NCBI GenBank assembly: GCA_963677495.2
Contig: CAXXOU010000001.1
Coordinates: 288,001 to 352,000, forward strand
Direction of reading: 5' to 3'
DNA length: 64,000 nt
Source of the DNA: Candidatus Cloacimonadales bacterium
GTDB lineage: Bacteria; Cloacimonadota; Cloacimonadia; Cloacimonadales; JAFGVF01
Part shown: positions 1 through 64,000 of the stretch, piece after piece
Layout of the letters: every line of letters starts with the position of its first letter
Position numbering within the stretch: the stretch's first letter is position 1
Translations under genes and position numbers: made by a program
The notes under the pieces: model-generated
The model's database searches: none
What the model was told of the DNA's origin: nothing
Seen by the model: the letters and a program-made list of their open reading frames with translations, nothing else

Positions 1-1
1 A

Positions 2-844
2 TCATTTAATCAAGCTTTCTTGGAAACAGCAACAGCACCCTCTAAACTTGTGCTAACTACTATCATGCATAGCTTTGCTCCCAACTACTCCCATATTACC
101 GGATGGTTTGCTTACAAACTCAAGATTATCTATCCTAATACAAAGTATCTCAACATGTTTAACATCCTCACAGACGAGGAGTTCTATAACTTCGTTAACA
201 AGATGCTTTCCAAACTCGATACAGGTATTTCAAATCTAACTAAACGTACACTTGACTTTGATGATAACAGGGTCAATATTCCTCCTAAGATGAAAGATGA
301 CATCCGTCGAAACATACGAGAAAAGGGTGTTATCCTTGTAAGAGGTGTTACATCACAACGAGAGCTTTACGCTGTTTCAATGCGTAATGGTATAATCAAA
401 GCAGATAAGCTTGTGTTCTCACACCAGATTCCGGGTGAAGAGTTCATTGATTTTGATATTGGTGAAGAATCTGATGGTACAAGCCGTCTTCTTGACCTGC
501 TTCCAACTCTATATGATCTTAAGAATAATGATTCTGTTTACATAATCGATGAGATTGAGCGCAGCCTGCATACTGTCCTAATTCGTGGACTCTTTAGAGA
601 ATATTTCAACTTCCATGGTACGAATAGAAGTCAGCTAATCGCAACAACACATGACACTAATCTACTTGATTTAACCCTCTTTAGGCGTGATGAGTTTTGG
701 TTTATCAAGAAGAACTATTTCCATACATCTGAGTTATACTCAATGGAGGAGTTCAAAGAAAGATTTGATAAGCGTATAGCCAGAGACTATCTCAGCGGTA
801 GATATGGTGCTATCCCAGTAATTGAGCTGTTCAACGAGGAGTAG
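2..844 (+). CDS. AAA/ABC-type ATPase (AAA_21, RloA/AbiLi-like), 5'-truncated by the window edge
   Basis: Frame is open from position 2. Signature-like ESDGTSRL, Walker B/D-loop IIDEIERSLH, H-loop ATTHD and C-terminal YLSGRYGAIP are typical of ATPases paired with RloB. Confidence 0.85.
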   Translation, partial: SFNQAFLETATAPSKLVLTTIMHSFAPNYSHITGWFAYKLKIIYPNTKYLNMFNILTDEEFYNFVNKMLSKLDTGISNLTKRTLDFDDNRVNIPPKMKDDIRRNIREKGVILVRGVTSQRELYAVSMRNGIIKADKLVFSHQIPGEEFIDFDIGEESDGTSRLLDLLPTLYDLKNNDSVYIIDEIERSLHTVLIRGLFREYFNFHGTNRSQLIATTHDTNLLDLTLFRRDEFWFIKKNYFHTSELYSMEEFKERFDKRIARDYLSGRYGAIPVIELFNEE

Positions 845-846
845 GG

Positions 847-1488
847 ATGCCATTCACACAACTACGTGAGATAAAACCATTCACTCACCCAAAGAAGCGA
901 ACAACTAAGAAGATTATCATCTCCACAGAGGGTAGTAAAACTGAACCTGCCTACTTCAAAGCACTTGCTTCTCTTGTAAAAGAGAATATTTCTTTTATCT
1001 TCCTCGAACGTAATATCGAAGGACATTCTGCCCCTAAGTACATTGTTGGTTTGATTGATGAATATATTGAGAAAGAAGTAGCTGAGTTCGGTTCTCGCAA
1101 AGCCTTTGAACGCTATAACGATGAGTATTGGGTTGTGATTGATCAAGACAGTTGGACTGACCTACCCCGAATTGCACGTGAATGCAAACGAAAGGGATAC
1201 AATCTTGCTATTAGTAACCCCTGTTTTGAGCTATGGATTCTAATGCACTATATCCCTGAGCATCGATTAGCAGAGCTAAGATTATTGGAAGTGTATAAAG
1301 ATGTGCAACACCTTATGAAACAGTTTATGGGTGGATATAGTAAGAGCAGGTTCAACTTCTCTAAGTTGTTACCCAAACTGCAACACGCACTTCAGATGGC
1401 TGAGATAATGGAGTTAGATAGACAAAGTAGCCTACCGGGACCGGGTGAAACTAAGGTTCATCATCTTGTGAGGAAACTTACTGTCTAA
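847..1488 (+). CDS. RloB-family (AbiLii-like, TOPRIM-like) protein
   Basis: Motifs IISTEGSKTEPAYF, WVVIDQD and SNPCFELWILMH; starts 2 nt after the ATPase stop. Confidence 0.85.
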   Translation: MPFTQLREIKPFTHPKKRTTKKIIISTEGSKTEPAYFKALASLVKENISFIFLERNIEGHSAPKYIVGLIDEYIEKEVAEFGSRKAFERYNDEYWVVIDQDSWTDLPRIARECKRKGYNLAISNPCFELWILMHYIPEHRLAELRLLEVYKDVQHLMKQFMGGYSKSRFNFSKLLPKLQHALQMAEIMELDRQSSLPGPGETKVHHLVRKLTV

Positions 1489-2332
1489 ATTGTCCCTTTT
1501 GAAGTATCTTTGCATCAACATATTCTTTAGGTATTGACTCTTCGTTCAAAGCTCTCACAGGATTTATGTCAATCCCACCTCTTCTTGTATAGAAAGCTAT
1601 AACAATTAGCTCTTTTGGGGCAAGCAGATCATAAAGTCTTTTATAGATAGTCTCCACAATCTCCTCATGGAAATGGTTCTCATCCCGGAAGGATATTATA
1701 TATTTAAGCAAATCTTCATGTTTAAGCTTTCTATCAGCTTTATAACTTATCAATACATCCCCCCAATCAGGTTGGTTAGTAACTCTACAGTTGCTCTTCA
1801 GGAGAGTTGAATAAAGCGTTTCTTCTGTCTCTTCATGTTTCATGCAACTCAATAGCTCCGGAGTTTCACTATAAGTATCAACAGATTCTATAGCACCTGC
1901 TAAGTTATCTAAATTAACCGCAGCAAGTTCAAACAATGTAGCTGCTTCTGCATAGAAGAAATCTATCTCTACTTTGCATTCAAGCAGCTCCTCCAGATCA
2001 TTTTGTACAGTATGCGTCAGGTTCTTTCGAGCTGATTCCGGGCACTCGCCCATCTTTTCCATATTGAAAGAATTAAAGTATAGTTTAAGTGATTTGCTTT
2101 CAACAATGAACTCTGAGTTAGCAGGTACAACCAGTTTCCCAATAGCAGCTTGCGGAGCACCATTTATCAGCAGATAACTCACCTCGTATATATGCCAAAC
2201 ATCAAAGCCTTTAAATGGCAAGTTGGCATTATGTATATCAAGATGCTCTCTATTCAAACTTCGTGGAACTCTTTCCAATTGAGTCGGGTCATAGTTTCTG
2301 GGATAGGATGATGTTCTACCTAAAGCTTTCAT
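1478..2332 (-). CDS. queF: NADPH-dependent 7-cyano-7-deazaguanine (preQ0) reductase, two-domain (YqcD) type
   Basis: Motifs VESKSLKLYFNSF, LKSNCRVTNQPDWG, FHEE and YTRRGGIDINP. Confidence 0.95.
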   Translation of the reverse strand: MKALGRTSSYPRNYDPTQLERVPRSLNREHLDIHNANLPFKGFDVWHIYEVSYLLINGAPQAAIGKLVVPANSEFIVESKSLKLYFNSFNMEKMGECPESARKNLTHTVQNDLEELLECKVEIDFFYAEAATLFELAAVNLDNLAGAIESVDTYSETPELLSCMKHEETEETLYSTLLKSNCRVTNQPDWGDVLISYKADRKLKHEDLLKYIISFRDENHFHEEIVETIYKRLYDLLAPKELIVIAFYTRRGGIDINPVRALNEESIPKEYVDAKILQKGQFRQ

Positions 2333-4038
2333 TTCAACTCCACTGCCAGGTCTGCGTTATCTAAATCTAGCCAAGACCCATATTTTACTTTCATGTTTGC
2401 ATCTTTTGGGAGGTAAGTACGCTCCTCTTTTATTGTAAATGTTGTATGATTAAGGTTGGTTATTTCCAGCACAGCTTTCTCTTTAATCGCACCGGAGAAA
2501 GGGATTCTAATCAGACCGTTTTCAACTTTCCCTTCCACAATTCTACTTCTGATACGCATACCATTTCTGTTAAGAACAGTTACACGTAAATCATATTCGC
2601 TATCATCAGTGCTAATACTCAGAGTATCGAATCTCACAATCTCCTCATCGAAGTCAGCGGCCTTATACTCAATCCTAACCTTACATTCAGGATAAAGACT
2701 AAAGCAATTAAGTTCAGATTCATCCAAACAATATGAATGCTTTGGTAGCACAGTCTTTATGGTCATCTCAGGTAATGGATTGACGATATTCTCAAACGGT
2801 ATTTGAAACTGTTGAAGTTTAGCTCTATGGCTTTCTACAACAAACAGATAATCGTTCTCAATAAGCAAACGAGTCTTACCGTTTGGGAGGTATTTAAAGA
2901 TATACCCCGCAGAATTGGTTTTCCTTTCTGTATAATATGAGGATGGATAATCAAACCACTGGAAGTCTGTATTAATCAATGGCTTTTGCTTCTTATCCAT
3001 TATTCTAACAGACACAGTTTTCTCTAATACATCCTCTGCAACAGCGTTAAATGCCATCAGATGCTTATCAATAATCTTCAACAGCTGTTCTTCTCCCGGT
3101 CTGATAACTGAGTAACCCTCTTCAGTATTACCACCTGTCTCAATATCAAAGGCAAGTGTTCCGTGTTTCGCATATATATAATGACGCAGATAACCAATCA
3201 TTGTATTACGGCCAAGATGAAGCTCATAATTACCTTCAAGATAATCTTTAGGAAGCTTGTTTGTCAACACTGTACCAAGCTCTACAAAGTGATCATAATC
3301 CGGACTCTTCTCCTCACCGTCATTCCACGGGAAGTAGATTCTCTCTGAAAAGTTGCCGGTAGCAGAGCTATGATAATTCAAAGCATAGGTGAAATGCTCT
3401 CTTGCAAAGAAATCCTGCATAGCCAATACTTCCGACTCTGTTGCAGGAGCATGTCCCTTAAAATATATACTCTCAGGATGTGGCCTTGCAAAGTCAAACC
3501 AGTTAAAGTCAAAGTTCTTATTCAGGTCTACTCCATCCCTTAATACGTCCAGATATCCATCAAAGTTACTATCAGTCAGATTCTTCCTGCAAAGATAGAA
3601 ACCACCTGATGAGACCATATCATAGCCTTCCGGGTTCATAGAAGGTACAAACCAAAGCTCAAATCTATCAATTAACTCAGTTACTGAAGGATTTACTCCA
3701 TAGTAGCTTGTAACGTAGTCCAGAATAGATAAACAAATTTCAACTCCTATTACCTCTTCACCTTGTGATGATCCATGAATTAGAAGTGAAGGTCTGTTTG
3801 TAAGATTTCGGCTTACATGATTAGAAACACGAACAGCATAAATCGGTTTCAAAGAATATCCACTGTGACCTATGATTTCCCAACTTGCTAGTTCGGGATA
3901 ACCATTGCACACCTGCTTTATTTCCTCTACCATCTCAGGATATGTATGATATATATCCGGTAATGGATAGTAATTCCTCTGTGCAAACAGAAATGATGTT
4001 ATAAATATTAAAAGGAAGCTTAACTTCTTAAATCGCAT
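2329..4038 (-). CDS. Secreted M14-family zinc carboxypeptidase-like protein
   Basis: Signal peptide; VPSMNPEGY, RKN, GVDLNKNFDFNW, ESEV, NYHS and DIET motifs. The first Zn ligand position reads Q. Overlaps queF by ATGA. Confidence 0.8.
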   Translation of the reverse strand: MRFKKLSFLLIFITSFLFAQRNYYPLPDIYHTYPEMVEEIKQVCNGYPELASWEIIGHSGYSLKPIYAVRVSNHVSRNLTNRPSLLIHGSSQGEEVIGVEICLSILDYVTSYYGVNPSVTELIDRFELWFVPSMNPEGYDMVSSGGFYLCRKNLTDSNFDGYLDVLRDGVDLNKNFDFNWFDFARPHPESIYFKGHAPATESEVLAMQDFFAREHFTYALNYHSSATGNFSERIYFPWNDGEEKSPDYDHFVELGTVLTNKLPKDYLEGNYELHLGRNTMIGYLRHYIYAKHGTLAFDIETGGNTEEGYSVIRPGEEQLLKIIDKHLMAFNAVAEDVLEKTVSVRIMDKKQKPLINTDFQWFDYPSSYYTERKTNSAGYIFKYLPNGKTRLLIENDYLFVVESHRAKLQQFQIPFENIVNPLPEMTIKTVLPKHSYCLDESELNCFSLYPECKVRIEYKAADFDEEIVRFDTLSISTDDSEYDLRVTVLNRNGMRIRSRIVEGKVENGLIRIPFSGAIKEKAVLEITNLNHTTFTIKEERTYLPKDANMKVKYGSWLDLDNADLAVELK

Positions 4039-4204
4039 CTATGAATCTGTAACCTCTTATCTTACTTTGTTATGGGATTGAGCTGGGATTACACTATTAG
4101 TCAAGCACTTTCTTGTAGCTGCACCCTTTATATCATGCGAACTAAGGTCGATTCGAGTGATCCGGACAGTGTCAAAGGATTTACTTATGCATATCATGGT
4201 CTAA

Positions 4205-4255
4205 GTCCATCATCCCGATCGAATGAGGTTACGAACGAGTAGAGGGAACTCTCCG
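4205..4255. repeat. Degenerate REP-like hairpin remnant
   Basis: catcccgatcgaatgaggttacgaacgagtagagggaactctcc resembles short palindromic repeats I recall next to small GIY-YIG nuclease genes; family assignment is from memory. Confidence 0.35.
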
Positions 4256-4380
4256 ATAACTTTAGTCTCCCAACAAAAAAGAGCCACTCCCAAGCTCTCA
4301 ATGATTACAGTGAAACTTACTTTGTTATTATCAACCTAGGTACTTCTCTTTATCTAATCTTTACAAAACGCTTGAATCAC

Positions 4381-4504
4381 GCTAGTTCCTCCCTATAGCC
4401 TCCCTAGACCCTCCCTATGAAACCCTAAAGTTATCCACATCGTGTGCATAACTTATTTAAAGGTGCAATAAAACTCTTATAAAGACAAAGTAAAGGGACC
4501 TAGC
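4381..4504 (-). repeat. 11-nt-periodic rod inverted repeat, subtype C (inverted DnaA-box pair at apex)
   Basis: Ends gctagttcct...agggacctagc. Left arm cctccctatag/cctccctagac/cctccctatga. Apex aagttatccaca-tcg-tgtgcataactt. Right arm has taaa every 11 nt. Confidence 0.7.
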
Positions 4505-4643
4505 AGACTCATAATTCACGTGATAGATAACTAAGATAGTTAAAACAACAGACATTGTGTAACAACATAGATTAATCTACATTCACGCATAATCTTATTG
4601 ACAGGTGGAGTGGTGAAATTTTCCCTACAATCAGAGGAAAAAT

Positions 4644-6443
4644 ATGAAACAGGAAAATATCAGAAACTTTTGTATTATAGCCCATATTGATCATGGGAAA
4701 TCGACCTTAGCAGATCGAATGTTAGAGGTCACAAATGTTATTGATAAGCATAAAATGGTCGCTCAGATTCTTGATGACATGGATCTTGAGCGTGAAAAAG
4801 GGATTACAATTAAATCCCATGCGATTAGGTTACCCTACACTTATAAGGGTGAAGACTATGTCTTGAACCTTATCGATACACCGGGACACGTTGACTTCTC
4901 ATATGAAGTGTCACGTAGTCTTGCATCATGTGAAGGTGCACTGCTTCTGGTTGATGCTGCCCAGGGAATTGAAGCTCAGACAATGAGTAACATGTATCTT
5001 GCGATGGAGAATGATCTGGAGATTATCCCTGTTGCGAATAAGATTGACCTGCCCAAAGCAGATATTGAAGGAACTATCCATGATATCGTAGAAGTACTTG
5101 GAACAGACCCGGATATTATTCAAAAAGTTAGTGGTAAAACCGGTGAGAATGTAGACCTTCTTTTAGAGTCAGTTATTGAACATATTCCGGCACCGAATGG
5201 AGATAAAGATAAACCTGCAAAAGCCCTTATATTCGACTCATACTTTGATAAGTATCGTGGTGTGATTATTCTGGTTAGATTAGTTGATGGAGCCTTATCT
5301 AAAGGGGATACTATCAAGTTAATGTCTAACGGTAAGGAGCACTCGATTGAAGAGATTGGTTATCTGGGCATTAAACAGGAGCCAACAAAGGGCCTTACAA
5401 CCGGTGAAGTTGGCTACATTATTGCCAATATCAAAGAGATTGGTGATGCACGTGTGGGTGATACAATTACACTCGCAAAAGACGGATGTACTGATATCCT
5501 TCCCGGGTTCCAGGAACCAAAGCCAATGGTTTATAGTGGTATCTTCCCGATAAATGGAGAGGACTATGCTGACCTTGTTGAAGCTATGGGTAAACTTAAG
5601 CTCAATGACGCATCGCTTGTTTATGAAAAAGAGAGTTCCTTAGCTCTTGGATATGGCTTCCGCTGCGGTTTCCTTGGTATGCTTCATCTTGAGATTGTGA
5701 AAGAGCGTTTCCTACGTGAATACAATCTCCCGATTATCGCTACTACACCGAGTGTTAAGTTCATAATCACAATGACTAACGGTGAAGAACGAGTAGTGTA
5801 TAATCCTGTGGATTTCCCTGACCCTGCTCATATCGACTTCATTCAAGAACCTATAATGAACACTGAGATTATTGTGCCTGCTGAGTATATTGGTAGTATT
5901 ATGAAACTTGCGCAGGACAGACGTGGTGTTCAGCGAGATATGCAGTATATCGATGAGAAGCGTGTTGCAATCCATTATGATCTTCCATTGATTGAGATTA
6001 TTTTTGACTTCTATGATAAACTTAAGACTGTCAGCCGAGGTTACGCTTCACTTGATTACAGCTTCAAAACCTACCAACGCTCAAAAGTTGCTAAGGTTGA
6101 TATCCTTGTGAACGGTGATAAAGTTGATGCACTTTCATTTATCTGCCATGAGGAGAAGGCTTATAGCTGGGGTAAAGCTATCACAACAACACTTTCCGAG
6201 GAGATTCCAAAGCATCTCTTCAAAGTTGCTATCCAAGCAGCTATTGGAGGTAAGATAGTTGCCCGTTCTACTGTAAACGCTATGCGTAAGGATGTTATAG
6301 CCAAGTGTTATGGTGGAGACATCTCCCGTAAGCGTAAGTTACTAGAAAAGCAGAAGAAAGGTAAAAAGAGAATGAAAGAGTTTGGCTCAGTATCAGTACC
6401 GCAGGAAGCCTTCCTCGCTGTGCTGAAAGCTAATAGAGAATAG
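4644..6443 (+). CDS. lepA: Elongation factor 4 (LepA)
   Basis: IRNFCIIAHIDHGKSTLADR, DTPGHVDF and C-terminal KCYGGDISRKRKLLEKQK. Confidence 0.99.
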   Translation: MKQENIRNFCIIAHIDHGKSTLADRMLEVTNVIDKHKMVAQILDDMDLEREKGITIKSHAIRLPYTYKGEDYVLNLIDTPGHVDFSYEVSRSLASCEGALLLVDAAQGIEAQTMSNMYLAMENDLEIIPVANKIDLPKADIEGTIHDIVEVLGTDPDIIQKVSGKTGENVDLLLESVIEHIPAPNGDKDKPAKALIFDSYFDKYRGVIILVRLVDGALSKGDTIKLMSNGKEHSIEEIGYLGIKQEPTKGLTTGEVGYIIANIKEIGDARVGDTITLAKDGCTDILPGFQEPKPMVYSGIFPINGEDYADLVEAMGKLKLNDASLVYEKESSLALGYGFRCGFLGMLHLEIVKERFLREYNLPIIATTPSVKFIITMTNGEERVVYNPVDFPDPAHIDFIQEPIMNTEIIVPAEYIGSIMKLAQDRRGVQRDMQYIDEKRVAIHYDLPLIEIIFDFYDKLKTVSRGYASLDYSFKTYQRSKVAKVDILVNGDKVDALSFICHEEKAYSWGKAITTTLSEEIPKHLFKVAIQAAIGGKIVARSTVNAMRKDVIAKCYGGDISRKRKLLEKQKKGKKRMKEFGSVSVPQEAFLAVLKANRE

Positions 6444-6447
6444 ATTT

Positions 6448-6478
6448 AAAAGACGCGCTTAATTGTGCGTCTTTTTTT
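6448..6478 (+). terminator. Intrinsic terminator after lepA
   Basis: aaaagacgcgc-ttaatt-gtgcgtc followed by a T-tract. Confidence 0.85.
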
Positions 6479-6487
6479 ATGTGCGAA

Positions 6488-6514
6488 GCCCCCTGCGAGA
6501 GGATTGCAGGGGGC
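6488..6514 (-). terminator. GC-rich hairpin, likely terminator of the convergent ECF operon
   Basis: gccccctgc-N9-gcagggggc just past the stop at 6542; weak U-tract. Confidence 0.6.
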
Positions 6515-6541
6515 ATTTATTATTGGATATATGAAGAAGCT

Positions 6542-7750
6542 TTATAGTTTCAGGTAACCCATATTGGCGATAACATCAGTATCCTCTTCGAGTTCCTTTA
6601 CTGCTGTGTTGTCTTCGACTGAACCTTTATTGATTTTGAGCTTCATCTGGATTAGTCCGTAGAGTTCTTTACCAACAAGGATTTCACCATAGTTGTCGAT
6701 AGCAGTAATCTTCTCATTGAGAAGTTCAGCAGGGATACCATCATCGATAATCATCTCACCTTTGTTGAGGATGTGGTAAGTGTTTTCTGAAAACTTAAGT
6801 TCAGTTTCGGTGATGGTTCTTTCTCCATTGTTGATGATCAACTTACCATCATAAGTCATCACTTTTATGTTTGTTTCAGTGATAGGAATAAGTGCATCGA
6901 GTAGGTGTTTTGGGGCATAGATTGCTTTCGCACCGAGAATACGTTCGATACCTTTAGTCAGAGACTCAGCATCTACATCATGCTCAAAGATGATTGTTCC
7001 GGCTGAATACACTTTGTCAGCAGTACGGCGTTTGAGCTCAATGGCATCAAACACTGTATTACCTGCAATCAACTCACAGTTATCCGGGATAATTCTTGTA
7101 TCTCCCATAACATTACCGGCACTCTTCTTCTCAAAGACTTCCTGATACTTCTCTCTGAAGATTGCAAGTCCCATCACTTTAAGTGACTTAATCTTCTTAT
7201 CGAAGAGCTCTATATCGAAGTCGTTTATCATCTTGATTGTACCCATCACATCAATACTTGTGTCATCTTCAAGTGACTGTAACCATTCTTGAGTAACATT
7301 TTTGGTACCCTTCACAGTCTCTTTCTCAGGATTGAACTCTTGGAACATACCGATGTTCTTAATAACCTTAGCTTTAACCACACCCATAAGAACTGTTGGG
7401 CATTCGACGATTCCTACATTATAAATTCCGCCAACTTTCTCATTGAACAGTTCTTTAGTAACATCATCATGTATTCTTACTACACCAACTACCAATACCT
7501 TCAACGGTTGATCTTGACTTTCGAGGTAGATACGATTAATTTCAACGTTACCCATCTCGATTTTGTAATCTTCGTCGATCTCTTCCATCATACCAACATT
7601 GCTCATTGAGATTGTACCGATAAGCCCACGTTGTTTTTCAGAGTAGAGAACAACTCCGGCATTTGAGATGCTTTTAATGTTTGCTATCGCTTTTTCGTCA
7701 GCATATCTAAGGTCTACAGCACCAATATTCTTAATACTCTTTGGATTCAT
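6542..7750 (-). CDS. Hypothetical soluble protein with repetitive beta-rich 'NIG/NVG/NKG' motifs, co-transcribed with the ECF sigma factor
   Basis: 402-aa ORF with RBS aaggag, no signal peptide or TM segment, 14 nt downstream of the sigma gene. Confidence 0.75.
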   Translation of the reverse strand: MNPKSIKNIGAVDLRYADEKAIANIKSISNAGVVLYSEKQRGLIGTISMSNVGMMEEIDEDYKIEMGNVEINRIYLESQDQPLKVLVVGVVRIHDDVTKELFNEKVGGIYNVGIVECPTVLMGVVKAKVIKNIGMFQEFNPEKETVKGTKNVTQEWLQSLEDDTSIDVMGTIKMINDFDIELFDKKIKSLKVMGLAIFREKYQEVFEKKSAGNVMGDTRIIPDNCELIAGNTVFDAIELKRRTADKVYSAGTIIFEHDVDAESLTKGIERILGAKAIYAPKHLLDALIPITETNIKVMTYDGKLIINNGERTITETELKFSENTYHILNKGEMIIDDGIPAELLNEKITAIDNYGEILVGKELYGLIQMKLKINKGSVEDNTAVKELEEDTDVIANMGYLKL

Positions 7751-7764
7751 GATTTACTCCTTTG

Positions 7765-8229
7765 TTAATCTAAATCAGCCAAATTTCGGAGCTTCTTAAT
7801 CGCTCCACTAAGTTTCCAACGGACAGTTGACTTTGGCATATCAAGTGCCCTTGCAATCTCGCTCGAATTTCTTCCGAGCCAGTATTTCTGTTTAATTAGT
7901 AGCTGTTCCTCATCGCTGAGGTGAGAGATCATGGTTCTAATGAGCCATTTCTTTTCGAATTGAGGTTCAACTACCGGTTCATACACTTCTGCAAACGCTA
8001 CGAATACCCGTTCCCGTTTCTTATTGATAAGTAGGTTCTTGATTACTTTGAAAAGCCATGATCTGATTTGGGATGGCTTCAGTCTGGCTAAAAGGAGTTG
8101 GTTGTTGATGATTTTGAGATAGGTATCCTGAACGATATCATCAGCTAAGTCTCTATCTTTCGCAATAGAGAAGGCGAAGCCTTTAATCTGTTCATCGAAT
8201 TTCTCAATTATCATGTCAACTGTCTGCAT
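7765..8229 (-). CDS. ECF RNA polymerase sigma factor
   Basis: Region 2 ADDIVQDTYLK...SWLFKVIKN; region 4 SEIARALDMPKSTVRWKL. Start placed at ATG 8229 behind RBS aaggag (ORF track uses 8244). Confidence 0.9.
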   Translation of the reverse strand: MQTVDMIIEKFDEQIKGFAFSIAKDRDLADDIVQDTYLKIINNQLLLARLKPSQIRSWLFKVIKNLLINKKRERVFVAFAEVYEPVVEPQFEKKWLIRTMISHLSDEEQLLIKQKYWLGRNSSEIARALDMPKSTVRWKLSGAIKKLRNLADLD

Positions 8230-8249
8230 TTTAACTCCTTTCATAAGCT

Positions 8250-8277
8250 AAGACGGATAAGTGATGCAAAGTGTTGG
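8250..8277 (-). promoter_or_regulatory. Putative autoregulatory ECF-type promoter (CAAC-N17-CGTC)
   Basis: Minus strand reads ccaac-actttgcatcacttatc-cgtctta immediately upstream of the sigma gene RBS, matching the common ECF AAC...CGT pattern. Confidence 0.5.
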
Positions 8278-8317
8278 TAGTTTTTTATAATAATCTGATT
8301 TAAAGAATTCTTTTAGA

Positions 8318-8355
8318 TAAAAGAAAACTTCTTACCGGGTGGCAAGAAGTTTTCC
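8318..8355 (-). terminator. Intrinsic terminator after the LamG/FN3 gene
   Basis: gaaaacttcttacc-gggt-ggcaagaagttttc with an A-tract on the left. Confidence 0.7.
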
Positions 8356-8376
8356 TTGTGTGTTTGGCAAGTTTAT

Positions 8377-11300
8377 TTATCTCATTGTTCTCAAGGTTCT
8401 TTCCACATCTTGCCATTTTAATTTATTGCGAGTATTGTTTAAGCTTTGTAGATATTGTAATTGTCTTGAAGTGTAGTTCTTGACTACTGTTACTTCATAG
8501 AACATCTGAGGGCTAAACTCAGTAACTAACTGATGAGTGAACTCATTTGAAAAACAGAAGTTCAGGAAGAAGAAGTCTTGGTTATTCTCACTGTACTTAA
8601 CTAAATAGCCATCAGGAATCAATAACATACCATCAGTGTTTGAGTTAACTTCATCCCAAGTTAATTCCGCATCCATATTATTTATCTCCACTTGCATATT
8701 ACTAACCGGAGTAGGAGTAGAACCATATGGAGTACTGTCTTCCCAAGCAAGGAATGGATATCCTGTTCCATAGCAGTTCATTCTCCAAATATCGTCAGTT
8801 CCATTGTCTGATTCACCTTCGAAATCCCAGCCTGCGTTAAGATAGGTATCAATTGTTTGCATCCAAATTGTAGATCTACCTTGGCCAAAGGCAGTAGAGC
8901 TAACCTGCATAACATCAATATTCCAAAATGAATTGAGAACTTGAGTATTGTTCCCATCACTTAAATCTTCTTCACCAACCAAAGCACCGGAGCCTGTTAC
9001 ACCACTAGTTAAAGCTGAGGAGTAACTATTTTCAATGTAAGCCCCATTACTTTTTCCGATTAATCCTCCAGCAATAACACTATTGCTAACCTGGTTCTGG
9101 TTATAGCAGTTGAATAGAGTATCAGTAGTAGAGTATGCGATTAATCCACCTGCAGTGCTATTCGCTCCTGAAGCTGAAATGTCTCCCTTGTTTAAACAAT
9201 TGTTATATATACTACTTTCTGAAGAATGAGACAATCCTGCAGCACCTACCATTCCCATAATTGTCCCATAATTTGAGCAATTATTTAAGAGCGAGTTACT
9301 AACATAACGCACTATTCCTGCAGATCGAGACAATATTGCCCAATCATGATCTGCATTAATATGTATATTCCCTGAAAATGAACAATTTATAATCTCTGTG
9401 AACATGCAAGAAGACATTATCCCTGCAAGATTAGAAGCTCCGAAAATTGACACGCTACTTCGACAATCAATAACATTTGAATACATAGATACATTTATCA
9501 ACCCTGAGCATGAAGCAACATTAGTCATTACTCCGGAAGTGTAGCAATTACTTATAGTACTATTAGATGAGATCCCTATCAAACTGCCAAAATTCACACT
9601 ATCAGCAATATAAATGTTACTTAATCCAAGATTTTTGATCTCCGCATAATAAATATACCCGAATAATCCCCTTGATTCTGCCATACTTCCATTAGGTAAA
9701 TTGTACATATGAAGATTGTTAATGACATAGTTGTCACCATCATAAACTCCACTGAAACTGCTGTTATCTCGTCCAATTCTTGATAATTGATTAAACTCCG
9801 ATTGAGATGCATCGATATCTGCTGTTTGCAGGTATTCGCAGTCCCAGAAGTCCGCATGAGTACTAATCCACTTCAAAACATCATAGTTTGATACGAGATA
9901 TGGACTACCGGATGTTCCCATTCCACTTGGTGTTGTTGTGAACTGCCTTTGCTGGCCATAAGCTGTACCGTTGGAGTTGGTAGCATATGCTTTGTAATAG
10001 AAATCTGTCACCATTGGCAAACTGCTAATTGAAGAAATGAAGCTATCAGTACCAGTACCTTCGAAGGTAAAATTGTCATCAATTGTAGGATTTTCCTCAG
10101 TACTCCAACAAATACCCTTGGCTACTATTTCCGTTCCACCCCAATCTGTTATCTCCCCTCCCAACTCAGCTTCATGGGTTCCGAAACTAACGGGTTCATT
10201 TGATATAACTACGGGCAATTGCAAATCAACTGTTGTAAAAGACAGCTCATCACCATAGGAAGTACCTAAAGAGTTGGTTGCATAAGCTTTGTAATAGTAC
10301 GTAGTGTTGTGTGAGAGATCTGAAAGTATAGAAGTGAAAGAACCTGCTCCAGTACCGTCTGTAGTATGACTATCTGCGATAGTAGGATTGGGTACAGTAC
10401 TCCAGCAAACTCCATAAGCTGTAACTTCTGTTCCACCGTAATCAAGAATATCTCCACCTGTCTCTGCTCCATAATAATCAATATTAGAAACAACTGTTGT
10501 GGTTAGCGTTGCAAGCTCTAAATCTCGTGTTGTAAAGGAGAATTCCTCTCCAAAGCAAGTTCTGAGAGAGTTTGTAGCGTATGCTCGATAGTAGTATGTA
10601 GTGTTATAATTTAAATTAGAAAGGGTTGAAGCAAAAACACCACTCCCACTTCCATCAACTGTGAAGTCATCATCAAGAGTTGGATTAGGTGAACTGCTCC
10701 AGCATACACCGTAAGCTGAAACACTTGACACTCCTTCATCTAAAATCTCACCACCAGAAACAGCTCCATAGTAATCAATATCAATTACGGGTGCAGTTGT
10801 AAGTTCCATATAAATGATAGTTGCACCAGATGCAACCCAATCTTCATCGCTCATATTCCCTAATGTTCCATGATTAGATCCAACAGCATCAGAAGCTGTA
10901 TTCCCTGAACTTTCGTTGAATTGCCAATAACTCACCAAACCAAGTTCATCACCTTCTAAGGTAGTATTCATATAATCTGAAATCTCTTGCTCGGTTCTTA
11001 CAGTGTTCCACCAGCGAACTTCATCCATTTTACCTTCAAAAGCACGATTTAGCTGATTAGTGTTTTTATTACCTAAGTACAAATTGACAGTCGACGAAGA
11101 TAATCCACCGGGATATGTTGCGGAGGATACGAGGTTACCGTTTAAATAAACCTTGAAATCTGTGCCATCATAAGTCAAAGCAACATGTGTCCATGTATCA
11201 TAAGACAGTTCCGTACTGGGAAAGGCAAAGTCTTCATAGTTACCGTTAACTAATCCTGAAAAACACAATCTTGATGTTTGTGTGCTGATATAGAAAGCTA

Positions 11301-11520
11301 AGTCGTTCCTTCTATCAAATAAGCGAGGATAGCTCTCCCCATAATAATAATAAACCCATGTTTCAAAAGTAAAAGCATTTGATACATTCAAGCTCGAATC
11401 ATTACCGCAGTTGACATAATCATTTGCGCCATCAAAGTCAAGGCAGTTACCCGCAAAGTTATCAATGGCTGATAAAGTAAAGATTGAGATTAAAAGTAAA
11501 AATAGACACAATTGTTTCAT
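8377..11520 (-). CDS. Secreted protein: LamG-like domain + three FN3-like repeats + GLUG-type beta-helix region + C-terminal FN3-like tail
   Basis: Start ATG 11520 (MKQLCLFLLL, RBS ggaggg). LamG motifs WTHVALTYDG and FEGKMDEVRWW; three YGVCWS...AYATNS repeats; QTADIDAS/FSGVYDG GLUG-like region. Confidence 0.8.
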   Translation of the reverse strand: MKQLCLFLLLISIFTLSAIDNFAGNCLDFDGANDYVNCGNDSSLNVSNAFTFETWVYYYYGESYPRLFDRRNDLAFYISTQTSRLCFSGLVNGNYEDFAFPSTELSYDTWTHVALTYDGTDFKVYLNGNLVSSATYPGGLSSSTVNLYLGNKNTNQLNRAFEGKMDEVRWWNTVRTEQEISDYMNTTLEGDELGLVSYWQFNESSGNTASDAVGSNHGTLGNMSDEDWVASGATIIYMELTTAPVIDIDYYGAVSGGEILDEGVSSVSAYGVCWSSSPNPTLDDDFTVDGSGSGVFASTLSNLNYNTTYYYRAYATNSLRTCFGEEFSFTTRDLELATLTTTVVSNIDYYGAETGGDILDYGGTEVTAYGVCWSTVPNPTIADSHTTDGTGAGSFTSILSDLSHNTTYYYKAYATNSLGTSYGDELSFTTVDLQLPVVISNEPVSFGTHEAELGGEITDWGGTEIVAKGICWSTEENPTIDDNFTFEGTGTDSFISSISSLPMVTDFYYKAYATNSNGTAYGQQRQFTTTPSGMGTSGSPYLVSNYDVLKWISTHADFWDCEYLQTADIDASQSEFNQLSRIGRDNSSFSGVYDGDNYVINNLHMYNLPNGSMAESRGLFGYIYYAEIKNLGLSNIYIADSVNFGSLIGISSNSTISNCYTSGVMTNVASCSGLINVSMYSNVIDCRSSVSIFGASNLAGIMSSCMFTEIINCSFSGNIHINADHDWAILSRSAGIVRYVSNSLLNNCSNYGTIMGMVGAAGLSHSSESSIYNNCLNKGDISASGANSTAGGLIAYSTTDTLFNCYNQNQVSNSVIAGGLIGKSNGAYIENSYSSALTSGVTGSGALVGEEDLSDGNNTQVLNSFWNIDVMQVSSTAFGQGRSTIWMQTIDTYLNAGWDFEGESDNGTDDIWRMNCYGTGYPFLAWEDSTPYGSTPTPVSNMQVEINNMDAELTWDEVNSNTDGMLLIPDGYLVKYSENNQDFFFLNFCFSNEFTHQLVTEFSPQMFYEVTVVKNYTSRQLQYLQSLNNTRNKLKWQDVERTLRTMR

Positions 11521-11799
11521 TTCCCCTCCATAAATTAATGATTTTTCTCTTTTGCCATGATAAATAGAAATCATTTGCTTTGGTTGTCAAGAAAAATATC
11601 TATTGCTAACTAACCTTCTTACAATAATATAGAAACAATCAGCTTATAGTGCATCATTGCATTGATTTCAATATCAAAAAGACATAGCATATTGGGAGCA
11701 CATTGTAAATATTGATTTAGTGATTGAAGTCTATAACTTCTTGACATCCATAAAGCCCTGACTTAAATTCAATCTGAAGGTATTAGTAAGGAGCAAGAT

Positions 11800-13623
11800 A
11801 TGGACCAAGCAAGCCTAAGCAGTTTTTCTATAAGATTCAAGCGATTTATTGCATTTGTGATAGATAGTTTACTATGGATTTTTATGTTTATCGTTTTATC
11901 ACCTATGTTACTAAGTAGAACCATACCCGGTTCGCAACTGTATCTTTATGTTCTAATTGTTGGCTTTTTAGTCCCGTTCCTCTATAGCACTCTTTTTAAT
12001 TTACTTTTCGGTGCAACAGTCGGGAAACTATGTTTGGGATTAAGAGTTATTTCTATCGGAGATTCTAAGAAACCAACAATCGCAATTGCAGCTTACAGAG
12101 CTATCCTCTCTATTGTTTCAACTTTTTCATTCGGGTTAGCTTTTATTTGGATTTTGATTGATAGCAGAAGTCAGGGGTTTACAGACAAGTTAGCCAAAAC
12201 CGTTGTACTTTCAAAGAAGGATATAGATAAAGCCATTCCTGAGCCATCTGATGTTGACAGAACCAAGTGGAACTTTGGTCGCATTATCCTTGCACTTTCA
12301 GCTACCTTCTTAGTTGTGCTAATATCTTTAATATTCTATAAGCCTACCTTGAACGAAGATGCAGTTACTGCCTTAATAGATTATTCATTAGAAGAGGATC
12401 CTGAACAGAATGGCTATTATGCTGTTTCTGCTTTCGGTATAGCTGAAAGTTTAGACCCTCATACTGCTGGATTGAAAAGAACAATTGAGACTAACTCTAA
12501 GATAATTTCAATACTTGAGGGAGATATAGATTATATTCAAGAACAGATGCTTTCCGGTAAACTTAATGCGGAAAGAGATTCTTTAGACTATAGATTCAAT
12601 GAATTAGTGCCTGATGATGGTGAGTCATACACAGATTTAGCATTAGAGAAATCAAATCTAATCAATGAGCTGATAAGTAAGTATGACTATCTACTCCCGC
12701 GTTATAAAAGTTTGGCTGATTATAAAGTGATTGAGAACAAAATACTCCCTGATATGCTTACACCGGTACCAATTTTAATGAATATTGTTAACTACCACAG
12801 ATTATTTTGTTATAACTTAACGCTTGAATATATACACGGTGATAAAGCAACAGCAGTTGAAAGCCTAAAGCTCAGTGAAGCTGTTTGCGTTAATCTCTTA
12901 GAGAAAGCAGATTATCTCATGCTCAAGCTTGCAGCTATGGTAATGATGGGGATTCACCAATCAGCATTAAACGACATTATGATTTATGAGGATCGGCTTA
13001 ATCCTGAGTTATACGAATATATCATCGGAATTGAGGATCTATCAACAGAAGCCATGAGCTTAAGAAAACCCCTGTATCAAGAGTATAATTATTCAGTAGC
13101 TTATGCTTTAAGAATGATAAACTCTGGGGAAGTCTTAAAAGATTGTCGCATAACAAAAGAGGAGATATTAGCAGCAAATCCTCCCCTGTTGAAAGGGAAC
13201 AGTTTTGTAAATAATGCTTATCAAAATGTTGCCTATATTGCTGATTTCTCAGAACTGACAACTTCTGAGATGAATGAACGATTTAATGTTTTAAAGCGAC
13301 CCTCAACTCCGTTCCTTGAATATCTTCATAACCCTATAGGTGTTATCATTGAGAAGGTTACCATAGCTCCTGTTTACACAGAATATGCACTTCAACTCCG
13401 AGACTTGCATGTTAGAAATCAACTTCTTAAAATGGGTGCTGTCATTAAATCAACCAGCACTCCTGAGGATAAAGTTGTCGAAGTGATAAAAGCTAACTCA
13501 GATAAGTATAATAACCCCTACAATGGCAAACCATTCTTCTGGTTTAAAGATTCCAAGGCAATTAAGTGCATTGGTCCGGATATGTTTAAGCACGATGGTC
13601 TTAAGGTGAAGTTGTTTAGGTAG
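11800..13623 (+). CDS. RDD-domain membrane protein with a large extracytoplasmic C-terminal region
   Basis: KRFIAFVIDS, GATVGKLCLGLRVI and QGFTDKLAKTVV RDD motifs, then a further TM helix. Confidence 0.8.
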   Translation: MDQASLSSFSIRFKRFIAFVIDSLLWIFMFIVLSPMLLSRTIPGSQLYLYVLIVGFLVPFLYSTLFNLLFGATVGKLCLGLRVISIGDSKKPTIAIAAYRAILSIVSTFSFGLAFIWILIDSRSQGFTDKLAKTVVLSKKDIDKAIPEPSDVDRTKWNFGRIILALSATFLVVLISLIFYKPTLNEDAVTALIDYSLEEDPEQNGYYAVSAFGIAESLDPHTAGLKRTIETNSKIISILEGDIDYIQEQMLSGKLNAERDSLDYRFNELVPDDGESYTDLALEKSNLINELISKYDYLLPRYKSLADYKVIENKILPDMLTPVPILMNIVNYHRLFCYNLTLEYIHGDKATAVESLKLSEAVCVNLLEKADYLMLKLAAMVMMGIHQSALNDIMIYEDRLNPELYEYIIGIEDLSTEAMSLRKPLYQEYNYSVAYALRMINSGEVLKDCRITKEEILAANPPLLKGNSFVNNAYQNVAYIADFSELTTSEMNERFNVLKRPSTPFLEYLHNPIGVIIEKVTIAPVYTEYALQLRDLHVRNQLLKMGAVIKSTSTPEDKVVEVIKANSDKYNNPYNGKPFFWFKDSKAIKCIGPDMFKHDGLKVKLFR

Positions 13624-13631
13624 AATCAAGC

Positions 13632-13658
13632 AAAGGCAGAGCTTATCACTCTGCCTTT
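13632..13658. terminator. Bidirectional terminator between the convergent RDD and peroxiredoxin genes
   Basis: aaaggcagag-cttatca-ctctgccttt. Confidence 0.8.
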
Positions 13659-13673
13659 CAATATATCTTACGA

Positions 13674-14390
13674 CTATTCGTCGAATGCTTTATCAGTTGT
13701 CCACTCTTTCCAGACATTACCTACAAGGTCTGGTCCAGGTTTAAGAGTTGGTTTTCCCGGTTTCCAGCCTGATGGAGTGGCTTCTCCACCCTTTGATTCT
13801 CTTACGAGCTGGAATGCTTTGATTTGACGAAGAGATTCACCCACATTACGGCCTACCGGTGGGGTAAGCACTTCAAATCCTTGGATATTACCGTCCGGGT
13901 CAATAATGAAGCGTCCACGGGTTTCGATTCCTGCTTCATCATCATAGATACCATACATAGTACCGATTCTTCCGCCGCCGTCTGAGAGCATTGGATAAGG
14001 GATTCCGCCTTTGACCATTTTTGAAAGCTCATGGTCATTCCACATTTTGTGTACAAACATACTGTCAACGCTCATTGAGAGTACTTCAACTCCCAGATCC
14101 TGAAACTCAGGATACTTCTCAGCAACTGCTGAGACTTCTGTTGCTCAAACAAATGTGAAATCACCGGGATAGAAACAAAGTACTACCCATTTACCTAAAA
14201 AATCGGATAGCGTTACATTAGTAAAGCCACCTTTGTGATACGCCGGAGCTGTAAAATCCGGAGCTTTTTGTCCAACTCTGATCATCTTGACCTCCTGTTT
14301 AGCTGGTTCATTAATTGCAATTTCGACTTCCTGTTCCACAGGAATCTCGCTCTTAGGTCTGCTACAACCGGCTTTTAGTTCTTCTGCCAT
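13674..14390 (-). CDS. prxU: Selenocysteine-containing peroxiredoxin (AhpC/TSA family), 238 aa with in-frame UGA at 14145-14147
   Basis: ORFs 14145..14390 and 13674..14075 share a frame. Read-through gives [38 protein letters not shown], with UGA at the peroxidatic Cys position and a hairpin directly downstream. Confidence 0.92.
14117..14134 (-). promoter_or_regulatory. Bacterial SECIS-like hairpin
   Basis: mRNA reads UGA-GCAACAGAAG-UCUCAGC-AGUU-GCUGAGA; the apical loop starts 17 nt after UGA and has G at position 2. Confidence 0.8.
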
Positions 14391-14506
14391 AATAGCCTCC
14401 TTTTATTGAATCAATGATCACTTTTGAAAACAGATATGTCAAATTAAAATATATGAAATTTGTACACCGATCACCCTTGATCGGTTAGTCTCTTTCATCT
14501 TCTTCG

Positions 14507-14655
14507 GTTTCATTGCTCTCTTACATAACGCGGAAATCTTTCGCGACTTATTCGGGATTATCATGGGAATTCCACGGGCAAAGCCCCGAGAGATTCCCGT
14601 GTAAGTCCCGGGAGATTCCCGCGTGAGTCCCAAGTATTATTAGGCAGTAATAAGT
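14507..14655 (+). repeat. 11-nt-periodic rod inverted repeat, subtype A
   Basis: Apex cacgggc-aaa-gccccgag; 3' arm has five (t)cccg/ccca units at 11-nt spacing; decayed TIR tttcattgctct...gtattattaggcagtaataag. Confidence 0.85.
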
Positions 14656-14840
14656 CTAAAATGATAGTAGGATATGTTAAAAGAGTGTATTTTTAGGTGT
14701 GAACATAAAAAATAGCAACTGATAAAGAGATTGATGATTTTATAGTTTCTCTGATCTTACACTTACTATAATTGTACATAATTCTTGACTACTCAAAGCA
14801 TTGCAGCGAATTGATTTGCTAACACAAAAACGGAGTTTAT

Positions 14841-15317
14841 ATGTATTTTTTAGTACTAATATTGTTGCTTGTTTCTTTCTTTGTGAACAAAAACAAAACT
14901 AAGAAAGCTCTCTTGAAAGCTTGGAAGTCTTTAGAGAATATACTTCCAAAATTCATAGGTGTAATCTGTCTAGTTGGCATTATGTTAGCAATTTTAGATC
15001 AGAAAATGATTTCAAGTTTAATTGGTGCTGAATCAGGTTTTTGGGGTATTCTAGTATCAAGTTTTATTGGTTCGATAACTCTAATTCCCGGATTTGTTGC
15101 TTTTCCAACAGCAAAAGCCTTGCTGGACAATGGGGCAGGTTATGTGCAAATTGGTGCATTCATCTCCTCTTTGATGATGGTTGGCATCATGACAATCCCT
15201 GTAGAGATTGAGTATTTTGGCAAGAAGGTAACACTTCTTAGGAATCTGCTTGCTTTTATCATGTCATTTGGAGTTGCTTTCACAATCGGTTTTGTAATGG
15301 AGGGAAAATGGTTTTAA
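14841..15317 (+). CDS. Predicted permease, subunit 1 (DUF318/ArsP-like)
   Basis: Hydrophobic; GSITLIPGFVAFP and E..YFGKKVTLLRN motifs. Confidence 0.8.
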   Translation: MYFLVLILLLVSFFVNKNKTKKALLKAWKSLENILPKFIGVICLVGIMLAILDQKMISSLIGAESGFWGILVSSFIGSITLIPGFVAFPTAKALLDNGAGYVQIGAFISSLMMVGIMTIPVEIEYFGKKVTLLRNLLAFIMSFGVAFTIGFVMEGKWF

Positions 15318-15835
15318 AGAAATATCTGTTCCCGATAATTACAATCGTTGTCTTAGCTGTATTATACTTTGTTAATCAGGAGATTGGTAGAAGAGCATTA
15401 ACAATAACAACTAGTTCCATACTACAAATGGCAAGCATTATCCCGCCTGTATTCATTCTTCTAGGACTACTTGATGTCTGGGTTCCAAAAGAGGTAATGA
15501 TTAAGCTTATGGGAAATGAATCAGGAGTAAGAGGTGTGTTACTGGCTTTCACTCTTGGTTCTGCAGCAGCTGGACCTTTATACGGTGCTTTCCCAATAGC
15601 CGCACTTCTAATGCGTAAGGGAGCAAAATTTAGCAACGTACTAATCTTCATTGGTGCCTGGTCAACTACTAAGATTCCTATGTTCCTTTTCGAGCTTACT
15701 AATCTTGGAGCTAAATTTGCTGTTACAAGATTGATTGTAGATGTGATTGGGATAGTAATAATTGCACAGATTATAAGTAAGTCTTTGACTAAAAAGCATA
15801 TTGATGAGATATATAAGAAATCAGAAACTTTGTAG
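15308..15835 (+). CDS. Predicted permease, subunit 2 (DUF318/ArsP-like)
   Basis: LGLLDVWVP, AAGPLYGAFP and FIGAWSTTKIPM motifs; overlaps the previous gene. Confidence 0.8.
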   Translation: MVLKKYLFPIITIVVLAVLYFVNQEIGRRALTITTSSILQMASIIPPVFILLGLLDVWVPKEVMIKLMGNESGVRGVLLAFTLGSAAAGPLYGAFPIAALLMRKGAKFSNVLIFIGAWSTTKIPMFLFELTNLGAKFAVTRLIVDVIGIVIIAQIISKSLTKKHIDEIYKKSETL

Positions 15836-15853
15836 CATCTATAAGGAGAGCTC

Positions 15854-16282
15854 ATGAATTTAACTAACGAGATAATTGCATTTTTCAAAGATATCCAAAC
15901 AGTAAGCTTTGCTACTTCAGTAGATAACATACCACACGTAAGACCAATGACCATGATCTGGTTTGAGAACAGAATCCTCTTTGTAACAGGGGATAAAGCA
16001 GATAAAACAACTCAGCTTCTACAAAATCCAAAATTAGAAACCTGTCTTAGTCTTCAGAAAGATGAATATAGAGGCTATATCCGCCTAAACGGTCCAGTAC
16101 AGTTTGTTAAAGATAAAGATTTAAAGCATAGAGTATTCAACAGCATTGATTTTATCAAGGTTTACTTCGAATCACCAGACTCAGAATCTTTTATTCTTAT
16201 GGAGCTATTACCAAAACACTGCGAGTTGTTAAAACCCGGTGAAATGGATGGAGTTAAAGGTAAATGGGAACTATCCCTTTAG
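15854..16282 (+). CDS. Pyridoxamine 5'-phosphate oxidase-like FMN-binding protein
   Basis: FATSVDNIPHVRPM...K..QL..NPK split-barrel signature. Confidence 0.8.
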   Translation: MNLTNEIIAFFKDIQTVSFATSVDNIPHVRPMTMIWFENRILFVTGDKADKTTQLLQNPKLETCLSLQKDEYRGYIRLNGPVQFVKDKDLKHRVFNSIDFIKVYFESPDSESFILMELLPKHCELLKPGEMDGVKGKWELSL

Positions 16283-19200
16283 CACTTCATTCATCTTATC
16301 TGCTACAACCTTTACTGCCGGCTCTTTCAAGATAGTATCATGAGTTGAGTCCACAAGTGTAATATCCAGCTTCTTGGTTATAGATGGCCAACCCAGAGTT
16401 GTATCATGAACTAAAGGCACATCCTGATGTATTGCAGAAAATAGAGTAATCTCACCTTTATACGGACGCATACGATATTTCACAATAGCATCAATATTTT
16501 TTAATCTCACTGCAGTACGATTAGCAAATAGTCCCTGATCTAAGAATTGGATATGATTACATACAAGCTTCTCGTACTCTTTCCTAGAAGTAAGTTTTGC
16601 TTTAACATAACGAATCATACCACCCGGGAACATCTTAACTAAGCAGCGAAGATTATACATGAAGAATTTAAATCCTATCAAACCTCTCGGTTTTTTAACC
16701 CAAGACTCAATCATAAAGAGGTTTGGGATAGTATATCCTTCTGCTTCAAGTAATCTTGCAATCTCATAAGCTACATTTCCACCGAAACACCAACCTCCAA
16801 GATAGAGAGTTTTTTCAGGACAGTGTTTCTTAATCAGTTCAACATAGTATTGGGCCATCTCTTCAACTGAAGTATGTGCTTTTGACTCATCGAAAAGTCC
16901 TAGAGCCTGTAATCCATAAATTGGCTGCTTTCTATCGAGATATCTAATGAGATTCACATACCCAAGCAGGTCTCCCGGAAGTGAATGTAACAGATAAATT
17001 GGGATTCTATCCTTTGATCCACGTTGTAGTTCTATCATTGAGAAACTACCAAATGTATTTCCTTTAGCTTCTTTTAAACTAACCTTTGTCGATAAATCTT
17101 CAATATCCTTATGATGGAACAAATCATTAATACTAATAAGCAAACCGGCTTTACCTATTTGGTTAATCACTTTCATACTCAGTATTGAGTTACCACCAAT
17201 TTCAAAGAAATTCTCATTAATACCAACTGAATCTATTCCCAAGACATCAGCAATAATGTTGCAGATTAGCTCTTGGTCTGGTGTATATGGCAATCTCTTT
17301 TCACTACTCTCAACAGCTTTAAAATCAGGTAATGGAAATCCTTTTCTATTGATCTTGCCTGTAGAAGTAATTGGAAAATCCTTCATATGCACAAAATAGT
17401 GTGGTATCATATATTGAGGAAGAAGATCCCCTAGTTCTTTATTCAATTGTGATGAACTTAAGCTTTTTCCAGACTCAGTAATGTAATATGCAACTAGTTT
17501 CATATCACCCGGATCATCAGATATTGGAAGTACTACTGAATCTCGGACGGATGCAAGTTTCCGCATATTAGCTTCTACCTCTTCAGGCTCAATCCTATGC
17601 CCTCGAATCTTTACCTGAAAGTCTTTTCGTCCGATAAACTCCAAAGATCCATCAGCCGTGAAGCGTACAATATCACCTGTTCTGTAGATACGATCCCTAG
17701 TATTATCAGGGAACTTGTGCTCCACGAAGACTTGCTTAGTTAGCTCTTCCTGACCGATATAACCATGAGCAACTTGTGCACCTCCAATAAACAGTTCTCC
17801 AGGTATTCCAGGAGGTAAAGGTTGCATGTTGTTATCCAAGACATAAACTTTCACATTAGGTAGAGGTTTACCAATAAGGAAATCACTTCCCAGATTAGAA
17901 GCAGCTTCTTGCCACGTAGCAATAATAGTAGTTTCAGTTGGGCCATAAGTGTTCAGAAGCATAACATCACTTTTCACATTCTTAGCCCATGTGTGATAGA
18001 TCTCTTTCGCAGCTTTTTCTCCACCGATAATAACAACTCTTACAGACTCTGGTAATGGAGCTTTTTCAAGTTCATGTACCATCTCATGCCAATATGCTGT
18101 AGGAAGATCAAGTATAGAGATTTCTTCCTCCTCAATGAATTGCATCGCATCAGTAAAAGAACTCACCATCTTCTCAGTTCTCAGCACAAGAGTTGCTCCG
18201 CAAAGAAGAGTTGGAAAGATTTCTTCAACTGAAAGATCAAAACTCAGGTTACCAAATTGGAGCATATTGTCTTTTTCTGTCATTCCGAGTTTTTCAATTA
18301 TTGAGTAGTTATGATTAATCAAGTTCTTATGTGATACACTAATACCTTTAGGAGTACCTGTAGAACCGGACGTAAAAATAACATAAGCGGGATCATTGGG
18401 ATGAAGTGGACGTGTTTTAAACTGAACCATTGCAGTTGGCTCTGTAGGATTGTTTTCATCATACTTTATTATCTTTCCATCATAAACTGATAGTAACGCC
18501 ATATACTTCTCTGCAGAAACAACTGTTTTCACATTAGCTAACTTCAACATGCTTTTTAGTCTGTCCTGAGGGAAGGTTGGATTTATAGGCAAATATGCAC
18601 AACCTGAGCTAATTACAGACATAATAGAAATAATTGTTTCCGGAGTTCTGTCTAAGCATATTCCGACAATATCACCTGTCTGTACACCTGTCTGCAGTAG
18701 TTTTAACTTAAAGCTGTTAACATGAATCTCCAAGTCTCTATAAGTATAACTTTCATCCTTAAATTTTAAAGCTATATTATAAGGATATTTCTTATAGGAT
18801 TCGTTGAGAAGTTCAACATAAGTACTCTTAAGTGGGTAATCTCGTTCAGTGCCTTGCCATTCTCTAAAAAGATTATATGACTCGGATCCGGTAATAATGC
18901 TAATATCCTTCACTCTTATCTCTGGGTCATCAAAAACTGCATCCATTATATTCTGAAAATGATGGCTCATTCTTTCAATAAGTGATTCATCGTATAAGCT
19001 GGTATCATATTCAAACCAGCATTCCATCTCATTCTGAAACTCTTCTGCATTAAAGACTAAATCCATCTTAGCAGTATTGTTTCCAATTTCCTTTAGTTTG
19101 AAAGATGTTTTATTCTTAGGAATCTCCGGCAGAGGATAGTTCTGATAAACCATCATAACTTGAAACAATGGATGTTTACTGCTTTGAGATTTGTAACCCA

Positions 19201-22063
19201 AGTCTTTTATCATTTGATCAAATGGGTAATCGCTATTGCAATAGTTACTTGTACAAGTCTCATTAAGTGTTGTTAGCATTTCAGAGAACTTATCATCACC
19301 TTTTAATCTTAATCTATGAGCAAGTAAGTTTGTGCTTAGACCAAAAATCTTTTCTTTATCAGTATGATTACGGTTAGCAAATGGAGATCCAACAACAATG
19401 TCATTCTGTTGAGTATATCTATGAAGAACAACATCAAGTATTGCCATCATTACTACAAATGAGCTGCACTCAAATCTATTACAAAACTCTTTAAGTTTCC
19501 GATACCTATCACCGGATACATGCCACCATTTACGCAAACCTCTATGCTTGTCCTCAACTGTGTAGCCCTGTTTCTTTGGAAGGTCAATATCCTCCGGGAA
19601 CGGAGTAAGCTGTTTACGCCAGTATTCGAGTTGATTACGATATTTCTCTTTAGGTACATTTTTACGTTCCCAAGTAGCATAGTCAATAGCCTGGAATTTA
19701 ACACTTTGAAGCATAGGCTCCAATTTTGACAGATAAGCACCATATACATCATAAAGTTCTGTCATAAACATACCCATAGACCAACCATCTGTAACGATAT
19801 GATGTATAGTTGCCAGAAGCACATGCTTCATTCTACCAAGTTTGACTAACTGGAAAGAGTATAGATTTCCCTGCTTCAAATCAAATCTGACTTTTCCCAT
19901 TCTTTTTATTAGCCTATTGAGTCTATACTCTTGCTCTTCAACAGGTTCATTGCTGATATCATTAACTGGTAAATCTACTGTGAAAACATCATTAATATAT
20001 TGCTTAACTTCAGCTTCATCTGAATCAAACCTTGTGTGCAGAGATTCATATCTTCCAACAAGATAATACAATGATTTTTGTAATGCATCAACATCTAGTT
20101 CACCATCAATATCTACTCTTAAAGGGATATTATAGTCAATACGTTTTGTATCCATTAACCAATAATGCCATAGACCCTGTTGACCAAAAGTTATTGGGTA
20201 TCCATCTTGATCTCTAGGGATTTTTTCAAGCAAAGTTCCGTTATTATTACTTTCAGATTCTTTTACCACTTCACTCAATTTAGCGATAGTAGTATGATGA
20301 AGTAAATCCTTAAGGCTTATTGCATAGTTAAATCTATTTTGCAATCTTGTCACAATCATACCGGCCTTTAAAGAATGACCTCCAAGCTCAAAGAAATCAT
20401 CGTTTCTTCCAATATGTTTAACTCGCAACACTTCCTTCCAAACTTCAGAGATATTCTCTTCTGTCCTACTCATATACTTTTCTTTCTGACCAACTGTCTC
20501 AATTTTTCCCCAGTCAGGATCAGGTAGAGCTTTTCTATCTATCTTCTGATTAAGTGTAAGCGGGAATTTATCCAAGTGCACATAATAATCTGGGACCATA
20601 TACTCAGGAAGCTTACTTCTCAAATACTTTTTCAATACTGAGTTTGATATATTAGGTAGTTCAGAGGTAAAATATGCAACAATATCTTTCTCACCTGACG
20701 GATTCTCTTTCAAAAGTGCAACGCATTGATTTATATCATTACGACTTGCTAATGTACTGTCGATCTCTCCCAATTCGATTCTGTAACCTCTAATCTTCAC
20801 CTGATTGTCTACTCGTCCCAAGCATTCATACAAACCATCCTCAGGACAAAGTTTTCCCAAATCACCTGTTTTATATATTCGCCCCTTTGGTAAACCGTAA
20901 TCAGAACCTTCTATAAAAGATTTTTCATTTAAATCAGGTCTTTTATAATATCCACGCCCTACGCATTCTCCACCTAAATATATCTCCCCTACTTCACCTG
21001 GTGGTACAAGTTTCTTATCCTCATCAAGAATGTACACAGTACAATTTGCAACAGGAAGACCAATTGGAGGGATAGTGTGTATAGTTTCTTCAGAACCAAT
21101 ATGGCAGGCTATTGAAATAATTGTACATTCAGCGGGGCCATAAACATTGAAAAGTTCAAAACCGAAATCCGGTTTTGGTTTAACATGAAGTTTATCTCCT
21201 CCTGCACAAATATGCTTAAGATCAGGACAGTCACCTTTATATGTCTCTACAAACATTTCGGCAACCGGAGTAGCCAAGAAACATGCTTCAATCTTATTCT
21301 CTTTCAACCAGTTTTGCAATCTGTTGAAATCAAGTTCAATCTCTGTTGGAAGAAAATATAAAGTATAACCCCCTGTTAAAGAACACCAAAATTCCCACAT
21401 AGATGCATCAAAGCTTATCTTTGCTGTTTGAGTTACACGAGTTCCGTAAGGTTTGTTAAATTCAGCACGATTCCAGAGCTCAAGGTTCACTAAGTTATGA
21501 TGTTCAATCTGAACACCTTTGGGTTTTCCTGTCGATCCGGAAGTAAATATCATATATACAAGATTATTAGGGCCTACATCAACTTTAGGATTATCTTCAG
21601 GGAAATCAGTGTTTTCTTTATCATCTGATAGGATGTAATCATCACATAACTTATCGATACTATGGACATTCAAGCTATTAGTCAAAACAAGAGGGGATTC
21701 TAAATCATCAAGAATACTTTGTATTCGGGATGGTGGCAATGTAGTCTCTATTGCAATAAAACAACCACCAGCTTTAAGTATTGCCAGCATACAAACGGTG
21801 AAATCAATACCTCTAGGTATATAAATAGCAACAGGATCTTCTAGATCCAATCCTTTTTTCAGTAAGCGATGAGCTATTTTATTAGCACGTTTATTAAGTT
21901 CACTATAAGTAATCGAATAGTTTGCTTCAACAAGTGCTGTTTGGTCAGGTATATTTTCAACGTTCTCTTCAAAGTATGAATGAATTGTCCTACTCAAATC
22001 AAAATCCCTACGAGTCTCGTTGATCTTGTGATAAAGGCTAAAGTCCATATTACTAATCCCCAT
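16271..22063 (-). CDS. Two-module non-ribosomal peptide synthetase, A-T-C-A-T-TE
   Basis: Two A domains (FTSGSTGKPKG/FTSGSTGTPKG, YGPAE/YGPTE, YKTGD/YRTGD, QVKIRG); T domains FFELGGHSL and FFEIGGNSI; C domain HHIVTDGWS; TE LGGWCFGG. Confidence 0.97.
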   Translation of the reverse strand: MGISNMDFSLYHKINETRRDFDLSRTIHSYFEENVENIPDQTALVEANYSITYSELNKRANKIAHRLLKKGLDLEDPVAIYIPRGIDFTVCMLAILKAGGCFIAIETTLPPSRIQSILDDLESPLVLTNSLNVHSIDKLCDDYILSDDKENTDFPEDNPKVDVGPNNLVYMIFTSGSTGKPKGVQIEHHNLVNLELWNRAEFNKPYGTRVTQTAKISFDASMWEFWCSLTGGYTLYFLPTEIELDFNRLQNWLKENKIEACFLATPVAEMFVETYKGDCPDLKHICAGGDKLHVKPKPDFGFELFNVYGPAECTIISIACHIGSEETIHTIPPIGLPVANCTVYILDEDKKLVPPGEVGEIYLGGECVGRGYYKRPDLNEKSFIEGSDYGLPKGRIYKTGDLGKLCPEDGLYECLGRVDNQVKIRGYRIELGEIDSTLASRNDINQCVALLKENPSGEKDIVAYFTSELPNISNSVLKKYLRSKLPEYMVPDYYVHLDKFPLTLNQKIDRKALPDPDWGKIETVGQKEKYMSRTEENISEVWKEVLRVKHIGRNDDFFELGGHSLKAGMIVTRLQNRFNYAISLKDLLHHTTIAKLSEVVKESESNNNGTLLEKIPRDQDGYPITFGQQGLWHYWLMDTKRIDYNIPLRVDIDGELDVDALQKSLYYLVGRYESLHTRFDSDEAEVKQYINDVFTVDLPVNDISNEPVEEQEYRLNRLIKRMGKVRFDLKQGNLYSFQLVKLGRMKHVLLATIHHIVTDGWSMGMFMTELYDVYGAYLSKLEPMLQSVKFQAIDYATWERKNVPKEKYRNQLEYWRKQLTPFPEDIDLPKKQGYTVEDKHRGLRKWWHVSGDRYRKLKEFCNRFECSSFVVMMAILDVVLHRYTQQNDIVVGSPFANRNHTDKEKIFGLSTNLLAHRLRLKGDDKFSEMLTTLNETCTSNYCNSDYPFDQMIKDLGYKSQSSKHPLFQVMMVYQNYPLPEIPKNKTSFKLKEIGNNTAKMDLVFNAEEFQNEMECWFEYDTSLYDESLIERMSHHFQNIMDAVFDDPEIRVKDISIITGSESYNLFREWQGTERDYPLKSTYVELLNESYKKYPYNIALKFKDESYTYRDLEIHVNSFKLKLLQTGVQTGDIVGICLDRTPETIISIMSVISSGCAYLPINPTFPQDRLKSMLKLANVKTVVSAEKYMALLSVYDGKIIKYDENNPTEPTAMVQFKTRPLHPNDPAYVIFTSGSTGTPKGISVSHKNLINHNYSIIEKLGMTEKDNMLQFGNLSFDLSVEEIFPTLLCGATLVLRTEKMVSSFTDAMQFIEEEEISILDLPTAYWHEMVHELEKAPLPESVRVVIIGGEKAAKEIYHTWAKNVKSDVMLLNTYGPTETTIIATWQEAASNLGSDFLIGKPLPNVKVYVLDNNMQPLPPGIPGELFIGGAQVAHGYIGQEELTKQVFVEHKFPDNTRDRIYRTGDIVRFTADGSLEFIGRKDFQVKIRGHRIEPEEVEANMRKLASVRDSVVLPISDDPGDMKLVAYYITESGKSLSSSQLNKELGDLLPQYMIPHYFVHMKDFPITSTGKINRKGFPLPDFKAVESSEKRLPYTPDQELICNIIADVLGIDSVGINENFFEIGGNSILSMKVINQIGKAGLLISINDLFHHKDIEDLSTKVSLKEAKGNTFGSFSMIELQRGSKDRIPIYLLHSLPGDLLGYVNLIRYLDRKQPIYGLQALGLFDESKAHTSVEEMAQYYVELIKKHCPEKTLYLGGWCFGGNVAYEIARLLEAEGYTIPNLFMIESWVKKPRGLIGFKFFMYNLRCLVKMFPGGMIRYVKAKLTSRKEYEKLVCNHIQFLDQGLFANRTAVRLKNIDAIVKYRMRPYKGEITLFSAIHQDVPLVHDTTLGWPSITKKLDITLVDSTHDTILKEPAVKVVADKMNEVLKG

Positions 22064-22235
22064 AATTATGATAAATGATTGTTACATTCTTTATAAATAA
22101 TGGCAAGCTTTTTTTGAATTATTATATTTCAGTTCTTATATTTAATCTCAAACTAAGTTTTAAACTTTCTGAGTGTAGCCCTAAAGATACTGATATCAAT
22201 TAATTCTATACAAATATATTAGGACATGTACCTCT

Positions 22236-22269
22236 AAAAAGAAACAAGCCTATAAGAATAGGCTTGTTT
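22236..22269 (-). terminator. Intrinsic terminator after the C25 gene
   Basis: aaacaagcctat-aaga-ataggcttgttt with a left A-tract. Confidence 0.8.
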
Positions 22270-22288
22270 GAAGTTTAATTGTTTGTTC

Positions 22289-25200
22289 TTATTTACTAAT
22301 TATTGCGTTGCTCCTAGAAGAAGAAGATGCTACAACCTTGAAGAACTTACAACTATCTGAGTTAGTTGTATATGTATAAGTTGGTGATGTGACAGTGATA
22401 ATTGGTTGTCCCCAATCTGTTGCATATGGATCATCACTTGCATAGATTTTATATGAAGCAGCATTATCAACAGCATCCCAACTCAGAATAATTGTATTAC
22501 CTGATGAAACAGCAGTAACACTTACAGGTGTGTCTAATGCTGGTGTGTTTGTCACTGTTAGAGTAACAGGGATAACAACTGATCCATTATCGGGGTCATT
22601 AGAAGTTACAACAATATTCTTTGTGTAAACACCAAGGTCAAGATCTGTTGAATCAATACTGAACAGAACATTTTCAGGTGTACCAGGCTCTACAGTCCCA
22701 CTAGTAACTGTTGTAGTCAACCATTCCGGTATGCTGTTGTTTGATATTCTGATAGCAAGGTCATTAAGTCCGAAGGCAGTATAGTAACAGATTTGCAACC
22801 CATCAGTACCATCTGAGCTTTCAATTCCAATTGTGTAATCAGTATCGCTTCCTGTACTATCGTATTGGTAAACAATATCTCCATTAGGATAAAGAATTAC
22901 CTCAAACGTTTCATATCCACCTGATGAGTAGTAATGCCTTATGTTATCATACTGTACGATAAATCTATTATTAGCTGTATCATTATAATGATAGATTGTT
23001 CCTCCACCACCTGCACTTGCAGGACGTAAATCGTCCCAAAGAGGTGCAATAAAATTGTTTGGTGTTCTTGTATTAGGTATCTGATCATTTGAATAATCAT
23101 TAAGAGTAGTACTGAATGTAAGATAGCCATTAGAACATACATTGATACTGTTATATGTAGTACCGTAGAAATCGAACGAGAATGGTAGATTAACTGAAGT
23201 ACCTGCATCATCTCCTAGAGATAACGCTGTACCAACACCGGATATTTCAACCCAGTTGTAAGCAGGACCTCCTGCTTCACGACTGTCAATCCACTCATAA
23301 CCAAATGTATCAGGTCCTCCACTGTTTCTTCCTGTATCTTGGATTCCTAGTGAGTATGTAAGATTTCCAATACCTGTATTATTGATGGTAAGGTTAATAT
23401 CACTCTGATCATTAGGAAGAATACTAGTATCAACTTGTGTTTGTGCTATTGAGATATTAGGTAGTACACCCATACCGCTAACAGCTACTAAACTTACACC
23501 TCCGGCAGCATTATGATTAATAGAAATATCACCAACATATTGAGTAGTTGTTGTTGGAGTAAAAGCCACATTGAATGTTTCTGAACCCAAAGCTCCTACT
23601 GTAAAGTTGATTGTATTTCTTGTAGCTTGATATTTGTCACCTCTACCGGTATTTGTTACAGCAAATCCTAAAGGAGTTTGAATTGTACCTGTAAGTGCCA
23701 TTGTTCCATCATTAGAAATGTCAAACTGTAAGTTTTGAGTCCCACCCTGTACAACATCTCCAAAATCAAGGAGAGCAGGTGAAACAGAACAATCAGGATA
23801 TGGAGCAGTTAGTGGTGGGAAAGTGATATAATCAACCCATGCACAGTCTGATCCATTACTCTGAGAGCCATCTTTATAATAAGTCCAGTTGAATGTATGA
23901 GTACCCTGAGAAACAGAATATGTATGTAACTCCCAATCTGTAGAACCTGCCCATTGCTCTTGCAGGTTGCCATCAATATAGAAACGAAGGTAATCATAAT
24001 TAGCTTCAGAAGAAACTTTGCTATAGAAGCTAATATCTCCGGTTGTAGCTACTGTTTGAGTAGTCATTATCTGAGATGTTTGGCTATGTGAAATTGATCC
24101 GGATTGTATACAATATGTTCCTTCATAAGCGCCTAAAGGAGTGACATACCATTCTGCATCACCATCAAACTCCCAAGCCATGTTATTCAAGTTACCGGTC
24201 TCAAAATCTTCCATAATGATTCCTACACTTATACTGTAGTTTTCGCTAAAACTAACAGCAGGTGTTCCTGTGACATTTAGTTGCAAAAGAACCGCATGTC
24301 CAGCAGGTGTAGAGCTAGAAACTGTTACCTCAAACTCTGCAGTATATGATTCATTAAATGCCAGTGTGCCGATATTAATAGAGGTCTGGTTTAATGTTGC
24401 ATAAGCATCGGTTTCTGAAAGTGAAACTGATACATTACTAGCTGTTTCCATGCCCAGATTTACTATATCTACACTGAATGTTACGACATCACCAGCTTCA
24501 ATAAAAGGACTACCGGACTGGTTTACAGCAGTCTGATTTTGAGCAAGGACATTAGTTTCATAAACAAATTCAGGAGCTTCTGTAGTGATATATAACGCTG
24601 TATTATTACTAAGCTCAGCACATGAGGAAGGATAAGTATCATTAAATGTATACTCTAAACCAACGTGTTCGTCATGATTCTCAATACCAATTGTACAGTA
24701 TTCACCATGAACATTGTCAGTAGCATTATCTACATTGTTAAATGTCTGATATTGAAACTTGATTGGACAGTCATTTGTAGGAGTTGGATGATAAGTCTCA
24801 TCATAAATAATCACCTGGAAGGTTTCATCAATTCCTCTGTTATAGATTTCACAATTATCCCATTGAACAACATAATAATGTTCACTGCTGTTATAATAAG
24901 CGTATACACCACCACCGCTTGTTTCTAGATCATCCCAGAAAGGTGCAATCATTGGGCTTGGTCCAATTGGACCCGGGATTCTCCAGTTTCTAAATGTAAT
25001 CTGGTCAGTAACTCCACCACCAATCCAACCATTAGAACAAACTGTGATTTGGTTGTAAGACTCTCCGTACATCCTTAATGGGAATGGCATATTCACAACA
25101 ACTACTTCGTCTGAATTGTTACCAGTATCACTTATGTTTAAGCGATTTGCGCTTTGAGATACATCTACCCAGTTATACTCAGGAGCTAAACTGTATCGAG

Positions 25201-27868
25201 TGTCTCCCATATCATAAATATAATAGCCATAGCTGTCCGGGCCAAGTGGATCAACAGCAGAAGGTTGGCCGACTGTTACATTGAAAGGCATTACATGATT
25301 GAATACTAAAGAGTTTACTGCAACCGTTATCGGAGATACAGCTCCCGGTATGATTGTAGCATCTGCAGTAACCTGGAAAGTAACATCCGCAGTTCCATTG
25401 GCTGCAATTGCTCCAACGTTACTAAACTGCGTAGGGAATTGCAAGTTATCTTCAATAGATGAAATCGACATGTTCTGTCCGGCAAACGTATCATTACCAA
25501 TGTTTCTAAGTGTTACGGTAACGTCTGATGTTTGTCCCGGGAGAATCACGTCTGTGCCGGTTGTTTGGAAGACCCATGAATCAACAAGAATATTTGATGC
25601 TTCAACAGGAATTGAAAAAGTTCTTACAAAATCATCACCAATTGAATCTATATGTAATAAGAAATCTAATTCTTCCGGGAAGCATGCGTTTTCTAGTTGT
25701 ATGTAGAAGGCTGAACTGTTCGTTACAGTACTTCCAGATGTAATTGTCCCATATGACACTGAACTACCTACAGTGACATTGTCATTTAAAGCTTCGATTG
25801 TGCAGGTAGTCAAATCAAGATTAGCTGTACCGTTGTTTTGAAGTGATAGATATACTTGGGCATTATTACCCGGTTCCAAATGAGTGACAGTTGAAAGCCC
25901 TAGTCTCATTGAGATGTTTGATATATCTGCAGAGTATGTAGCATTGCCTAAAGCAAAACTACCAATATGGGGAGTGAAGCCTGGTTTAGTAACAGTTAAT
26001 GTAACAGAACCACTTACACCTTCAGTTATTGGCAAGTAGATTTCACCCATTGCATTTGTTAAACCTGTTGCAAAAACTTCATCATCACCTTTCAGTATTG
26101 TTACTCTCGCTCCTTCTAGGTCACCACTGGAAGAGCTTACATTTACAAGTATTTCGCCTGTTGTGGTTGAAACTATAGATGGATATGAAACTGTCATATC
26201 TTCAGGAGCACCTTTCCAAGCACGTAAACTTGGATCACCCATAAGATTACACATATGCATGAAGTTTGAAGCTGTTGCAGGCTGTGTTACACCATAGTTG
26301 GTCCAAAGATAGTTCTTACCGGTATTCAAAGCTTCTCCGATTGTCTCTACATCATCAACAAACAGACCTGATACAATACCACCATCAAGACAGTTATTAT
26401 AAGCTGTATGAGTTCCGGATGTGGACATACCGATTGCAGCAACACCACCCTTTGGTTGAGCTACTGAACCTGCTCTTAAGAACTCTTCTGTTCTTGCTGT
26501 GCTTGTATATGTTCCGGTATCACATGTTATAATGATACAGATTGGAGTCTTTGCAATATTATTAAGAGAAGATATATCTGAATTATAGAAACCACTCATA
26601 CCAATCCAACCACGATAATGAAAATACCCAACACCACTATTCAATGTTGAACTAACAGTTACACTTGATGGATCTGCACCATAAAGTTCAGTAAAGGTAA
26701 AATCGGAGCTGTAATCCTCCATAACGTCCTGCATGTATTCGTTTCCTGATATACATGAAATACCTGATGGATTAGTGTCACCAACCAAAAGAGTTGAATT
26801 CATCCACTGCTCAGCAGGGAATAATGCATCCTTTTCATAATTAATTATTTTGTTTACAATTACCGATAACTGAGCTTCTGATTCATAAGAAATTCTACCC
26901 ATGAACACATCTTCCAGTTCATCATCTCCACTTACAAGTGCATAGGGATGGTCTCCCGGTGCACTATAATAACTTATTGAATAGTATGGAAGCCCATATG
27001 TTCCACCTGTGTCACCTACCAGAACAAAGAAATCCGGTGGATTTGACCAAGTCTGATATGCGTTTTGAAGATAGTTACGAATAGATGTTGTAGTGCTACC
27101 TGCTTGACTTGTACTTGCGGTGTGAACTTCAAAACCTTGTTGATGTTTCCAATCTACTAAAGGCTTCAAATAAGTTGTATAGTTAAGCGAGTTATTATAA
27201 ACATAAAGAATACAAGGAGGATCATCGGTTCTACTTGTTCTTTGTGTGTAATTAAGAATATTTGTTGAATATACTTTTGTGAAGGCTGAAGAATGTGGTC
27301 TTTCAACTGTTAACTCATTTTCTCCACTCTCTCGAGTATTATATGTAAGATGAATTCTTCCTCTTTTTACTATATCCAGTTCTCCCGTATTTGAGTTAAA
27401 CCTAAAAGGATATACAGCGACAGGTACAACACGTACATCACGCCAAAGTGCTGCTGATGAGTGTTCGAAAGACTCTTCCGGATAGTATCCGCTCTGAGTA
27501 GAGAGTAACATCTCATCAGTCTCTTTTTCTTTGTATCTTTTGAGATTAATACCTTGTACTTGTTCTCTTTTAGATACTGTCATTTGTGCGTTGAATGTTC
27601 CTCTTGCAGGTAACTCAAGCATAGTTGAAAAGACTGGAACTTCAGGTAGTCCTACCTCACCGGTGAAGTTATCATTGTTGATTTTGATGCTTTGAACCCT
27701 AACACCATCTACGTTATCGTCTACAAGTTCGTATGCCGGTAATTCAAATTCAATCTCGACCCCTTGCGCATCGTCAGATATTACTCTAAACACATCTGAA
27801 TTGACAGCTGTCAACAAACCTGTTATTAAAAATAATAGAATTATAGCTATAACTCTTACATTATTCAT
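22289..27868 (-). CDS. Secreted gingipain-like (peptidase C25) multidomain protein
   Basis: Signal peptide; C25 propeptide (GLPEVP, DVRVVPVAVYPFRF); catalytic region (WKHQQG, VLVGD, MGRIS, ITCDTG, KGGVAAIG, NLMGDP); two GPD.YGY domains and Ig-like domains. Confidence 0.88.
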   Translation of the reverse strand: MNNVRVIAIILLFLITGLLTAVNSDVFRVISDDAQGVEIEFELPAYELVDDNVDGVRVQSIKINNDNFTGEVGLPEVPVFSTMLELPARGTFNAQMTVSKREQVQGINLKRYKEKETDEMLLSTQSGYYPEESFEHSSAALWRDVRVVPVAVYPFRFNSNTGELDIVKRGRIHLTYNTRESGENELTVERPHSSAFTKVYSTNILNYTQRTSRTDDPPCILYVYNNSLNYTTYLKPLVDWKHQQGFEVHTASTSQAGSTTTSIRNYLQNAYQTWSNPPDFFVLVGDTGGTYGLPYYSISYYSAPGDHPYALVSGDDELEDVFMGRISYESEAQLSVIVNKIINYEKDALFPAEQWMNSTLLVGDTNPSGISCISGNEYMQDVMEDYSSDFTFTELYGADPSSVTVSSTLNSGVGYFHYRGWIGMSGFYNSDISSLNNIAKTPICIIITCDTGTYTSTARTEEFLRAGSVAQPKGGVAAIGMSTSGTHTAYNNCLDGGIVSGLFVDDVETIGEALNTGKNYLWTNYGVTQPATASNFMHMCNLMGDPSLRAWKGAPEDMTVSYPSIVSTTTGEILVNVSSSSGDLEGARVTILKGDDEVFATGLTNAMGEIYLPITEGVSGSVTLTVTKPGFTPHIGSFALGNATYSADISNISMRLGLSTVTHLEPGNNAQVYLSLQNNGTANLDLTTCTIEALNDNVTVGSSVSYGTITSGSTVTNSSAFYIQLENACFPEELDFLLHIDSIGDDFVRTFSIPVEASNILVDSWVFQTTGTDVILPGQTSDVTVTLRNIGNDTFAGQNMSISSIEDNLQFPTQFSNVGAIAANGTADVTFQVTADATIIPGAVSPITVAVNSLVFNHVMPFNVTVGQPSAVDPLGPDSYGYYIYDMGDTRYSLAPEYNWVDVSQSANRLNISDTGNNSDEVVVVNMPFPLRMYGESYNQITVCSNGWIGGGVTDQITFRNWRIPGPIGPSPMIAPFWDDLETSGGGVYAYYNSSEHYYVVQWDNCEIYNRGIDETFQVIIYDETYHPTPTNDCPIKFQYQTFNNVDNATDNVHGEYCTIGIENHDEHVGLEYTFNDTYPSSCAELSNNTALYITTEAPEFVYETNVLAQNQTAVNQSGSPFIEAGDVVTFSVDIVNLGMETASNVSVSLSETDAYATLNQTSINIGTLAFNESYTAEFEVTVSSSTPAGHAVLLQLNVTGTPAVSFSENYSISVGIIMEDFETGNLNNMAWEFDGDAEWYVTPLGAYEGTYCIQSGSISHSQTSQIMTTQTVATTGDISFYSKVSSEANYDYLRFYIDGNLQEQWAGSTDWELHTYSVSQGTHTFNWTYYKDGSQSNGSDCAWVDYITFPPLTAPYPDCSVSPALLDFGDVVQGGTQNLQFDISNDGTMALTGTIQTPLGFAVTNTGRGDKYQATRNTINFTVGALGSETFNVAFTPTTTTQYVGDISINHNAAGGVSLVAVSGMGVLPNISIAQTQVDTSILPNDQSDINLTINNTGIGNLTYSLGIQDTGRNSGGPDTFGYEWIDSREAGGPAYNWVEISGVGTALSLGDDAGTSVNLPFSFDFYGTTYNSINVCSNGYLTFSTTLNDYSNDQIPNTRTPNNFIAPLWDDLRPASAGGGGTIYHYNDTANNRFIVQYDNIRHYYSSGGYETFEVILYPNGDIVYQYDSTGSDTDYTIGIESSDGTDGLQICYYTAFGLNDLAIRISNNSIPEWLTTTVTSGTVEPGTPENVLFSIDSTDLDLGVYTKNIVVTSNDPDNGSVVIPVTLTVTNTPALDTPVSVTAVSSGNTIILSWDAVDNAASYKIYASDDPYATDWGQPIITVTSPTYTYTTNSDSCKFFKVVASSSSRSNAIISK

Positions 27869-28092
27869 TTATACCTCCATTTTTGATTACAAGTTGCTCA
27901 TCTTTGTTTATGCAATTTTTAAACCTTTGTTAGTTAACTTTTTAGAATGAGCAATATTTGCGTGTATTACACGATATTAGGTTAAATTGAGTGTCTACAA
28001 ATCTCTCATTTGAATCATAGAGCTCTATTAAATGTACAGATAGGATACAACTATATTGATTCTGTAAACACTGTTAACTATAAATACTCAAC

Positions 28093-29184
28093 CTACCATT
28101 CAATTTTGATTACATCAAAGATACTTTCCCCTATTGTCTGAAGAATCGGACCCTTAACAATTCTCTCCTCCCCCTTATGCTGAAACCTGAGAAAACTCTT
28201 ATGAAGTATAGTGTTACCACGTTTAACAAGGTTCATAGGATCGAATCCTGTGATAGTAACGTCATATAATTCTTCGCTTCTTTTATTTGTCTCAAAATCA
28301 TTAAACAATTGATCTGTTTCTATTGTATAAGCTAAAACTGCGTCACCTACTTTCTCTTTAAGATCATTTCCAAGTGATGGAATTATTGTGGAATCATCTA
28401 TATTCATTATTCCATGTATATAGTCGGATAAGAAACCTGAACGCACTTGATTTTTCCAATTCGGGCAGAACCTATCTGCTACTAGACAAAGCAACAATCC
28501 CTGATTGTACAAACTTAATCTTGTTTTCAAACAACATCGAACATCATGATAGCCCTCAATGAACTCATCAATCGGAACTGAAAAGGCATTAAGCATGTTC
28601 CAGACATTGTATTCAACATAAACAGCTGTTCCTTCAATTGATTCAATCCCTTTATCATAATCAATATTATCCCCAAACAAAGCTTTCCGCTCTTTTCTTA
28701 TACTGTAAAACTCCGTAACAAAATCACGAGCCTTATCCATATCTTCTACCACAACAGCTTTATAAAGTGCCTCACGTTCTAGTAATCTAAGCGATATACT
28801 CTGCTCAGTGATTTGATAGTTGATTCCCTTTATCTCATCAGCCCCTGAAAAGAAATCATTAGAGCTTTGAAAACAGTGGAACATCTCATGAACCATTAAA
28901 GACGCTATCTTCTCTGAACTTATTTTAGGGTTAAAAGTATTAATATTGCATATTGCGACTGGATTGTCATCAAGAATAATTGCAGTATTGCCCATAAATC
29001 TCTCATCAACATCTGCTTTAAAACAGTACCCTAAATCCTCAAAATCACCCTCAATTCCAGTGTTATCATTAATATAATAATGGTCTTCGTCATATAACGC
29101 GTACTTTGTTTGCTGAAATCCGGGCCAATAATCTTCACAATCTAATAACGCAATTAAATCACGAAGCTCTTTCATTCTTTGCAT
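28093..29184 (-). CDS. Hypothetical protein with HEXXH motif (zincin-like)
   Basis: MVHEMFHCFQ and a downstream EGTAVYVE. Start moved to ATG 29184 behind RBS ggaggt. Confidence 0.7.
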   Translation of the reverse strand: MQRMKELRDLIALLDCEDYWPGFQQTKYALYDEDHYYINDNTGIEGDFEDLGYCFKADVDERFMGNTAIILDDNPVAICNINTFNPKISSEKIASLMVHEMFHCFQSSNDFFSGADEIKGINYQITEQSISLRLLEREALYKAVVVEDMDKARDFVTEFYSIRKERKALFGDNIDYDKGIESIEGTAVYVEYNVWNMLNAFSVPIDEFIEGYHDVRCCLKTRLSLYNQGLLLCLVADRFCPNWKNQVRSGFLSDYIHGIMNIDDSTIIPSLGNDLKEKVGDAVLAYTIETDQLFNDFETNKRSEELYDVTITGFDPMNLVKRGNTILHKSFLRFQHKGEERIVKGPILQTIGESIFDVIKIEW

Positions 29185-29262
29185 AAAACCTCCACCGACA
29201 AAACTGTCACCAGAGTAATGTGACGGCAAGCATTTTGTTTCAATCTTTACACTATCCAAACG

Positions 29263-29312
29263 GACATCGTGAGCGAAGTGAATTTTTGTATTCAGCTTCG
29301 CTCAGAGTAACA
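29263..29312. repeat. REP-like palindrome remnant
   Basis: acatcgtgagcgaagtgaa...ttcagcttcgctcagagtaaca; tgagcgaag and cttcgctca are inverted. Confidence 0.5.
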
Positions 29313-29493
29313 ATGTTAAGGGATTTGCATTTGCAATTCCGAGAACTCAACATGTCATCGTATATTGACACCAGAGTTAAAAAGAATAGTGTTAGTAAAA
29401 GGAAAATGGAAGGGATAAAGCTTGTTTTGTCATAGGAAAACACTGAAAGATTAGTCAATATTACAACAGACTTCCACTAAAGCTATCCGAGCG

Positions 29494-29520
29494 ACCCGTT
29501 CAACTACGCTCAGGGTGACA
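29494..29520. repeat. REP-like half element
   Basis: acccgttcaactacgctcagggtgaca is related to the 3' half of the 29263 element (cgctcag...aca). Confidence 0.4.
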
Positions 29521-29566
29521 AGGTTAAAGTTTTTTTTGCAATAGTGATTGTTCATATTTCAACAAT

Positions 29567-29716
29567 CTCTTATTGCTCTATCATAATAATAAGTTCTAAA
29601 AGATGTTTCTCTACCCCTTTTCTCACCACTCTCTTATCTGTTTTCCCCAGTGATGCCCAAGAGACTCTTGGAAATAGAATCAGCATCTATGCCTTATTAT
29701 GATGGAGCAGTGAGAG
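29567..29716 (+). repeat. 11-nt-periodic rod inverted repeat, subtype A (internally diverged copy)
   Basis: 22-bp TIR ctcttattgctctatcataata/tattatgatggagcagtgagag (three G-U, no other mismatch); 150 bp; 3' arm aligns without gaps to the 50491 copy. Confidence 0.75.
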
Positions 29717-29856
29717 TTTAAACATTGTTTGGTTTATCTTCACAAACTGATATTTATGGGCTTTTCTGTTCAAAAGTCTGGTAGAACCAGGTGCCATCCC
29801 TTGAATCACTTTTGGATTTCAGGCTTGTGTCCATTACTACTCTTATCCCCATCGCT

Positions 29857-29994
29857 TCTTTCAGCAGTAATTAGTGATATAAAACTGGTTTTATCCTGGG
29901 GATAGGTGGGTTAAATCTTGGTAATTAGGCCAAGAATAGGCCAAGTGTTTGCCAAGGGTTTACCAAGTGTCTACCAAGAATTACTGCTGAAAGA
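29857..29994 (+). repeat. 11-nt-periodic rod inverted repeat, subtype B (CCAAG core)
   Basis: TIR tctttcagcagtaatt/aattactgctgaaaga; ccaag at 29930, 29941, 29952, 29963 and 29974. Confidence 0.85.
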
Positions 29995-30117
29995 TGAAGG
30001 GAAAAATAGTGAAGAAGAGGGAGCTGAAAAGGTTGCTTATGAAGAGTGGAATAGATATTAATTGACATAGTGTTAAATCTATGTAACTTTGAGCTACTTT
30101 AATGTTTAGGATTATAG

Positions 30118-30555
30118 ATGGAAATACAGATAAAACAGATGAGAGAAGAGCATCTGAAAGATATATTACCGATTGAAGCAGAGCTTTTTACTGAACCTTG
30201 GCAGACTGAATTCTTTAATTTTGAGATTAAGCAAGGAGACTCAATAGTTGCTTATAATGAAGGCAAGCTGGTTGGATATGTTTGCGGGTTTGCAGTATTA
30301 GATGAGTTTTCAATATCTAATGTTGGAGTATCAAAGAGAATTCAAAGACACGGAGTGGCGTATAAAATGCTGAAGCATCTGATTGATAAGAAGATTAGTG
30401 ATGGTACTATTGTTTTTTACTTAGAGGTAAGAGAATCTAATATCTCTGCTATTAATCTTTACAGGAAATTAGGTTTTGGGACAATAGGCAAAAGGCGAAA
30501 CTATTATAAGCATCCTCTTGAAGATGCGATAGTTATGAAGTATGAACATCAATAG
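30118..30555 (+). CDS. rimI: Ribosomal-protein-alanine N-acetyltransferase
   Basis: LEVRESNISAINLYRKLGF...RRNYY...EDAIVM. Confidence 0.93.
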   Translation: MEIQIKQMREEHLKDILPIEAELFTEPWQTEFFNFEIKQGDSIVAYNEGKLVGYVCGFAVLDEFSISNVGVSKRIQRHGVAYKMLKHLIDKKISDGTIVFYLEVRESNISAINLYRKLGFGTIGKRRNYYKHPLEDAIVMKYEHQ

Positions 30556-30570
30556 ATAAATCGAGACAAA

Positions 30571-32166
30571 ATGAAAAACTATGATTATTTAGTGATTGGA
30601 AGTGGGATAGCAGGTTTAATATTTGCTCTTGAGACTTCCCAATGGGGCAAAGTTGCTGTTGTAACTAAGAAAGAGATAACAGCCTGCAATACTGATTATG
30701 CACAAGGTGGGATAGCTGCAGTTCTAAGTGAACACGATACATTTGAAGAGCACATCAAGGACACTTATATTGCCGGAGCTAAGCTGGGCAAAAAAGGTGT
30801 GATGGAGCAAATTATCAAAGAAGGACCTGATGTAATTCAGTATTTATTGGATCTAGGCACAAAGTTCACTGTTGATAGTAATTCAAACCGCTCTTTAATG
30901 GAGAACTTACGTCTCACTAAGGAAGGTGGTCATTCACATCATAGAGTCGTTTACGGAGCAGATTCTACCGGTCACCTTATCATGGAAGCGTTAATAGACA
31001 ATTGCCGAAAAAATGAGAACATAGATATTTATGAGAATCACATGGCTGTGGATTTGATAACACAACATCACATACCCCAGTTAAATGAGTTCATTGCACG
31101 CATATCCTGCTGGGGAGCATATGTGATGGATTGTGAATCTAACAATATAGAACTCTTTAGAGCGAAGAAAACAATGCTTGCAACCGGGGGTGGATCACAA
31201 GTTTATTCTCATAACACAAATCCTGATATTGCAACAGGTGATGGGATTGCAATGGCAAGGTTAGCAGGAGCAAGACTTGCCAATATGGAGTTTGTTCAGT
31301 TCCACCCTACAGCATTTTATTCCCCGGAAGGGAAAACCTTCTTAATCAGTGAAGCTCTTCGTGGAGAAGGTGCAATTATTAAAGCAATAAATGGGGATGA
31401 GTTTATGACAGATTATCATCCACAAGGTTGTTTAGCACCACGTGATGTTGTATCACGTTCTATTGATGCTGAGATGACCAGGCGTAGCGATAAGCATGTC
31501 TATCTTGATGCAACCCATCTTGATGCTAATAAACTGAAAGAGCACTTCCCTTATATTGATAAGAAATGCAGGAAGTATGGAGTTGATTTTACAAAGCATC
31601 CTATACCTATTACACCTGCAGCACACTATTTTTGTGGAGGTATTCTTACAACAACTGACGGTCAAACAGACATAAGGAACTTATATGCAGCAGGTGAAGT
31701 TGCTTGTACCGGTTTACATGGTGCCAATAGGCTTGCCTCGAACTCATTACTGGAAGCTGCAGTGATTGCTTTTAATGCTGCTCATAGTCGAAAGATAAAA
31801 GAGGATGTCAGATTTCCTGAGATTCCGGAATGGAAAGACTTAGGTAGTTTCAATGAACCTGAGTGGGTCGTAATCTCACATAACAGAGAGATTATCGGCA
31901 GAATCATGCAGGGCTATGTTGGAATTCGACGAACCAGAAGACTTTTGAACTATGCACTTTCCAGACTTGAAAATATATATACAGAGATTAATAATTTCTA
32001 CGGTCATAACTCTGTGAGAAAAGAAGTTATTGAGACAAGGAATCTTGCGATTATTGCAACAATGATAATACGCTCTGCATTAGCAAGAAAAGAAAGTAGA
32101 GGTGCCCATTTCGTAGTGGATTATCCTCAACAAAATGACAACTATTTAAAAGATACAATAATATAA
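30571..32166 (+). CDS. nadB: L-aspartate oxidase
   Basis: IGSGIAGL, YAQGGIAAV, EGGHSHHR, EFVQFHPT, GLHGANRLASNSLLE and ESRGAHF. Confidence 0.95.
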   Translation: MKNYDYLVIGSGIAGLIFALETSQWGKVAVVTKKEITACNTDYAQGGIAAVLSEHDTFEEHIKDTYIAGAKLGKKGVMEQIIKEGPDVIQYLLDLGTKFTVDSNSNRSLMENLRLTKEGGHSHHRVVYGADSTGHLIMEALIDNCRKNENIDIYENHMAVDLITQHHIPQLNEFIARISCWGAYVMDCESNNIELFRAKKTMLATGGGSQVYSHNTNPDIATGDGIAMARLAGARLANMEFVQFHPTAFYSPEGKTFLISEALRGEGAIIKAINGDEFMTDYHPQGCLAPRDVVSRSIDAEMTRRSDKHVYLDATHLDANKLKEHFPYIDKKCRKYGVDFTKHPIPITPAAHYFCGGILTTTDGQTDIRNLYAAGEVACTGLHGANRLASNSLLEAAVIAFNAAHSRKIKEDVRFPEIPEWKDLGSFNEPEWVVISHNREIIGRIMQGYVGIRRTRRLLNYALSRLENIYTEINNFYGHNSVRKEVIETRNLAIIATMIIRSALARKESRGAHFVVDYPQQNDNYLKDTII

Positions 32167-32176
32167 CGGGGGAGTT

Positions 32177-32794
32177 TTGAAAGGATTGTTTATTACTTTC
32201 GAAGGGATTGAAGGTAGTGGTAAAAGTACTCAAGTGAGATATTTAAAAGAGTGGCTTGAATCACTTGGGCATAAGGTGTTGTTAACTCGAGAACCGGGTG
32301 GTCCTCAGATATCAGAGGAGATAAGGAAACTTCTATTAAATCCGGAATATCCTGAAATGTTACCTGAAACTGAATTGTTGCTGTATATGGCAAGCAGAAG
32401 TCAGCATACCGGAGAGTGGATAATACCGGCTTTGGAAGAGGGGAAAATCGTGATATGTGATAGATATTTTGATTCTACAATCGCCTATCAGGGTGCAGCA
32501 AGGAAGATTGATTTGGATTGGATCGATAAACTCACTGATTACGCTACTTACTCTCACAAACCAGACGTAACATTTTTATTAGACATTACAGTTGAAACCA
32601 GCCTTGAACGTATTTCTCAACGAAGTTGGGATAGGATCGAAAATGAAGCTGTTGAGTTCCATAAAAAGGTTCGAGACGGTTTCTTAGCATTAGCTGAAAG
32701 AGAACCGGATCGAATAATAAAACTTGACGGTGACCTTCCGCAAGTTAATATATCAGAACTTATTAAACAAGAAACTTTAAAATATTTAGGATGA
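32177..32794 (+). CDS. tmk: Thymidylate kinase
   Basis: FITFEGIEGSGKSTQ, TREPGG and CDRYFDSTIAYQG; TTG start. Confidence 0.97.
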   Translation: MKGLFITFEGIEGSGKSTQVRYLKEWLESLGHKVLLTREPGGPQISEEIRKLLLNPEYPEMLPETELLLYMASRSQHTGEWIIPALEEGKIVICDRYFDSTIAYQGAARKIDLDWIDKLTDYATYSHKPDVTFLLDITVETSLERISQRSWDRIENEAVEFHKKVRDGFLALAEREPDRIIKLDGDLPQVNISELIKQETLKYLG

Positions 32795-32804
32795 GGTCTT
32801 TTTT

Positions 32805-34421
32805 ATGAAACGAACATTGAGAATTGTCTTACTAGTCCTTATTTGGGTTGCTGTAGGGGCGGCAAGCTTTAGAACAGCGTACTTATACGCACAAAACAGT
32901 AAGCCTAAAAAAACTGATATCTATACTAATTTGCATCTATTCAACCAGGTTCTTGACAGACTTAAGAAGAACTATGTTGAAGACTTGGATAATGAAGAGC
33001 TGATTGAAAGTGCGATTGAGGGTATGCTTAAAGAGTTAGACCCACATACAAGTTTCTTTACTGCTGATGAATTTGAAGACTTCACATCCGGAACAAAGGG
33101 TGAATTTGGTGGATTAGGAATTCGAATTGATAAGAAAGGTGACTATATCACAGTAGTCAGCCCTATGGAAGGTACTCCTGCTTATAAGATGGGTATAATG
33201 TCCGGTGACAAAATCATAAAAGTTGATGGTGAAAGTGTCGTAGCAGTTGATACCGATGATGCCATTAAATTGATGCGAGGAGAAAAAGGCTCAAAAGTTG
33301 TTATAACTATTCAACGACCCGGTGTGAAAGAGCCATTAGACTTTGAGATTATTAGAGATATTATCAAAATCCAGAGCGTTCCATATGCTTTCACAACTGA
33401 ATCCGGCATTGGATATGTAAAAGTTAATCAATTCAATGCTAACACTACAAGAGAGTTCCGCTCAGCACTTGATGATCTTGAAAAAGAGGGAATTCGAGGA
33501 CTAATTATTGACCTTAGATATAACCCGGGTGGACTTCTATCCGAAGCTGTGAATATGGTTAATGAGTTTGTTGGAAAAGACAAGCTAGTAGTATTCACAA
33601 AGGGAAGAGCTAGTGGAACTTCCACTGAATATAAAACCAAATTTAACAGACAGCGTGAAGGTTATCCGGTTGTTGTGTTAGTAAACGAAGCCTCTGCAAG
33701 TGCTGCTGAAATCTTTGCAGGTAATATGCAAGACTATGATAAAGCTGTTGTTCTTGGTAAACAAACGTTTGGTAAGGGCTCGGTACAGCAGCTGTTCCCG
33801 CTTTCAATGGATAAAGGAATCAAGGTTACTGTCTCTCATTACTATATTCCATCAGGTAGATGCATCCATAAGAAGATTAACGATAAAATCTTGCGTGGAA
33901 AAGAAGTAAGTGATGAAGAGAAGAAAAAGGCTGAAGAAGAGATTGAGAATGAGCTTTATAAAACCCTTATCAGAGAACGTGAAGTTCATGGTGGTGGTGG
34001 AATCAAGCCTGATATTGAGCTGGAAAGAAACAAGATTACTAAGTTTGAGATAGAGCTTAGAAGAAAGAATTTATTCTTCAATTATGCAGTGGACTATGCA
34101 GTGGAAAATGGTGAAAAAATAACGGAAGATTTCCAAGTAGATAAAGTCACTTTTGAGAACTTCCTTGATAAAGTCAAAGATGAAGGTATCGAGTACACAG
34201 AAGCTGATGTTGATAGTGCCAGGACATTTATCGAAGTATCATTAGAGAGTGATTTACTAACTAAGAAGTATGGACCTGAGAAAGCTTATCAGCATAACCT
34301 AGAGCTTGATAAACAGTACAATGAAGCGGTTAGAATTTTAGAAACTTATCCAACTTTAGATGCATTGTTTGAATATGCTAAGACACAAAAGATCGAGGGA
34401 AAAGATGTCAAAACAGACTAA
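32805..34421 (+). CDS. ctpA: Carboxyl-terminal processing protease (S41A, PDZ)
   Basis: LDPHT, FGGLGI, DLRYNPGGLL, SASAAEI and TFGKGSVQ. Confidence 0.92.
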   Translation: MKRTLRIVLLVLIWVAVGAASFRTAYLYAQNSKPKKTDIYTNLHLFNQVLDRLKKNYVEDLDNEELIESAIEGMLKELDPHTSFFTADEFEDFTSGTKGEFGGLGIRIDKKGDYITVVSPMEGTPAYKMGIMSGDKIIKVDGESVVAVDTDDAIKLMRGEKGSKVVITIQRPGVKEPLDFEIIRDIIKIQSVPYAFTTESGIGYVKVNQFNANTTREFRSALDDLEKEGIRGLIIDLRYNPGGLLSEAVNMVNEFVGKDKLVVFTKGRASGTSTEYKTKFNRQREGYPVVVLVNEASASAAEIFAGNMQDYDKAVVLGKQTFGKGSVQQLFPLSMDKGIKVTVSHYYIPSGRCIHKKINDKILRGKEVSDEEKKKAEEEIENELYKTLIREREVHGGGGIKPDIELERNKITKFEIELRRKNLFFNYAVDYAVENGEKITEDFQVDKVTFENFLDKVKDEGIEYTEADVDSARTFIEVSLESDLLTKKYGPEKAYQHNLELDKQYNEAVRILETYPTLDALFEYAKTQKIEGKDVKTD

Positions 34422-35043
34422 TGCGAACTTACTATCAATGATGATTTATGTTGTTGATGACGACTCACTTAACATTAAAATATTAAAGCGAAATTTCGAG
34501 AATAATGGATTTACTAATGTACACACTTTTCTTAAAGGTGAGGAGCTAATTTTAGCTTTGGAAAGAGAAGCCCCTGATTTGATACTGTTAGATATTGTGA
34601 TGCCCGGTATGAATGGTTATCAAGTTCTGGAAAAAGTTAAAGATAATCCAATCTGGAACCATATTCCTGTAATTATGCTTACTGGTGTTTCCGGTACTGA
34701 TGAAACTGAAGCTCTTAAAAATAGCTTTGAAAAAGGGGCAATGGATTATATAACTAAACCTTATAAACAGATGGAGCTGATACTTAGAGTAAAATCTGCT
34801 CTGACTATTGAGAAGCAGCGTAAAGACCTAAGGGAAGCATTAGCAAAGGTAAAAACACTGGAAAACTTGCTTCCTATCTGTTCATATTGCAAGAAGATAA
34901 GAAATGATAGTGACTATTGGCAAGATGTTGAAGTATACATATCAGAACATACAGATACTATGTTTAGCCATAGTATCTGCCCGGATTGTTATGAGAAACA
35001 TGTAAAACCTCAATTGCAAGAGAGTATAAAAAAGAATAAGTAA
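34405..35043 (+). CDS. Response regulator: receiver + coiled coil + C-terminal Cys4 (CxxC...CxxC) domain
   Basis: VVDDD, LLDIVMPGMNG and DYITKP; tail LLPICSYCKKIR...SHSICPDC. Start ATG 34405. Confidence 0.88.
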   Translation: MSKQTNANLLSMMIYVVDDDSLNIKILKRNFENNGFTNVHTFLKGEELILALEREAPDLILLDIVMPGMNGYQVLEKVKDNPIWNHIPVIMLTGVSGTDETEALKNSFEKGAMDYITKPYKQMELILRVKSALTIEKQRKDLREALAKVKTLENLLPICSYCKKIRNDSDYWQDVEVYISEHTDTMFSHSICPDCYEKHVKPQLQESIKKNK

Positions 35044-35213
35044 AAGGAAAGGAATAATATAGAAGAGATAACGTGTTTGATTAAGTATTATAAGCTGTGA
35101 CGCTATATATACTATATAGAGAAAAAGTTTGACAGATATTTGTCAAAAATTAATATACTGTCCCAGAATTATTTTTGGATTTTAACGGTCTATATATCAT
35201 ATAAGGAGGAAAT

Positions 35214-38200
35214 ATGACCAAGAAAACTGCAATGTTTATGATGTTACTTGCATTAATGGTTTCATCAATTTTTGCAACCCCTCTATTCGAAGGATTTGAG
35301 GGTACTTTCCCGCCTACCGGCTGGACAAGCGTAATGGTCGCTGATCATGACTGGACACAAGAAGCTGATGCTTATGCTGGCTCAAGTGCTGCAGGTTACG
35401 CAGGAACAGCTAATGCTGGTGAAGCAATTCTTACTTCACCTAGACTTGACTTAACAGCAGGTACTGCTGATAACTTATCTTTCTGGTACAAAGCTGCTGA
35501 TTGGCTTGGTGACCAGAATGAACTCTATGTTGAATATTCATCTGATGGTGGAACAACATGGGTAGAGATTGCTCATTTAATGAATGCTGAAGATTATACT
35601 CAACAGTCTTTTGACTTAGAAGGTCAAACACAGACTGATGATGCTTATATTCGCTTCAGAGCAATTGACCTCTATGGTTATCCTGTATTAGTCGATAATG
35701 TAGTTGGTCCAATGCTTTATGGAACAAATCCAATTGTTGACTTACAAGCTGTTGCTATTAGTGGAAACAACTCACCAACTGTTAATACAGTTACAGATAT
35801 TACTTTAACAGTATTCAATGCAGGTGATGTTGATGCTACTAACTTCGACGTGAAATTGTTTGATGAAAATGATGTAGAACTTGCTACACTTCCTGTAACA
35901 GGCCTTGCTTCTTTAGCAAGTGATGACTATATGCTTTCATTCACACCAACAGTTGCTGGTGCAATGAATGTTTATGGTGCAGTTGTAAGTACAGAAGATA
36001 CAGATGCATCTAATAATGAAACAGGAATGCTTGCTCTTAACGTGCAAGGTGCAGGTACTGCTGTTGTAACTATTGGTGATGCTTCTGAAACTCAATACAG
36101 AACACCTTATAACTTATATTATAAGAGTTCATTAGCTCAGATGATCTACCCTGCTGCAGATATTACAGCCGGTGGTCTTCTTACTGCTATTTCATTCTCT
36201 GCAAGTATCTCTTCAACAGATATCCCTGCAGGTCTTCCAATCAACATTTGGATTGGTGAAACAGCTGACGCTACACTTACAGCTTTCGAAGCTTCAACAA
36301 ACCTTACTCAAGTTTATCAAGGTACAGTTGATTTCGCAGCTGGTGATGCTGATTATATGTTCACTCTTGATACTCCATATGCTTGGGGTGGAAATAATCT
36401 TTTAGTTTCTGTAGAAAGACCTATGGATGCAGATTACTATTCATCATCAGATGTATGGTATAGCACTGCTTGTCCTGAAGGTGAAGTTGCTTACTATCAA
36501 AGTGACTCAACAGCTCCAGACCCAACTATGCCTCCTGCAGCTACTTTAGCTACAGTAAAACCTGACGTTCAACTTTATTTCATGACTTCAGGTCTCGGTT
36601 CAATTTCTGGTGTTGTTACAGACGGAACTAACCCTGTTGCCGGTGTATCTCTTGCACTTGACGGAACAAACTTCAGTGCTATGTCAGCTGCTGATGGAAC
36701 ATATAGCTTCCCATACGTTCCTGCTGATACATATTCAATCATTGCTACAATGCATGGATATGCTGATTCACAGGTTGATGGTGTTGTTGTTACTGAAAAC
36801 AATGATACTATGCAAGATGTTACAATGACAATGCTTCCAATGGTTAACGTAACAGGTCAGGTTCTTGCATCTGATACTGCTGCTGGTATCCAGGCAAGCA
36901 TCGAATTAACTGGTTATGAAAACTACATGGCTGACACAGATGCTATGGGTTACTTCACTATTCCTGTATTTGCAGGTCATGAGTATGCCGGTGTTGCAAC
37001 TGCTGACGGTTATAACAGTGCTAGCTTCACAGCTACAGTTGGAACAACAGACCTTGACTTAGGTACAATCACTGTTACTGAGATTGCTTTCCCTGTAACT
37101 AACGTTGTTGCTGAAGAAGTTGCTTCTGATGCTGTTGTTACTTGGAATCCAGCATTCCAGGGTGGCGGTGGAACAGGTACTGGTTTTGCTCAAGGTTTCG
37201 AAAACGAATTCCCTCCAACAGGTTGGAACGTTCAGATTCTTAATGCTGACGACGGTGCACATTTCCAACAGTTTGGTGAAGTTGCTTACACACCACCTGT
37301 AACTCCTACAGAAGGTTCATTCCAGACTGGTGTTCAGTGGGCTTATACAAACCAAGACGAATGGTTAATCACTAATGCATTTGATTGCCCTGGTGCTTCT
37401 AACTTAACATTCGATTTCTACGGACATTATGGCTCAACTAATGCTGACCATTATGAAGTTAAAGTTTCTACTGACGGTGGAACAACTTGGACAGTTCTTT
37501 GGGATGCTTCTGCACTTCCAGAAGGTGACAATGAATACACTGCTCCTGTAATGATTGACTTAAGCATGTATGCTGGTCAAAACATCACTCTTGCTTGGCA
37601 TTTCTACGATGGTCCAACAGATGATGGTCTTTGGTATTCAACATTTATCGACAACGTAGTTGTTGGTAATGCTACTCAAAGAGTACAGTTTGCCGGTAAC
37701 GACTTCACACACGTAAGTAAAGCTACTCCTTCTGATGTTGTTACATACAACCCAGGAAGAAAATATAAGAATCCAAACGAACCTGTTCATCCTATCGTAA
37801 CTTCACACGATACACGTTCATTCATGGACTACACTGTTTATCGTCTTAACTTCGGTGACGAAGCTGACATGAACTTATGGACAGAACTTGCAACTATCAC
37901 AGATACTACTTATACAGATACTGACTGGAGTACTTTAACAGCCGGTACTTATGAGTATGCTGTTGTTGCTAACTATACTAATAATGTAGCATCTGATGCT
38001 GCTATTTCTAACTGGCTTATCAATGGTATGATGGGTAGCTTAGCAGTTACTGTTACAACTAACGTTGGTACAGTTCCTGTTGGTGCTGAAGTTGTTATCA
38101 CAAGCCAGAACATGAACCCAGACGGTGAATATCCTGTTTACACTGCCATGACAGATGACATGGGTGTTGCTACATTCACTGACGTTTGGTTCTCTACATA

Positions 38201-40313
38201 TGACCTTACAGCATCACTTGATGGTTTTGCTGCTGGTACTCTTACAGACATCGTTGTTGATGGTGACGTAACTGCTGCTGTAATGCTTACAGAAGTTATG
38301 ATTCCTGCTAACACTGTTGTTGCTGCTGTTAACGATACACAGACAGAAGTTAACCTTACTTGGGAAGCTCCAGGTGCTGGTGGAACATCTGAGTGGATCC
38401 ACAAAGACAGTGGTGAGAATAATGATGGTATCGGTCTTACAAGTGGTGGAACATTTAACGTTGCTGTTAAATTCGACGCTGCAGAACTTCAAGACTACAA
38501 TGGTATGTTCTTAAGCAGAATCAAATACTGGCCAAATGCTGATGGTACTTATGTACTTAAAGTATGGGCTGGTGACGATGGTATGACAGAAGTTTATTCT
38601 GAGCCTATCGCTGCTCCAGTAATTGGTGAGTGGAATGAAGTTCAGATGTCAGCTGCTGTTACTGTTGATGCCACACAAGCTCTTTATATTGGTTATGAAG
38701 TAACTCATGATGCCGGTAACTATGTTGCTGGTACAGACGCTGGTCCACACGTGGCTGGTGGTGACATGATTATGATGGATGGCGAAACTGCATGGAGTGA
38801 ATTACACGTTCTTGCTTCTACACTTGACTACAACTGGAATATCCAGGGTTATGTTGGTTGGGCAACTACTCGTGAAATCTCTAACCATAAAGTTGCTGTA
38901 GCTCCAAAAGCTACTGGTGAAAAAGTTGTTTATAACCTTGCACAATCAGGTATCACAAACACTTCTTCAACTTCAAGAGTTGACCGTCCTGTAACTGGTT
39001 ATAACGTATATCGTCTTAACACAGGTCAAGAAGACACACCTGGTCTTTGGACTACTGTTGGTGCTTTCGTAACTGATCTTAACTATGCTGATGATAGCTG
39101 GGCAACTGTTGCTCCTGGTTTCTACAGATGGGCTGTTAGAGCTGTTTACACAGGTGACGTTGAAGCTCCTGCTGCATTCTCTAACGAACTTATCAAAGAT
39201 ATGGTTGGTTTACTTGACGGTACTGTTGTAGATGCTGTTACTAACGCACCTATCGCTGATGCTACTGTTACTGTAGACGGAAACTCAATCCAGACAGACG
39301 CAACTGGTTATTACATGTTCTCATTACTTGAGGGTGTATATACTGTTGAATGTGCTGCTCCTGGTTATGTTTCACAGACTCAGGAAAATGTTGCTGTTTC
39401 AGGAACTCAGGTTTCTACAGTTAACTTCCAGATGGCTCAGTCAGCTGTTGTATTCGAAGACGGTTTTGAATCATACACTGATTTCACTCTTGATTTTGCA
39501 CCTTGGACTCAGATTGATAACGATGGCTTAGCAACTTATGGATTCACTAATACATCATTTGATAATAGTGGTTATACTGGTTCTTACATGGTATTCAATC
39601 CAACAACAACAACTCCTCCACTTGAAACCTTAGTTGCATACGAAGGTGACAAGATGGCTGCTTGTTTTGCTGCTATCCCTGGTGACACTGGTTCTGAAAA
39701 TGATGACTGGTTAATTACTCCACAAATTCATGTTTATGATGGTGGTACTCTTGAATTCCAGGTTAAATCATTCACTGCTGATTATGGCCTTGAAAGATAT
39801 AATCTCTACATCTCAACAACTGGTAATGCAATGGGTGACTTCACACAGATTAATACTGGTGGATACCTCGAAGCTCCAGTTGATTGGACAATGGAATCAA
39901 TTAGCCTTGATATGTATGCTGGACAGGATATCTATTTTGCTATCCAGTGTGTAACAGCAGATGCATTCATATTCTTGATTGATCAATTCATCGTTGATAG
40001 TCCTAACCCAACTGCTGAAGATGTTAACACTCCTGTAGTAACAGCTCTTCAGGGTAACTATCCTAACCCATTCAACCCTACTACTACAATCAGCTACTCA
40101 GTTAAAGAAGCTGGTCCTGTAACTATCGATGTTTATAACGTTCGTGGCCAAAAGGTTAGAACTCTTGTAAATGAAGATGTTGCTGCAGGTAACCATACTA
40201 TAACTTGGACTGGTGATGATAGTAATGGTAAAGCAGTTGCTAGTGGTGTTTACTTCTATAGAATGAACTCAACTAACTACAACGAAACTAAGAAAATGAT
40301 GTTAATGAAGTAA
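35214..40313 (+). CDS. Large secreted surface protein: cleaved-adhesin (choice-of-anchor J)-like, CARDB, carboxypeptidase-regulatory-like and FN3-like domains, FlgD-Ig/T9SS-like C-terminal tail
   Basis: Signal peptide; FEG/FEN.FPPTGW, DEWLIT and DDWLITP adhesin motifs; C-terminal GNYPNPFNPTT...SGVYFYRM...KKMMLMK. Confidence 0.85.
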   Translation: MTKKTAMFMMLLALMVSSIFATPLFEGFEGTFPPTGWTSVMVADHDWTQEADAYAGSSAAGYAGTANAGEAILTSPRLDLTAGTADNLSFWYKAADWLGDQNELYVEYSSDGGTTWVEIAHLMNAEDYTQQSFDLEGQTQTDDAYIRFRAIDLYGYPVLVDNVVGPMLYGTNPIVDLQAVAISGNNSPTVNTVTDITLTVFNAGDVDATNFDVKLFDENDVELATLPVTGLASLASDDYMLSFTPTVAGAMNVYGAVVSTEDTDASNNETGMLALNVQGAGTAVVTIGDASETQYRTPYNLYYKSSLAQMIYPAADITAGGLLTAISFSASISSTDIPAGLPINIWIGETADATLTAFEASTNLTQVYQGTVDFAAGDADYMFTLDTPYAWGGNNLLVSVERPMDADYYSSSDVWYSTACPEGEVAYYQSDSTAPDPTMPPAATLATVKPDVQLYFMTSGLGSISGVVTDGTNPVAGVSLALDGTNFSAMSAADGTYSFPYVPADTYSIIATMHGYADSQVDGVVVTENNDTMQDVTMTMLPMVNVTGQVLASDTAAGIQASIELTGYENYMADTDAMGYFTIPVFAGHEYAGVATADGYNSASFTATVGTTDLDLGTITVTEIAFPVTNVVAEEVASDAVVTWNPAFQGGGGTGTGFAQGFENEFPPTGWNVQILNADDGAHFQQFGEVAYTPPVTPTEGSFQTGVQWAYTNQDEWLITNAFDCPGASNLTFDFYGHYGSTNADHYEVKVSTDGGTTWTVLWDASALPEGDNEYTAPVMIDLSMYAGQNITLAWHFYDGPTDDGLWYSTFIDNVVVGNATQRVQFAGNDFTHVSKATPSDVVTYNPGRKYKNPNEPVHPIVTSHDTRSFMDYTVYRLNFGDEADMNLWTELATITDTTYTDTDWSTLTAGTYEYAVVANYTNNVASDAAISNWLINGMMGSLAVTVTTNVGTVPVGAEVVITSQNMNPDGEYPVYTAMTDDMGVATFTDVWFSTYDLTASLDGFAAGTLTDIVVDGDVTAAVMLTEVMIPANTVVAAVNDTQTEVNLTWEAPGAGGTSEWIHKDSGENNDGIGLTSGGTFNVAVKFDAAELQDYNGMFLSRIKYWPNADGTYVLKVWAGDDGMTEVYSEPIAAPVIGEWNEVQMSAAVTVDATQALYIGYEVTHDAGNYVAGTDAGPHVAGGDMIMMDGETAWSELHVLASTLDYNWNIQGYVGWATTREISNHKVAVAPKATGEKVVYNLAQSGITNTSSTSRVDRPVTGYNVYRLNTGQEDTPGLWTTVGAFVTDLNYADDSWATVAPGFYRWAVRAVYTGDVEAPAAFSNELIKDMVGLLDGTVVDAVTNAPIADATVTVDGNSIQTDATGYYMFSLLEGVYTVECAAPGYVSQTQENVAVSGTQVSTVNFQMAQSAVVFEDGFESYTDFTLDFAPWTQIDNDGLATYGFTNTSFDNSGYTGSYMVFNPTTTTPPLETLVAYEGDKMAACFAAIPGDTGSENDDWLITPQIHVYDGGTLEFQVKSFTADYGLERYNLYISTTGNAMGDFTQINTGGYLEAPVDWTMESISLDMYAGQDIYFAIQCVTADAFIFLIDQFIVDSPNPTAEDVNTPVVTALQGNYPNPFNPTTTISYSVKEAGPVTIDVYNVRGQKVRTLVNEDVAAGNHTITWTGDDSNGKAVASGVYFYRMNSTNYNETKKMMLMK

Positions 40314-40337
40314 TTCATTAATCTCATAGATATAATT

Positions 40338-40364
40338 AAGGCCCTGCTCTATGCAGGGCCTTTT
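40338..40364 (+). terminator. Intrinsic (probably bidirectional) terminator
   Basis: aaggccctgc-tctat-gcagggcctttt. Confidence 0.88.
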
Positions 40365-40397
40365 CATATACTGAACACTCTTGGTCGACAAATTCTA

Positions 40398-41051
40398 TCA
40401 GCTCATTTCAACAACTTTCTTAACAAGTTTGGATATACCTTCAAACACTTCAGCATGACTTGCATCATTCATGAATGCAGGTGTTGTGACGATCTTCATT
40501 TTCTCATCAACTGCAATTTCGGAGGATGGTAACAACTCTATATTTACTCCCATCTTCTTCTCTGCATTCTTCCATTTCTTATCAAGACCCGGAGTTACTT
40601 TGAAGCCTGTATCCTTGAAATGAAGCATAAGTAGTACTGGAGAAATACAAATTGCTCCAATCGGTTTACCTATTCTGTGAATTGAATCTATAAACTTAGC
40701 AACATCATCTCTAAGCTTTCCGGATAGACCTTCCTCTACAAATGAAGAGAAATTCTTGGCAGCTCCCAGTCCTCCCGGTATTATCAATCCATCAAGAGTC
40801 TCAGGATTGGCTGCATCCAATGCAATAATCTCTCCTCTTGCAATTCGAGCTGATTCTTTTAGGATATCCCTAACGTCATTATCATCGGTATCAGTTACGT
40901 AGTTAAATACGTCCATTTGCTTTCTATTCGGAGCAATAAAAGTTATTTTTGCATCACATTGAGATAAAGCCAAAACTGTGAAAGTAGACTCATAGATCTC
41001 AGAGCCATCCTTATTCCCACACCCGGCTAATAGTACACCAATATTCTTCAT
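40398..41051 (-). CDS. elbB: ElbB/ES1-family glyoxalase (DJ-1/PfpI superfamily)
   Basis: LAGCGNKDGSEIYE, ESARIARG, PGGLGAAKN, GAICISP and IVTTPAFM. Confidence 0.92.
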   Translation of the reverse strand: MKNIGVLLAGCGNKDGSEIYESTFTVLALSQCDAKITFIAPNRKQMDVFNYVTDTDDNDVRDILKESARIARGEIIALDAANPETLDGLIIPGGLGAAKNFSSFVEEGLSGKLRDDVAKFIDSIHRIGKPIGAICISPVLLMLHFKDTGFKVTPGLDKKWKNAEKKMGVNIELLPSSEIAVDEKMKIVTTPAFMNDASHAEVFEGISKLVKKVVEMS

Positions 41052-41153
41052 TATATCTCCTCTTTATTTTTTCTTTGACATCTGATTAGTAGTTGTATAG
41101 TTAATGTACCTTATTCGAAAAAAACTTAGTTTCAGCGAGTGTAAAGGAAATCT

Positions 41154-43481
41154 ATGGTTAAGTACACAATATTATTAGTTTTGTTACTCTTACACTCATT
41201 ATTGGCTTCTAACGTTGTTATTAACGAAGTATGCTATGACCCGATTGGGGCAGATCAAGGTTATGAATGGATAGAACTCTATAACAACGGAGATGAAGAT
41301 ATAAACCTTATCGGATGGTCAATTTACACAGCCGGGTCTCAGTTTCAAGAAGATTTTGAGTTCCCATCTATTATCATACGATCCGGACGTTATATACTAA
41401 TTGCAGAAGATAAGGTTGAACAAGCTCACATTTATACCGACCTGGAATTACAGAATGCCAGTCCTGTTGTTGACGGCATTGCACTTGTGAACCCCGATAG
41501 TAGTTATACTGATACTATTCTTTATGGAATCACTAATGAAAATCAACTTCATGATGATATTAATAGTCTTGGCACTTCTTATGCTCCTGATCCATCACAA
41601 GGATTTTCACTAATGAGAGTACCAAATGGTGTGGATACAGACATCATAAGTGACGATTTTTTTGCCTGCTCAAGACCAACTCCCGGATATGAAAATTCAA
41701 GAGATATTGACCTCTGTTTGAAAGAGGTAATTTGCATAAAAATCGCTGATAAATTGAAGATATCCACAGTTATCAACAACAAATCCACATGGGATGTGGA
41801 TAACTTTGAGTGCCAACTTAACTTCTATAGAGATGAACTACTTATTCAATCAACACCCCTACAAGGGATAAAAGCTCTAAATGCTATAGATACAATAATT
41901 TATATTGATAATACTGTAGATTTTAGCTATAATCTGAAGGTCGAAGTTTTCCACCCTCAAGAAACAAACAGTGTGGATAACTTGTGGGTAACTGAGATTA
42001 TTAACACAAATATAACCCTTTTTATCAATGAAATCATGCCTAATCCCGCTTATAATGGTCAAGAGTGGATTGAACTTTATAATCCCAACTTTTTAAGCAT
42101 TAATTCAACTTTAATTTCTGTTGAAGATTATACCGGAAACAGTATCAATATTTCTAAACCGATTCCACCTTTGGAATATGTAATTCTATGCACAGATAGT
42201 CTGGATTTTTGTTTATCATATCCCGATTGTGCGCCTGAGTGTGTTATTGAAATCACGTCATTGCCGACAATGAATAACGATGGAGACTGTCTTGTGTTAA
42301 AGAGCTATACTATAATTGATTCTATCTCTTATTCGGATTATGCTGAGGAAGGGTGCTCTTTTTATCGAATAAACAATGATATTCCCGATATGAATCCTTA
42401 CGATTCATCTATCTATGCTTCTCCGGGAGAACAGAACTATCAGCAACATCCTGAAAATGAGTTCAATGTCAGCATCTCTTGTACTGAGAACATCACGCAC
42501 ATAGTTTCTTTTATAGGCATAATAGAGCCCATCGAAAGTATATTCTCATGCGTTCTTTGCAATATTAATGGAGATAATGAAGTTGAGCAGTTTTCTGAAC
42601 TGATAACTATTACTGAAGACTCAACTATTGAGTTCACTTCCGATATTCCACCAAAAGGATGTTATTACTATTTTTATAGCTTTAATCAAGAATCTTTAAC
42701 CAAGCTCTGGATTCAAGATACTGTACCAACTGTGATTAATGAGATAATGTTTAATCCTCTTATAAACGAACCGGAGTGGATTGAGCTATATTCGAAGATT
42801 CCTCAAGAGCATAATGTAACTATCGCAATATCATCTGATTCTTTAGAAGTTCCCATAAGCAATGAAGGATTCTATATAATCACCAGTAACCTTTCTGATG
42901 TTGATCAGTTGCATAATCAGTACGGTTTAGATACAGTTCAGATATATACCGGCCTACCTTCTCTCCTGAACTCAGGTGAGATGATAACTATCAGTTCTGA
43001 AGTATCAAATGTTACAGAATCCTTTCACTATCAAAGCTCTTGGTCGTCAGTTAAGGGAGTCTCTGCTGAACGGACATCTCCCCATGTTTCACCGGTAGAT
43101 TCCAATTGGTGCGGATCTATTGATAACTCAGGAAATACAATTGGTAGAGTAAACTCTATCTATCGAGAGTACATTCCAGAGAAAGATAAAGTCAAACTTC
43201 ATCCAAATCCCTTCTCCCCCTATAGAGGAGAAACCTGCGATATTGTATTCACCTTAGAAAGTCCGGTAGTAGAAGTAACATGTACCGTCTATGATTTACA
43301 AGGTAGAAAGCTTGTTACTCCGGTAAAGAATACACAGATATCAGGAAATGATATGATAAACTGGGATGGTAGATGGAGAGGTGGGAAAAAGCTTATACCC
43401 GGTTCTTACATTTTACTTGTTGAAATCAATGATGAAGGTAAAGTAAGCAAAAAACAGATTCCGTTTGCAATCGGGTATTAG
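41154..43481 (+). CDS. Secreted lamin-tail-domain repeat protein with FlgD-Ig-like C-terminal tail
   Basis: Three INE(V/I)...EWIELY repeats; C-terminal PNPFSP...YDLQGR...WDGR...PGSYIL. Confidence 0.82.
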   Translation: MVKYTILLVLLLLHSLLASNVVINEVCYDPIGADQGYEWIELYNNGDEDINLIGWSIYTAGSQFQEDFEFPSIIIRSGRYILIAEDKVEQAHIYTDLELQNASPVVDGIALVNPDSSYTDTILYGITNENQLHDDINSLGTSYAPDPSQGFSLMRVPNGVDTDIISDDFFACSRPTPGYENSRDIDLCLKEVICIKIADKLKISTVINNKSTWDVDNFECQLNFYRDELLIQSTPLQGIKALNAIDTIIYIDNTVDFSYNLKVEVFHPQETNSVDNLWVTEIINTNITLFINEIMPNPAYNGQEWIELYNPNFLSINSTLISVEDYTGNSINISKPIPPLEYVILCTDSLDFCLSYPDCAPECVIEITSLPTMNNDGDCLVLKSYTIIDSISYSDYAEEGCSFYRINNDIPDMNPYDSSIYASPGEQNYQQHPENEFNVSISCTENITHIVSFIGIIEPIESIFSCVLCNINGDNEVEQFSELITITEDSTIEFTSDIPPKGCYYYFYSFNQESLTKLWIQDTVPTVINEIMFNPLINEPEWIELYSKIPQEHNVTIAISSDSLEVPISNEGFYIITSNLSDVDQLHNQYGLDTVQIYTGLPSLLNSGEMITISSEVSNVTESFHYQSSWSSVKGVSAERTSPHVSPVDSNWCGSIDNSGNTIGRVNSIYREYIPEKDKVKLHPNPFSPYRGETCDIVFTLESPVVEVTCTVYDLQGRKLVTPVKNTQISGNDMINWDGRWRGGKKLIPGSYILLVEINDEGKVSKKQIPFAIGY
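41760..41991. promoter_or_regulatory. Intragenic cluster of DnaA-box-like 9-mers
   Basis: Perfect tgtggataa at 41795 and 41972; near-matches atatccaca 41760, ttatcaaca 41770, aaatccaca 41781, ttttccacc 41947 and tgtgggtaa 41983. Confidence 0.55.
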
Positions 43482-43692
43482 AAAACTGAAAACTATCTCT
43501 AAAAATGCTTGTCTAGAGCTAAATAGAATCGAATTTTCCATAACCTAAGCATTAATCTCTTCAAGTTTAAATTAACGTAAACCATTTATTCTCAAGGACT
43601 GTTTTATAATGGGATTGTTTTTCATTCGGATAGTTTTATTACACTCACATATAACACTACGTCAAAAGTAATTAATTCCAATTTGTGCTTTA

Positions 43693-43851
43693 GGCATCCC
43701 TTCCAGTCCCGTGACTAAGACAAGTTTTCCATAAATATTCAAGTTATCCACATCATGTGGATAAATCGTGCCATTCCACGAGAGGGTCACGAGAGGGTCA
43801 CCTGTGGCTAACCTTTGAAACACCTATTTTATTCACGGAACCGGAAGGGAT
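43693..43851 (+). repeat. 11-nt-periodic rod inverted repeat, subtype C (inverted DnaA-box pair), asymmetric copy
   Basis: TIR catcccttccagtcccgtga/tcacggaaccggaagggatg; ttatccaca-tca-tgtggataa at 43744-43764; units cacgagagggt, cacgagagggt, cacctgtggct. Confidence 0.65.
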
Positions 43852-43949
43852 GAGGAAGGGCAAATTTGGGGAAATTGTTAGTGGAAAATTGTTAGCTGGA
43901 GTCAAAGCGACCGAATGGGAGTTGGACTCATAGTGAAATATGGCAATAT

Positions 43950-44100
43950 TCTACCTTTCGAATGGTCCTTAGACCTTCGAAATGGTGCTCTTGGACATTC
44001 CCCTCTTGTAGAGGGGTGCCGTTTTAACGGTGGGGTGTTTCTTCCTACGAAGTGCACCATTTGCAAGGTTTACAACCATTCCAAAGGTACAGATTGCAGA
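43950..44100. repeat. Cluster of REP-like hairpins
   Basis: acctttcgaatggtc...gaccttcgaaatggt; cccctc-ttgta-gagggg; accatttgcaaggtt...aaccattccaaaggt. Confidence 0.55.
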
Positions 44101-44244
44101 TGGCATTTTCATTTTTTGCTCTCTTACAATAGTTTTTCATCTCTTCCGAATAGCTTGCGAATCACATGTCCAATTCTTGGGCATATCCCCAAGTGTTCCG
44201 CAGGAATTGTAATAGAGAAAATAAGGAATAATAATGGAAAAATT

Positions 44245-44580
44245 AAGCTCTGAAAGAGCGATTGTTCAATAGCCCCATGCGACTTGTCGCTTGGGGTAAA
44301 AGTTCACGCTCAAGATTAGCCCTGAAGGGGCGTCAGATCACCAAACATGTTAATCTTACGCCCCTTTAGGGCTACATCTTTTTAGATTACGTTTACCACA
44401 TGCCAAAGCATGTGGCTATTGAACAGACGCCTTCTCAAGGCTAAAACAAGCTGAAGGAGTTTTGTGCAATTGAGGGCACTGGCACTACGTTTTAGCCCTA
44501 TATGGGCTAAATATGAATAGCCCCAGGTTTTATAACCCGGAGTCATGTTCCCTAAAGATTTCAAGCCCAAGGATGGCTAT
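44245..44580. repeat. Two decayed composite REP-like elements (gccctgaagggc / aatagcccc...gggg type)
   Basis: gctctgaaagagc, aatagccccatgcgac-tt-gtcgcttgggg, agccctgaaggggcg...cgcccctttagggct, gccctatatgggc, aatagccccaggtt...aacccgg. I recall this repeat type next to IS200/IS605 (Y1 HUH) transposases; none is in the window. Confidence 0.6.
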
Positions 44581-44697
44581 AACATTGAATGAGATGGAAC
44601 TGATGAGTATAATAACACTGTGGCAACCGGCGTGTATTTCGCAGTTGTGAAAACTAACAAAGAGCAGAAGAGCAATAAGATTCTCTTGATGAAGTAG
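44569..44697 (+). pseudogene. Orphan 3' fragment of an FlgD-Ig/T9SS-like C-terminal tail
   Basis: Translates KDGYNIE*DGTDEYNNTVATGVYFAVVKTNKEQKSNKILLMK*, with TGA at the conserved Trp; matches the tails of four intact genes in this window. Confidence 0.75.
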
Positions 44698-44824
44698 GAA
44701 GAAGTGAATTGCAACGATAGTGTGATTCGCTAATTCCGGTAGTAGTTGTAGTTTCGTTCTCATGCAAGTCAGAAGTTGTGTGACATGGCAAACCGACATA
44801 GTCGGTTAAATCCATAATATAGCA

Positions 44825-45025
44825 TGTTTCGTTCTCGCGATACGCTATCGCTACAACGCATGTCCGAAGGTTTTCAACCATTCCATAGGAACAGGTGTTG
44901 AGACAAGACATCGCTTTGCGTCGAAGTACGCATTTCCCCAAACTCCTTATCAGTCGTACAGGTGACAGCTTCAGATGACTTCGAGTTGAACCATTCGGAA
45001 GGTCTTCGACCATTACGAAGGTTTA
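44825..45025. repeat. Further decayed REP-like hairpins
   Basis: tccgaaggttttcaaccattcc and aaccattcggaaggtc-ttc-gaccattacgaaggtt share the type seen at 43950-44100; gcgatacgctatcgc is a further short palindrome. Confidence 0.45.
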
Positions 45026-45055
45026 GAGTAGCGTAGCACGATTCACTCACATCAC

Positions 45056-45089
45056 CCCCCGCTATAGAAGGGAGAAACTATAGCGGGGG
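45056..45089 (-). terminator. GC-rich hairpin after the PHP-GT gene
   Basis: cccccgctatag-N10-ctatagcggggg; lacks a clear U-tract. Confidence 0.55.
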
Positions 45090-45112
45090 AGAACTAATCT
45101 ATTAGAGCCTAC

Positions 45113-47479
45113 TTATCCGATTAAATTATCAATAACATAATCCCAATCAAGATTACCTTGCACAGAGTTTACAGCTGCTTCTCTGAGTTTCATATAGTTA
45201 GTATGATTCTCATGATACATTTTGTAAGCATTTCTAAGGAAATCAGTCCAAGTTATTGGGCTTTGATTAGGTACAATAAATCCATTATGGTTAGGTTGAA
45301 TCATCTCTTTAGGACCACCAACATTGGAAACTATAGCAGGGCAACCGCAAGCGAGACTTTCAAGGATTACCATACCGAATGTATCAGTAACACTTGGGAA
45401 AACAAAGAATTCTGATAAGTTGTAGTATTTAACCAAATCTGTTCTCGGGATTGCCCCGGTGAAAGTGATGTTTGGTACATCTTTAAGTTCTACTTTCATC
45501 TCATCAGCATAAGGACCACTACCGGCAACCACTAGTCTGATATCAAGTCCTTCTTTGTGCAGATTCTTCACAGCTTCAGTGAGGATATTCAAGCTCTTAT
45601 CTTTAGAAACTCTACCTGCATAGAAGAGAGTGAATTGGTCTTTCTTTTTATCAATAAGTGAACTATTCTCGTTTCTGTTTGTATATGGTCTGAAGATTGT
45701 CCCCTCGATACCACGTTTGAAAATAACCATCTTACGAGGGTCAATACCTCTAGTTTCAAGGATATTAATATACTCCTGAGTAGGAACGCTAACAATGTCA
45801 GCCTGGTTGAAGAACCACTGTTCGTAAGCATCAATGATCTTAGATGCTTTCTCATCACCGATAATATGATAAGCTTCTTGAGCAAAGTCAGTGTGATAGA
45901 TTGCTTTAGTTCTTATCTGCATCATCTTACCAACAAAAAGACCGAGTAAGCCTAATGGTCCCGGACTTGAGATAATAATCTCATCAGGGCGTTCTTTATT
46001 TATAATCTTAAGAGCTTTTAGTAATGATGGAATCTTTATCTTCTGACATTCGTAGAATGGAAGTTTGAAATCATACATGGATGGAAGATTTACGTAGTTG
46101 ATTGGGATGTCTGGAGAATGCTCTTCCTCGTGGAGTGATGAAAAGATTTTCACATTGAAACCTCGCTCAGACATCTCTCTCCCCATCTTCTTGATAGTCA
46201 TCGAGACACCGTTCAGGTCATTAACTGTATCGCTGAACCAGAGTACTTTTTTTAAACGGGAACCTTCCCTTATGAGCATTCTTCTTTTTAACTCGCTGAG
46301 GAGATTAAGTGTTTTATGCATATGTAAGAAAGAACTAAAAAACGGTGCCATAAGGAAGATTCCCGGTATTGCACTGGAGAGATTACGAATCAAATCTACT
46401 ATATTGAAGTGGGCAATATCCTCTTCAAGAGAGCGTAGGAAAATTTTGAAATATTCATCACATATCTCATCTACTTTGTCATAAACTATATCTAGTTTAG
46501 TATCGATATCTATCTCAGGGTTTTCTTGTAAAGTCTCTACGAGCTCTCCAAATAGGAACTTTATTCTATCCCCACGCTTTTCATTAAAAGTTTTGAATGT
46601 CTTTGTTTTAACCTTATCCTGCCAAGTTTGCTTCTTAGACTGGAAGATGGTTTCCGTAAAAGTACTGAAGAAAGAGTTATTATTAAGCTTCTTACCATGT
46701 CTTGTGTAGTCATAAGCAATTTTATACACTGTAAAAGCTAGAGAGTGGTAGTTATTATGACGTCCCTTACCTACACTCTTTCTATTTCTAATACCATCAA
46801 TATAGCTCTTAAGACTGTCTGAATCAATATCTGTATATGATTTAGCATTAAAGATTCCCGCATGGTCATCAGAGCCACCGGTAAAACCTTTAATCCATGG
46901 GTTTGAGCTGATGGGAGTTATATCATACTTCTCGGTTAACTGCATGATATGTGCCGGTGTTAAGGCTTTGAGAATACTGGTCCAACCACAATTGTTAGCT
47001 TCGTTTCTTCCACCGTTAACTTCTTCAAATACATCAAATAAAAGGATTAACTTCTCAAGATGCTCAACAGTCAAACGCCCATTAACTGAATAGGATGCAT
47101 GAGCTACTGAATACGCAATATTGCTTGAAACAATATATTCTCTGAGTTTATATATATCTTCTCGCAGAACGTTTATATGATCGAATTCTTCTTCAGTAAT
47201 ATCGAAGATAAGGATATGAATCTTACATCCATCTTCCGGGAAGTATGTTGTAGTCTCAACACTTATAAACACATCATTTGGGTACTTTTCTTTGAGGAGC
47301 AATGCTCCATCAATCTTATTGTGATCTGTAAGTGTAACGTAATCCATACCCAATTCTTTACATTTCTTATAGATAAAGAATGGATCAGTGTAAGACTCCT
47401 TTGCTCCTAATCTTTGTAGGAACCATTCCGATGGATGCTCGGAATACAAAGAATGACAGTGCAGGTCGGCTCTTTGCAT
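45113..47479 (-). CDS. PHP-domain / GT4 glycosyltransferase fusion
   Basis: N-terminal DLHCHS, TDHN and GGSDDH; C-terminal DTVNDLNGV, YHTDF, YAGRVSKDK and FPSVTDTFGMVILESLACG. Confidence 0.9.
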   Translation of the reverse strand: MQRADLHCHSLYSEHPSEWFLQRLGAKESYTDPFFIYKKCKELGMDYVTLTDHNKIDGALLLKEKYPNDVFISVETTTYFPEDGCKIHILIFDITEEEFDHINVLREDIYKLREYIVSSNIAYSVAHASYSVNGRLTVEHLEKLILLFDVFEEVNGGRNEANNCGWTSILKALTPAHIMQLTEKYDITPISSNPWIKGFTGGSDDHAGIFNAKSYTDIDSDSLKSYIDGIRNRKSVGKGRHNNYHSLAFTVYKIAYDYTRHGKKLNNNSFFSTFTETIFQSKKQTWQDKVKTKTFKTFNEKRGDRIKFLFGELVETLQENPEIDIDTKLDIVYDKVDEICDEYFKIFLRSLEEDIAHFNIVDLIRNLSSAIPGIFLMAPFFSSFLHMHKTLNLLSELKRRMLIREGSRLKKVLWFSDTVNDLNGVSMTIKKMGREMSERGFNVKIFSSLHEEEHSPDIPINYVNLPSMYDFKLPFYECQKIKIPSLLKALKIINKERPDEIIISSPGPLGLLGLFVGKMMQIRTKAIYHTDFAQEAYHIIGDEKASKIIDAYEQWFFNQADIVSVPTQEYINILETRGIDPRKMVIFKRGIEGTIFRPYTNRNENSSLIDKKKDQFTLFYAGRVSKDKSLNILTEAVKNLHKEGLDIRLVVAGSGPYADEMKVELKDVPNITFTGAIPRTDLVKYYNLSEFFVFPSVTDTFGMVILESLACGCPAIVSNVGGPKEMIQPNHNGFIVPNQSPITWTDFLRNAYKMYHENHTNYMKLREAAVNSVQGNLDWDYVIDNLIG

Positions 47480-47724
47480 TTTTTCTCTCCTCTTTCATGC
47501 ATTTTACTTATTATTTACACAAATTATGTTAATATAGCATAAGAAAATGGTTAACTGTTTGTTATGATTGCAATTAATATTATTTTAAGGCTATTGGACA
47601 TGTTTGAGCCGGAATCTAACCTTGAATAGGTTAACTCATTGAAAATTGTTTAAATATGCAAAAAATAATATTCTTGACAAGTTTAGAGATATAATGTCAA
47701 ATTTGCATATAGAAGGAGGATTCA

Positions 47725-50334
47725 ATGAAGAGACTACTAATAATGATGTTTTGTATGATACCATTTTTAATATTTTCTACAACTAGAACTGTAAATTGTG
47801 ATGGATCAGCTAATTATATTTCTATCCAATCAGCAATTGATGCAGCTATTAGTGGAGATATTATTCTTATAGAAGAGGGAATCTATTATGAGGATGTGCT
47901 TGTATCAGATAAATCACTAACTATCACCAGTTTGTTTTATAATGATGCCAATGAATCCCATATAGGAAATACTATCCTTGATGGTGAGAATCAACACCAA
48001 CTACTTACCATAAGCATGCAGAATTATTCTCATTCTGTTGAAGTTATAGGTTTAACTTTGCGAAATGCAAATGGACTACAGGATGCAAGTAGCATTTTGT
48101 CAGGTGGAGCCATCAGTGCAAAACAGACGAATTTAACAATTAGTCACTGTAGCATATATAATAATATAGGCAAATATGGTGGTGGTTTATTTATTGCTAG
48201 TTGTGAAACTACGTTTATAGCAAACTCGGTTAGAGACAACAAAGCCGCAATCATGGGAGGAGGTTTATTCCTCCAACAATACCATGATTACTATGACTTG
48301 CCAATTGTGTTTGATGTTAACGATAGGAACAATTTCTACAATAATTACGCTTCCGGTGGCTTAGACCTCTGCATTAGACATACAGACTATAATGTTGCTG
48401 CGTATTGTGATACACTAGGTATTGATGGTTTGGATTTCTATAGCAACATAATAACAGACGGTTCTAACGACATGCATGAGATAGCTTATGTTGTAGCCGG
48501 AGCTGAATATCTTGATAGAGTAAATGCAGATTTGTATGTTTCGTTAGATGGTGACGATAATAATGATGGTTTAACCCCCACATCAGCATTAAGGTCAATA
48601 AGGCATGCTGCTGCTGTTATTGCTCCGGATGAATATAATCAAAGAACTATCAACATGCTTCCCGGTGAATATACCCTAACTGACGATGAGATGATGTTCC
48701 CGTTTTCGCTTAGAGATAATACCATTCTATCGGGAGCTGGTCCGGAGTTAACGATTCTTAATTGTGAAGACATGAGAGGACATATTGTTAGCAGAAACGG
48801 AATCAGTAATGTTGAAATACGCAATTTAGCTATGGTAAATCATAGAATCTCAGAAGAGGGTAGAATTGGGTTCCCTTTTGCTATTGATTTTAAACCTTTA
48901 GATGACACCGGTTATGAAATTCAATCTAACAGCTTGTTGATAGATAATGTACATTTTATCCAAACGAACTACCATGACCCACATCAGATGAATGAATTCG
49001 TTTCTTTCGGGAGCAGTTCAGTTTCAATAACTAATTGTCAGTTTGGTTCCTATGATGTAGATAGTGAGATAACGTTGAGTTCGATAAGGGGTTCAGGTAT
49101 TCACGATCCGAACGATACCGGCACTATAAGGATTTCAAAGAATAAGTTTATTAATCAAACAGATCAGATAAGAATATCATCCGGAACCGGAGACGTTATA
49201 ATTGATAACTGCTTATTCGACTCAAGGGAAGCTCCTACATTTTTTACTGAAGGTCTTAGATTTTATATATTCATTAATGGTCAGTTCAATACAAGTATTG
49301 TAAACAACTCTATCTGGGGAGACCATTATAATAGTCATGTTTCATCCTGTTTGTGTATCCACGTCGAGAACTCCTATGATGGAAGTGATATTATTGCTAA
49401 TATTGCGAATAATATAGTTGTTGATAACCTCGAAAACAACTTAATAGGTTCAATTCAGTTCGTCGATAATAATTACTATGGCTACAATAACCAGATGTAT
49501 GTTAACAGCAATCTTTTACCCGGTGGAGAATCAATGGCTGGTTCAGCAGTTCATGATGGTCAATACGTATTCTGGGATGGTAACTTAGATGCCGAACCCC
49601 ACTACACCGGATATGGAATAAACGGTTTGATGTTAAATGAAATATCACCTTGTATAGACAGCGGAACATTGAATTTACCAGTCGGATTCGAGCAACCGGC
49701 AACAGACATTGCCGGGAATTCACGTGTATATGGCGAAAACATCGATATGGGTTGCTATGAATGGCAAGGTAATATAGCTGACTTCACTATGCAAGCCATT
49801 GGAAATACTTTCCCAATCGAAATAGAGTTTACTCCTTACTACAACTATCCGATAGATACTATTGCTTGGGATCTTGACCTAGATGGTGTGATAGATAGTT
49901 ATGAGATGAATCCTGTTTGGTCATATCCTGATTTCAATGGACATAATGTCGGGATGTATATCAATGAGGGTGAAGCTATAGAGGTTAAGTATGACTGTAT
50001 TCAACCTACTACACCTATTATTGAAGAAACCAACGATACTCCGGAAGCTAATGAACTTTTAGCTTGCTATCCAAACCCGGTAAGACTCAGTACCGGCAAT
50101 GTAGTTGTTAAATACAATGTGAAAGAGGTTGGGAATGCTGTTCTGAATGTCTTCAATATCAAAGGCCAGCTAGTGAAGTCTATCAGTGCAAGTAATCAAG
50201 CTAAAGGTAGTAACACTTTGTTCTGGTACCTTACAGACAATAGAGGTGTACATGTGCCTTCCGGTATTTATATCTATAATCTTAAGCAAAATGGAGAGAC
50301 AATCGGAAAAGGACAGATTACAGTAGTTAAATAG
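47725..50334 (+). CDS. Secreted parallel beta-helix (pectin-lyase-like, DUF1565-like) protein with PKD-like and FlgD-Ig-like C-terminal domains
   Basis: SIQSAIDAA.SGD, GGGLF repeats, LYVSLDGDDNNDGLT, SPCIDSG...IDMGCYE, WDLDLDG and YPNP...FNIKGQLVK. Confidence 0.8.
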   Translation: MKRLLIMMFCMIPFLIFSTTRTVNCDGSANYISIQSAIDAAISGDIILIEEGIYYEDVLVSDKSLTITSLFYNDANESHIGNTILDGENQHQLLTISMQNYSHSVEVIGLTLRNANGLQDASSILSGGAISAKQTNLTISHCSIYNNIGKYGGGLFIASCETTFIANSVRDNKAAIMGGGLFLQQYHDYYDLPIVFDVNDRNNFYNNYASGGLDLCIRHTDYNVAAYCDTLGIDGLDFYSNIITDGSNDMHEIAYVVAGAEYLDRVNADLYVSLDGDDNNDGLTPTSALRSIRHAAAVIAPDEYNQRTINMLPGEYTLTDDEMMFPFSLRDNTILSGAGPELTILNCEDMRGHIVSRNGISNVEIRNLAMVNHRISEEGRIGFPFAIDFKPLDDTGYEIQSNSLLIDNVHFIQTNYHDPHQMNEFVSFGSSSVSITNCQFGSYDVDSEITLSSIRGSGIHDPNDTGTIRISKNKFINQTDQIRISSGTGDVIIDNCLFDSREAPTFFTEGLRFYIFINGQFNTSIVNNSIWGDHYNSHVSSCLCIHVENSYDGSDIIANIANNIVVDNLENNLIGSIQFVDNNYYGYNNQMYVNSNLLPGGESMAGSAVHDGQYVFWDGNLDAEPHYTGYGINGLMLNEISPCIDSGTLNLPVGFEQPATDIAGNSRVYGENIDMGCYEWQGNIADFTMQAIGNTFPIEIEFTPYYNYPIDTIAWDLDLDGVIDSYEMNPVWSYPDFNGHNVGMYINEGEAIEVKYDCIQPTTPIIEETNDTPEANELLACYPNPVRLSTGNVVVKYNVKEVGNAVLNVFNIKGQLVKSISASNQAKGSNTLFWYLTDNRGVHVPSGIYIYNLKQNGETIGKGQITVVK

Positions 50335-50490
50335 CTTATAGTATATAGCCTATAACTTATACCGGGAACTTAGGTTCTTGGGATGAGGATGAATCTAGCC
50401 GTGTAAACAAAGGTATTTCCTTGTGTTCTCATAACATTGATACACATAGAGAATATGTATTATCGGAATCTGTTTTCACTTTTACATTAA

Positions 50491-50641
50491 GCTTTCACTG
50501 CACCATCATAATACACGGGACTTTCTCGGGATTTTGCAGTGACTTTAGTGGAAATTTCTCGGGTATAGCCCCGAGTGATTCCCGAGGGAGTCCCGCGAGA
50601 TTCCCGTGTAAGTCCCGTGTATTGTGATAGGGTAATGAAGC
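50491..50641 (+). repeat. 11-nt-periodic rod inverted repeat, subtype A
   Basis: TIR gctttcactgcaccatcataatacacggga/tcccgtgtattgtgatagggtaatgaagc; apex ctcggg-tatagc-cccgag; five cccg units at 11-nt spacing. Confidence 0.88.
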
Positions 50642-50850
50642 AGAAATGAGAGTAAAACTATGGAGTGCACCGTCTATGTCGGTGCGTCTTGTCACATAAG
50701 CTCGAACTTTAATCTCCCAACCTAAAAAAGCTATTTCCAGATAAGGAAAGAAGAATACTAACAGTCTTAAATGGACTTCTGTTGAAAGATGAAACAAATG
50801 CTTGACTATTTAAAATTACAACTATGTTATATATATTAAAGGAGCGAATC

Positions 50851-51321
50851 ATGATCCACTTTCTAGTATATTTAAGATATTTTATTGTGTTTGCAACAGT
50901 ATTCATGGGATTTTACTTTCAGACATCAAATCCCACTTTATCATTACGCCTTGTGAGTATGGGACTCGTGGGCTTCACCGGTATCCTTAGTTTTATTAGT
51001 CACGTTCCACTCCACAAAGCTGATTCAAAGAGATTAGGCTGGGAAACAGATCGACCTGATTGGCAGTTTGAAGTTGGTTTCGCAAACCTTGCGTTTGGTG
51101 TACTTGGAATTATTGCTAGTATGAATGCTTTTTGTGACCAATCTAGAAGTGTGATTATCACCGCATACGGAATTTATCTGTTCCAAGCTGCAATATTACA
51201 TCTTGTAAGAGCTTTGCAGTCAAAACCTGTGAATACAAAGAAGCTGATACTTAGTAGTGGGCTTACATTCGTATTTGTTGCATTTATGGCATATTTTGTA
51301 CTTAGTAACCTACAACATTAA
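50851..51321 (+). CDS. Small integral membrane protein (DUF6790-like)
   Basis: GW....WQFEVGFANLAFG motif, several TM segments, ATG 50851 with RBS aaggag. Confidence 0.65.
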   Translation: MIHFLVYLRYFIVFATVFMGFYFQTSNPTLSLRLVSMGLVGFTGILSFISHVPLHKADSKRLGWETDRPDWQFEVGFANLAFGVLGIIASMNAFCDQSRSVIITAYGIYLFQAAILHLVRALQSKPVNTKKLILSSGLTFVFVAFMAYFVLSNLQH

Positions 51322-51335
51322 TATAGGGAGAATAA

Positions 51336-52340
51336 ATGAAACATAGTATATATAAAAAAGGAAAAGAGTTTTTAGGTGTTGATTATCCCATTCTATCAGG
51401 TGGAATGACTTGGATTAGTGACTTTGAACTAGTAAAAGCTGTTAGTGATGCAGGAGCATTCCCTGTTTTTGCAGGTGGAAACATGCCTCCGGATTTATTT
51501 GAAAAAGAGGTTGATAGGCTTATTGATGAGATAAAAAAGCCTTTTGCTATAAACCTAATTACGATTGCTCCAAACTACAGAGCTCATTTCGAAATTCTGC
51601 TTGAGAAGAAGGTAGAGTTCGTTGTCTTTGCGGGTAGTTTCCCAACAAAGAAAGATGTGCAACTCATGAAGCAATCAGGTAAGAAAACAATCTCCTTTGC
51701 CTCTACTGAATCAATTGCTGAAAAGCAGATAAACTGGGGTATTGATGCCCTTATCCTTGAAGGAAGTGAAGCCGGTGGGCATATCGGACATGTATCGCTT
51801 ATAGTCTTATTGCAACAAGTACTCTTCAAGTTCAGAGACTTCCCTATCTTCGTTGCAGGAGGACTTGCAACCGGTGAAATCATGGCACACCTCTTTCTCA
51901 TGGGTGCTTATGGTATCCAGATGGGTACAAGATTTGTGATGAGCGATGAGTGCACAGCACACGAGAAGTTCAAAGTTGCATTCAGAAGAGCGCGTGCCAG
52001 AACAGCAATTGCCACCCCTCAATACGACTCAAAACTCCCCGTGGTTGCAGTAAGAGCTCTTAAAAACAAGGGTATGGAGAACTTCGGGAAGCTTCAGTTA
52101 GAGCTACTCAAGAAATTGGAAGCAGGTGAGATAAACCGTGAAAAAGCACAGTACGAAGTAGAAAACTATTGGGCCGGTTCTCTCCGCAAAGCAGTAGAAG
52201 ATGGTGATGTAGAGAGTGGTTCATTGATGGCTGGACAAAGCGTAGGCTTAATCTCAGACATCAAACCTTTGAAGCAGATTGTAACCGATCTCTTCGATGC
52301 TTGTGATGCGGAGTTGGAGAGGATAAAGAAGCTCATTTAG
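51336..52340 (+). CDS. FabK-like enoyl-ACP reductase II / nitronate monooxygenase family flavoprotein
   Basis: YPILSGGMTWIS, EGSEAGGHIG, AGGLATG, QMGTRF and GSLMAGQSVGL. Confidence 0.88.
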   Translation: MKHSIYKKGKEFLGVDYPILSGGMTWISDFELVKAVSDAGAFPVFAGGNMPPDLFEKEVDRLIDEIKKPFAINLITIAPNYRAHFEILLEKKVEFVVFAGSFPTKKDVQLMKQSGKKTISFASTESIAEKQINWGIDALILEGSEAGGHIGHVSLIVLLQQVLFKFRDFPIFVAGGLATGEIMAHLFLMGAYGIQMGTRFVMSDECTAHEKFKVAFRRARARTAIATPQYDSKLPVVAVRALKNKGMENFGKLQLELLKKLEAGEINREKAQYEVENYWAGSLRKAVEDGDVESGSLMAGQSVGLISDIKPLKQIVTDLFDACDAELERIKKLI

Positions 52341-52440
52341 CTTCTCTGTTAAAGATTGTGAGAGTCAGTTAAGTGTTATTATTCCTTGACTAATAACTTT
52401 CACGCCTACAATTTTGATGTTTATGAATATAGGAGGAAGA

Positions 52441-53262
52441 ATGAAATTCTTTAAATTACTATTGGTATTACTCTTAGCTTTTACAATGCTTGGAGTTGTA
52501 GGTTGTGAAGATGATGATGACCAAACATCTACAGGTCTTTACTTAGTCGATCCTTTCGAGGAAGGTGGAGAAACAATTAATGGTCTTGATTGGGCTGTTA
52601 TTGGAAGTATGGATAACTCTTTCAAAGATAACGATGTCAGCTATATCTATGTTTTACCATTATATGACAGCATTTGGGATGAGCCATATCCATTCTTACA
52701 AGATATCTCTCTTACAATCGGTGGAGAAGAAATTACTCTTGAAATGTTTAGTGATTCCGAGTTTTACAGCATTCCATTATGGGTTGGTGCCGTAACAATG
52801 ACAACAGGTGCTACTTTTACTTATAACTTATCAGTAACTGAAGTTAACGGTACTTCTCACAGTTATAGTGCTAATCTTGCATCAGTTTATCCTACAACAA
52901 CATTTAACTGGCCTGACACAATCGTTCAGGGTGGAGCAGTTGAAGTAAGTTGGACTCTACCACAGAACAACCAGTATCAGCTCGCTAATTGCACATCGTA
53001 TGATTTCTACTATGAGAATGATGATGAATATGAGAAAGAACTTGTTAACAGTATTAGAAGTTATACATTCCCTGCAAACTGTGTTGATGACTTTGGTGTT
53101 GGCACTGAATATGATTATTGTATAGATCAAATCAATCAGACAACAAACGGTAGATTCCTTGTTGTTAGTGGTTATAGCAACTACATGGAGTATTATAAGA
53201 AAGGTGCTCCATCACATATCGAAAGAGTTGAAAGATTCAAAAGAATACTTAACCTTAAGTAA
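52441..53262 (+). CDS. Hypothetical lipoprotein
   Basis: ATG 52441 with RBS aggagg; signal peptide ending VVG-C followed by acidic EDDDD. Confidence 0.8.
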   Translation: MKFFKLLLVLLLAFTMLGVVGCEDDDDQTSTGLYLVDPFEEGGETINGLDWAVIGSMDNSFKDNDVSYIYVLPLYDSIWDEPYPFLQDISLTIGGEEITLEMFSDSEFYSIPLWVGAVTMTTGATFTYNLSVTEVNGTSHSYSANLASVYPTTTFNWPDTIVQGGAVEVSWTLPQNNQYQLANCTSYDFYYENDDEYEKELVNSIRSYTFPANCVDDFGVGTEYDYCIDQINQTTNGRFLVVSGYSNYMEYYKKGAPSHIERVERFKRILNLK

Positions 53263-53278
53263 TTATTACAATTATCTC

Positions 53279-53307
53279 AAGCCTGCTGAGATTTCAGCAG
53301 GCTTTTT
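53279..53307 (+). terminator. Intrinsic terminator
   Basis: aagcctgctga-gatt-tcagcaggcttttt. Confidence 0.88.
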
Positions 53308-53472
53308 CTTTATCTAATATACCATCTGATTACGAGCTACAACTTCTTCAAAGTAGTAACAATCGTAATTATGCTTCAACAAAACAGAGAATCGTGTTGT
53401 AAAAAAAGCATTTAAGACTTGACTAATGAAGATGTTATGAGATAAGCAACTATCTTAATGGGAGACGGGTAA

Positions 53473-54669
53473 ATGAAAAAAGAAAAAGTCATGCTAGAGA
53501 AAATCATGTATTTGGGCAACATGATGACTCAGCTAAAAGATACCGATGTTCTGATGGAGAACATACTGACAGAGGCAAGAAAACTCAGTCATTGTGATGC
53601 AGGATCAATTTACAAATGTGATGGGGATCAATTAATATTCAGTTACACTCAGAATCAAACGCAACAAGATGAACTTCCAATTGGAATTAAGCTAGTCTAT
53701 AGCAGTTTTAAAATGGCAATAGATGAGAATTCAATCGCGGGATATGTCGCAGTTAACAATAAGGTTTTGAATATTGATGATGTTTACGATATTATGGACA
53801 AAGAACCTTACTCCTTTAATCCATCATTCGATCAGAAAACAGGATACCATACTCAATCGATGATTACAATACCAATGCCAACTGCTACAGGGAAAATAAT
53901 CGGAGTGTTACAGCTGATAAATGCATTGGATGAGGAAGGCAATGTAATCCCATTTGATAAAGAGAATATTCCGCTTCTTAAGCACTTTGCAAATACCGCT
54001 GCTGTTGCCCTTGAAAGAGCAGATATGACAAGATCGATTATTCTTAGGATGATAGGTATGGCAGAGCTCAGAGATCCAAAAGAAACAGGAGCTCATGTTA
54101 ATAGGGTTGGAGCATTTTCGGCGGAGATATACGAAGCTTGGGCAATAAAACACAAGGTTTTACCTCGTGAAATTCAGCACTATAAAGATTTGCTCAGAAT
54201 TGCAGCGATGTTACACGATGTGGGTAAAGTTGGTATTGCTGATGCTATTTTGAAGAAACCCGGAAAACTTACTGATGAAGAATATAGTACTATGAAAACA
54301 CACCCAACAATTGGTGCAAATCTTTTTGGAGATCCTCATTCTGAGCTTGATCAGATGTCACGTGATATTGCTTTATGCCATCATGAACGTTGGGATGGAC
54401 GTGGATATCCGGGAGTTTGGAATGAAATTGAAAAGAAAAATAACGAGCTTACAGGTGAAGAGATTCCTCTTTGGGCTAGAATAGTAGCACTTGCTGATGT
54501 GTTTGATGCATTATCAAGTAGAAGAAGTTACAAGGAAGCCTGGGGACCGGAAGAAGTGTATGCAGAATTGCAACGCTCTGCCGGAACGCAGTTTGATCCT
54601 GAATTAGTTGATATCTTTATGTCTATAAAAGAAAACTTGCAGGAGATTAGGAAGAAATATCCGGATTAG
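53473..54669 (+). CDS. GAF + HD-GYP cyclic di-nucleotide phosphodiesterase
   Basis: GAF (SIAGYVA, FDQKTGYHTQSM, GVLQLIN); ETGAHVNRV, LHDVGKVGI, HHERWDGRGYP and ADVFDAL. Confidence 0.93.
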   Translation: MKKEKVMLEKIMYLGNMMTQLKDTDVLMENILTEARKLSHCDAGSIYKCDGDQLIFSYTQNQTQQDELPIGIKLVYSSFKMAIDENSIAGYVAVNNKVLNIDDVYDIMDKEPYSFNPSFDQKTGYHTQSMITIPMPTATGKIIGVLQLINALDEEGNVIPFDKENIPLLKHFANTAAVALERADMTRSIILRMIGMAELRDPKETGAHVNRVGAFSAEIYEAWAIKHKVLPREIQHYKDLLRIAAMLHDVGKVGIADAILKKPGKLTDEEYSTMKTHPTIGANLFGDPHSELDQMSRDIALCHHERWDGRGYPGVWNEIEKKNNELTGEEIPLWARIVALADVFDALSSRRSYKEAWGPEEVYAELQRSAGTQFDPELVDIFMSIKENLQEIRKKYPD

Positions 54670-54813
54670 GAGATTTCCAGATATATATTTCCTTAGGAAT
54701 TTTTTTCATTGACAACTACATAAGATATTCCCATATTTACAGATGATATTGTTTAAGATAAATGATTTTAATGCTTATTCCATCTGCATTTACAAGCTGT
54801 AAAGGGAGTAGTT

Positions 54814-56331
54814 ATGAAAAAACTTGTTGTTATCCTTGCTCTAATATCTTGTTGGACATTCCTAATAGGGTTCGAAACTATTTGTAAAAATTATACAAAT
54901 TCACATGAGCTAACGATACCACAATTATATGTTTCTGTAACTGGTGATGTTCCAAGTGACTCAATAGGAGTATTAAAGCTATATTTTACATCGTTGAACT
55001 GGGATAATCCAAATTTTCATTTCTATTCTGACTCTTTAACAACATTCTCCATAAATGAGGTTGAAGAGGGTTTCTACCAACTTCACTGTATTGCCTGGGA
55101 TCAAAATGGCAATCAATTTAAGGCGGGAGTTTATGGAGATTCGATTATTCCAACTGCAGTGGAAGTAAATGATGAGCTGATTGGCCAAACTTTGGGCATT
55201 AACTTAAACCAAGATTATTGGGAAAATACGAATGTAGTAGGACATCCCGTAACTAGTGGGTCAATAGTAACATACCCATATGTAAACATTTGCCAGGGGA
55301 AACCTTATCCTAGCTATTCACATTATTATGTCGAAAATGATTTTTTGTGCATAGAAAAAAAAGTAAGTTGGGATAACTCATCCAACTCATTTCTAGAGAT
55401 TGAATACAATTCTGGGGCAAATCAACTACTTAAAATAAATAACTTAAGTATAAATGATACATGGGAAAGTATTCGCGTAGTAGGAGATAGTACGACTCCA
55501 ACCTATTGGCATGCTGAGGTAGTATTTAGTGAAACACAACAGTTTAATGGAGAAGAGTTTCAAGTATATGTAGTTGAGACAATAGACCCAATAAACACAA
55601 GAACTTGCTACATATATATGGCTGAAAATATTGGGATATTAATGACACTTATCTATAACAACTATAGCCTGTATGCTGGTTCGATACTAGGTGATTATCA
55701 AGTTGAGGGAGACGATACGTTTTTTCCAATCTCTACACAAAACTATTGGTCAAGATTACCCATTTGTTCCCAAGAAACACCATGGAATTTAAGGCTTGAT
55801 AACCAATCCGTTCTTCGTTGGGAAGGTCCAGTTTATAACAATATTGATTATGATGGATATAGGATTTATGCTGGGGGTGATGTGATTGATGAAATTGATT
55901 TTCAATACCGTAGTTATTCTCTTCCTTTGGATGAAAATCGAACACAATATTCTGTCTCTGTATCTGCATATAATGATGAAGTAGAGAGTGGTCATAGTAA
56001 CTCTATTGAAGTCTCAATGACAGCTAATGAGAATTCTTCGATAAATATTCCCAAGTCATCTCTTCACAATTGTTATCCAAATCCATTCAATCCGGTCACC
56101 AACATTTCATTCAATATCGCTGAGTCATCGACACACACATCTATCATCGTATATAATGTTAAAGGACAGAAAGTAAAGGAACTATGTGATTCAGTACTCA
56201 AAAGAGGAGAGCATAAAATCCAATGGAATGGTCTTGATGATGATAAAAGAGAGGTTTCATCGGGTGTATACATCCTAAGGATGCAGACAGGAGTTGATTC
56301 AGACACACAGAAGTTGATACTTCTTAAATGA
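54814..56331 (+). CDS. Secreted hypothetical protein with FN3-like and FlgD-Ig/T9SS-like C-terminal domains
   Basis: Signal peptide; CYPNPFNPVT...YNVKGQKVK...WNG...SSGVY...KLILLK. Confidence 0.8.
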   Translation: MKKLVVILALISCWTFLIGFETICKNYTNSHELTIPQLYVSVTGDVPSDSIGVLKLYFTSLNWDNPNFHFYSDSLTTFSINEVEEGFYQLHCIAWDQNGNQFKAGVYGDSIIPTAVEVNDELIGQTLGINLNQDYWENTNVVGHPVTSGSIVTYPYVNICQGKPYPSYSHYYVENDFLCIEKKVSWDNSSNSFLEIEYNSGANQLLKINNLSINDTWESIRVVGDSTTPTYWHAEVVFSETQQFNGEEFQVYVVETIDPINTRTCYIYMAENIGILMTLIYNNYSLYAGSILGDYQVEGDDTFFPISTQNYWSRLPICSQETPWNLRLDNQSVLRWEGPVYNNIDYDGYRIYAGGDVIDEIDFQYRSYSLPLDENRTQYSVSVSAYNDEVESGHSNSIEVSMTANENSSINIPKSSLHNCYPNPFNPVTNISFNIAESSTHTSIIVYNVKGQKVKELCDSVLKRGEHKIQWNGLDDDKREVSSGVYILRMQTGVDSDTQKLILLK

Positions 56332-56524
56332 ATTCAACAGTTTTAGTTGTTAAGCTCGACTTCAAGATTGGCTATGCATCTGCTTATTAGTCCCTCTTGT
56401 TCACTAATAATGAGCATATTATTTTTTATGATGAAGGATAAATTAATAGCAAATATACATAAAAATGAATATCTTTTTGTTTCTCTATTGACACCTTTCG
56501 GAAGCACAAAAAACTACCTGTAAT

Positions 56525-57535
56525 ATGAAAACGAAAATAATTGCAACTATTAGCAAAGTAAATGGTAGTATAGATCTATTAGCTGACATGATAAAGGCAG
56601 GAGCAGATATCTTTAGGATTAACATGTCCCATGCTTCTCATGAGGATGTTTTAGAACTAATTGAAAGAATCAGATTAGCTGAAGAAAAATGTAGCAAACC
56701 TGTTGAAATCATGGTCGACCTTGCAGGTCCTGAACTAAGACTACTTTCTATTGAAACACCTGTAACATGTAATCAGAGTACTATGCTTGAACTTCATAAA
56801 ACCAAAAGTCTATCTATTCCTGAAGTCTTTAACAAACTGTCAATTAATGACAGGATGCTCTTGCAGGATGGGAAGTTTGAAGGTTCTGTAGTTTCAATAA
56901 CAAAAGAAACAGCAGTGATAGAAGTTAATGGAAACGGTACAATTCTACCCAATGCCCATATCTCATTCCCTGAAATTGAGTATGGGGATCTCGAAATCAC
57001 AGAGAAAGATAAAACTGACTTAATATTTGCTGATAAAGTTAATGCTGATTATCTTGCACTATCTTTTATCCACTCAAAAGCTGATGTTCAGGCTTATAGA
57101 GATTTCTTAAAACTTGCGGATCCTGAATATACAATTAGTTTCTTACCTAAGTTCGAGTCTAGACAATCACTTAAAAACATTGACGAAATTGTTGAAGCAG
57201 GTGATTGCTTTTTCATAGCTCGTGGTGATATGGGAACAGAGAATCCGATGGATTTGATACCATATTATCAAAAGCTGATAACAGCGAAGTGCAGAAAGCA
57301 AAACAAACCGGTATTTGTAGCTACTCAGATGCTTAGTTCTATGGAGGATAATCCTCTTCCAACCAGAGCTGAAGTATCTGATATTGCAAATGCAGTTATT
57401 GATGGTGTTACAGCTTTAACACTATCTGGTGAGACAGCTATTGGTAAATATCCGGTAGAGTCAGTGAAACAGATGAGACTGATTACAGATTCGGCTGAGA
57501 ATTATAGAGACGAGATAAAAAGATTGGAGAAATAA
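56525..57535 (+). CDS. pyk: Pyruvate kinase, short form lacking the C-terminal domain
   Basis: KTKIIATI, RINMSH, DLAGPELR, ARGDMG, ATQML, PTRAEVSD and LSGETAIGKYP; only 336 aa. Confidence 0.92.
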   Translation: MKTKIIATISKVNGSIDLLADMIKAGADIFRINMSHASHEDVLELIERIRLAEEKCSKPVEIMVDLAGPELRLLSIETPVTCNQSTMLELHKTKSLSIPEVFNKLSINDRMLLQDGKFEGSVVSITKETAVIEVNGNGTILPNAHISFPEIEYGDLEITEKDKTDLIFADKVNADYLALSFIHSKADVQAYRDFLKLADPEYTISFLPKFESRQSLKNIDEIVEAGDCFFIARGDMGTENPMDLIPYYQKLITAKCRKQNKPVFVATQMLSSMEDNPLPTRAEVSDIANAVIDGVTALTLSGETAIGKYPVESVKQMRLITDSAENYRDEIKRLEK

Positions 57536-57846
57536 TGAGTGGATACAATGTAATATGTGATTTAGTAGTAGTTACTTATGATATAGGTCCTAGTTTATCA
57601 CCTTTTGTAGCAAAAGTTTGTAAAGTCATTGAGGAAGACTCAAAAGTTGAACATATGCTCACACCGATGGGTTCAATCATTGAAGGTGATTATGATGATG
57701 TAATGGCTCTTGTAGATAGAGTATTTAAGACAGTAGCACCTGATTATGAGCGTGTAGGGATTACTGTAAAAATGGATTATAGAAAATCCAAAAAGAATAG
57801 AATGCAAGGTAAAGTTGCTTCTGTTTCAGAGAAGATGGGAAAATGA
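57535..57846 (+). CDS. MTH1187/YkoF-family thiamine-binding protein
   Basis: SLSPFVA, LTPMGSIIEG and DYR....RMQGKVASV. Confidence 0.85.
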   Translation: MSGYNVICDLVVVTYDIGPSLSPFVAKVCKVIEEDSKVEHMLTPMGSIIEGDYDDVMALVDRVFKTVAPDYERVGITVKMDYRKSKKNRMQGKVASVSEKMGK

Positions 57847-59132
57847 AAAAGTACTATATAGAATCATTAGGATGTCCTAAGAATCTTGTTGATAGTGAGA
57901 TTTTCGCTTGGTTGACTGAGAAAAATGGTTATGAATTCACAGAAAATCCTATGGAAGCAGAGCTGATTATCGTTAATACATGTGGTTTTATTAGTGATGC
58001 TAAAGAGGAAGCAATTGAAACGATTTTCGAGATGAACGCTCTAAAAACAATTGGTAAATGTAAGAAGCTTATTGCCACAGGTTGTTTAATTGGACGATAT
58101 TTTGAAGACTTAAAAAGTTCGCTACCTGAAGTTGACCATTTAGTTGATTTGAAAGACTTTAAGTCTTTTGCGAAGATACTGGGAGATAACAACCCACAGC
58201 TTGAGAGAAAGATTTTAACTCCTCCCCATTATGCGTTTTTGCGTATCAGCGATGGTTGTGATAATCGATGTACATACTGTGCTATACCAGGAATTAGAGG
58301 TGGGCATGTATCAAGACCAATCGAAGAACTGGTGAAAGAGAGTGAGAAGATTGCAAAGCAAGGAGTTAAAGAGCTTATAGTTACAGCTCAGGATGTTACT
58401 CTTTATGGTCAGGATATCTATGGAGAGAAGAAGCTTCCTGCTTTGTTAATCGAACTGGAGAAGATTGAGGGTCTCAAATGGATAAGACTGCTTTATATGC
58501 ATCCTGCACATGTCACAGAAGAGCTGATTGATATGATTGCCGGTTCTAAGAAAGTACTACCCTATTTCGACATTCCACTACAGCATGCTTCTGACAAGAT
58601 GCTAAAATCAATGAATCGTAAGATTAGCTCACAAGCTCAAGTTAATGTATTAACCATGATTAGAAACAAAATTCCTCATGCTGCAATTAGAACAACATTT
58701 ATTTCAGGCTTCCCAGGTGAGAAACAGAAAGATCACTTAGAGTTACTGGAACTGATTAGAAAGGTAAAATTTGAGCGATTAGGTGTCTTCGTATATTCAC
58801 CTGAAGAGGGTACTCCGGCATCGGACTTCCCTAATAAAGTCACTATTAATACAGCTCAGAAACGCCAGGATGAGATTATGGCTACTCAACAAGCTATCTC
58901 TGAAGAGATAATGGTAACATATGTCGGACAGGAGCTTGAAGCTATTATTGATGCAATGTCAGAAGGAGAAGGGATTCTCTATGACGCAAGAACGATTTAT
59001 GATGCCCCAGATATAGATGGTAATCTGTTTATAGTCAGTGGTTCGGCATCAGTTGGTGACATTGTAAAGGTTAGAATTATTGATAGTTGGGAGTATGATT
59101 TAATTGGAGAAATTGTCTACGATAGAGATTAG
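57843..59132 (+). CDS. rimO: Ribosomal protein S12 methylthiotransferase
   Basis: SLGCPKNLVDSE, NTCGFI, radical-SAM GCDNRCTYCAIP and TRAM-domain DAPDIDG. Confidence 0.96.
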   Translation: MKKYYIESLGCPKNLVDSEIFAWLTEKNGYEFTENPMEAELIIVNTCGFISDAKEEAIETIFEMNALKTIGKCKKLIATGCLIGRYFEDLKSSLPEVDHLVDLKDFKSFAKILGDNNPQLERKILTPPHYAFLRISDGCDNRCTYCAIPGIRGGHVSRPIEELVKESEKIAKQGVKELIVTAQDVTLYGQDIYGEKKLPALLIELEKIEGLKWIRLLYMHPAHVTEELIDMIAGSKKVLPYFDIPLQHASDKMLKSMNRKISSQAQVNVLTMIRNKIPHAAIRTTFISGFPGEKQKDHLELLELIRKVKFERLGVFVYSPEEGTPASDFPNKVTINTAQKRQDEIMATQQAISEEIMVTYVGQELEAIIDAMSEGEGILYDARTIYDAPDIDGNLFIVSGSASVGDIVKVRIIDSWEYDLIGEIVYDRD

Positions 59133-59252
59133 TCTCAGATTATTGTAACTATATTCCGACTAGTCATTAATATTATAACCTTGACTAATAATATTACTAT
59201 TGAAAATTCCGTAAGAATATTAACAAGAATTAAATAAATAAGGAGTAATGTT

Positions 59253-61289
59253 ATGCAGAGAAAGCTTTTGCTTGTAACTCTTCTAACAATAATTTTATCT
59301 GTTGGACTTCTGTGGAGCGTAGCAGATTCAAAACCAAACCCTGACCCCAAAACCGTCTTAGTTGAATTTGATAAGGGCACAATTACTAAAGGTGATTTAG
59401 ACGCTAAGATCGCTAAAATACCACCACAATATCAGAACAGATATAAAACTATTAACGGACAGGAAGAGATTCTTCAAGGAATTATCTTAGAAGATGTTTT
59501 CTACCGTAAAGCTATTGACTTAGGTCTTGATAAAAAGAAAGAGATTGCTGACAAAGTAGATAATGCAACTCGAGAAATCTATATTGAAAGCTATTACAGA
59601 CAAGAAGTACGTGATCAGGTTGCTGCTATTAGCAATAAAGATAAGCAACAATACTATATGTCTCATCTTGATGAATTTTATGAGCAACCTAACACTACAA
59701 TCCTTTACATCCAAGCTGAGGATCAGGAAAGTGCAGAAAAAGCCCTTACTGAGCTTAAATCAGGTAAAGCGTGGGCCGAAGTTTCAAATACATACAATAA
59801 GAATGGTTATGCAAAGAACAACAAGGGTGTAATCAAAGGTATAAGAAACAATGGTCACGTACCGGGTGTAAATAAGAATGAAGCTTTAAGTAAGCTGATC
59901 AATGATGCTCAGGTATCACAGGATAAGATTCATGGTCCGGAAGTAATTGATGGTGTATATCATATTTTTAAAGTAACTGACAGAATTGAAGGATATCAGA
60001 AAACACTTGAAGAAGTTGAACCAACTCTAGAAAAACGTGTTAAGTTCGAAAAAGAAAAGACTCTTACAAAAGCTCTCTTCGATAGACTTGCAACTAAATA
60101 CAATCTTGTTGTTGATGATGAGCTAGCCGGTTCTTTAGATTTAACTACTCCGGTAACTGATAATGAAATTCTTAAGAAAAGCGTTATCTCTTCTGATTAT
60201 GCAAAACTCAATTTGACTGTCGAAAATGTATATGAAGTTCTTGCTGCAATGAGTCCTCAAGAGAAAGCGATGTATATGAAAGCTACCGGAGATGACAGTT
60301 TCTTCAAACGCTACCCTACACAGCTTCTTTATATGGCAGAAGTGGAAGAGAATGGTAAAGAAAACTACGTTGATGAACCAGATAGACTCAGACAGATATC
60401 AAGATACTTTGTTCTTCGTGCTGTTTACAAACAACTTGTTACTGACAAGATTGATGTTACTGATGAAGACCTTCAGAAGTATTATGATGAAAGCATTGAA
60501 CGTTATAAAGTTCCTGGTCACAGATCTATTAGATTATACAAATTTGATGAAGAGAAGAAAGCTAAGAAAGCTTACAAAGCTATTCGCAAAGCTATGAAGA
60601 AAAAGAATCCTCTCAAACAAGAAGCTGCAATCAAAAAAGCATATGAGAAGTATGCAGTTAACACTTTTGAAGATGGTTTCATTGCAAAAGTATATAATAA
60701 CAACATGGTTCTTGGTTATGGTAAAGATGTTGACTTCAACAAATTAGTATTCTCAACTCCTCTTAATGGGACAACTGAACCTTTCAAATCTTCTAATGGA
60801 GACTTACTTGTCTTCACAGTACTTGAAAATGTTGAAGATACATACAGACCTCTTGATGAAGTAAAACAAGCTATAGAAAAAAATGCTAAACAGAATAAAG
60901 AAAAAGCATTTAGAGACGAAGTTAAAGCTGACTTAATGGCTGAATATCAGTATAAAGTTTATGCAGACAGATTAACTGTTAAACTGACTGTTGAAGAGCT
61001 ATTCGAAATGGCTGATAATGCTATCAAGCAAAGAAAATACAATGATTCTGTAATCTATTATGATCAAATCATTAAATCTTTTAAAGATGGTGTTAATGAC
61101 TATAAAGCTATGTTTATGAAAGCATTCACATACTCTGAAAACATTAAAGACAAAGCTAAAGCTATAGAGTGCTATAATGAGTTTTTAGCGAAATATCCAA
61201 CCGGAGAACTTAACGAATCAGCTAAGTTTATGCTTGACCAACTTCAAAATGGTGAAGTGAATATTGATGAGTTGATTGAAAACGAATAG
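59253..61289 (+). CDS. Exported SurA/PrsA-like foldase with two parvulin-like domains and C-terminal TPR
   Basis: Signal peptide; two PpiC-like repeats (GPEVIDGVYHIFKV; EPFKSSNG); TPR-like tail AMFMKAFTYSE...YP. Confidence 0.75.
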   Translation: MQRKLLLVTLLTIILSVGLLWSVADSKPNPDPKTVLVEFDKGTITKGDLDAKIAKIPPQYQNRYKTINGQEEILQGIILEDVFYRKAIDLGLDKKKEIADKVDNATREIYIESYYRQEVRDQVAAISNKDKQQYYMSHLDEFYEQPNTTILYIQAEDQESAEKALTELKSGKAWAEVSNTYNKNGYAKNNKGVIKGIRNNGHVPGVNKNEALSKLINDAQVSQDKIHGPEVIDGVYHIFKVTDRIEGYQKTLEEVEPTLEKRVKFEKEKTLTKALFDRLATKYNLVVDDELAGSLDLTTPVTDNEILKKSVISSDYAKLNLTVENVYEVLAAMSPQEKAMYMKATGDDSFFKRYPTQLLYMAEVEENGKENYVDEPDRLRQISRYFVLRAVYKQLVTDKIDVTDEDLQKYYDESIERYKVPGHRSIRLYKFDEEKKAKKAYKAIRKAMKKKNPLKQEAAIKKAYEKYAVNTFEDGFIAKVYNNNMVLGYGKDVDFNKLVFSTPLNGTTEPFKSSNGDLLVFTVLENVEDTYRPLDEVKQAIEKNAKQNKEKAFRDEVKADLMAEYQYKVYADRLTVKLTVEELFEMADNAIKQRKYNDSVIYYDQIIKSFKDGVNDYKAMFMKAFTYSENIKDKAKAIECYNEFLAKYPTGELNESAKFMLDQLQNGEVNIDELIENE

Positions 61290-61310
61290 CATATACATTT
61301 GATATACTTA

Positions 61311-61340
61311 TAAGCCCGACTCATAGCAGTCGGGCTTTTT
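61311..61340 (+). terminator. Intrinsic terminator
   Basis: aagcccgact-catagc-agtcgggcttttt. Confidence 0.88.
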
Positions 61341-61492
61341 ACTTTTAACTGCAATTTTGAAGGAAATCTTGCTTTCGCTTGTAATAATAATAGATTATCT
61401 GGAAGAGATTATGCTTTACAATTTAGCATAGATTTTAAATTTGCACATAACAAATTGATATAATTTAAATTGAGATATATTGGAGTTACAAA

Positions 61493-63571
61493 ATGAAGAA
61501 ATTATTTTTGCTTACAATGCTGGTTATAGCACTTGCTTCTTTGACTGCTATACCTGCAACACCGAATCCAATTAGTTATCGTCAGCCAGATGGTTCTACT
61601 CTCGAGATGAACCTTCGTGGGGATGAGTTTGTTAATTGGGGAGAAACATTAGATGGATATACAATACTTTCAAACCAAGATGGCTACAAAGTATATGCTG
61701 AGTTAGATGAGAACGGCAACATCTACCCAGGTAATGTGCGTGCTAATAACATTGCTGACAGAACTCCTGAAGAGTTAGATTTCCTTGCGCAGCAAGAAAC
61801 ATATTTGAGCTATAGCAATAGTCAGATTGAAAGACTCATCGGTAGATTCCAAGATAACAATCCAAGTCGTATGGGCGGGTTCCCTACTACCGGTACAAAC
61901 AATATGCTTGTAATCTTAGCAAATTTCCCTGATACTTCACCTACATATACTGTTAACAACTTTGATAACTTAATGAACCAGGCAAACTACAGCGGCTCCG
62001 GTTCATTTAAAGATTTCTATTATGAGAACTCATATGGCCAGCTTACTATCAACTCTACTGTTGTAGGTTGGGTAACATTACCCCATAACAAAAGCTATTA
62101 TGGGCCACAAGAACGCTGGGGCGAGTTTGCTCGTGATGCTGTTGTTGCTGCTAATGATGCTGGGATAGACTTCTCGATTTTTGACAACGATGGCGATGGC
62201 ACTGTTGATGGTGTTGCCTTAGTACACCAAGGTTTAGGTCAAGAAATCTCAGGTAATACAAACGATATATGGTCTCATAACTCTTCAATGTATAGCTATA
62301 ATGTACAGTTTGATGGTGTTGATTTTGGGCCATATACTGCACAACCTGAAAAGAACAATTGGACTAGTATGACAACAATGGGTGTTTTCGCTCATGAAGT
62401 TGGTCACAATTTAGGTACACCTGATTTCTATGACACAGATTACCAAGCTGGTGGTAGTTATACAGGTACTGGTGATTGGGATATTATGGCCGGTGGGAGC
62501 TATAATGGTTATCCTAGCGGTTCTGAGCCACCTCATCACAATCCTTGGACTAAGATTTTTTATGGTTGGACTGATGCAACTCTTATAGATGATGAAGGTG
62601 ACTATACTCTTCCTAACGGTACTTATGATCCAACAATCTATAGAATCAATACACGTACTGAGAATGAGTATTTCTTACTTGAGAACCGCCAACAGACCGG
62701 TTTTAACGGTAGTGTACCATATCATGGTATGCTAATTTTCCATGCTGATGGAAACCATATAGATGCTCATCATAATAGTAATGATATAAATGTTGATTCA
62801 CATCAAGGATTCAGAATCCGTCCTGCATGGGGTGGAGTGAATGGTTCCGGTGCTCCTTTCCCCGGAAGCCACAATGAAACTGAATTCGATGATACAACTA
62901 ATCCTAATGCCTTAAGCTGGGCTGGAGAAGAGACTAACAGACCTATTAGCCAAATTTCAGAATCTGGTGGTATTATTAATTTCCATATGGGCTTTGAGTT
63001 CCCTTCTGAAACTCCACAGTGGTTAGAAGCTAATGTTAATGGCTCAGATGTATCTCTCTCCTGGATTCACCCACAAGTTGTTTCTAATGTACTTGGTTAT
63101 TCTGTTTACAGAGATGGTCAGTTCCTTAACATCATTGCAGACATTGCACAAATCACCTATGTAGATGCTAATGTCCCTGATGGAACTTATGAGTATTATG
63201 TGACTTCACTAACTAACACAGGTGAGTCTGATCCTTCTAACACTGTGACTGTTCAAGTTGGTGCAAACCCGAATAGTGATAATGTACAATTAGCTCAGAC
63301 AGCTCTTCTTGGAAACTATCCTAATCCTTTCAACCCTACTACAACTATCTCTTACTTCATTGATAAATCATCTGATGTTGAGTTAGCTGTTTATAATGTG
63401 AAAGGTGAGAAGATTAGAACACTTGTAGCTGATGATGTTCAAACCGGTCAGCACTCAATTGTATGGAATGGTATGAGTGATAGTGGTAAAGTTCAACCTT
63501 CCGGTATCTATTTCTACAAACTGAAAGCAGGTACTTACACAAAATCTAAGAAGATGATTCTTATAAAGTAA
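61493..63571 (+). CDS. Secreted M6-family (immune inhibitor A-like) metalloprotease with FN3 and FlgD-Ig/T9SS-like tail
   Basis: QPDG...RGDE propeptide, YYENSYG, DNDGDG.VD, HEVGHNLGTPDFYD, WDIMAGGS, EYFLLENRQ and GNYPNPFNPTT. Confidence 0.92.
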   Translation: MKKLFLLTMLVIALASLTAIPATPNPISYRQPDGSTLEMNLRGDEFVNWGETLDGYTILSNQDGYKVYAELDENGNIYPGNVRANNIADRTPEELDFLAQQETYLSYSNSQIERLIGRFQDNNPSRMGGFPTTGTNNMLVILANFPDTSPTYTVNNFDNLMNQANYSGSGSFKDFYYENSYGQLTINSTVVGWVTLPHNKSYYGPQERWGEFARDAVVAANDAGIDFSIFDNDGDGTVDGVALVHQGLGQEISGNTNDIWSHNSSMYSYNVQFDGVDFGPYTAQPEKNNWTSMTTMGVFAHEVGHNLGTPDFYDTDYQAGGSYTGTGDWDIMAGGSYNGYPSGSEPPHHNPWTKIFYGWTDATLIDDEGDYTLPNGTYDPTIYRINTRTENEYFLLENRQQTGFNGSVPYHGMLIFHADGNHIDAHHNSNDINVDSHQGFRIRPAWGGVNGSGAPFPGSHNETEFDDTTNPNALSWAGEETNRPISQISESGGIINFHMGFEFPSETPQWLEANVNGSDVSLSWIHPQVVSNVLGYSVYRDGQFLNIIADIAQITYVDANVPDGTYEYYVTSLTNTGESDPSNTVTVQVGANPNSDNVQLAQTALLGNYPNPFNPTTTISYFIDKSSDVELAVYNVKGEKIRTLVADDVQTGQHSIVWNGMSDSGKVQPSGIYFYKLKAGTYTKSKKMILIK

Positions 63572-63592
63572 AAGTAATTTCAATTATAAATC

Positions 63593-63619
63593 AAAGCCCC
63601 CGATTGCGGGGGCTTTTTT
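63593..63619 (+). terminator. Intrinsic terminator
   Basis: aaagcccccg-attg-cgggggctttttt. Confidence 0.9.
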
Positions 63620-63687
63620 CTATGTAAAGCAACATCGATCCACATAACTTCTTCTGATTCTTCCTAATAATCCAACACTTTTATGCC

Positions 63688-63837
63688 CTCTCATTGCCCT
63701 ATCATAATTCCCGGGACTCTCTCGGGAATCACACGGGAATCTCTCGGGACTCTCTCGGGGCTTTGCCCGAGTAATTCCCAAATAATTCTCTACAGATTCC
63801 CGAATTAATCCCGCGTATTATGATAGAGCAATGAGAG
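63688..63837 (-). repeat. 11-nt-periodic rod inverted repeat, subtype A (opposite orientation)
   Basis: TIR ctctcattgccctatcataat/attatgatagagcaatgagag; units cgggactctct/cgggaatcaca/cgggaatctct/cgggactctct; apex is the reverse complement of the 14507 apex. Confidence 0.9.
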
Positions 63838-63867
63838 TGAGTTTCGAATACTGTGAACTATTAATAT

Positions 63868-63904
63868 AAAAAAACTCCCCGTTCCATTTTGGACTGGGGA
63901 GTTT
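63868..63904 (-). terminator. Intrinsic terminator of the minus-strand gene at the window end
   Basis: aaaaaaactcccc-gttcca-ttt-tggact-ggggagttt. Confidence 0.75.
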
Positions 63905-63923
63905 GTCATTCTTCTATTACTTA

Positions 63924-64000
63924 CTACTTCTGAATTGTAGTATACCCTAAATCTCTTAAACGTTTTAGCTGACCATCATCACCGATGAGATGACCTGCAC
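63924..64000 (-). CDS. 3' end of a TraB/GumN-family protein (partial)
   Basis: Minus strand translates AGHLIGDDGQLKRLRDLGYTTIQK*, matching the GAGHL.G..G....L...GY C-terminal motif. Confidence 0.65.
   Translation of the reverse strand, partial: AGHLIGDDGQLKRLRDLGYTTIQK

Follow-up and report, generated by a model that had tools for sequence, protein, structure and literature searches.

Small intergenic repeats that carry no gene and fold back on themselves are an ordinary kind of bacterial DNA, represented by MITEs and REPINs. Bacterial MITEs with terminal inverted repeats include those of the Correia, ERIC, RUP and bcr1 type. In eukaryotes, Foldback (FB-type) transposons are kilobase-sized, make target duplications and have two regular arms, the subrepeats of which are regarded as binding places for the transposase. 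Phased sites are at work where a transposase has several subterminal sites (fold-back elements and Tn7/IS21-type transposon ends) and in iteron arrays, and direct repeats at 11 bp carry protein arrays at the pMV158 RepB 'bind' locus, at R1 parC/ParR, in PhoB boxes and in CarH operators. For the element reported here the closest described kinds are REPINs/TIRtrons and bacterial MITEs. PMC3733652 defines REP sequences as short palindromes, headed by GTAG or CGTC, that form inverted pairs. According to parts of PMC3116915 and PMC3733652, REPINs (REP with RAYT) and TIRtrons (with TIRYT) are, like our element, small, gene-less, extragenic and present in many copies whose inverted halves can fold; they also form lineage-specific families, several to a genome, and no target duplication is expected of them. 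Bacterial MITEs, which the review PMC3184786 covers, share with it a length of 100–170 bp, terminal inverted repeats, an intergenic position, a fold-back form and non-autonomy. Full-text searches of the open-access literature listed no description of such elements in Cloacimonadota or of 11-bp-phased bacterial fold-back repeats, which is not proof of absence and agrees with a preliminary description of this DNA, the author of which knew of no family with such geometry. Here we describe a fold-back DNA repeat that is real, dispersed, free of genes and confined to one lineage, and in which one arm is strictly phased and strongly conserved.

The window, a stretch of 64,000 nucleotides (C1:288001-352000), is part of a 3.41-Mb genome of 37% GC in 4 contigs. 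Near its end, positions 63688-63837 are bounded by a 21-nt inverted repeat. On the plus strand they hold five words of CGGGA type, one per 11-nt step, as well as an apex CTCGGGGCTTTGCCCGAG and a looser complementary arm. The element is best read from the minus strand, for which its nhmmer score is 157 bits against 86 bits for the plus strand. The features of this locus are:

63688..63837, minus strand (the family's common orientation): fold-back element of family A, full length at 150 bp; best nhmmer match of the family; rod fold with z of -9.9 / -11.8
63688..63708, no strand: terminal inverted repeat, one end; 0 mismatches to the consensus of the preliminary description; pairs with 63817-63837
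63817..63837, no strand: terminal inverted repeat, other end; 0 mismatches to that consensus
63709..63759, minus strand: regular arm, which is the family's conserved 3' arm; TCCCG four times at exact 11-nt spacing plus an apex-proximal CCCCG
63753..63770, no strand: apex GC palindrome CTCGGGG CTTT GCCCGAG, read from the sequence; the corresponding columns (67-72 and 79-84 of the alignment described below) are paired in 33-35 of 35 copies
63771..63816, minus strand: degenerate arm, the 5' arm in family orientation; mainly the GA of the complementary word is left, every 11 nt
63593..63616, plus strand: terminator-like hairpin of the upstream M6-peptidase gene (T9SS-tailed)
~63870-63910, minus strand: second hairpin with a T run, 3' of a TraB/PrgY/GumN-family gene, identified by eye

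The copy therefore sits in a convergent gap, between the hairpins of the M6-peptidase and TraB-family genes. Further elements in the window are:

50492..50641, plus strand: A-family copy, full length; regular arm at 50567-50617
14507..14656, plus strand: A-family copy with decayed ends; regular arm at 14582-14632
29567..29716, plus strand: B-family copy with A's terminal repeats (29567-29587 and 29696-29716) and 150-bp length; the interior differs and has a near-invariant AAGAGACT core
29857..29994, plus strand: sister word-family element with CCAAG five times at 11 bp and its own terminal repeat CAGCAGTAATT / AATTACTGCTG; the array lies at C1:317930-317978

The genes adjoining the four window copies are ordinary (RDD protein, peroxiredoxin, ArsP-type permease, GNAT, flavoprotein, DUF6790 and NMO). 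Both sequence signatures on which the preliminary description was built are borne out. The terminal inverted repeat of about 21 bp, allowing at most 3 mismatches, has 4 matches in the window against 0.01 expected, and TCCCG three times at exact 11-nt spacing has 5 matches against 0.00 expected, all of them inside the copies at 14507, 50492 (for which a start of 50491 had been given) and 63688. End-to-end pairing had been claimed for these three copies and stands for two: the rods of the 63688 copy (-75 to -88 kcal/mol) and the 50492 copy (-72 to -79 kcal/mol) have z of -9.9 to -11.8, with 0 of 200 shuffles equally good, but the ends of the 14507 copy are degenerate and left open in the minimum-energy fold, and its z is only -4.4. 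The 29567 copy, in which pairing is mainly at the ends, had been taken for an A copy with a diverged interior; it belongs instead to a separate family, B, with the same ends and length.

A profile seeded with the three A copies of the window finds 24 A loci in the genome, 17 of full length and 7 shorter, each of which scores far better in one orientation. Extending the search to relatives, as had been proposed, gives 68 distinct A copies in four species of one genus. Family B, seeded by the 29567 copy, has 47 copies in the genome, nearly all of which can be aligned without gaps over 150 bp. The terminal repeats are common to both families, and 27 of the 27 pairs with at most 4 mismatches are exactly 150 bp end to end, with none wider. 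As we read the alignment, CCC recurs at 11-nt steps in the right half of B, which also looks like A's first unit. Some B copies are embedded in larger mosaics of other small repeats, which are also found alone elsewhere. At ~70-85% identity, the A copies are old. One copy is cut short beside another element with the same type of end.

The range of the families is narrow. A sequence is present in 4 of 4 genomes of the genus (21, 21, 4 and 26 BLAST matches, the three genomes other than the present one having 21, 26 and 4), and BLAST finds it in 0 of 8 genomes from the family's other two genera and in 0 of 29 further genomes of the order; the range of B is the same. A pattern scan of a species-level genome collection returned 42 loci, of which 41 come from two MAG records of Cloacimonadales/Cloacimonadota and the remaining one, in a high-GC actinobacterium, is a chance match. 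Viral contigs, plasmids and phages gave 0 matches to A. The 13 loci returned by a metagenome scan with a three-unit pattern were discarded, all being unrelated simple tandem 11-mers in other organisms.

The unusual side of the element is its grammar: one arm, built of exact 11-bp units, is near-invariant across copies and species, whereas the other arm drifts save for the complementary GA at each turn. A regular 3' arm and a degenerate 5' arm had been noted from the window copies, and all 68 aligned distinct copies have them. The unit of the regular arm is GAKTCCCGNGN, 11 bp long; there are ~2 to 6 units per copy, and their number changes in steps of 11 or 22 nt with no matching change in the 5' arm. 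Units in this species alternate between ATT and AGT before CCCG, which gives a 22-bp super-period. Across 47 copies from three species, columns of the 3' arm mostly have a majority base of 98-100%, against 34-64% for the spacers of the 5' arm, where conservation (87-98%) is limited to the first word and, at 11-nt intervals, to the GA of the words after it. The same picture is seen in alignment A1, which comprises 35 copies (the locus-assigned part of the 47, minus six left out for gaplessness) and has a consensus beginning CnnTnAnTGC: the 3' arm and apex are near-fixed, holding 32 of the 36 invariant columns, and columns 79-126, the regular arm, are mostly invariant. A sister species has its own 5' arm consensus, TTATGAACAAAATGTGAATAAC, in which two middle words are gone and the middle no longer pairs; its units do not alternate between ATT and AGT. 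DGR-like targeted mutagenesis of the 5' arm was considered and rejected, as the variable sites are spacers facing both G and A and are not base-specific. Within the element there is no ORF, and the family has no conserved promoter or terminator.

All A and B copies (71 of 71) lie outside ORFs of at least 120 aa, in a genome that is ~86% coding by the same measure. With crude gene calls, the 24 A loci fall in convergent gaps 9 times against 3.9 expected, in divergent gaps 10 times against 7.0 and in co-directional gaps 5 times against 13.1 (p=0.0014), and B, with the same crude calls, follows the shares of intergenic space (p=0.85). Relative to co-directional neighbours, B copies split 13 vs 12 between the two orientations and A copies 4 vs 1, and along the genus's one complete genome no orientation rule is apparent (strands by eye). 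A comparison of the genes flanking 24 copies with those at 66 loci around sister-genome copies found no shared collinear flanks, yielding only paralogous secretion-tail domains and one gene on the element's opposite side; without collinear flanks, the insertion sites differ between species. The earlier remark that neither an ORF nor a target-site duplication is visible holds; among the 22 copies with good ends no duplication was found for k=2-9 at offsets from -6 to +6, the best result for k of at least 3 being 2 copies. In the complete genome of the genus, homology and synteny are both lost at the terminator that precedes the 63688 copy, and the genes are ~70-76% identical, which is too far for an empty-site comparison. 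Read contigs over 45000-64000 (4 runs, one sample) contain no joint that skips either element; the sole joint touching one, from 50531 to 63710, is a cross-match of the two copies and has no bearing on presence or absence.

Measured against the described kinds, family A has the terminal inverted repeats, small size, lack of ORFs and high copy number of MITEs, but neither a target-site duplication nor a full-length parent insertion sequence with the same ends was found in the genome and its relatives. We know of no bacterial MITE family with a phased internal word array or a strict length of 150 bp. Compared with REPINs, A lacks a GTAG or CGTC head, its arms are 11-bp word arrays and not palindromes of 20-40 bp, one arm is regular and the other decayed, and no Y1 gene is flanked by A or B, here or in the sister genomes. 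Integron attC sites stand in tandem and in one orientation between cassettes, whereas A copies are single, dispersed and in both orientations among housekeeping genes. The closest analogy in build may be that with eukaryotic Foldback elements, which likewise have arms of tandem subrepeats inverted around a short or absent middle and mostly gene-less copies; we use it as a working analogy and not as a statement of membership. For the array, the closest analogy is probably with the 11-bp iteron or centromere arrays of plasmids. Here, too, direct repeats stand one helical turn apart, and in the protein arrays an oligomeric reader binds one face of the DNA, with a 22-bp super-period for dimers. 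Those arrays are single loci beside the gene of their reader, whereas A has 24 dispersed copies in this genome (dozens in all), with terminal repeats, housekeeping neighbours and no adjacent reader gene.

We then examined how the two arms pair. A strand bias of G-U over C-A pairs had been counted by hand, and gapless G-T/A-C counts of 7/1 (63688), 8/3 (50492) and 10/5 (14507) roughly match it. The family-wide analysis was an arm-swap permutation. It left out 21 of 68 copies and kept the 47 in which 72 pairs make a gapless rod with a Watson-Crick share of at least 50%; each 5' arm was matched either to the 3' arm of its own copy or to one from a different copy. In the interior, own arms give 1466 Watson-Crick, 226 G-T and 106 A-C pairs, and the arms of other copies give 1472±11, 227±4 and 109±4. 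As own and swapped arms score the same, there is no copy-specific complementarity in the interior, and its G-T excess exists because the invariant G's of the 3' arm face a T-rich 5' arm, that is, through column composition. The 17 interior columns in which the 3' arm varies give 330 Watson-Crick pairs against 338±9.5 swapped. In A1, the 48 interior pairs are 71.0% paired vs 71.3±0.5 shuffled (372/500), with a covariation of 0.091 vs 0.090. A strong rod fold and a G-U excess can, then, arise without RNA function.

The terminal repeats do retain pairing within copies. Own arms give 553 Watson-Crick pairs vs 467±14 swapped over 21 pairs, and 622 vs 539±14.5 over 24 pairs, with 0 of 500 permutations as high. 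In A1, the 24 basal pairs are 68.0% paired vs 61.5±1.0 shuffled and have 135 double-change cells vs 85±9 (both 0/500), although related sequences may beat shuffles in the covariation tool without any structure. This basal compensation allows for a folded-back DNA form at the base of the element, and it may only reflect subfamily descent. No strand bias accompanies it (G-T 100 vs A-C 98 in the 47 copies). Folding both strands, as had been suggested, gives a small strand preference with RNA parameters (family strand -58.9 vs -55.5 kcal/mol, better in 29 of 47 copies) and none with DNA parameters (-26.0 vs -26.4, better in 19 of 47).

We tentatively favour the reading of family A as a non-autonomous fold-back mobile element, or the residue of one, in which the regular arm is a phased protein-binding array. 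The preliminary description had offered a protein-array scaffold or a non-autonomous element among its explanations, and both fit the word at each helical turn, the near-invariant 3' arm and the non-orthologous sites. In this reading of the parts, the regular arm, with 3-6 units of 11 bp, would form a phased array of putative binding sites, one per helical turn, and a sequence-specific protein would read it on DNA. The apex is a small GC palindrome, the opposite arm keeps little beyond the complementary GA/GGA every 11 nt, and the basal inverted repeat drifts in sequence with self-complementarity kept within each copy. We infer a protein reader for the array, self-movement of the element in the past and a role for its paired base in the folded-back form. 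Several results sit less easily with mobility: the missing target-site duplication at any offset in the 22 copies, the age of the copies, a conservation of one arm in resident copies that fits a host function better than purely selfish spread, and the excess of A at convergent and divergent gaps, which a neutral element does not need.

The search for a parent element or partner protein also counts against mobility. No candidate reader or transposase was found near the copies in this genome or within 1.5 kb at 57 sister-genome loci. The genome has no longer copy with the same ends and no inverted arrays around a gene of their own: the 620 arrays of at least 3 units include 4 cases (3 distinct places) in which two arrays of one word stand in inverted order 150-3500 bp from each other, and the only pair that encloses ORFs is a CACTG element split by an IS21 copy. 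The only abundant insertion sequence, an IS21-like element of 2361 bp with 17 near-identical copies, was rejected as a parent, its ends being unrelated. A cargo version with an IVS-type or GxxExxY gene was likewise rejected; the genome has 7 PF05635 (IVS-type) matches, 4 of them at full profile length, and 1 GxxExxY (TIGR04256) match, but the short repeats beside these genes are of other kinds (~7-9 nt by eye), with neither TCCCG nor 11-bp arrays among them.

Some of the same observations would suit domesticated architectural or regulatory DNA, with arrays kept by the binding of a host protein, for example at transcription-unit boundaries and upstream of rRNA operons, and with the mobile look reflecting origin only. 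We regard this as unlikely, for all that it would account for a 3' arm and apex conserved at 98-100% beside 5' spacers near saturation, for the excess at convergent and divergent intergenic regions and for a length of exactly 150 bp that persists despite 20-30% divergence. Both rRNA operons carry an A copy 371 bp upstream of 16S, where the duplicated block stops at the 3' end of the element, and these two copies differ at 0 of 29 sites (positions 1-29), 7 of 49 (30-78) and 1 of 72 (79-150; Fisher p=0.007 for the last two segments). This one pair of copies suggests that the regular half may be conserved in place. Hypermutation of the 5' arm in the C2/C4 pair is apparent only, as the flank is the rRNA operon and provides no neutral yardstick. 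Against a host function, no site is common to the species, which would be odd for a site-specific role, there is no rule of orientation relative to genes, no candidate protein was found near the copies, and the rRNA-operon evidence comes from a single pair.

A third explanation, which we consider distinctly improbable, is a REPIN-like ssDNA hairpin that is serviced by a Y1 HUH transposase of RAYT/TIRYT type and cut and pasted as a single strand. Such cutting and pasting would explain the absence of target duplications, and compensation in the basal stem would be in keeping with it. As in genomes with REPINs, this genome holds Y1 genes with REP clusters of their own: there are 14 matches to Y1_Tnp (PF01797), including proteins of 180-237 aa with PNHFH and NPVKAG motifs, and 5 of the 14 lie at most 2.1 kb from an A or B copy, a zone covering 10.7% of the genome (p=0.012). 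PMC3733652 and PMC3116915 also describe families of long inverted repeats that lack genes and are linked to tyrosine transposases. However, what surrounds each Y1 gene is a set of small REP-type hairpins or clusters of its own, not A or B, and the 16 Y1 loci of two sister genomes have 0 A matches and 1 weak B match. No HUH-motif ORF was found within 1.5 kb of the copies at the 57 sister-genome loci, and a genome of another genus with six TCCCG 11-bp arrays has no PF01797 match at 99% completeness. The consensus without a GTAG or CGTC head, the basal stem without a preference for G-T over A-C and the equal folding of the two strands with DNA parameters point the same way.

A structured ncRNA, a ~150-nt rod on which one motif recurs five times along a single face of an A-form helix (one turn of which is 11 nt), had also been proposed and draws on the very stable folds of two window copies, the interior G-U excess and the slightly better RNA fold of the family strand, but it is very improbable and is rejected as the main reading, since it fails the covariation test set beforehand (interior covariation is absent by both tool and permutation), the G-U excess is reproduced with other copies' arms, the middle of the 5' arm is unpaired in one species, units are gained and lost on one arm only, copies take both orientations relative to genes, two convergent genes have their terminator hairpins on either side of the 63688 copy, no promoter or terminator is conserved, Rfam at gathering score has 0 matches in the window and four other loci, and no CsrA or Piwi gene was found in the genome, a result on which a CsrA sponge acting through the GGA words and the use of small guides were rejected as well.

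Family A is one member of a wider class of 11-bp word arrays. Scanning the genome for 5-mers repeated at least 4 times at a fixed spacing gives 147 loci at 11 bp, 19 at 7 bp, 9 at 14 bp, 1 at 9 bp and 0 at 8, 10, 12 and 13 bp, so that short words in this genome repeat at hardly any spacing other than 11 bp, 7 bp and the doubled 7 bp, 14. By number of loci, the words at 11 bp are CACTG (62), CCAAG (21), CCACG (20), CGGGA (15), CGTTA (9), AGTAA (5) and a few others. The CACTG repeat has the same exact phase as A with a different word; one RAYT-like gene has a CACTG array ~110 bp upstream. The CCAAG and AGTAA families are built like A, with a terminal inverted repeat of their own, a loose arm and a regular arm of a word plus six bases, and in the CCACG family four units and another four make up a near-perfect palindrome. 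Across the phylum, TCCCG four times at 11 bp occurs in 13 of 232 genomes, representing 7 of 66 Cloacimonadota genera, and the reversed control in 0. In the other genera the spacers differ; behind several arrays come an apex and a complementary arm that has decayed, and at least one has a closing inverted repeat.

The pattern suggests a dedicated putative reader, which may be a transposase that has several subterminal sites or an oligomeric DNA-binding protein of the host. To our knowledge no such reader has been described in Cloacimonadota, a phylum for which we know of no cultured model organism. It is also conceivable, though doubtful, that the arrays belong to an undescribed system of fold-back DNA elements in Cloacimonadota, with a family-specific 5-nt word per 11 bp on one arm, one putative reader per word and selection maintaining the copies, such as those at strand-switch boundaries or in front of rRNA operons. 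If that were true, the arrays would be programmable chromosome landing pads rather than junk.

Both rRNA operons of the window's own genome (G000) carry, 371 bp upstream of the 16S gene, a copy of family A, the gene-less fold-back repeat of about 150 bp with TCCCG words spaced at 11 bp in its regular 3' arm, and the duplicated block has its boundary exactly at the 3' end of the A element. A further A copy stops after its first 3' unit; approximately 30 bp past it stands a second 150-bp element with related ends and an interior of a third kind.

Features of the window and of G000 (contigs C1, C2 and C4)
C2:80967-81116 and C4:10207-10356, A copies at the rRNA operons
C2:45605-45875, cut-off A copy and neighbouring element
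C1:188674-191034, example copy of the IS21-type element
Window 29857-29994, CCAAG-family fold-back element with CCAAG five times at 11 bp and a terminal repeat of its own
C4:238560-238608 and C4:864168-864216, example copies of the AGTAA word family
C4:488359-489111, C4:777157-777471 and C4:1489815-1490129, PF05635 genes
C2:350265-350975, C2:265263-265805, C4:1452019-1452663, examples of the RAYT-like HUH genes

Some copies of B, the separate 150-bp family that shares its ends with A and has a different interior, stand at the head of a mosaic of about 0.9 kb (for example, locus L001, 4961-5908, equivalent to C1:148960-149907, and similar loci). The mosaic comprises an inverted array of three ACCACG words, the B copy, a module containing TAACGGGRAKC three times and further modules that are also found singly elsewhere, and in two loci it lies upstream of a gene for an 800-aa T9SS-tailed protein. 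The B copy in the window (29567-29716) is about 140 bp from the CCAAG element.

Among the other families with a 5-nt word repeated at 11 bp in G000, TTATCCACA, which we take to be the DnaA-box consensus, is conserved immediately ahead of the array in five of the six AGTAA copies, the sixth having TTATCAACA in its place. One CACTG element is interrupted by an IS21-type element, which is 2,361 bp long, encodes ORFs of 510 aa and 243 aa and is present in 17 copies at 98–100% identity. An 11-bp word array lies ≤60 bp from an end in 4 of these 17 copies; the share of the genome that near an array is 1.1%.

In G000, short repeats such as the TAGCCTAT/CAGC and AATGCTAA types flank the PF05635 genes (23S-rRNA-IVS protein family) and are probably the source of some of the genome's 7-bp arrays. 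RAYT-like HUH genes (180–237 aa, weakly matching PF01797) sit inside tandem clusters of their own 120–250-bp hairpin repeats, and the window, too, contains members of these repeat families, such as those at 44243-44445 and 50659-50709.

Also in the window, a peroxiredoxin gene (13674-14390, minus strand) is apparently split into an 81-aa and a 133-aa ORF. The gene would encode one 238-aa protein provided that the lone in-frame TGA is selenocysteine, a reading that would put FTFVU at the catalytic position. This peroxiredoxin is probably a selenoprotein.
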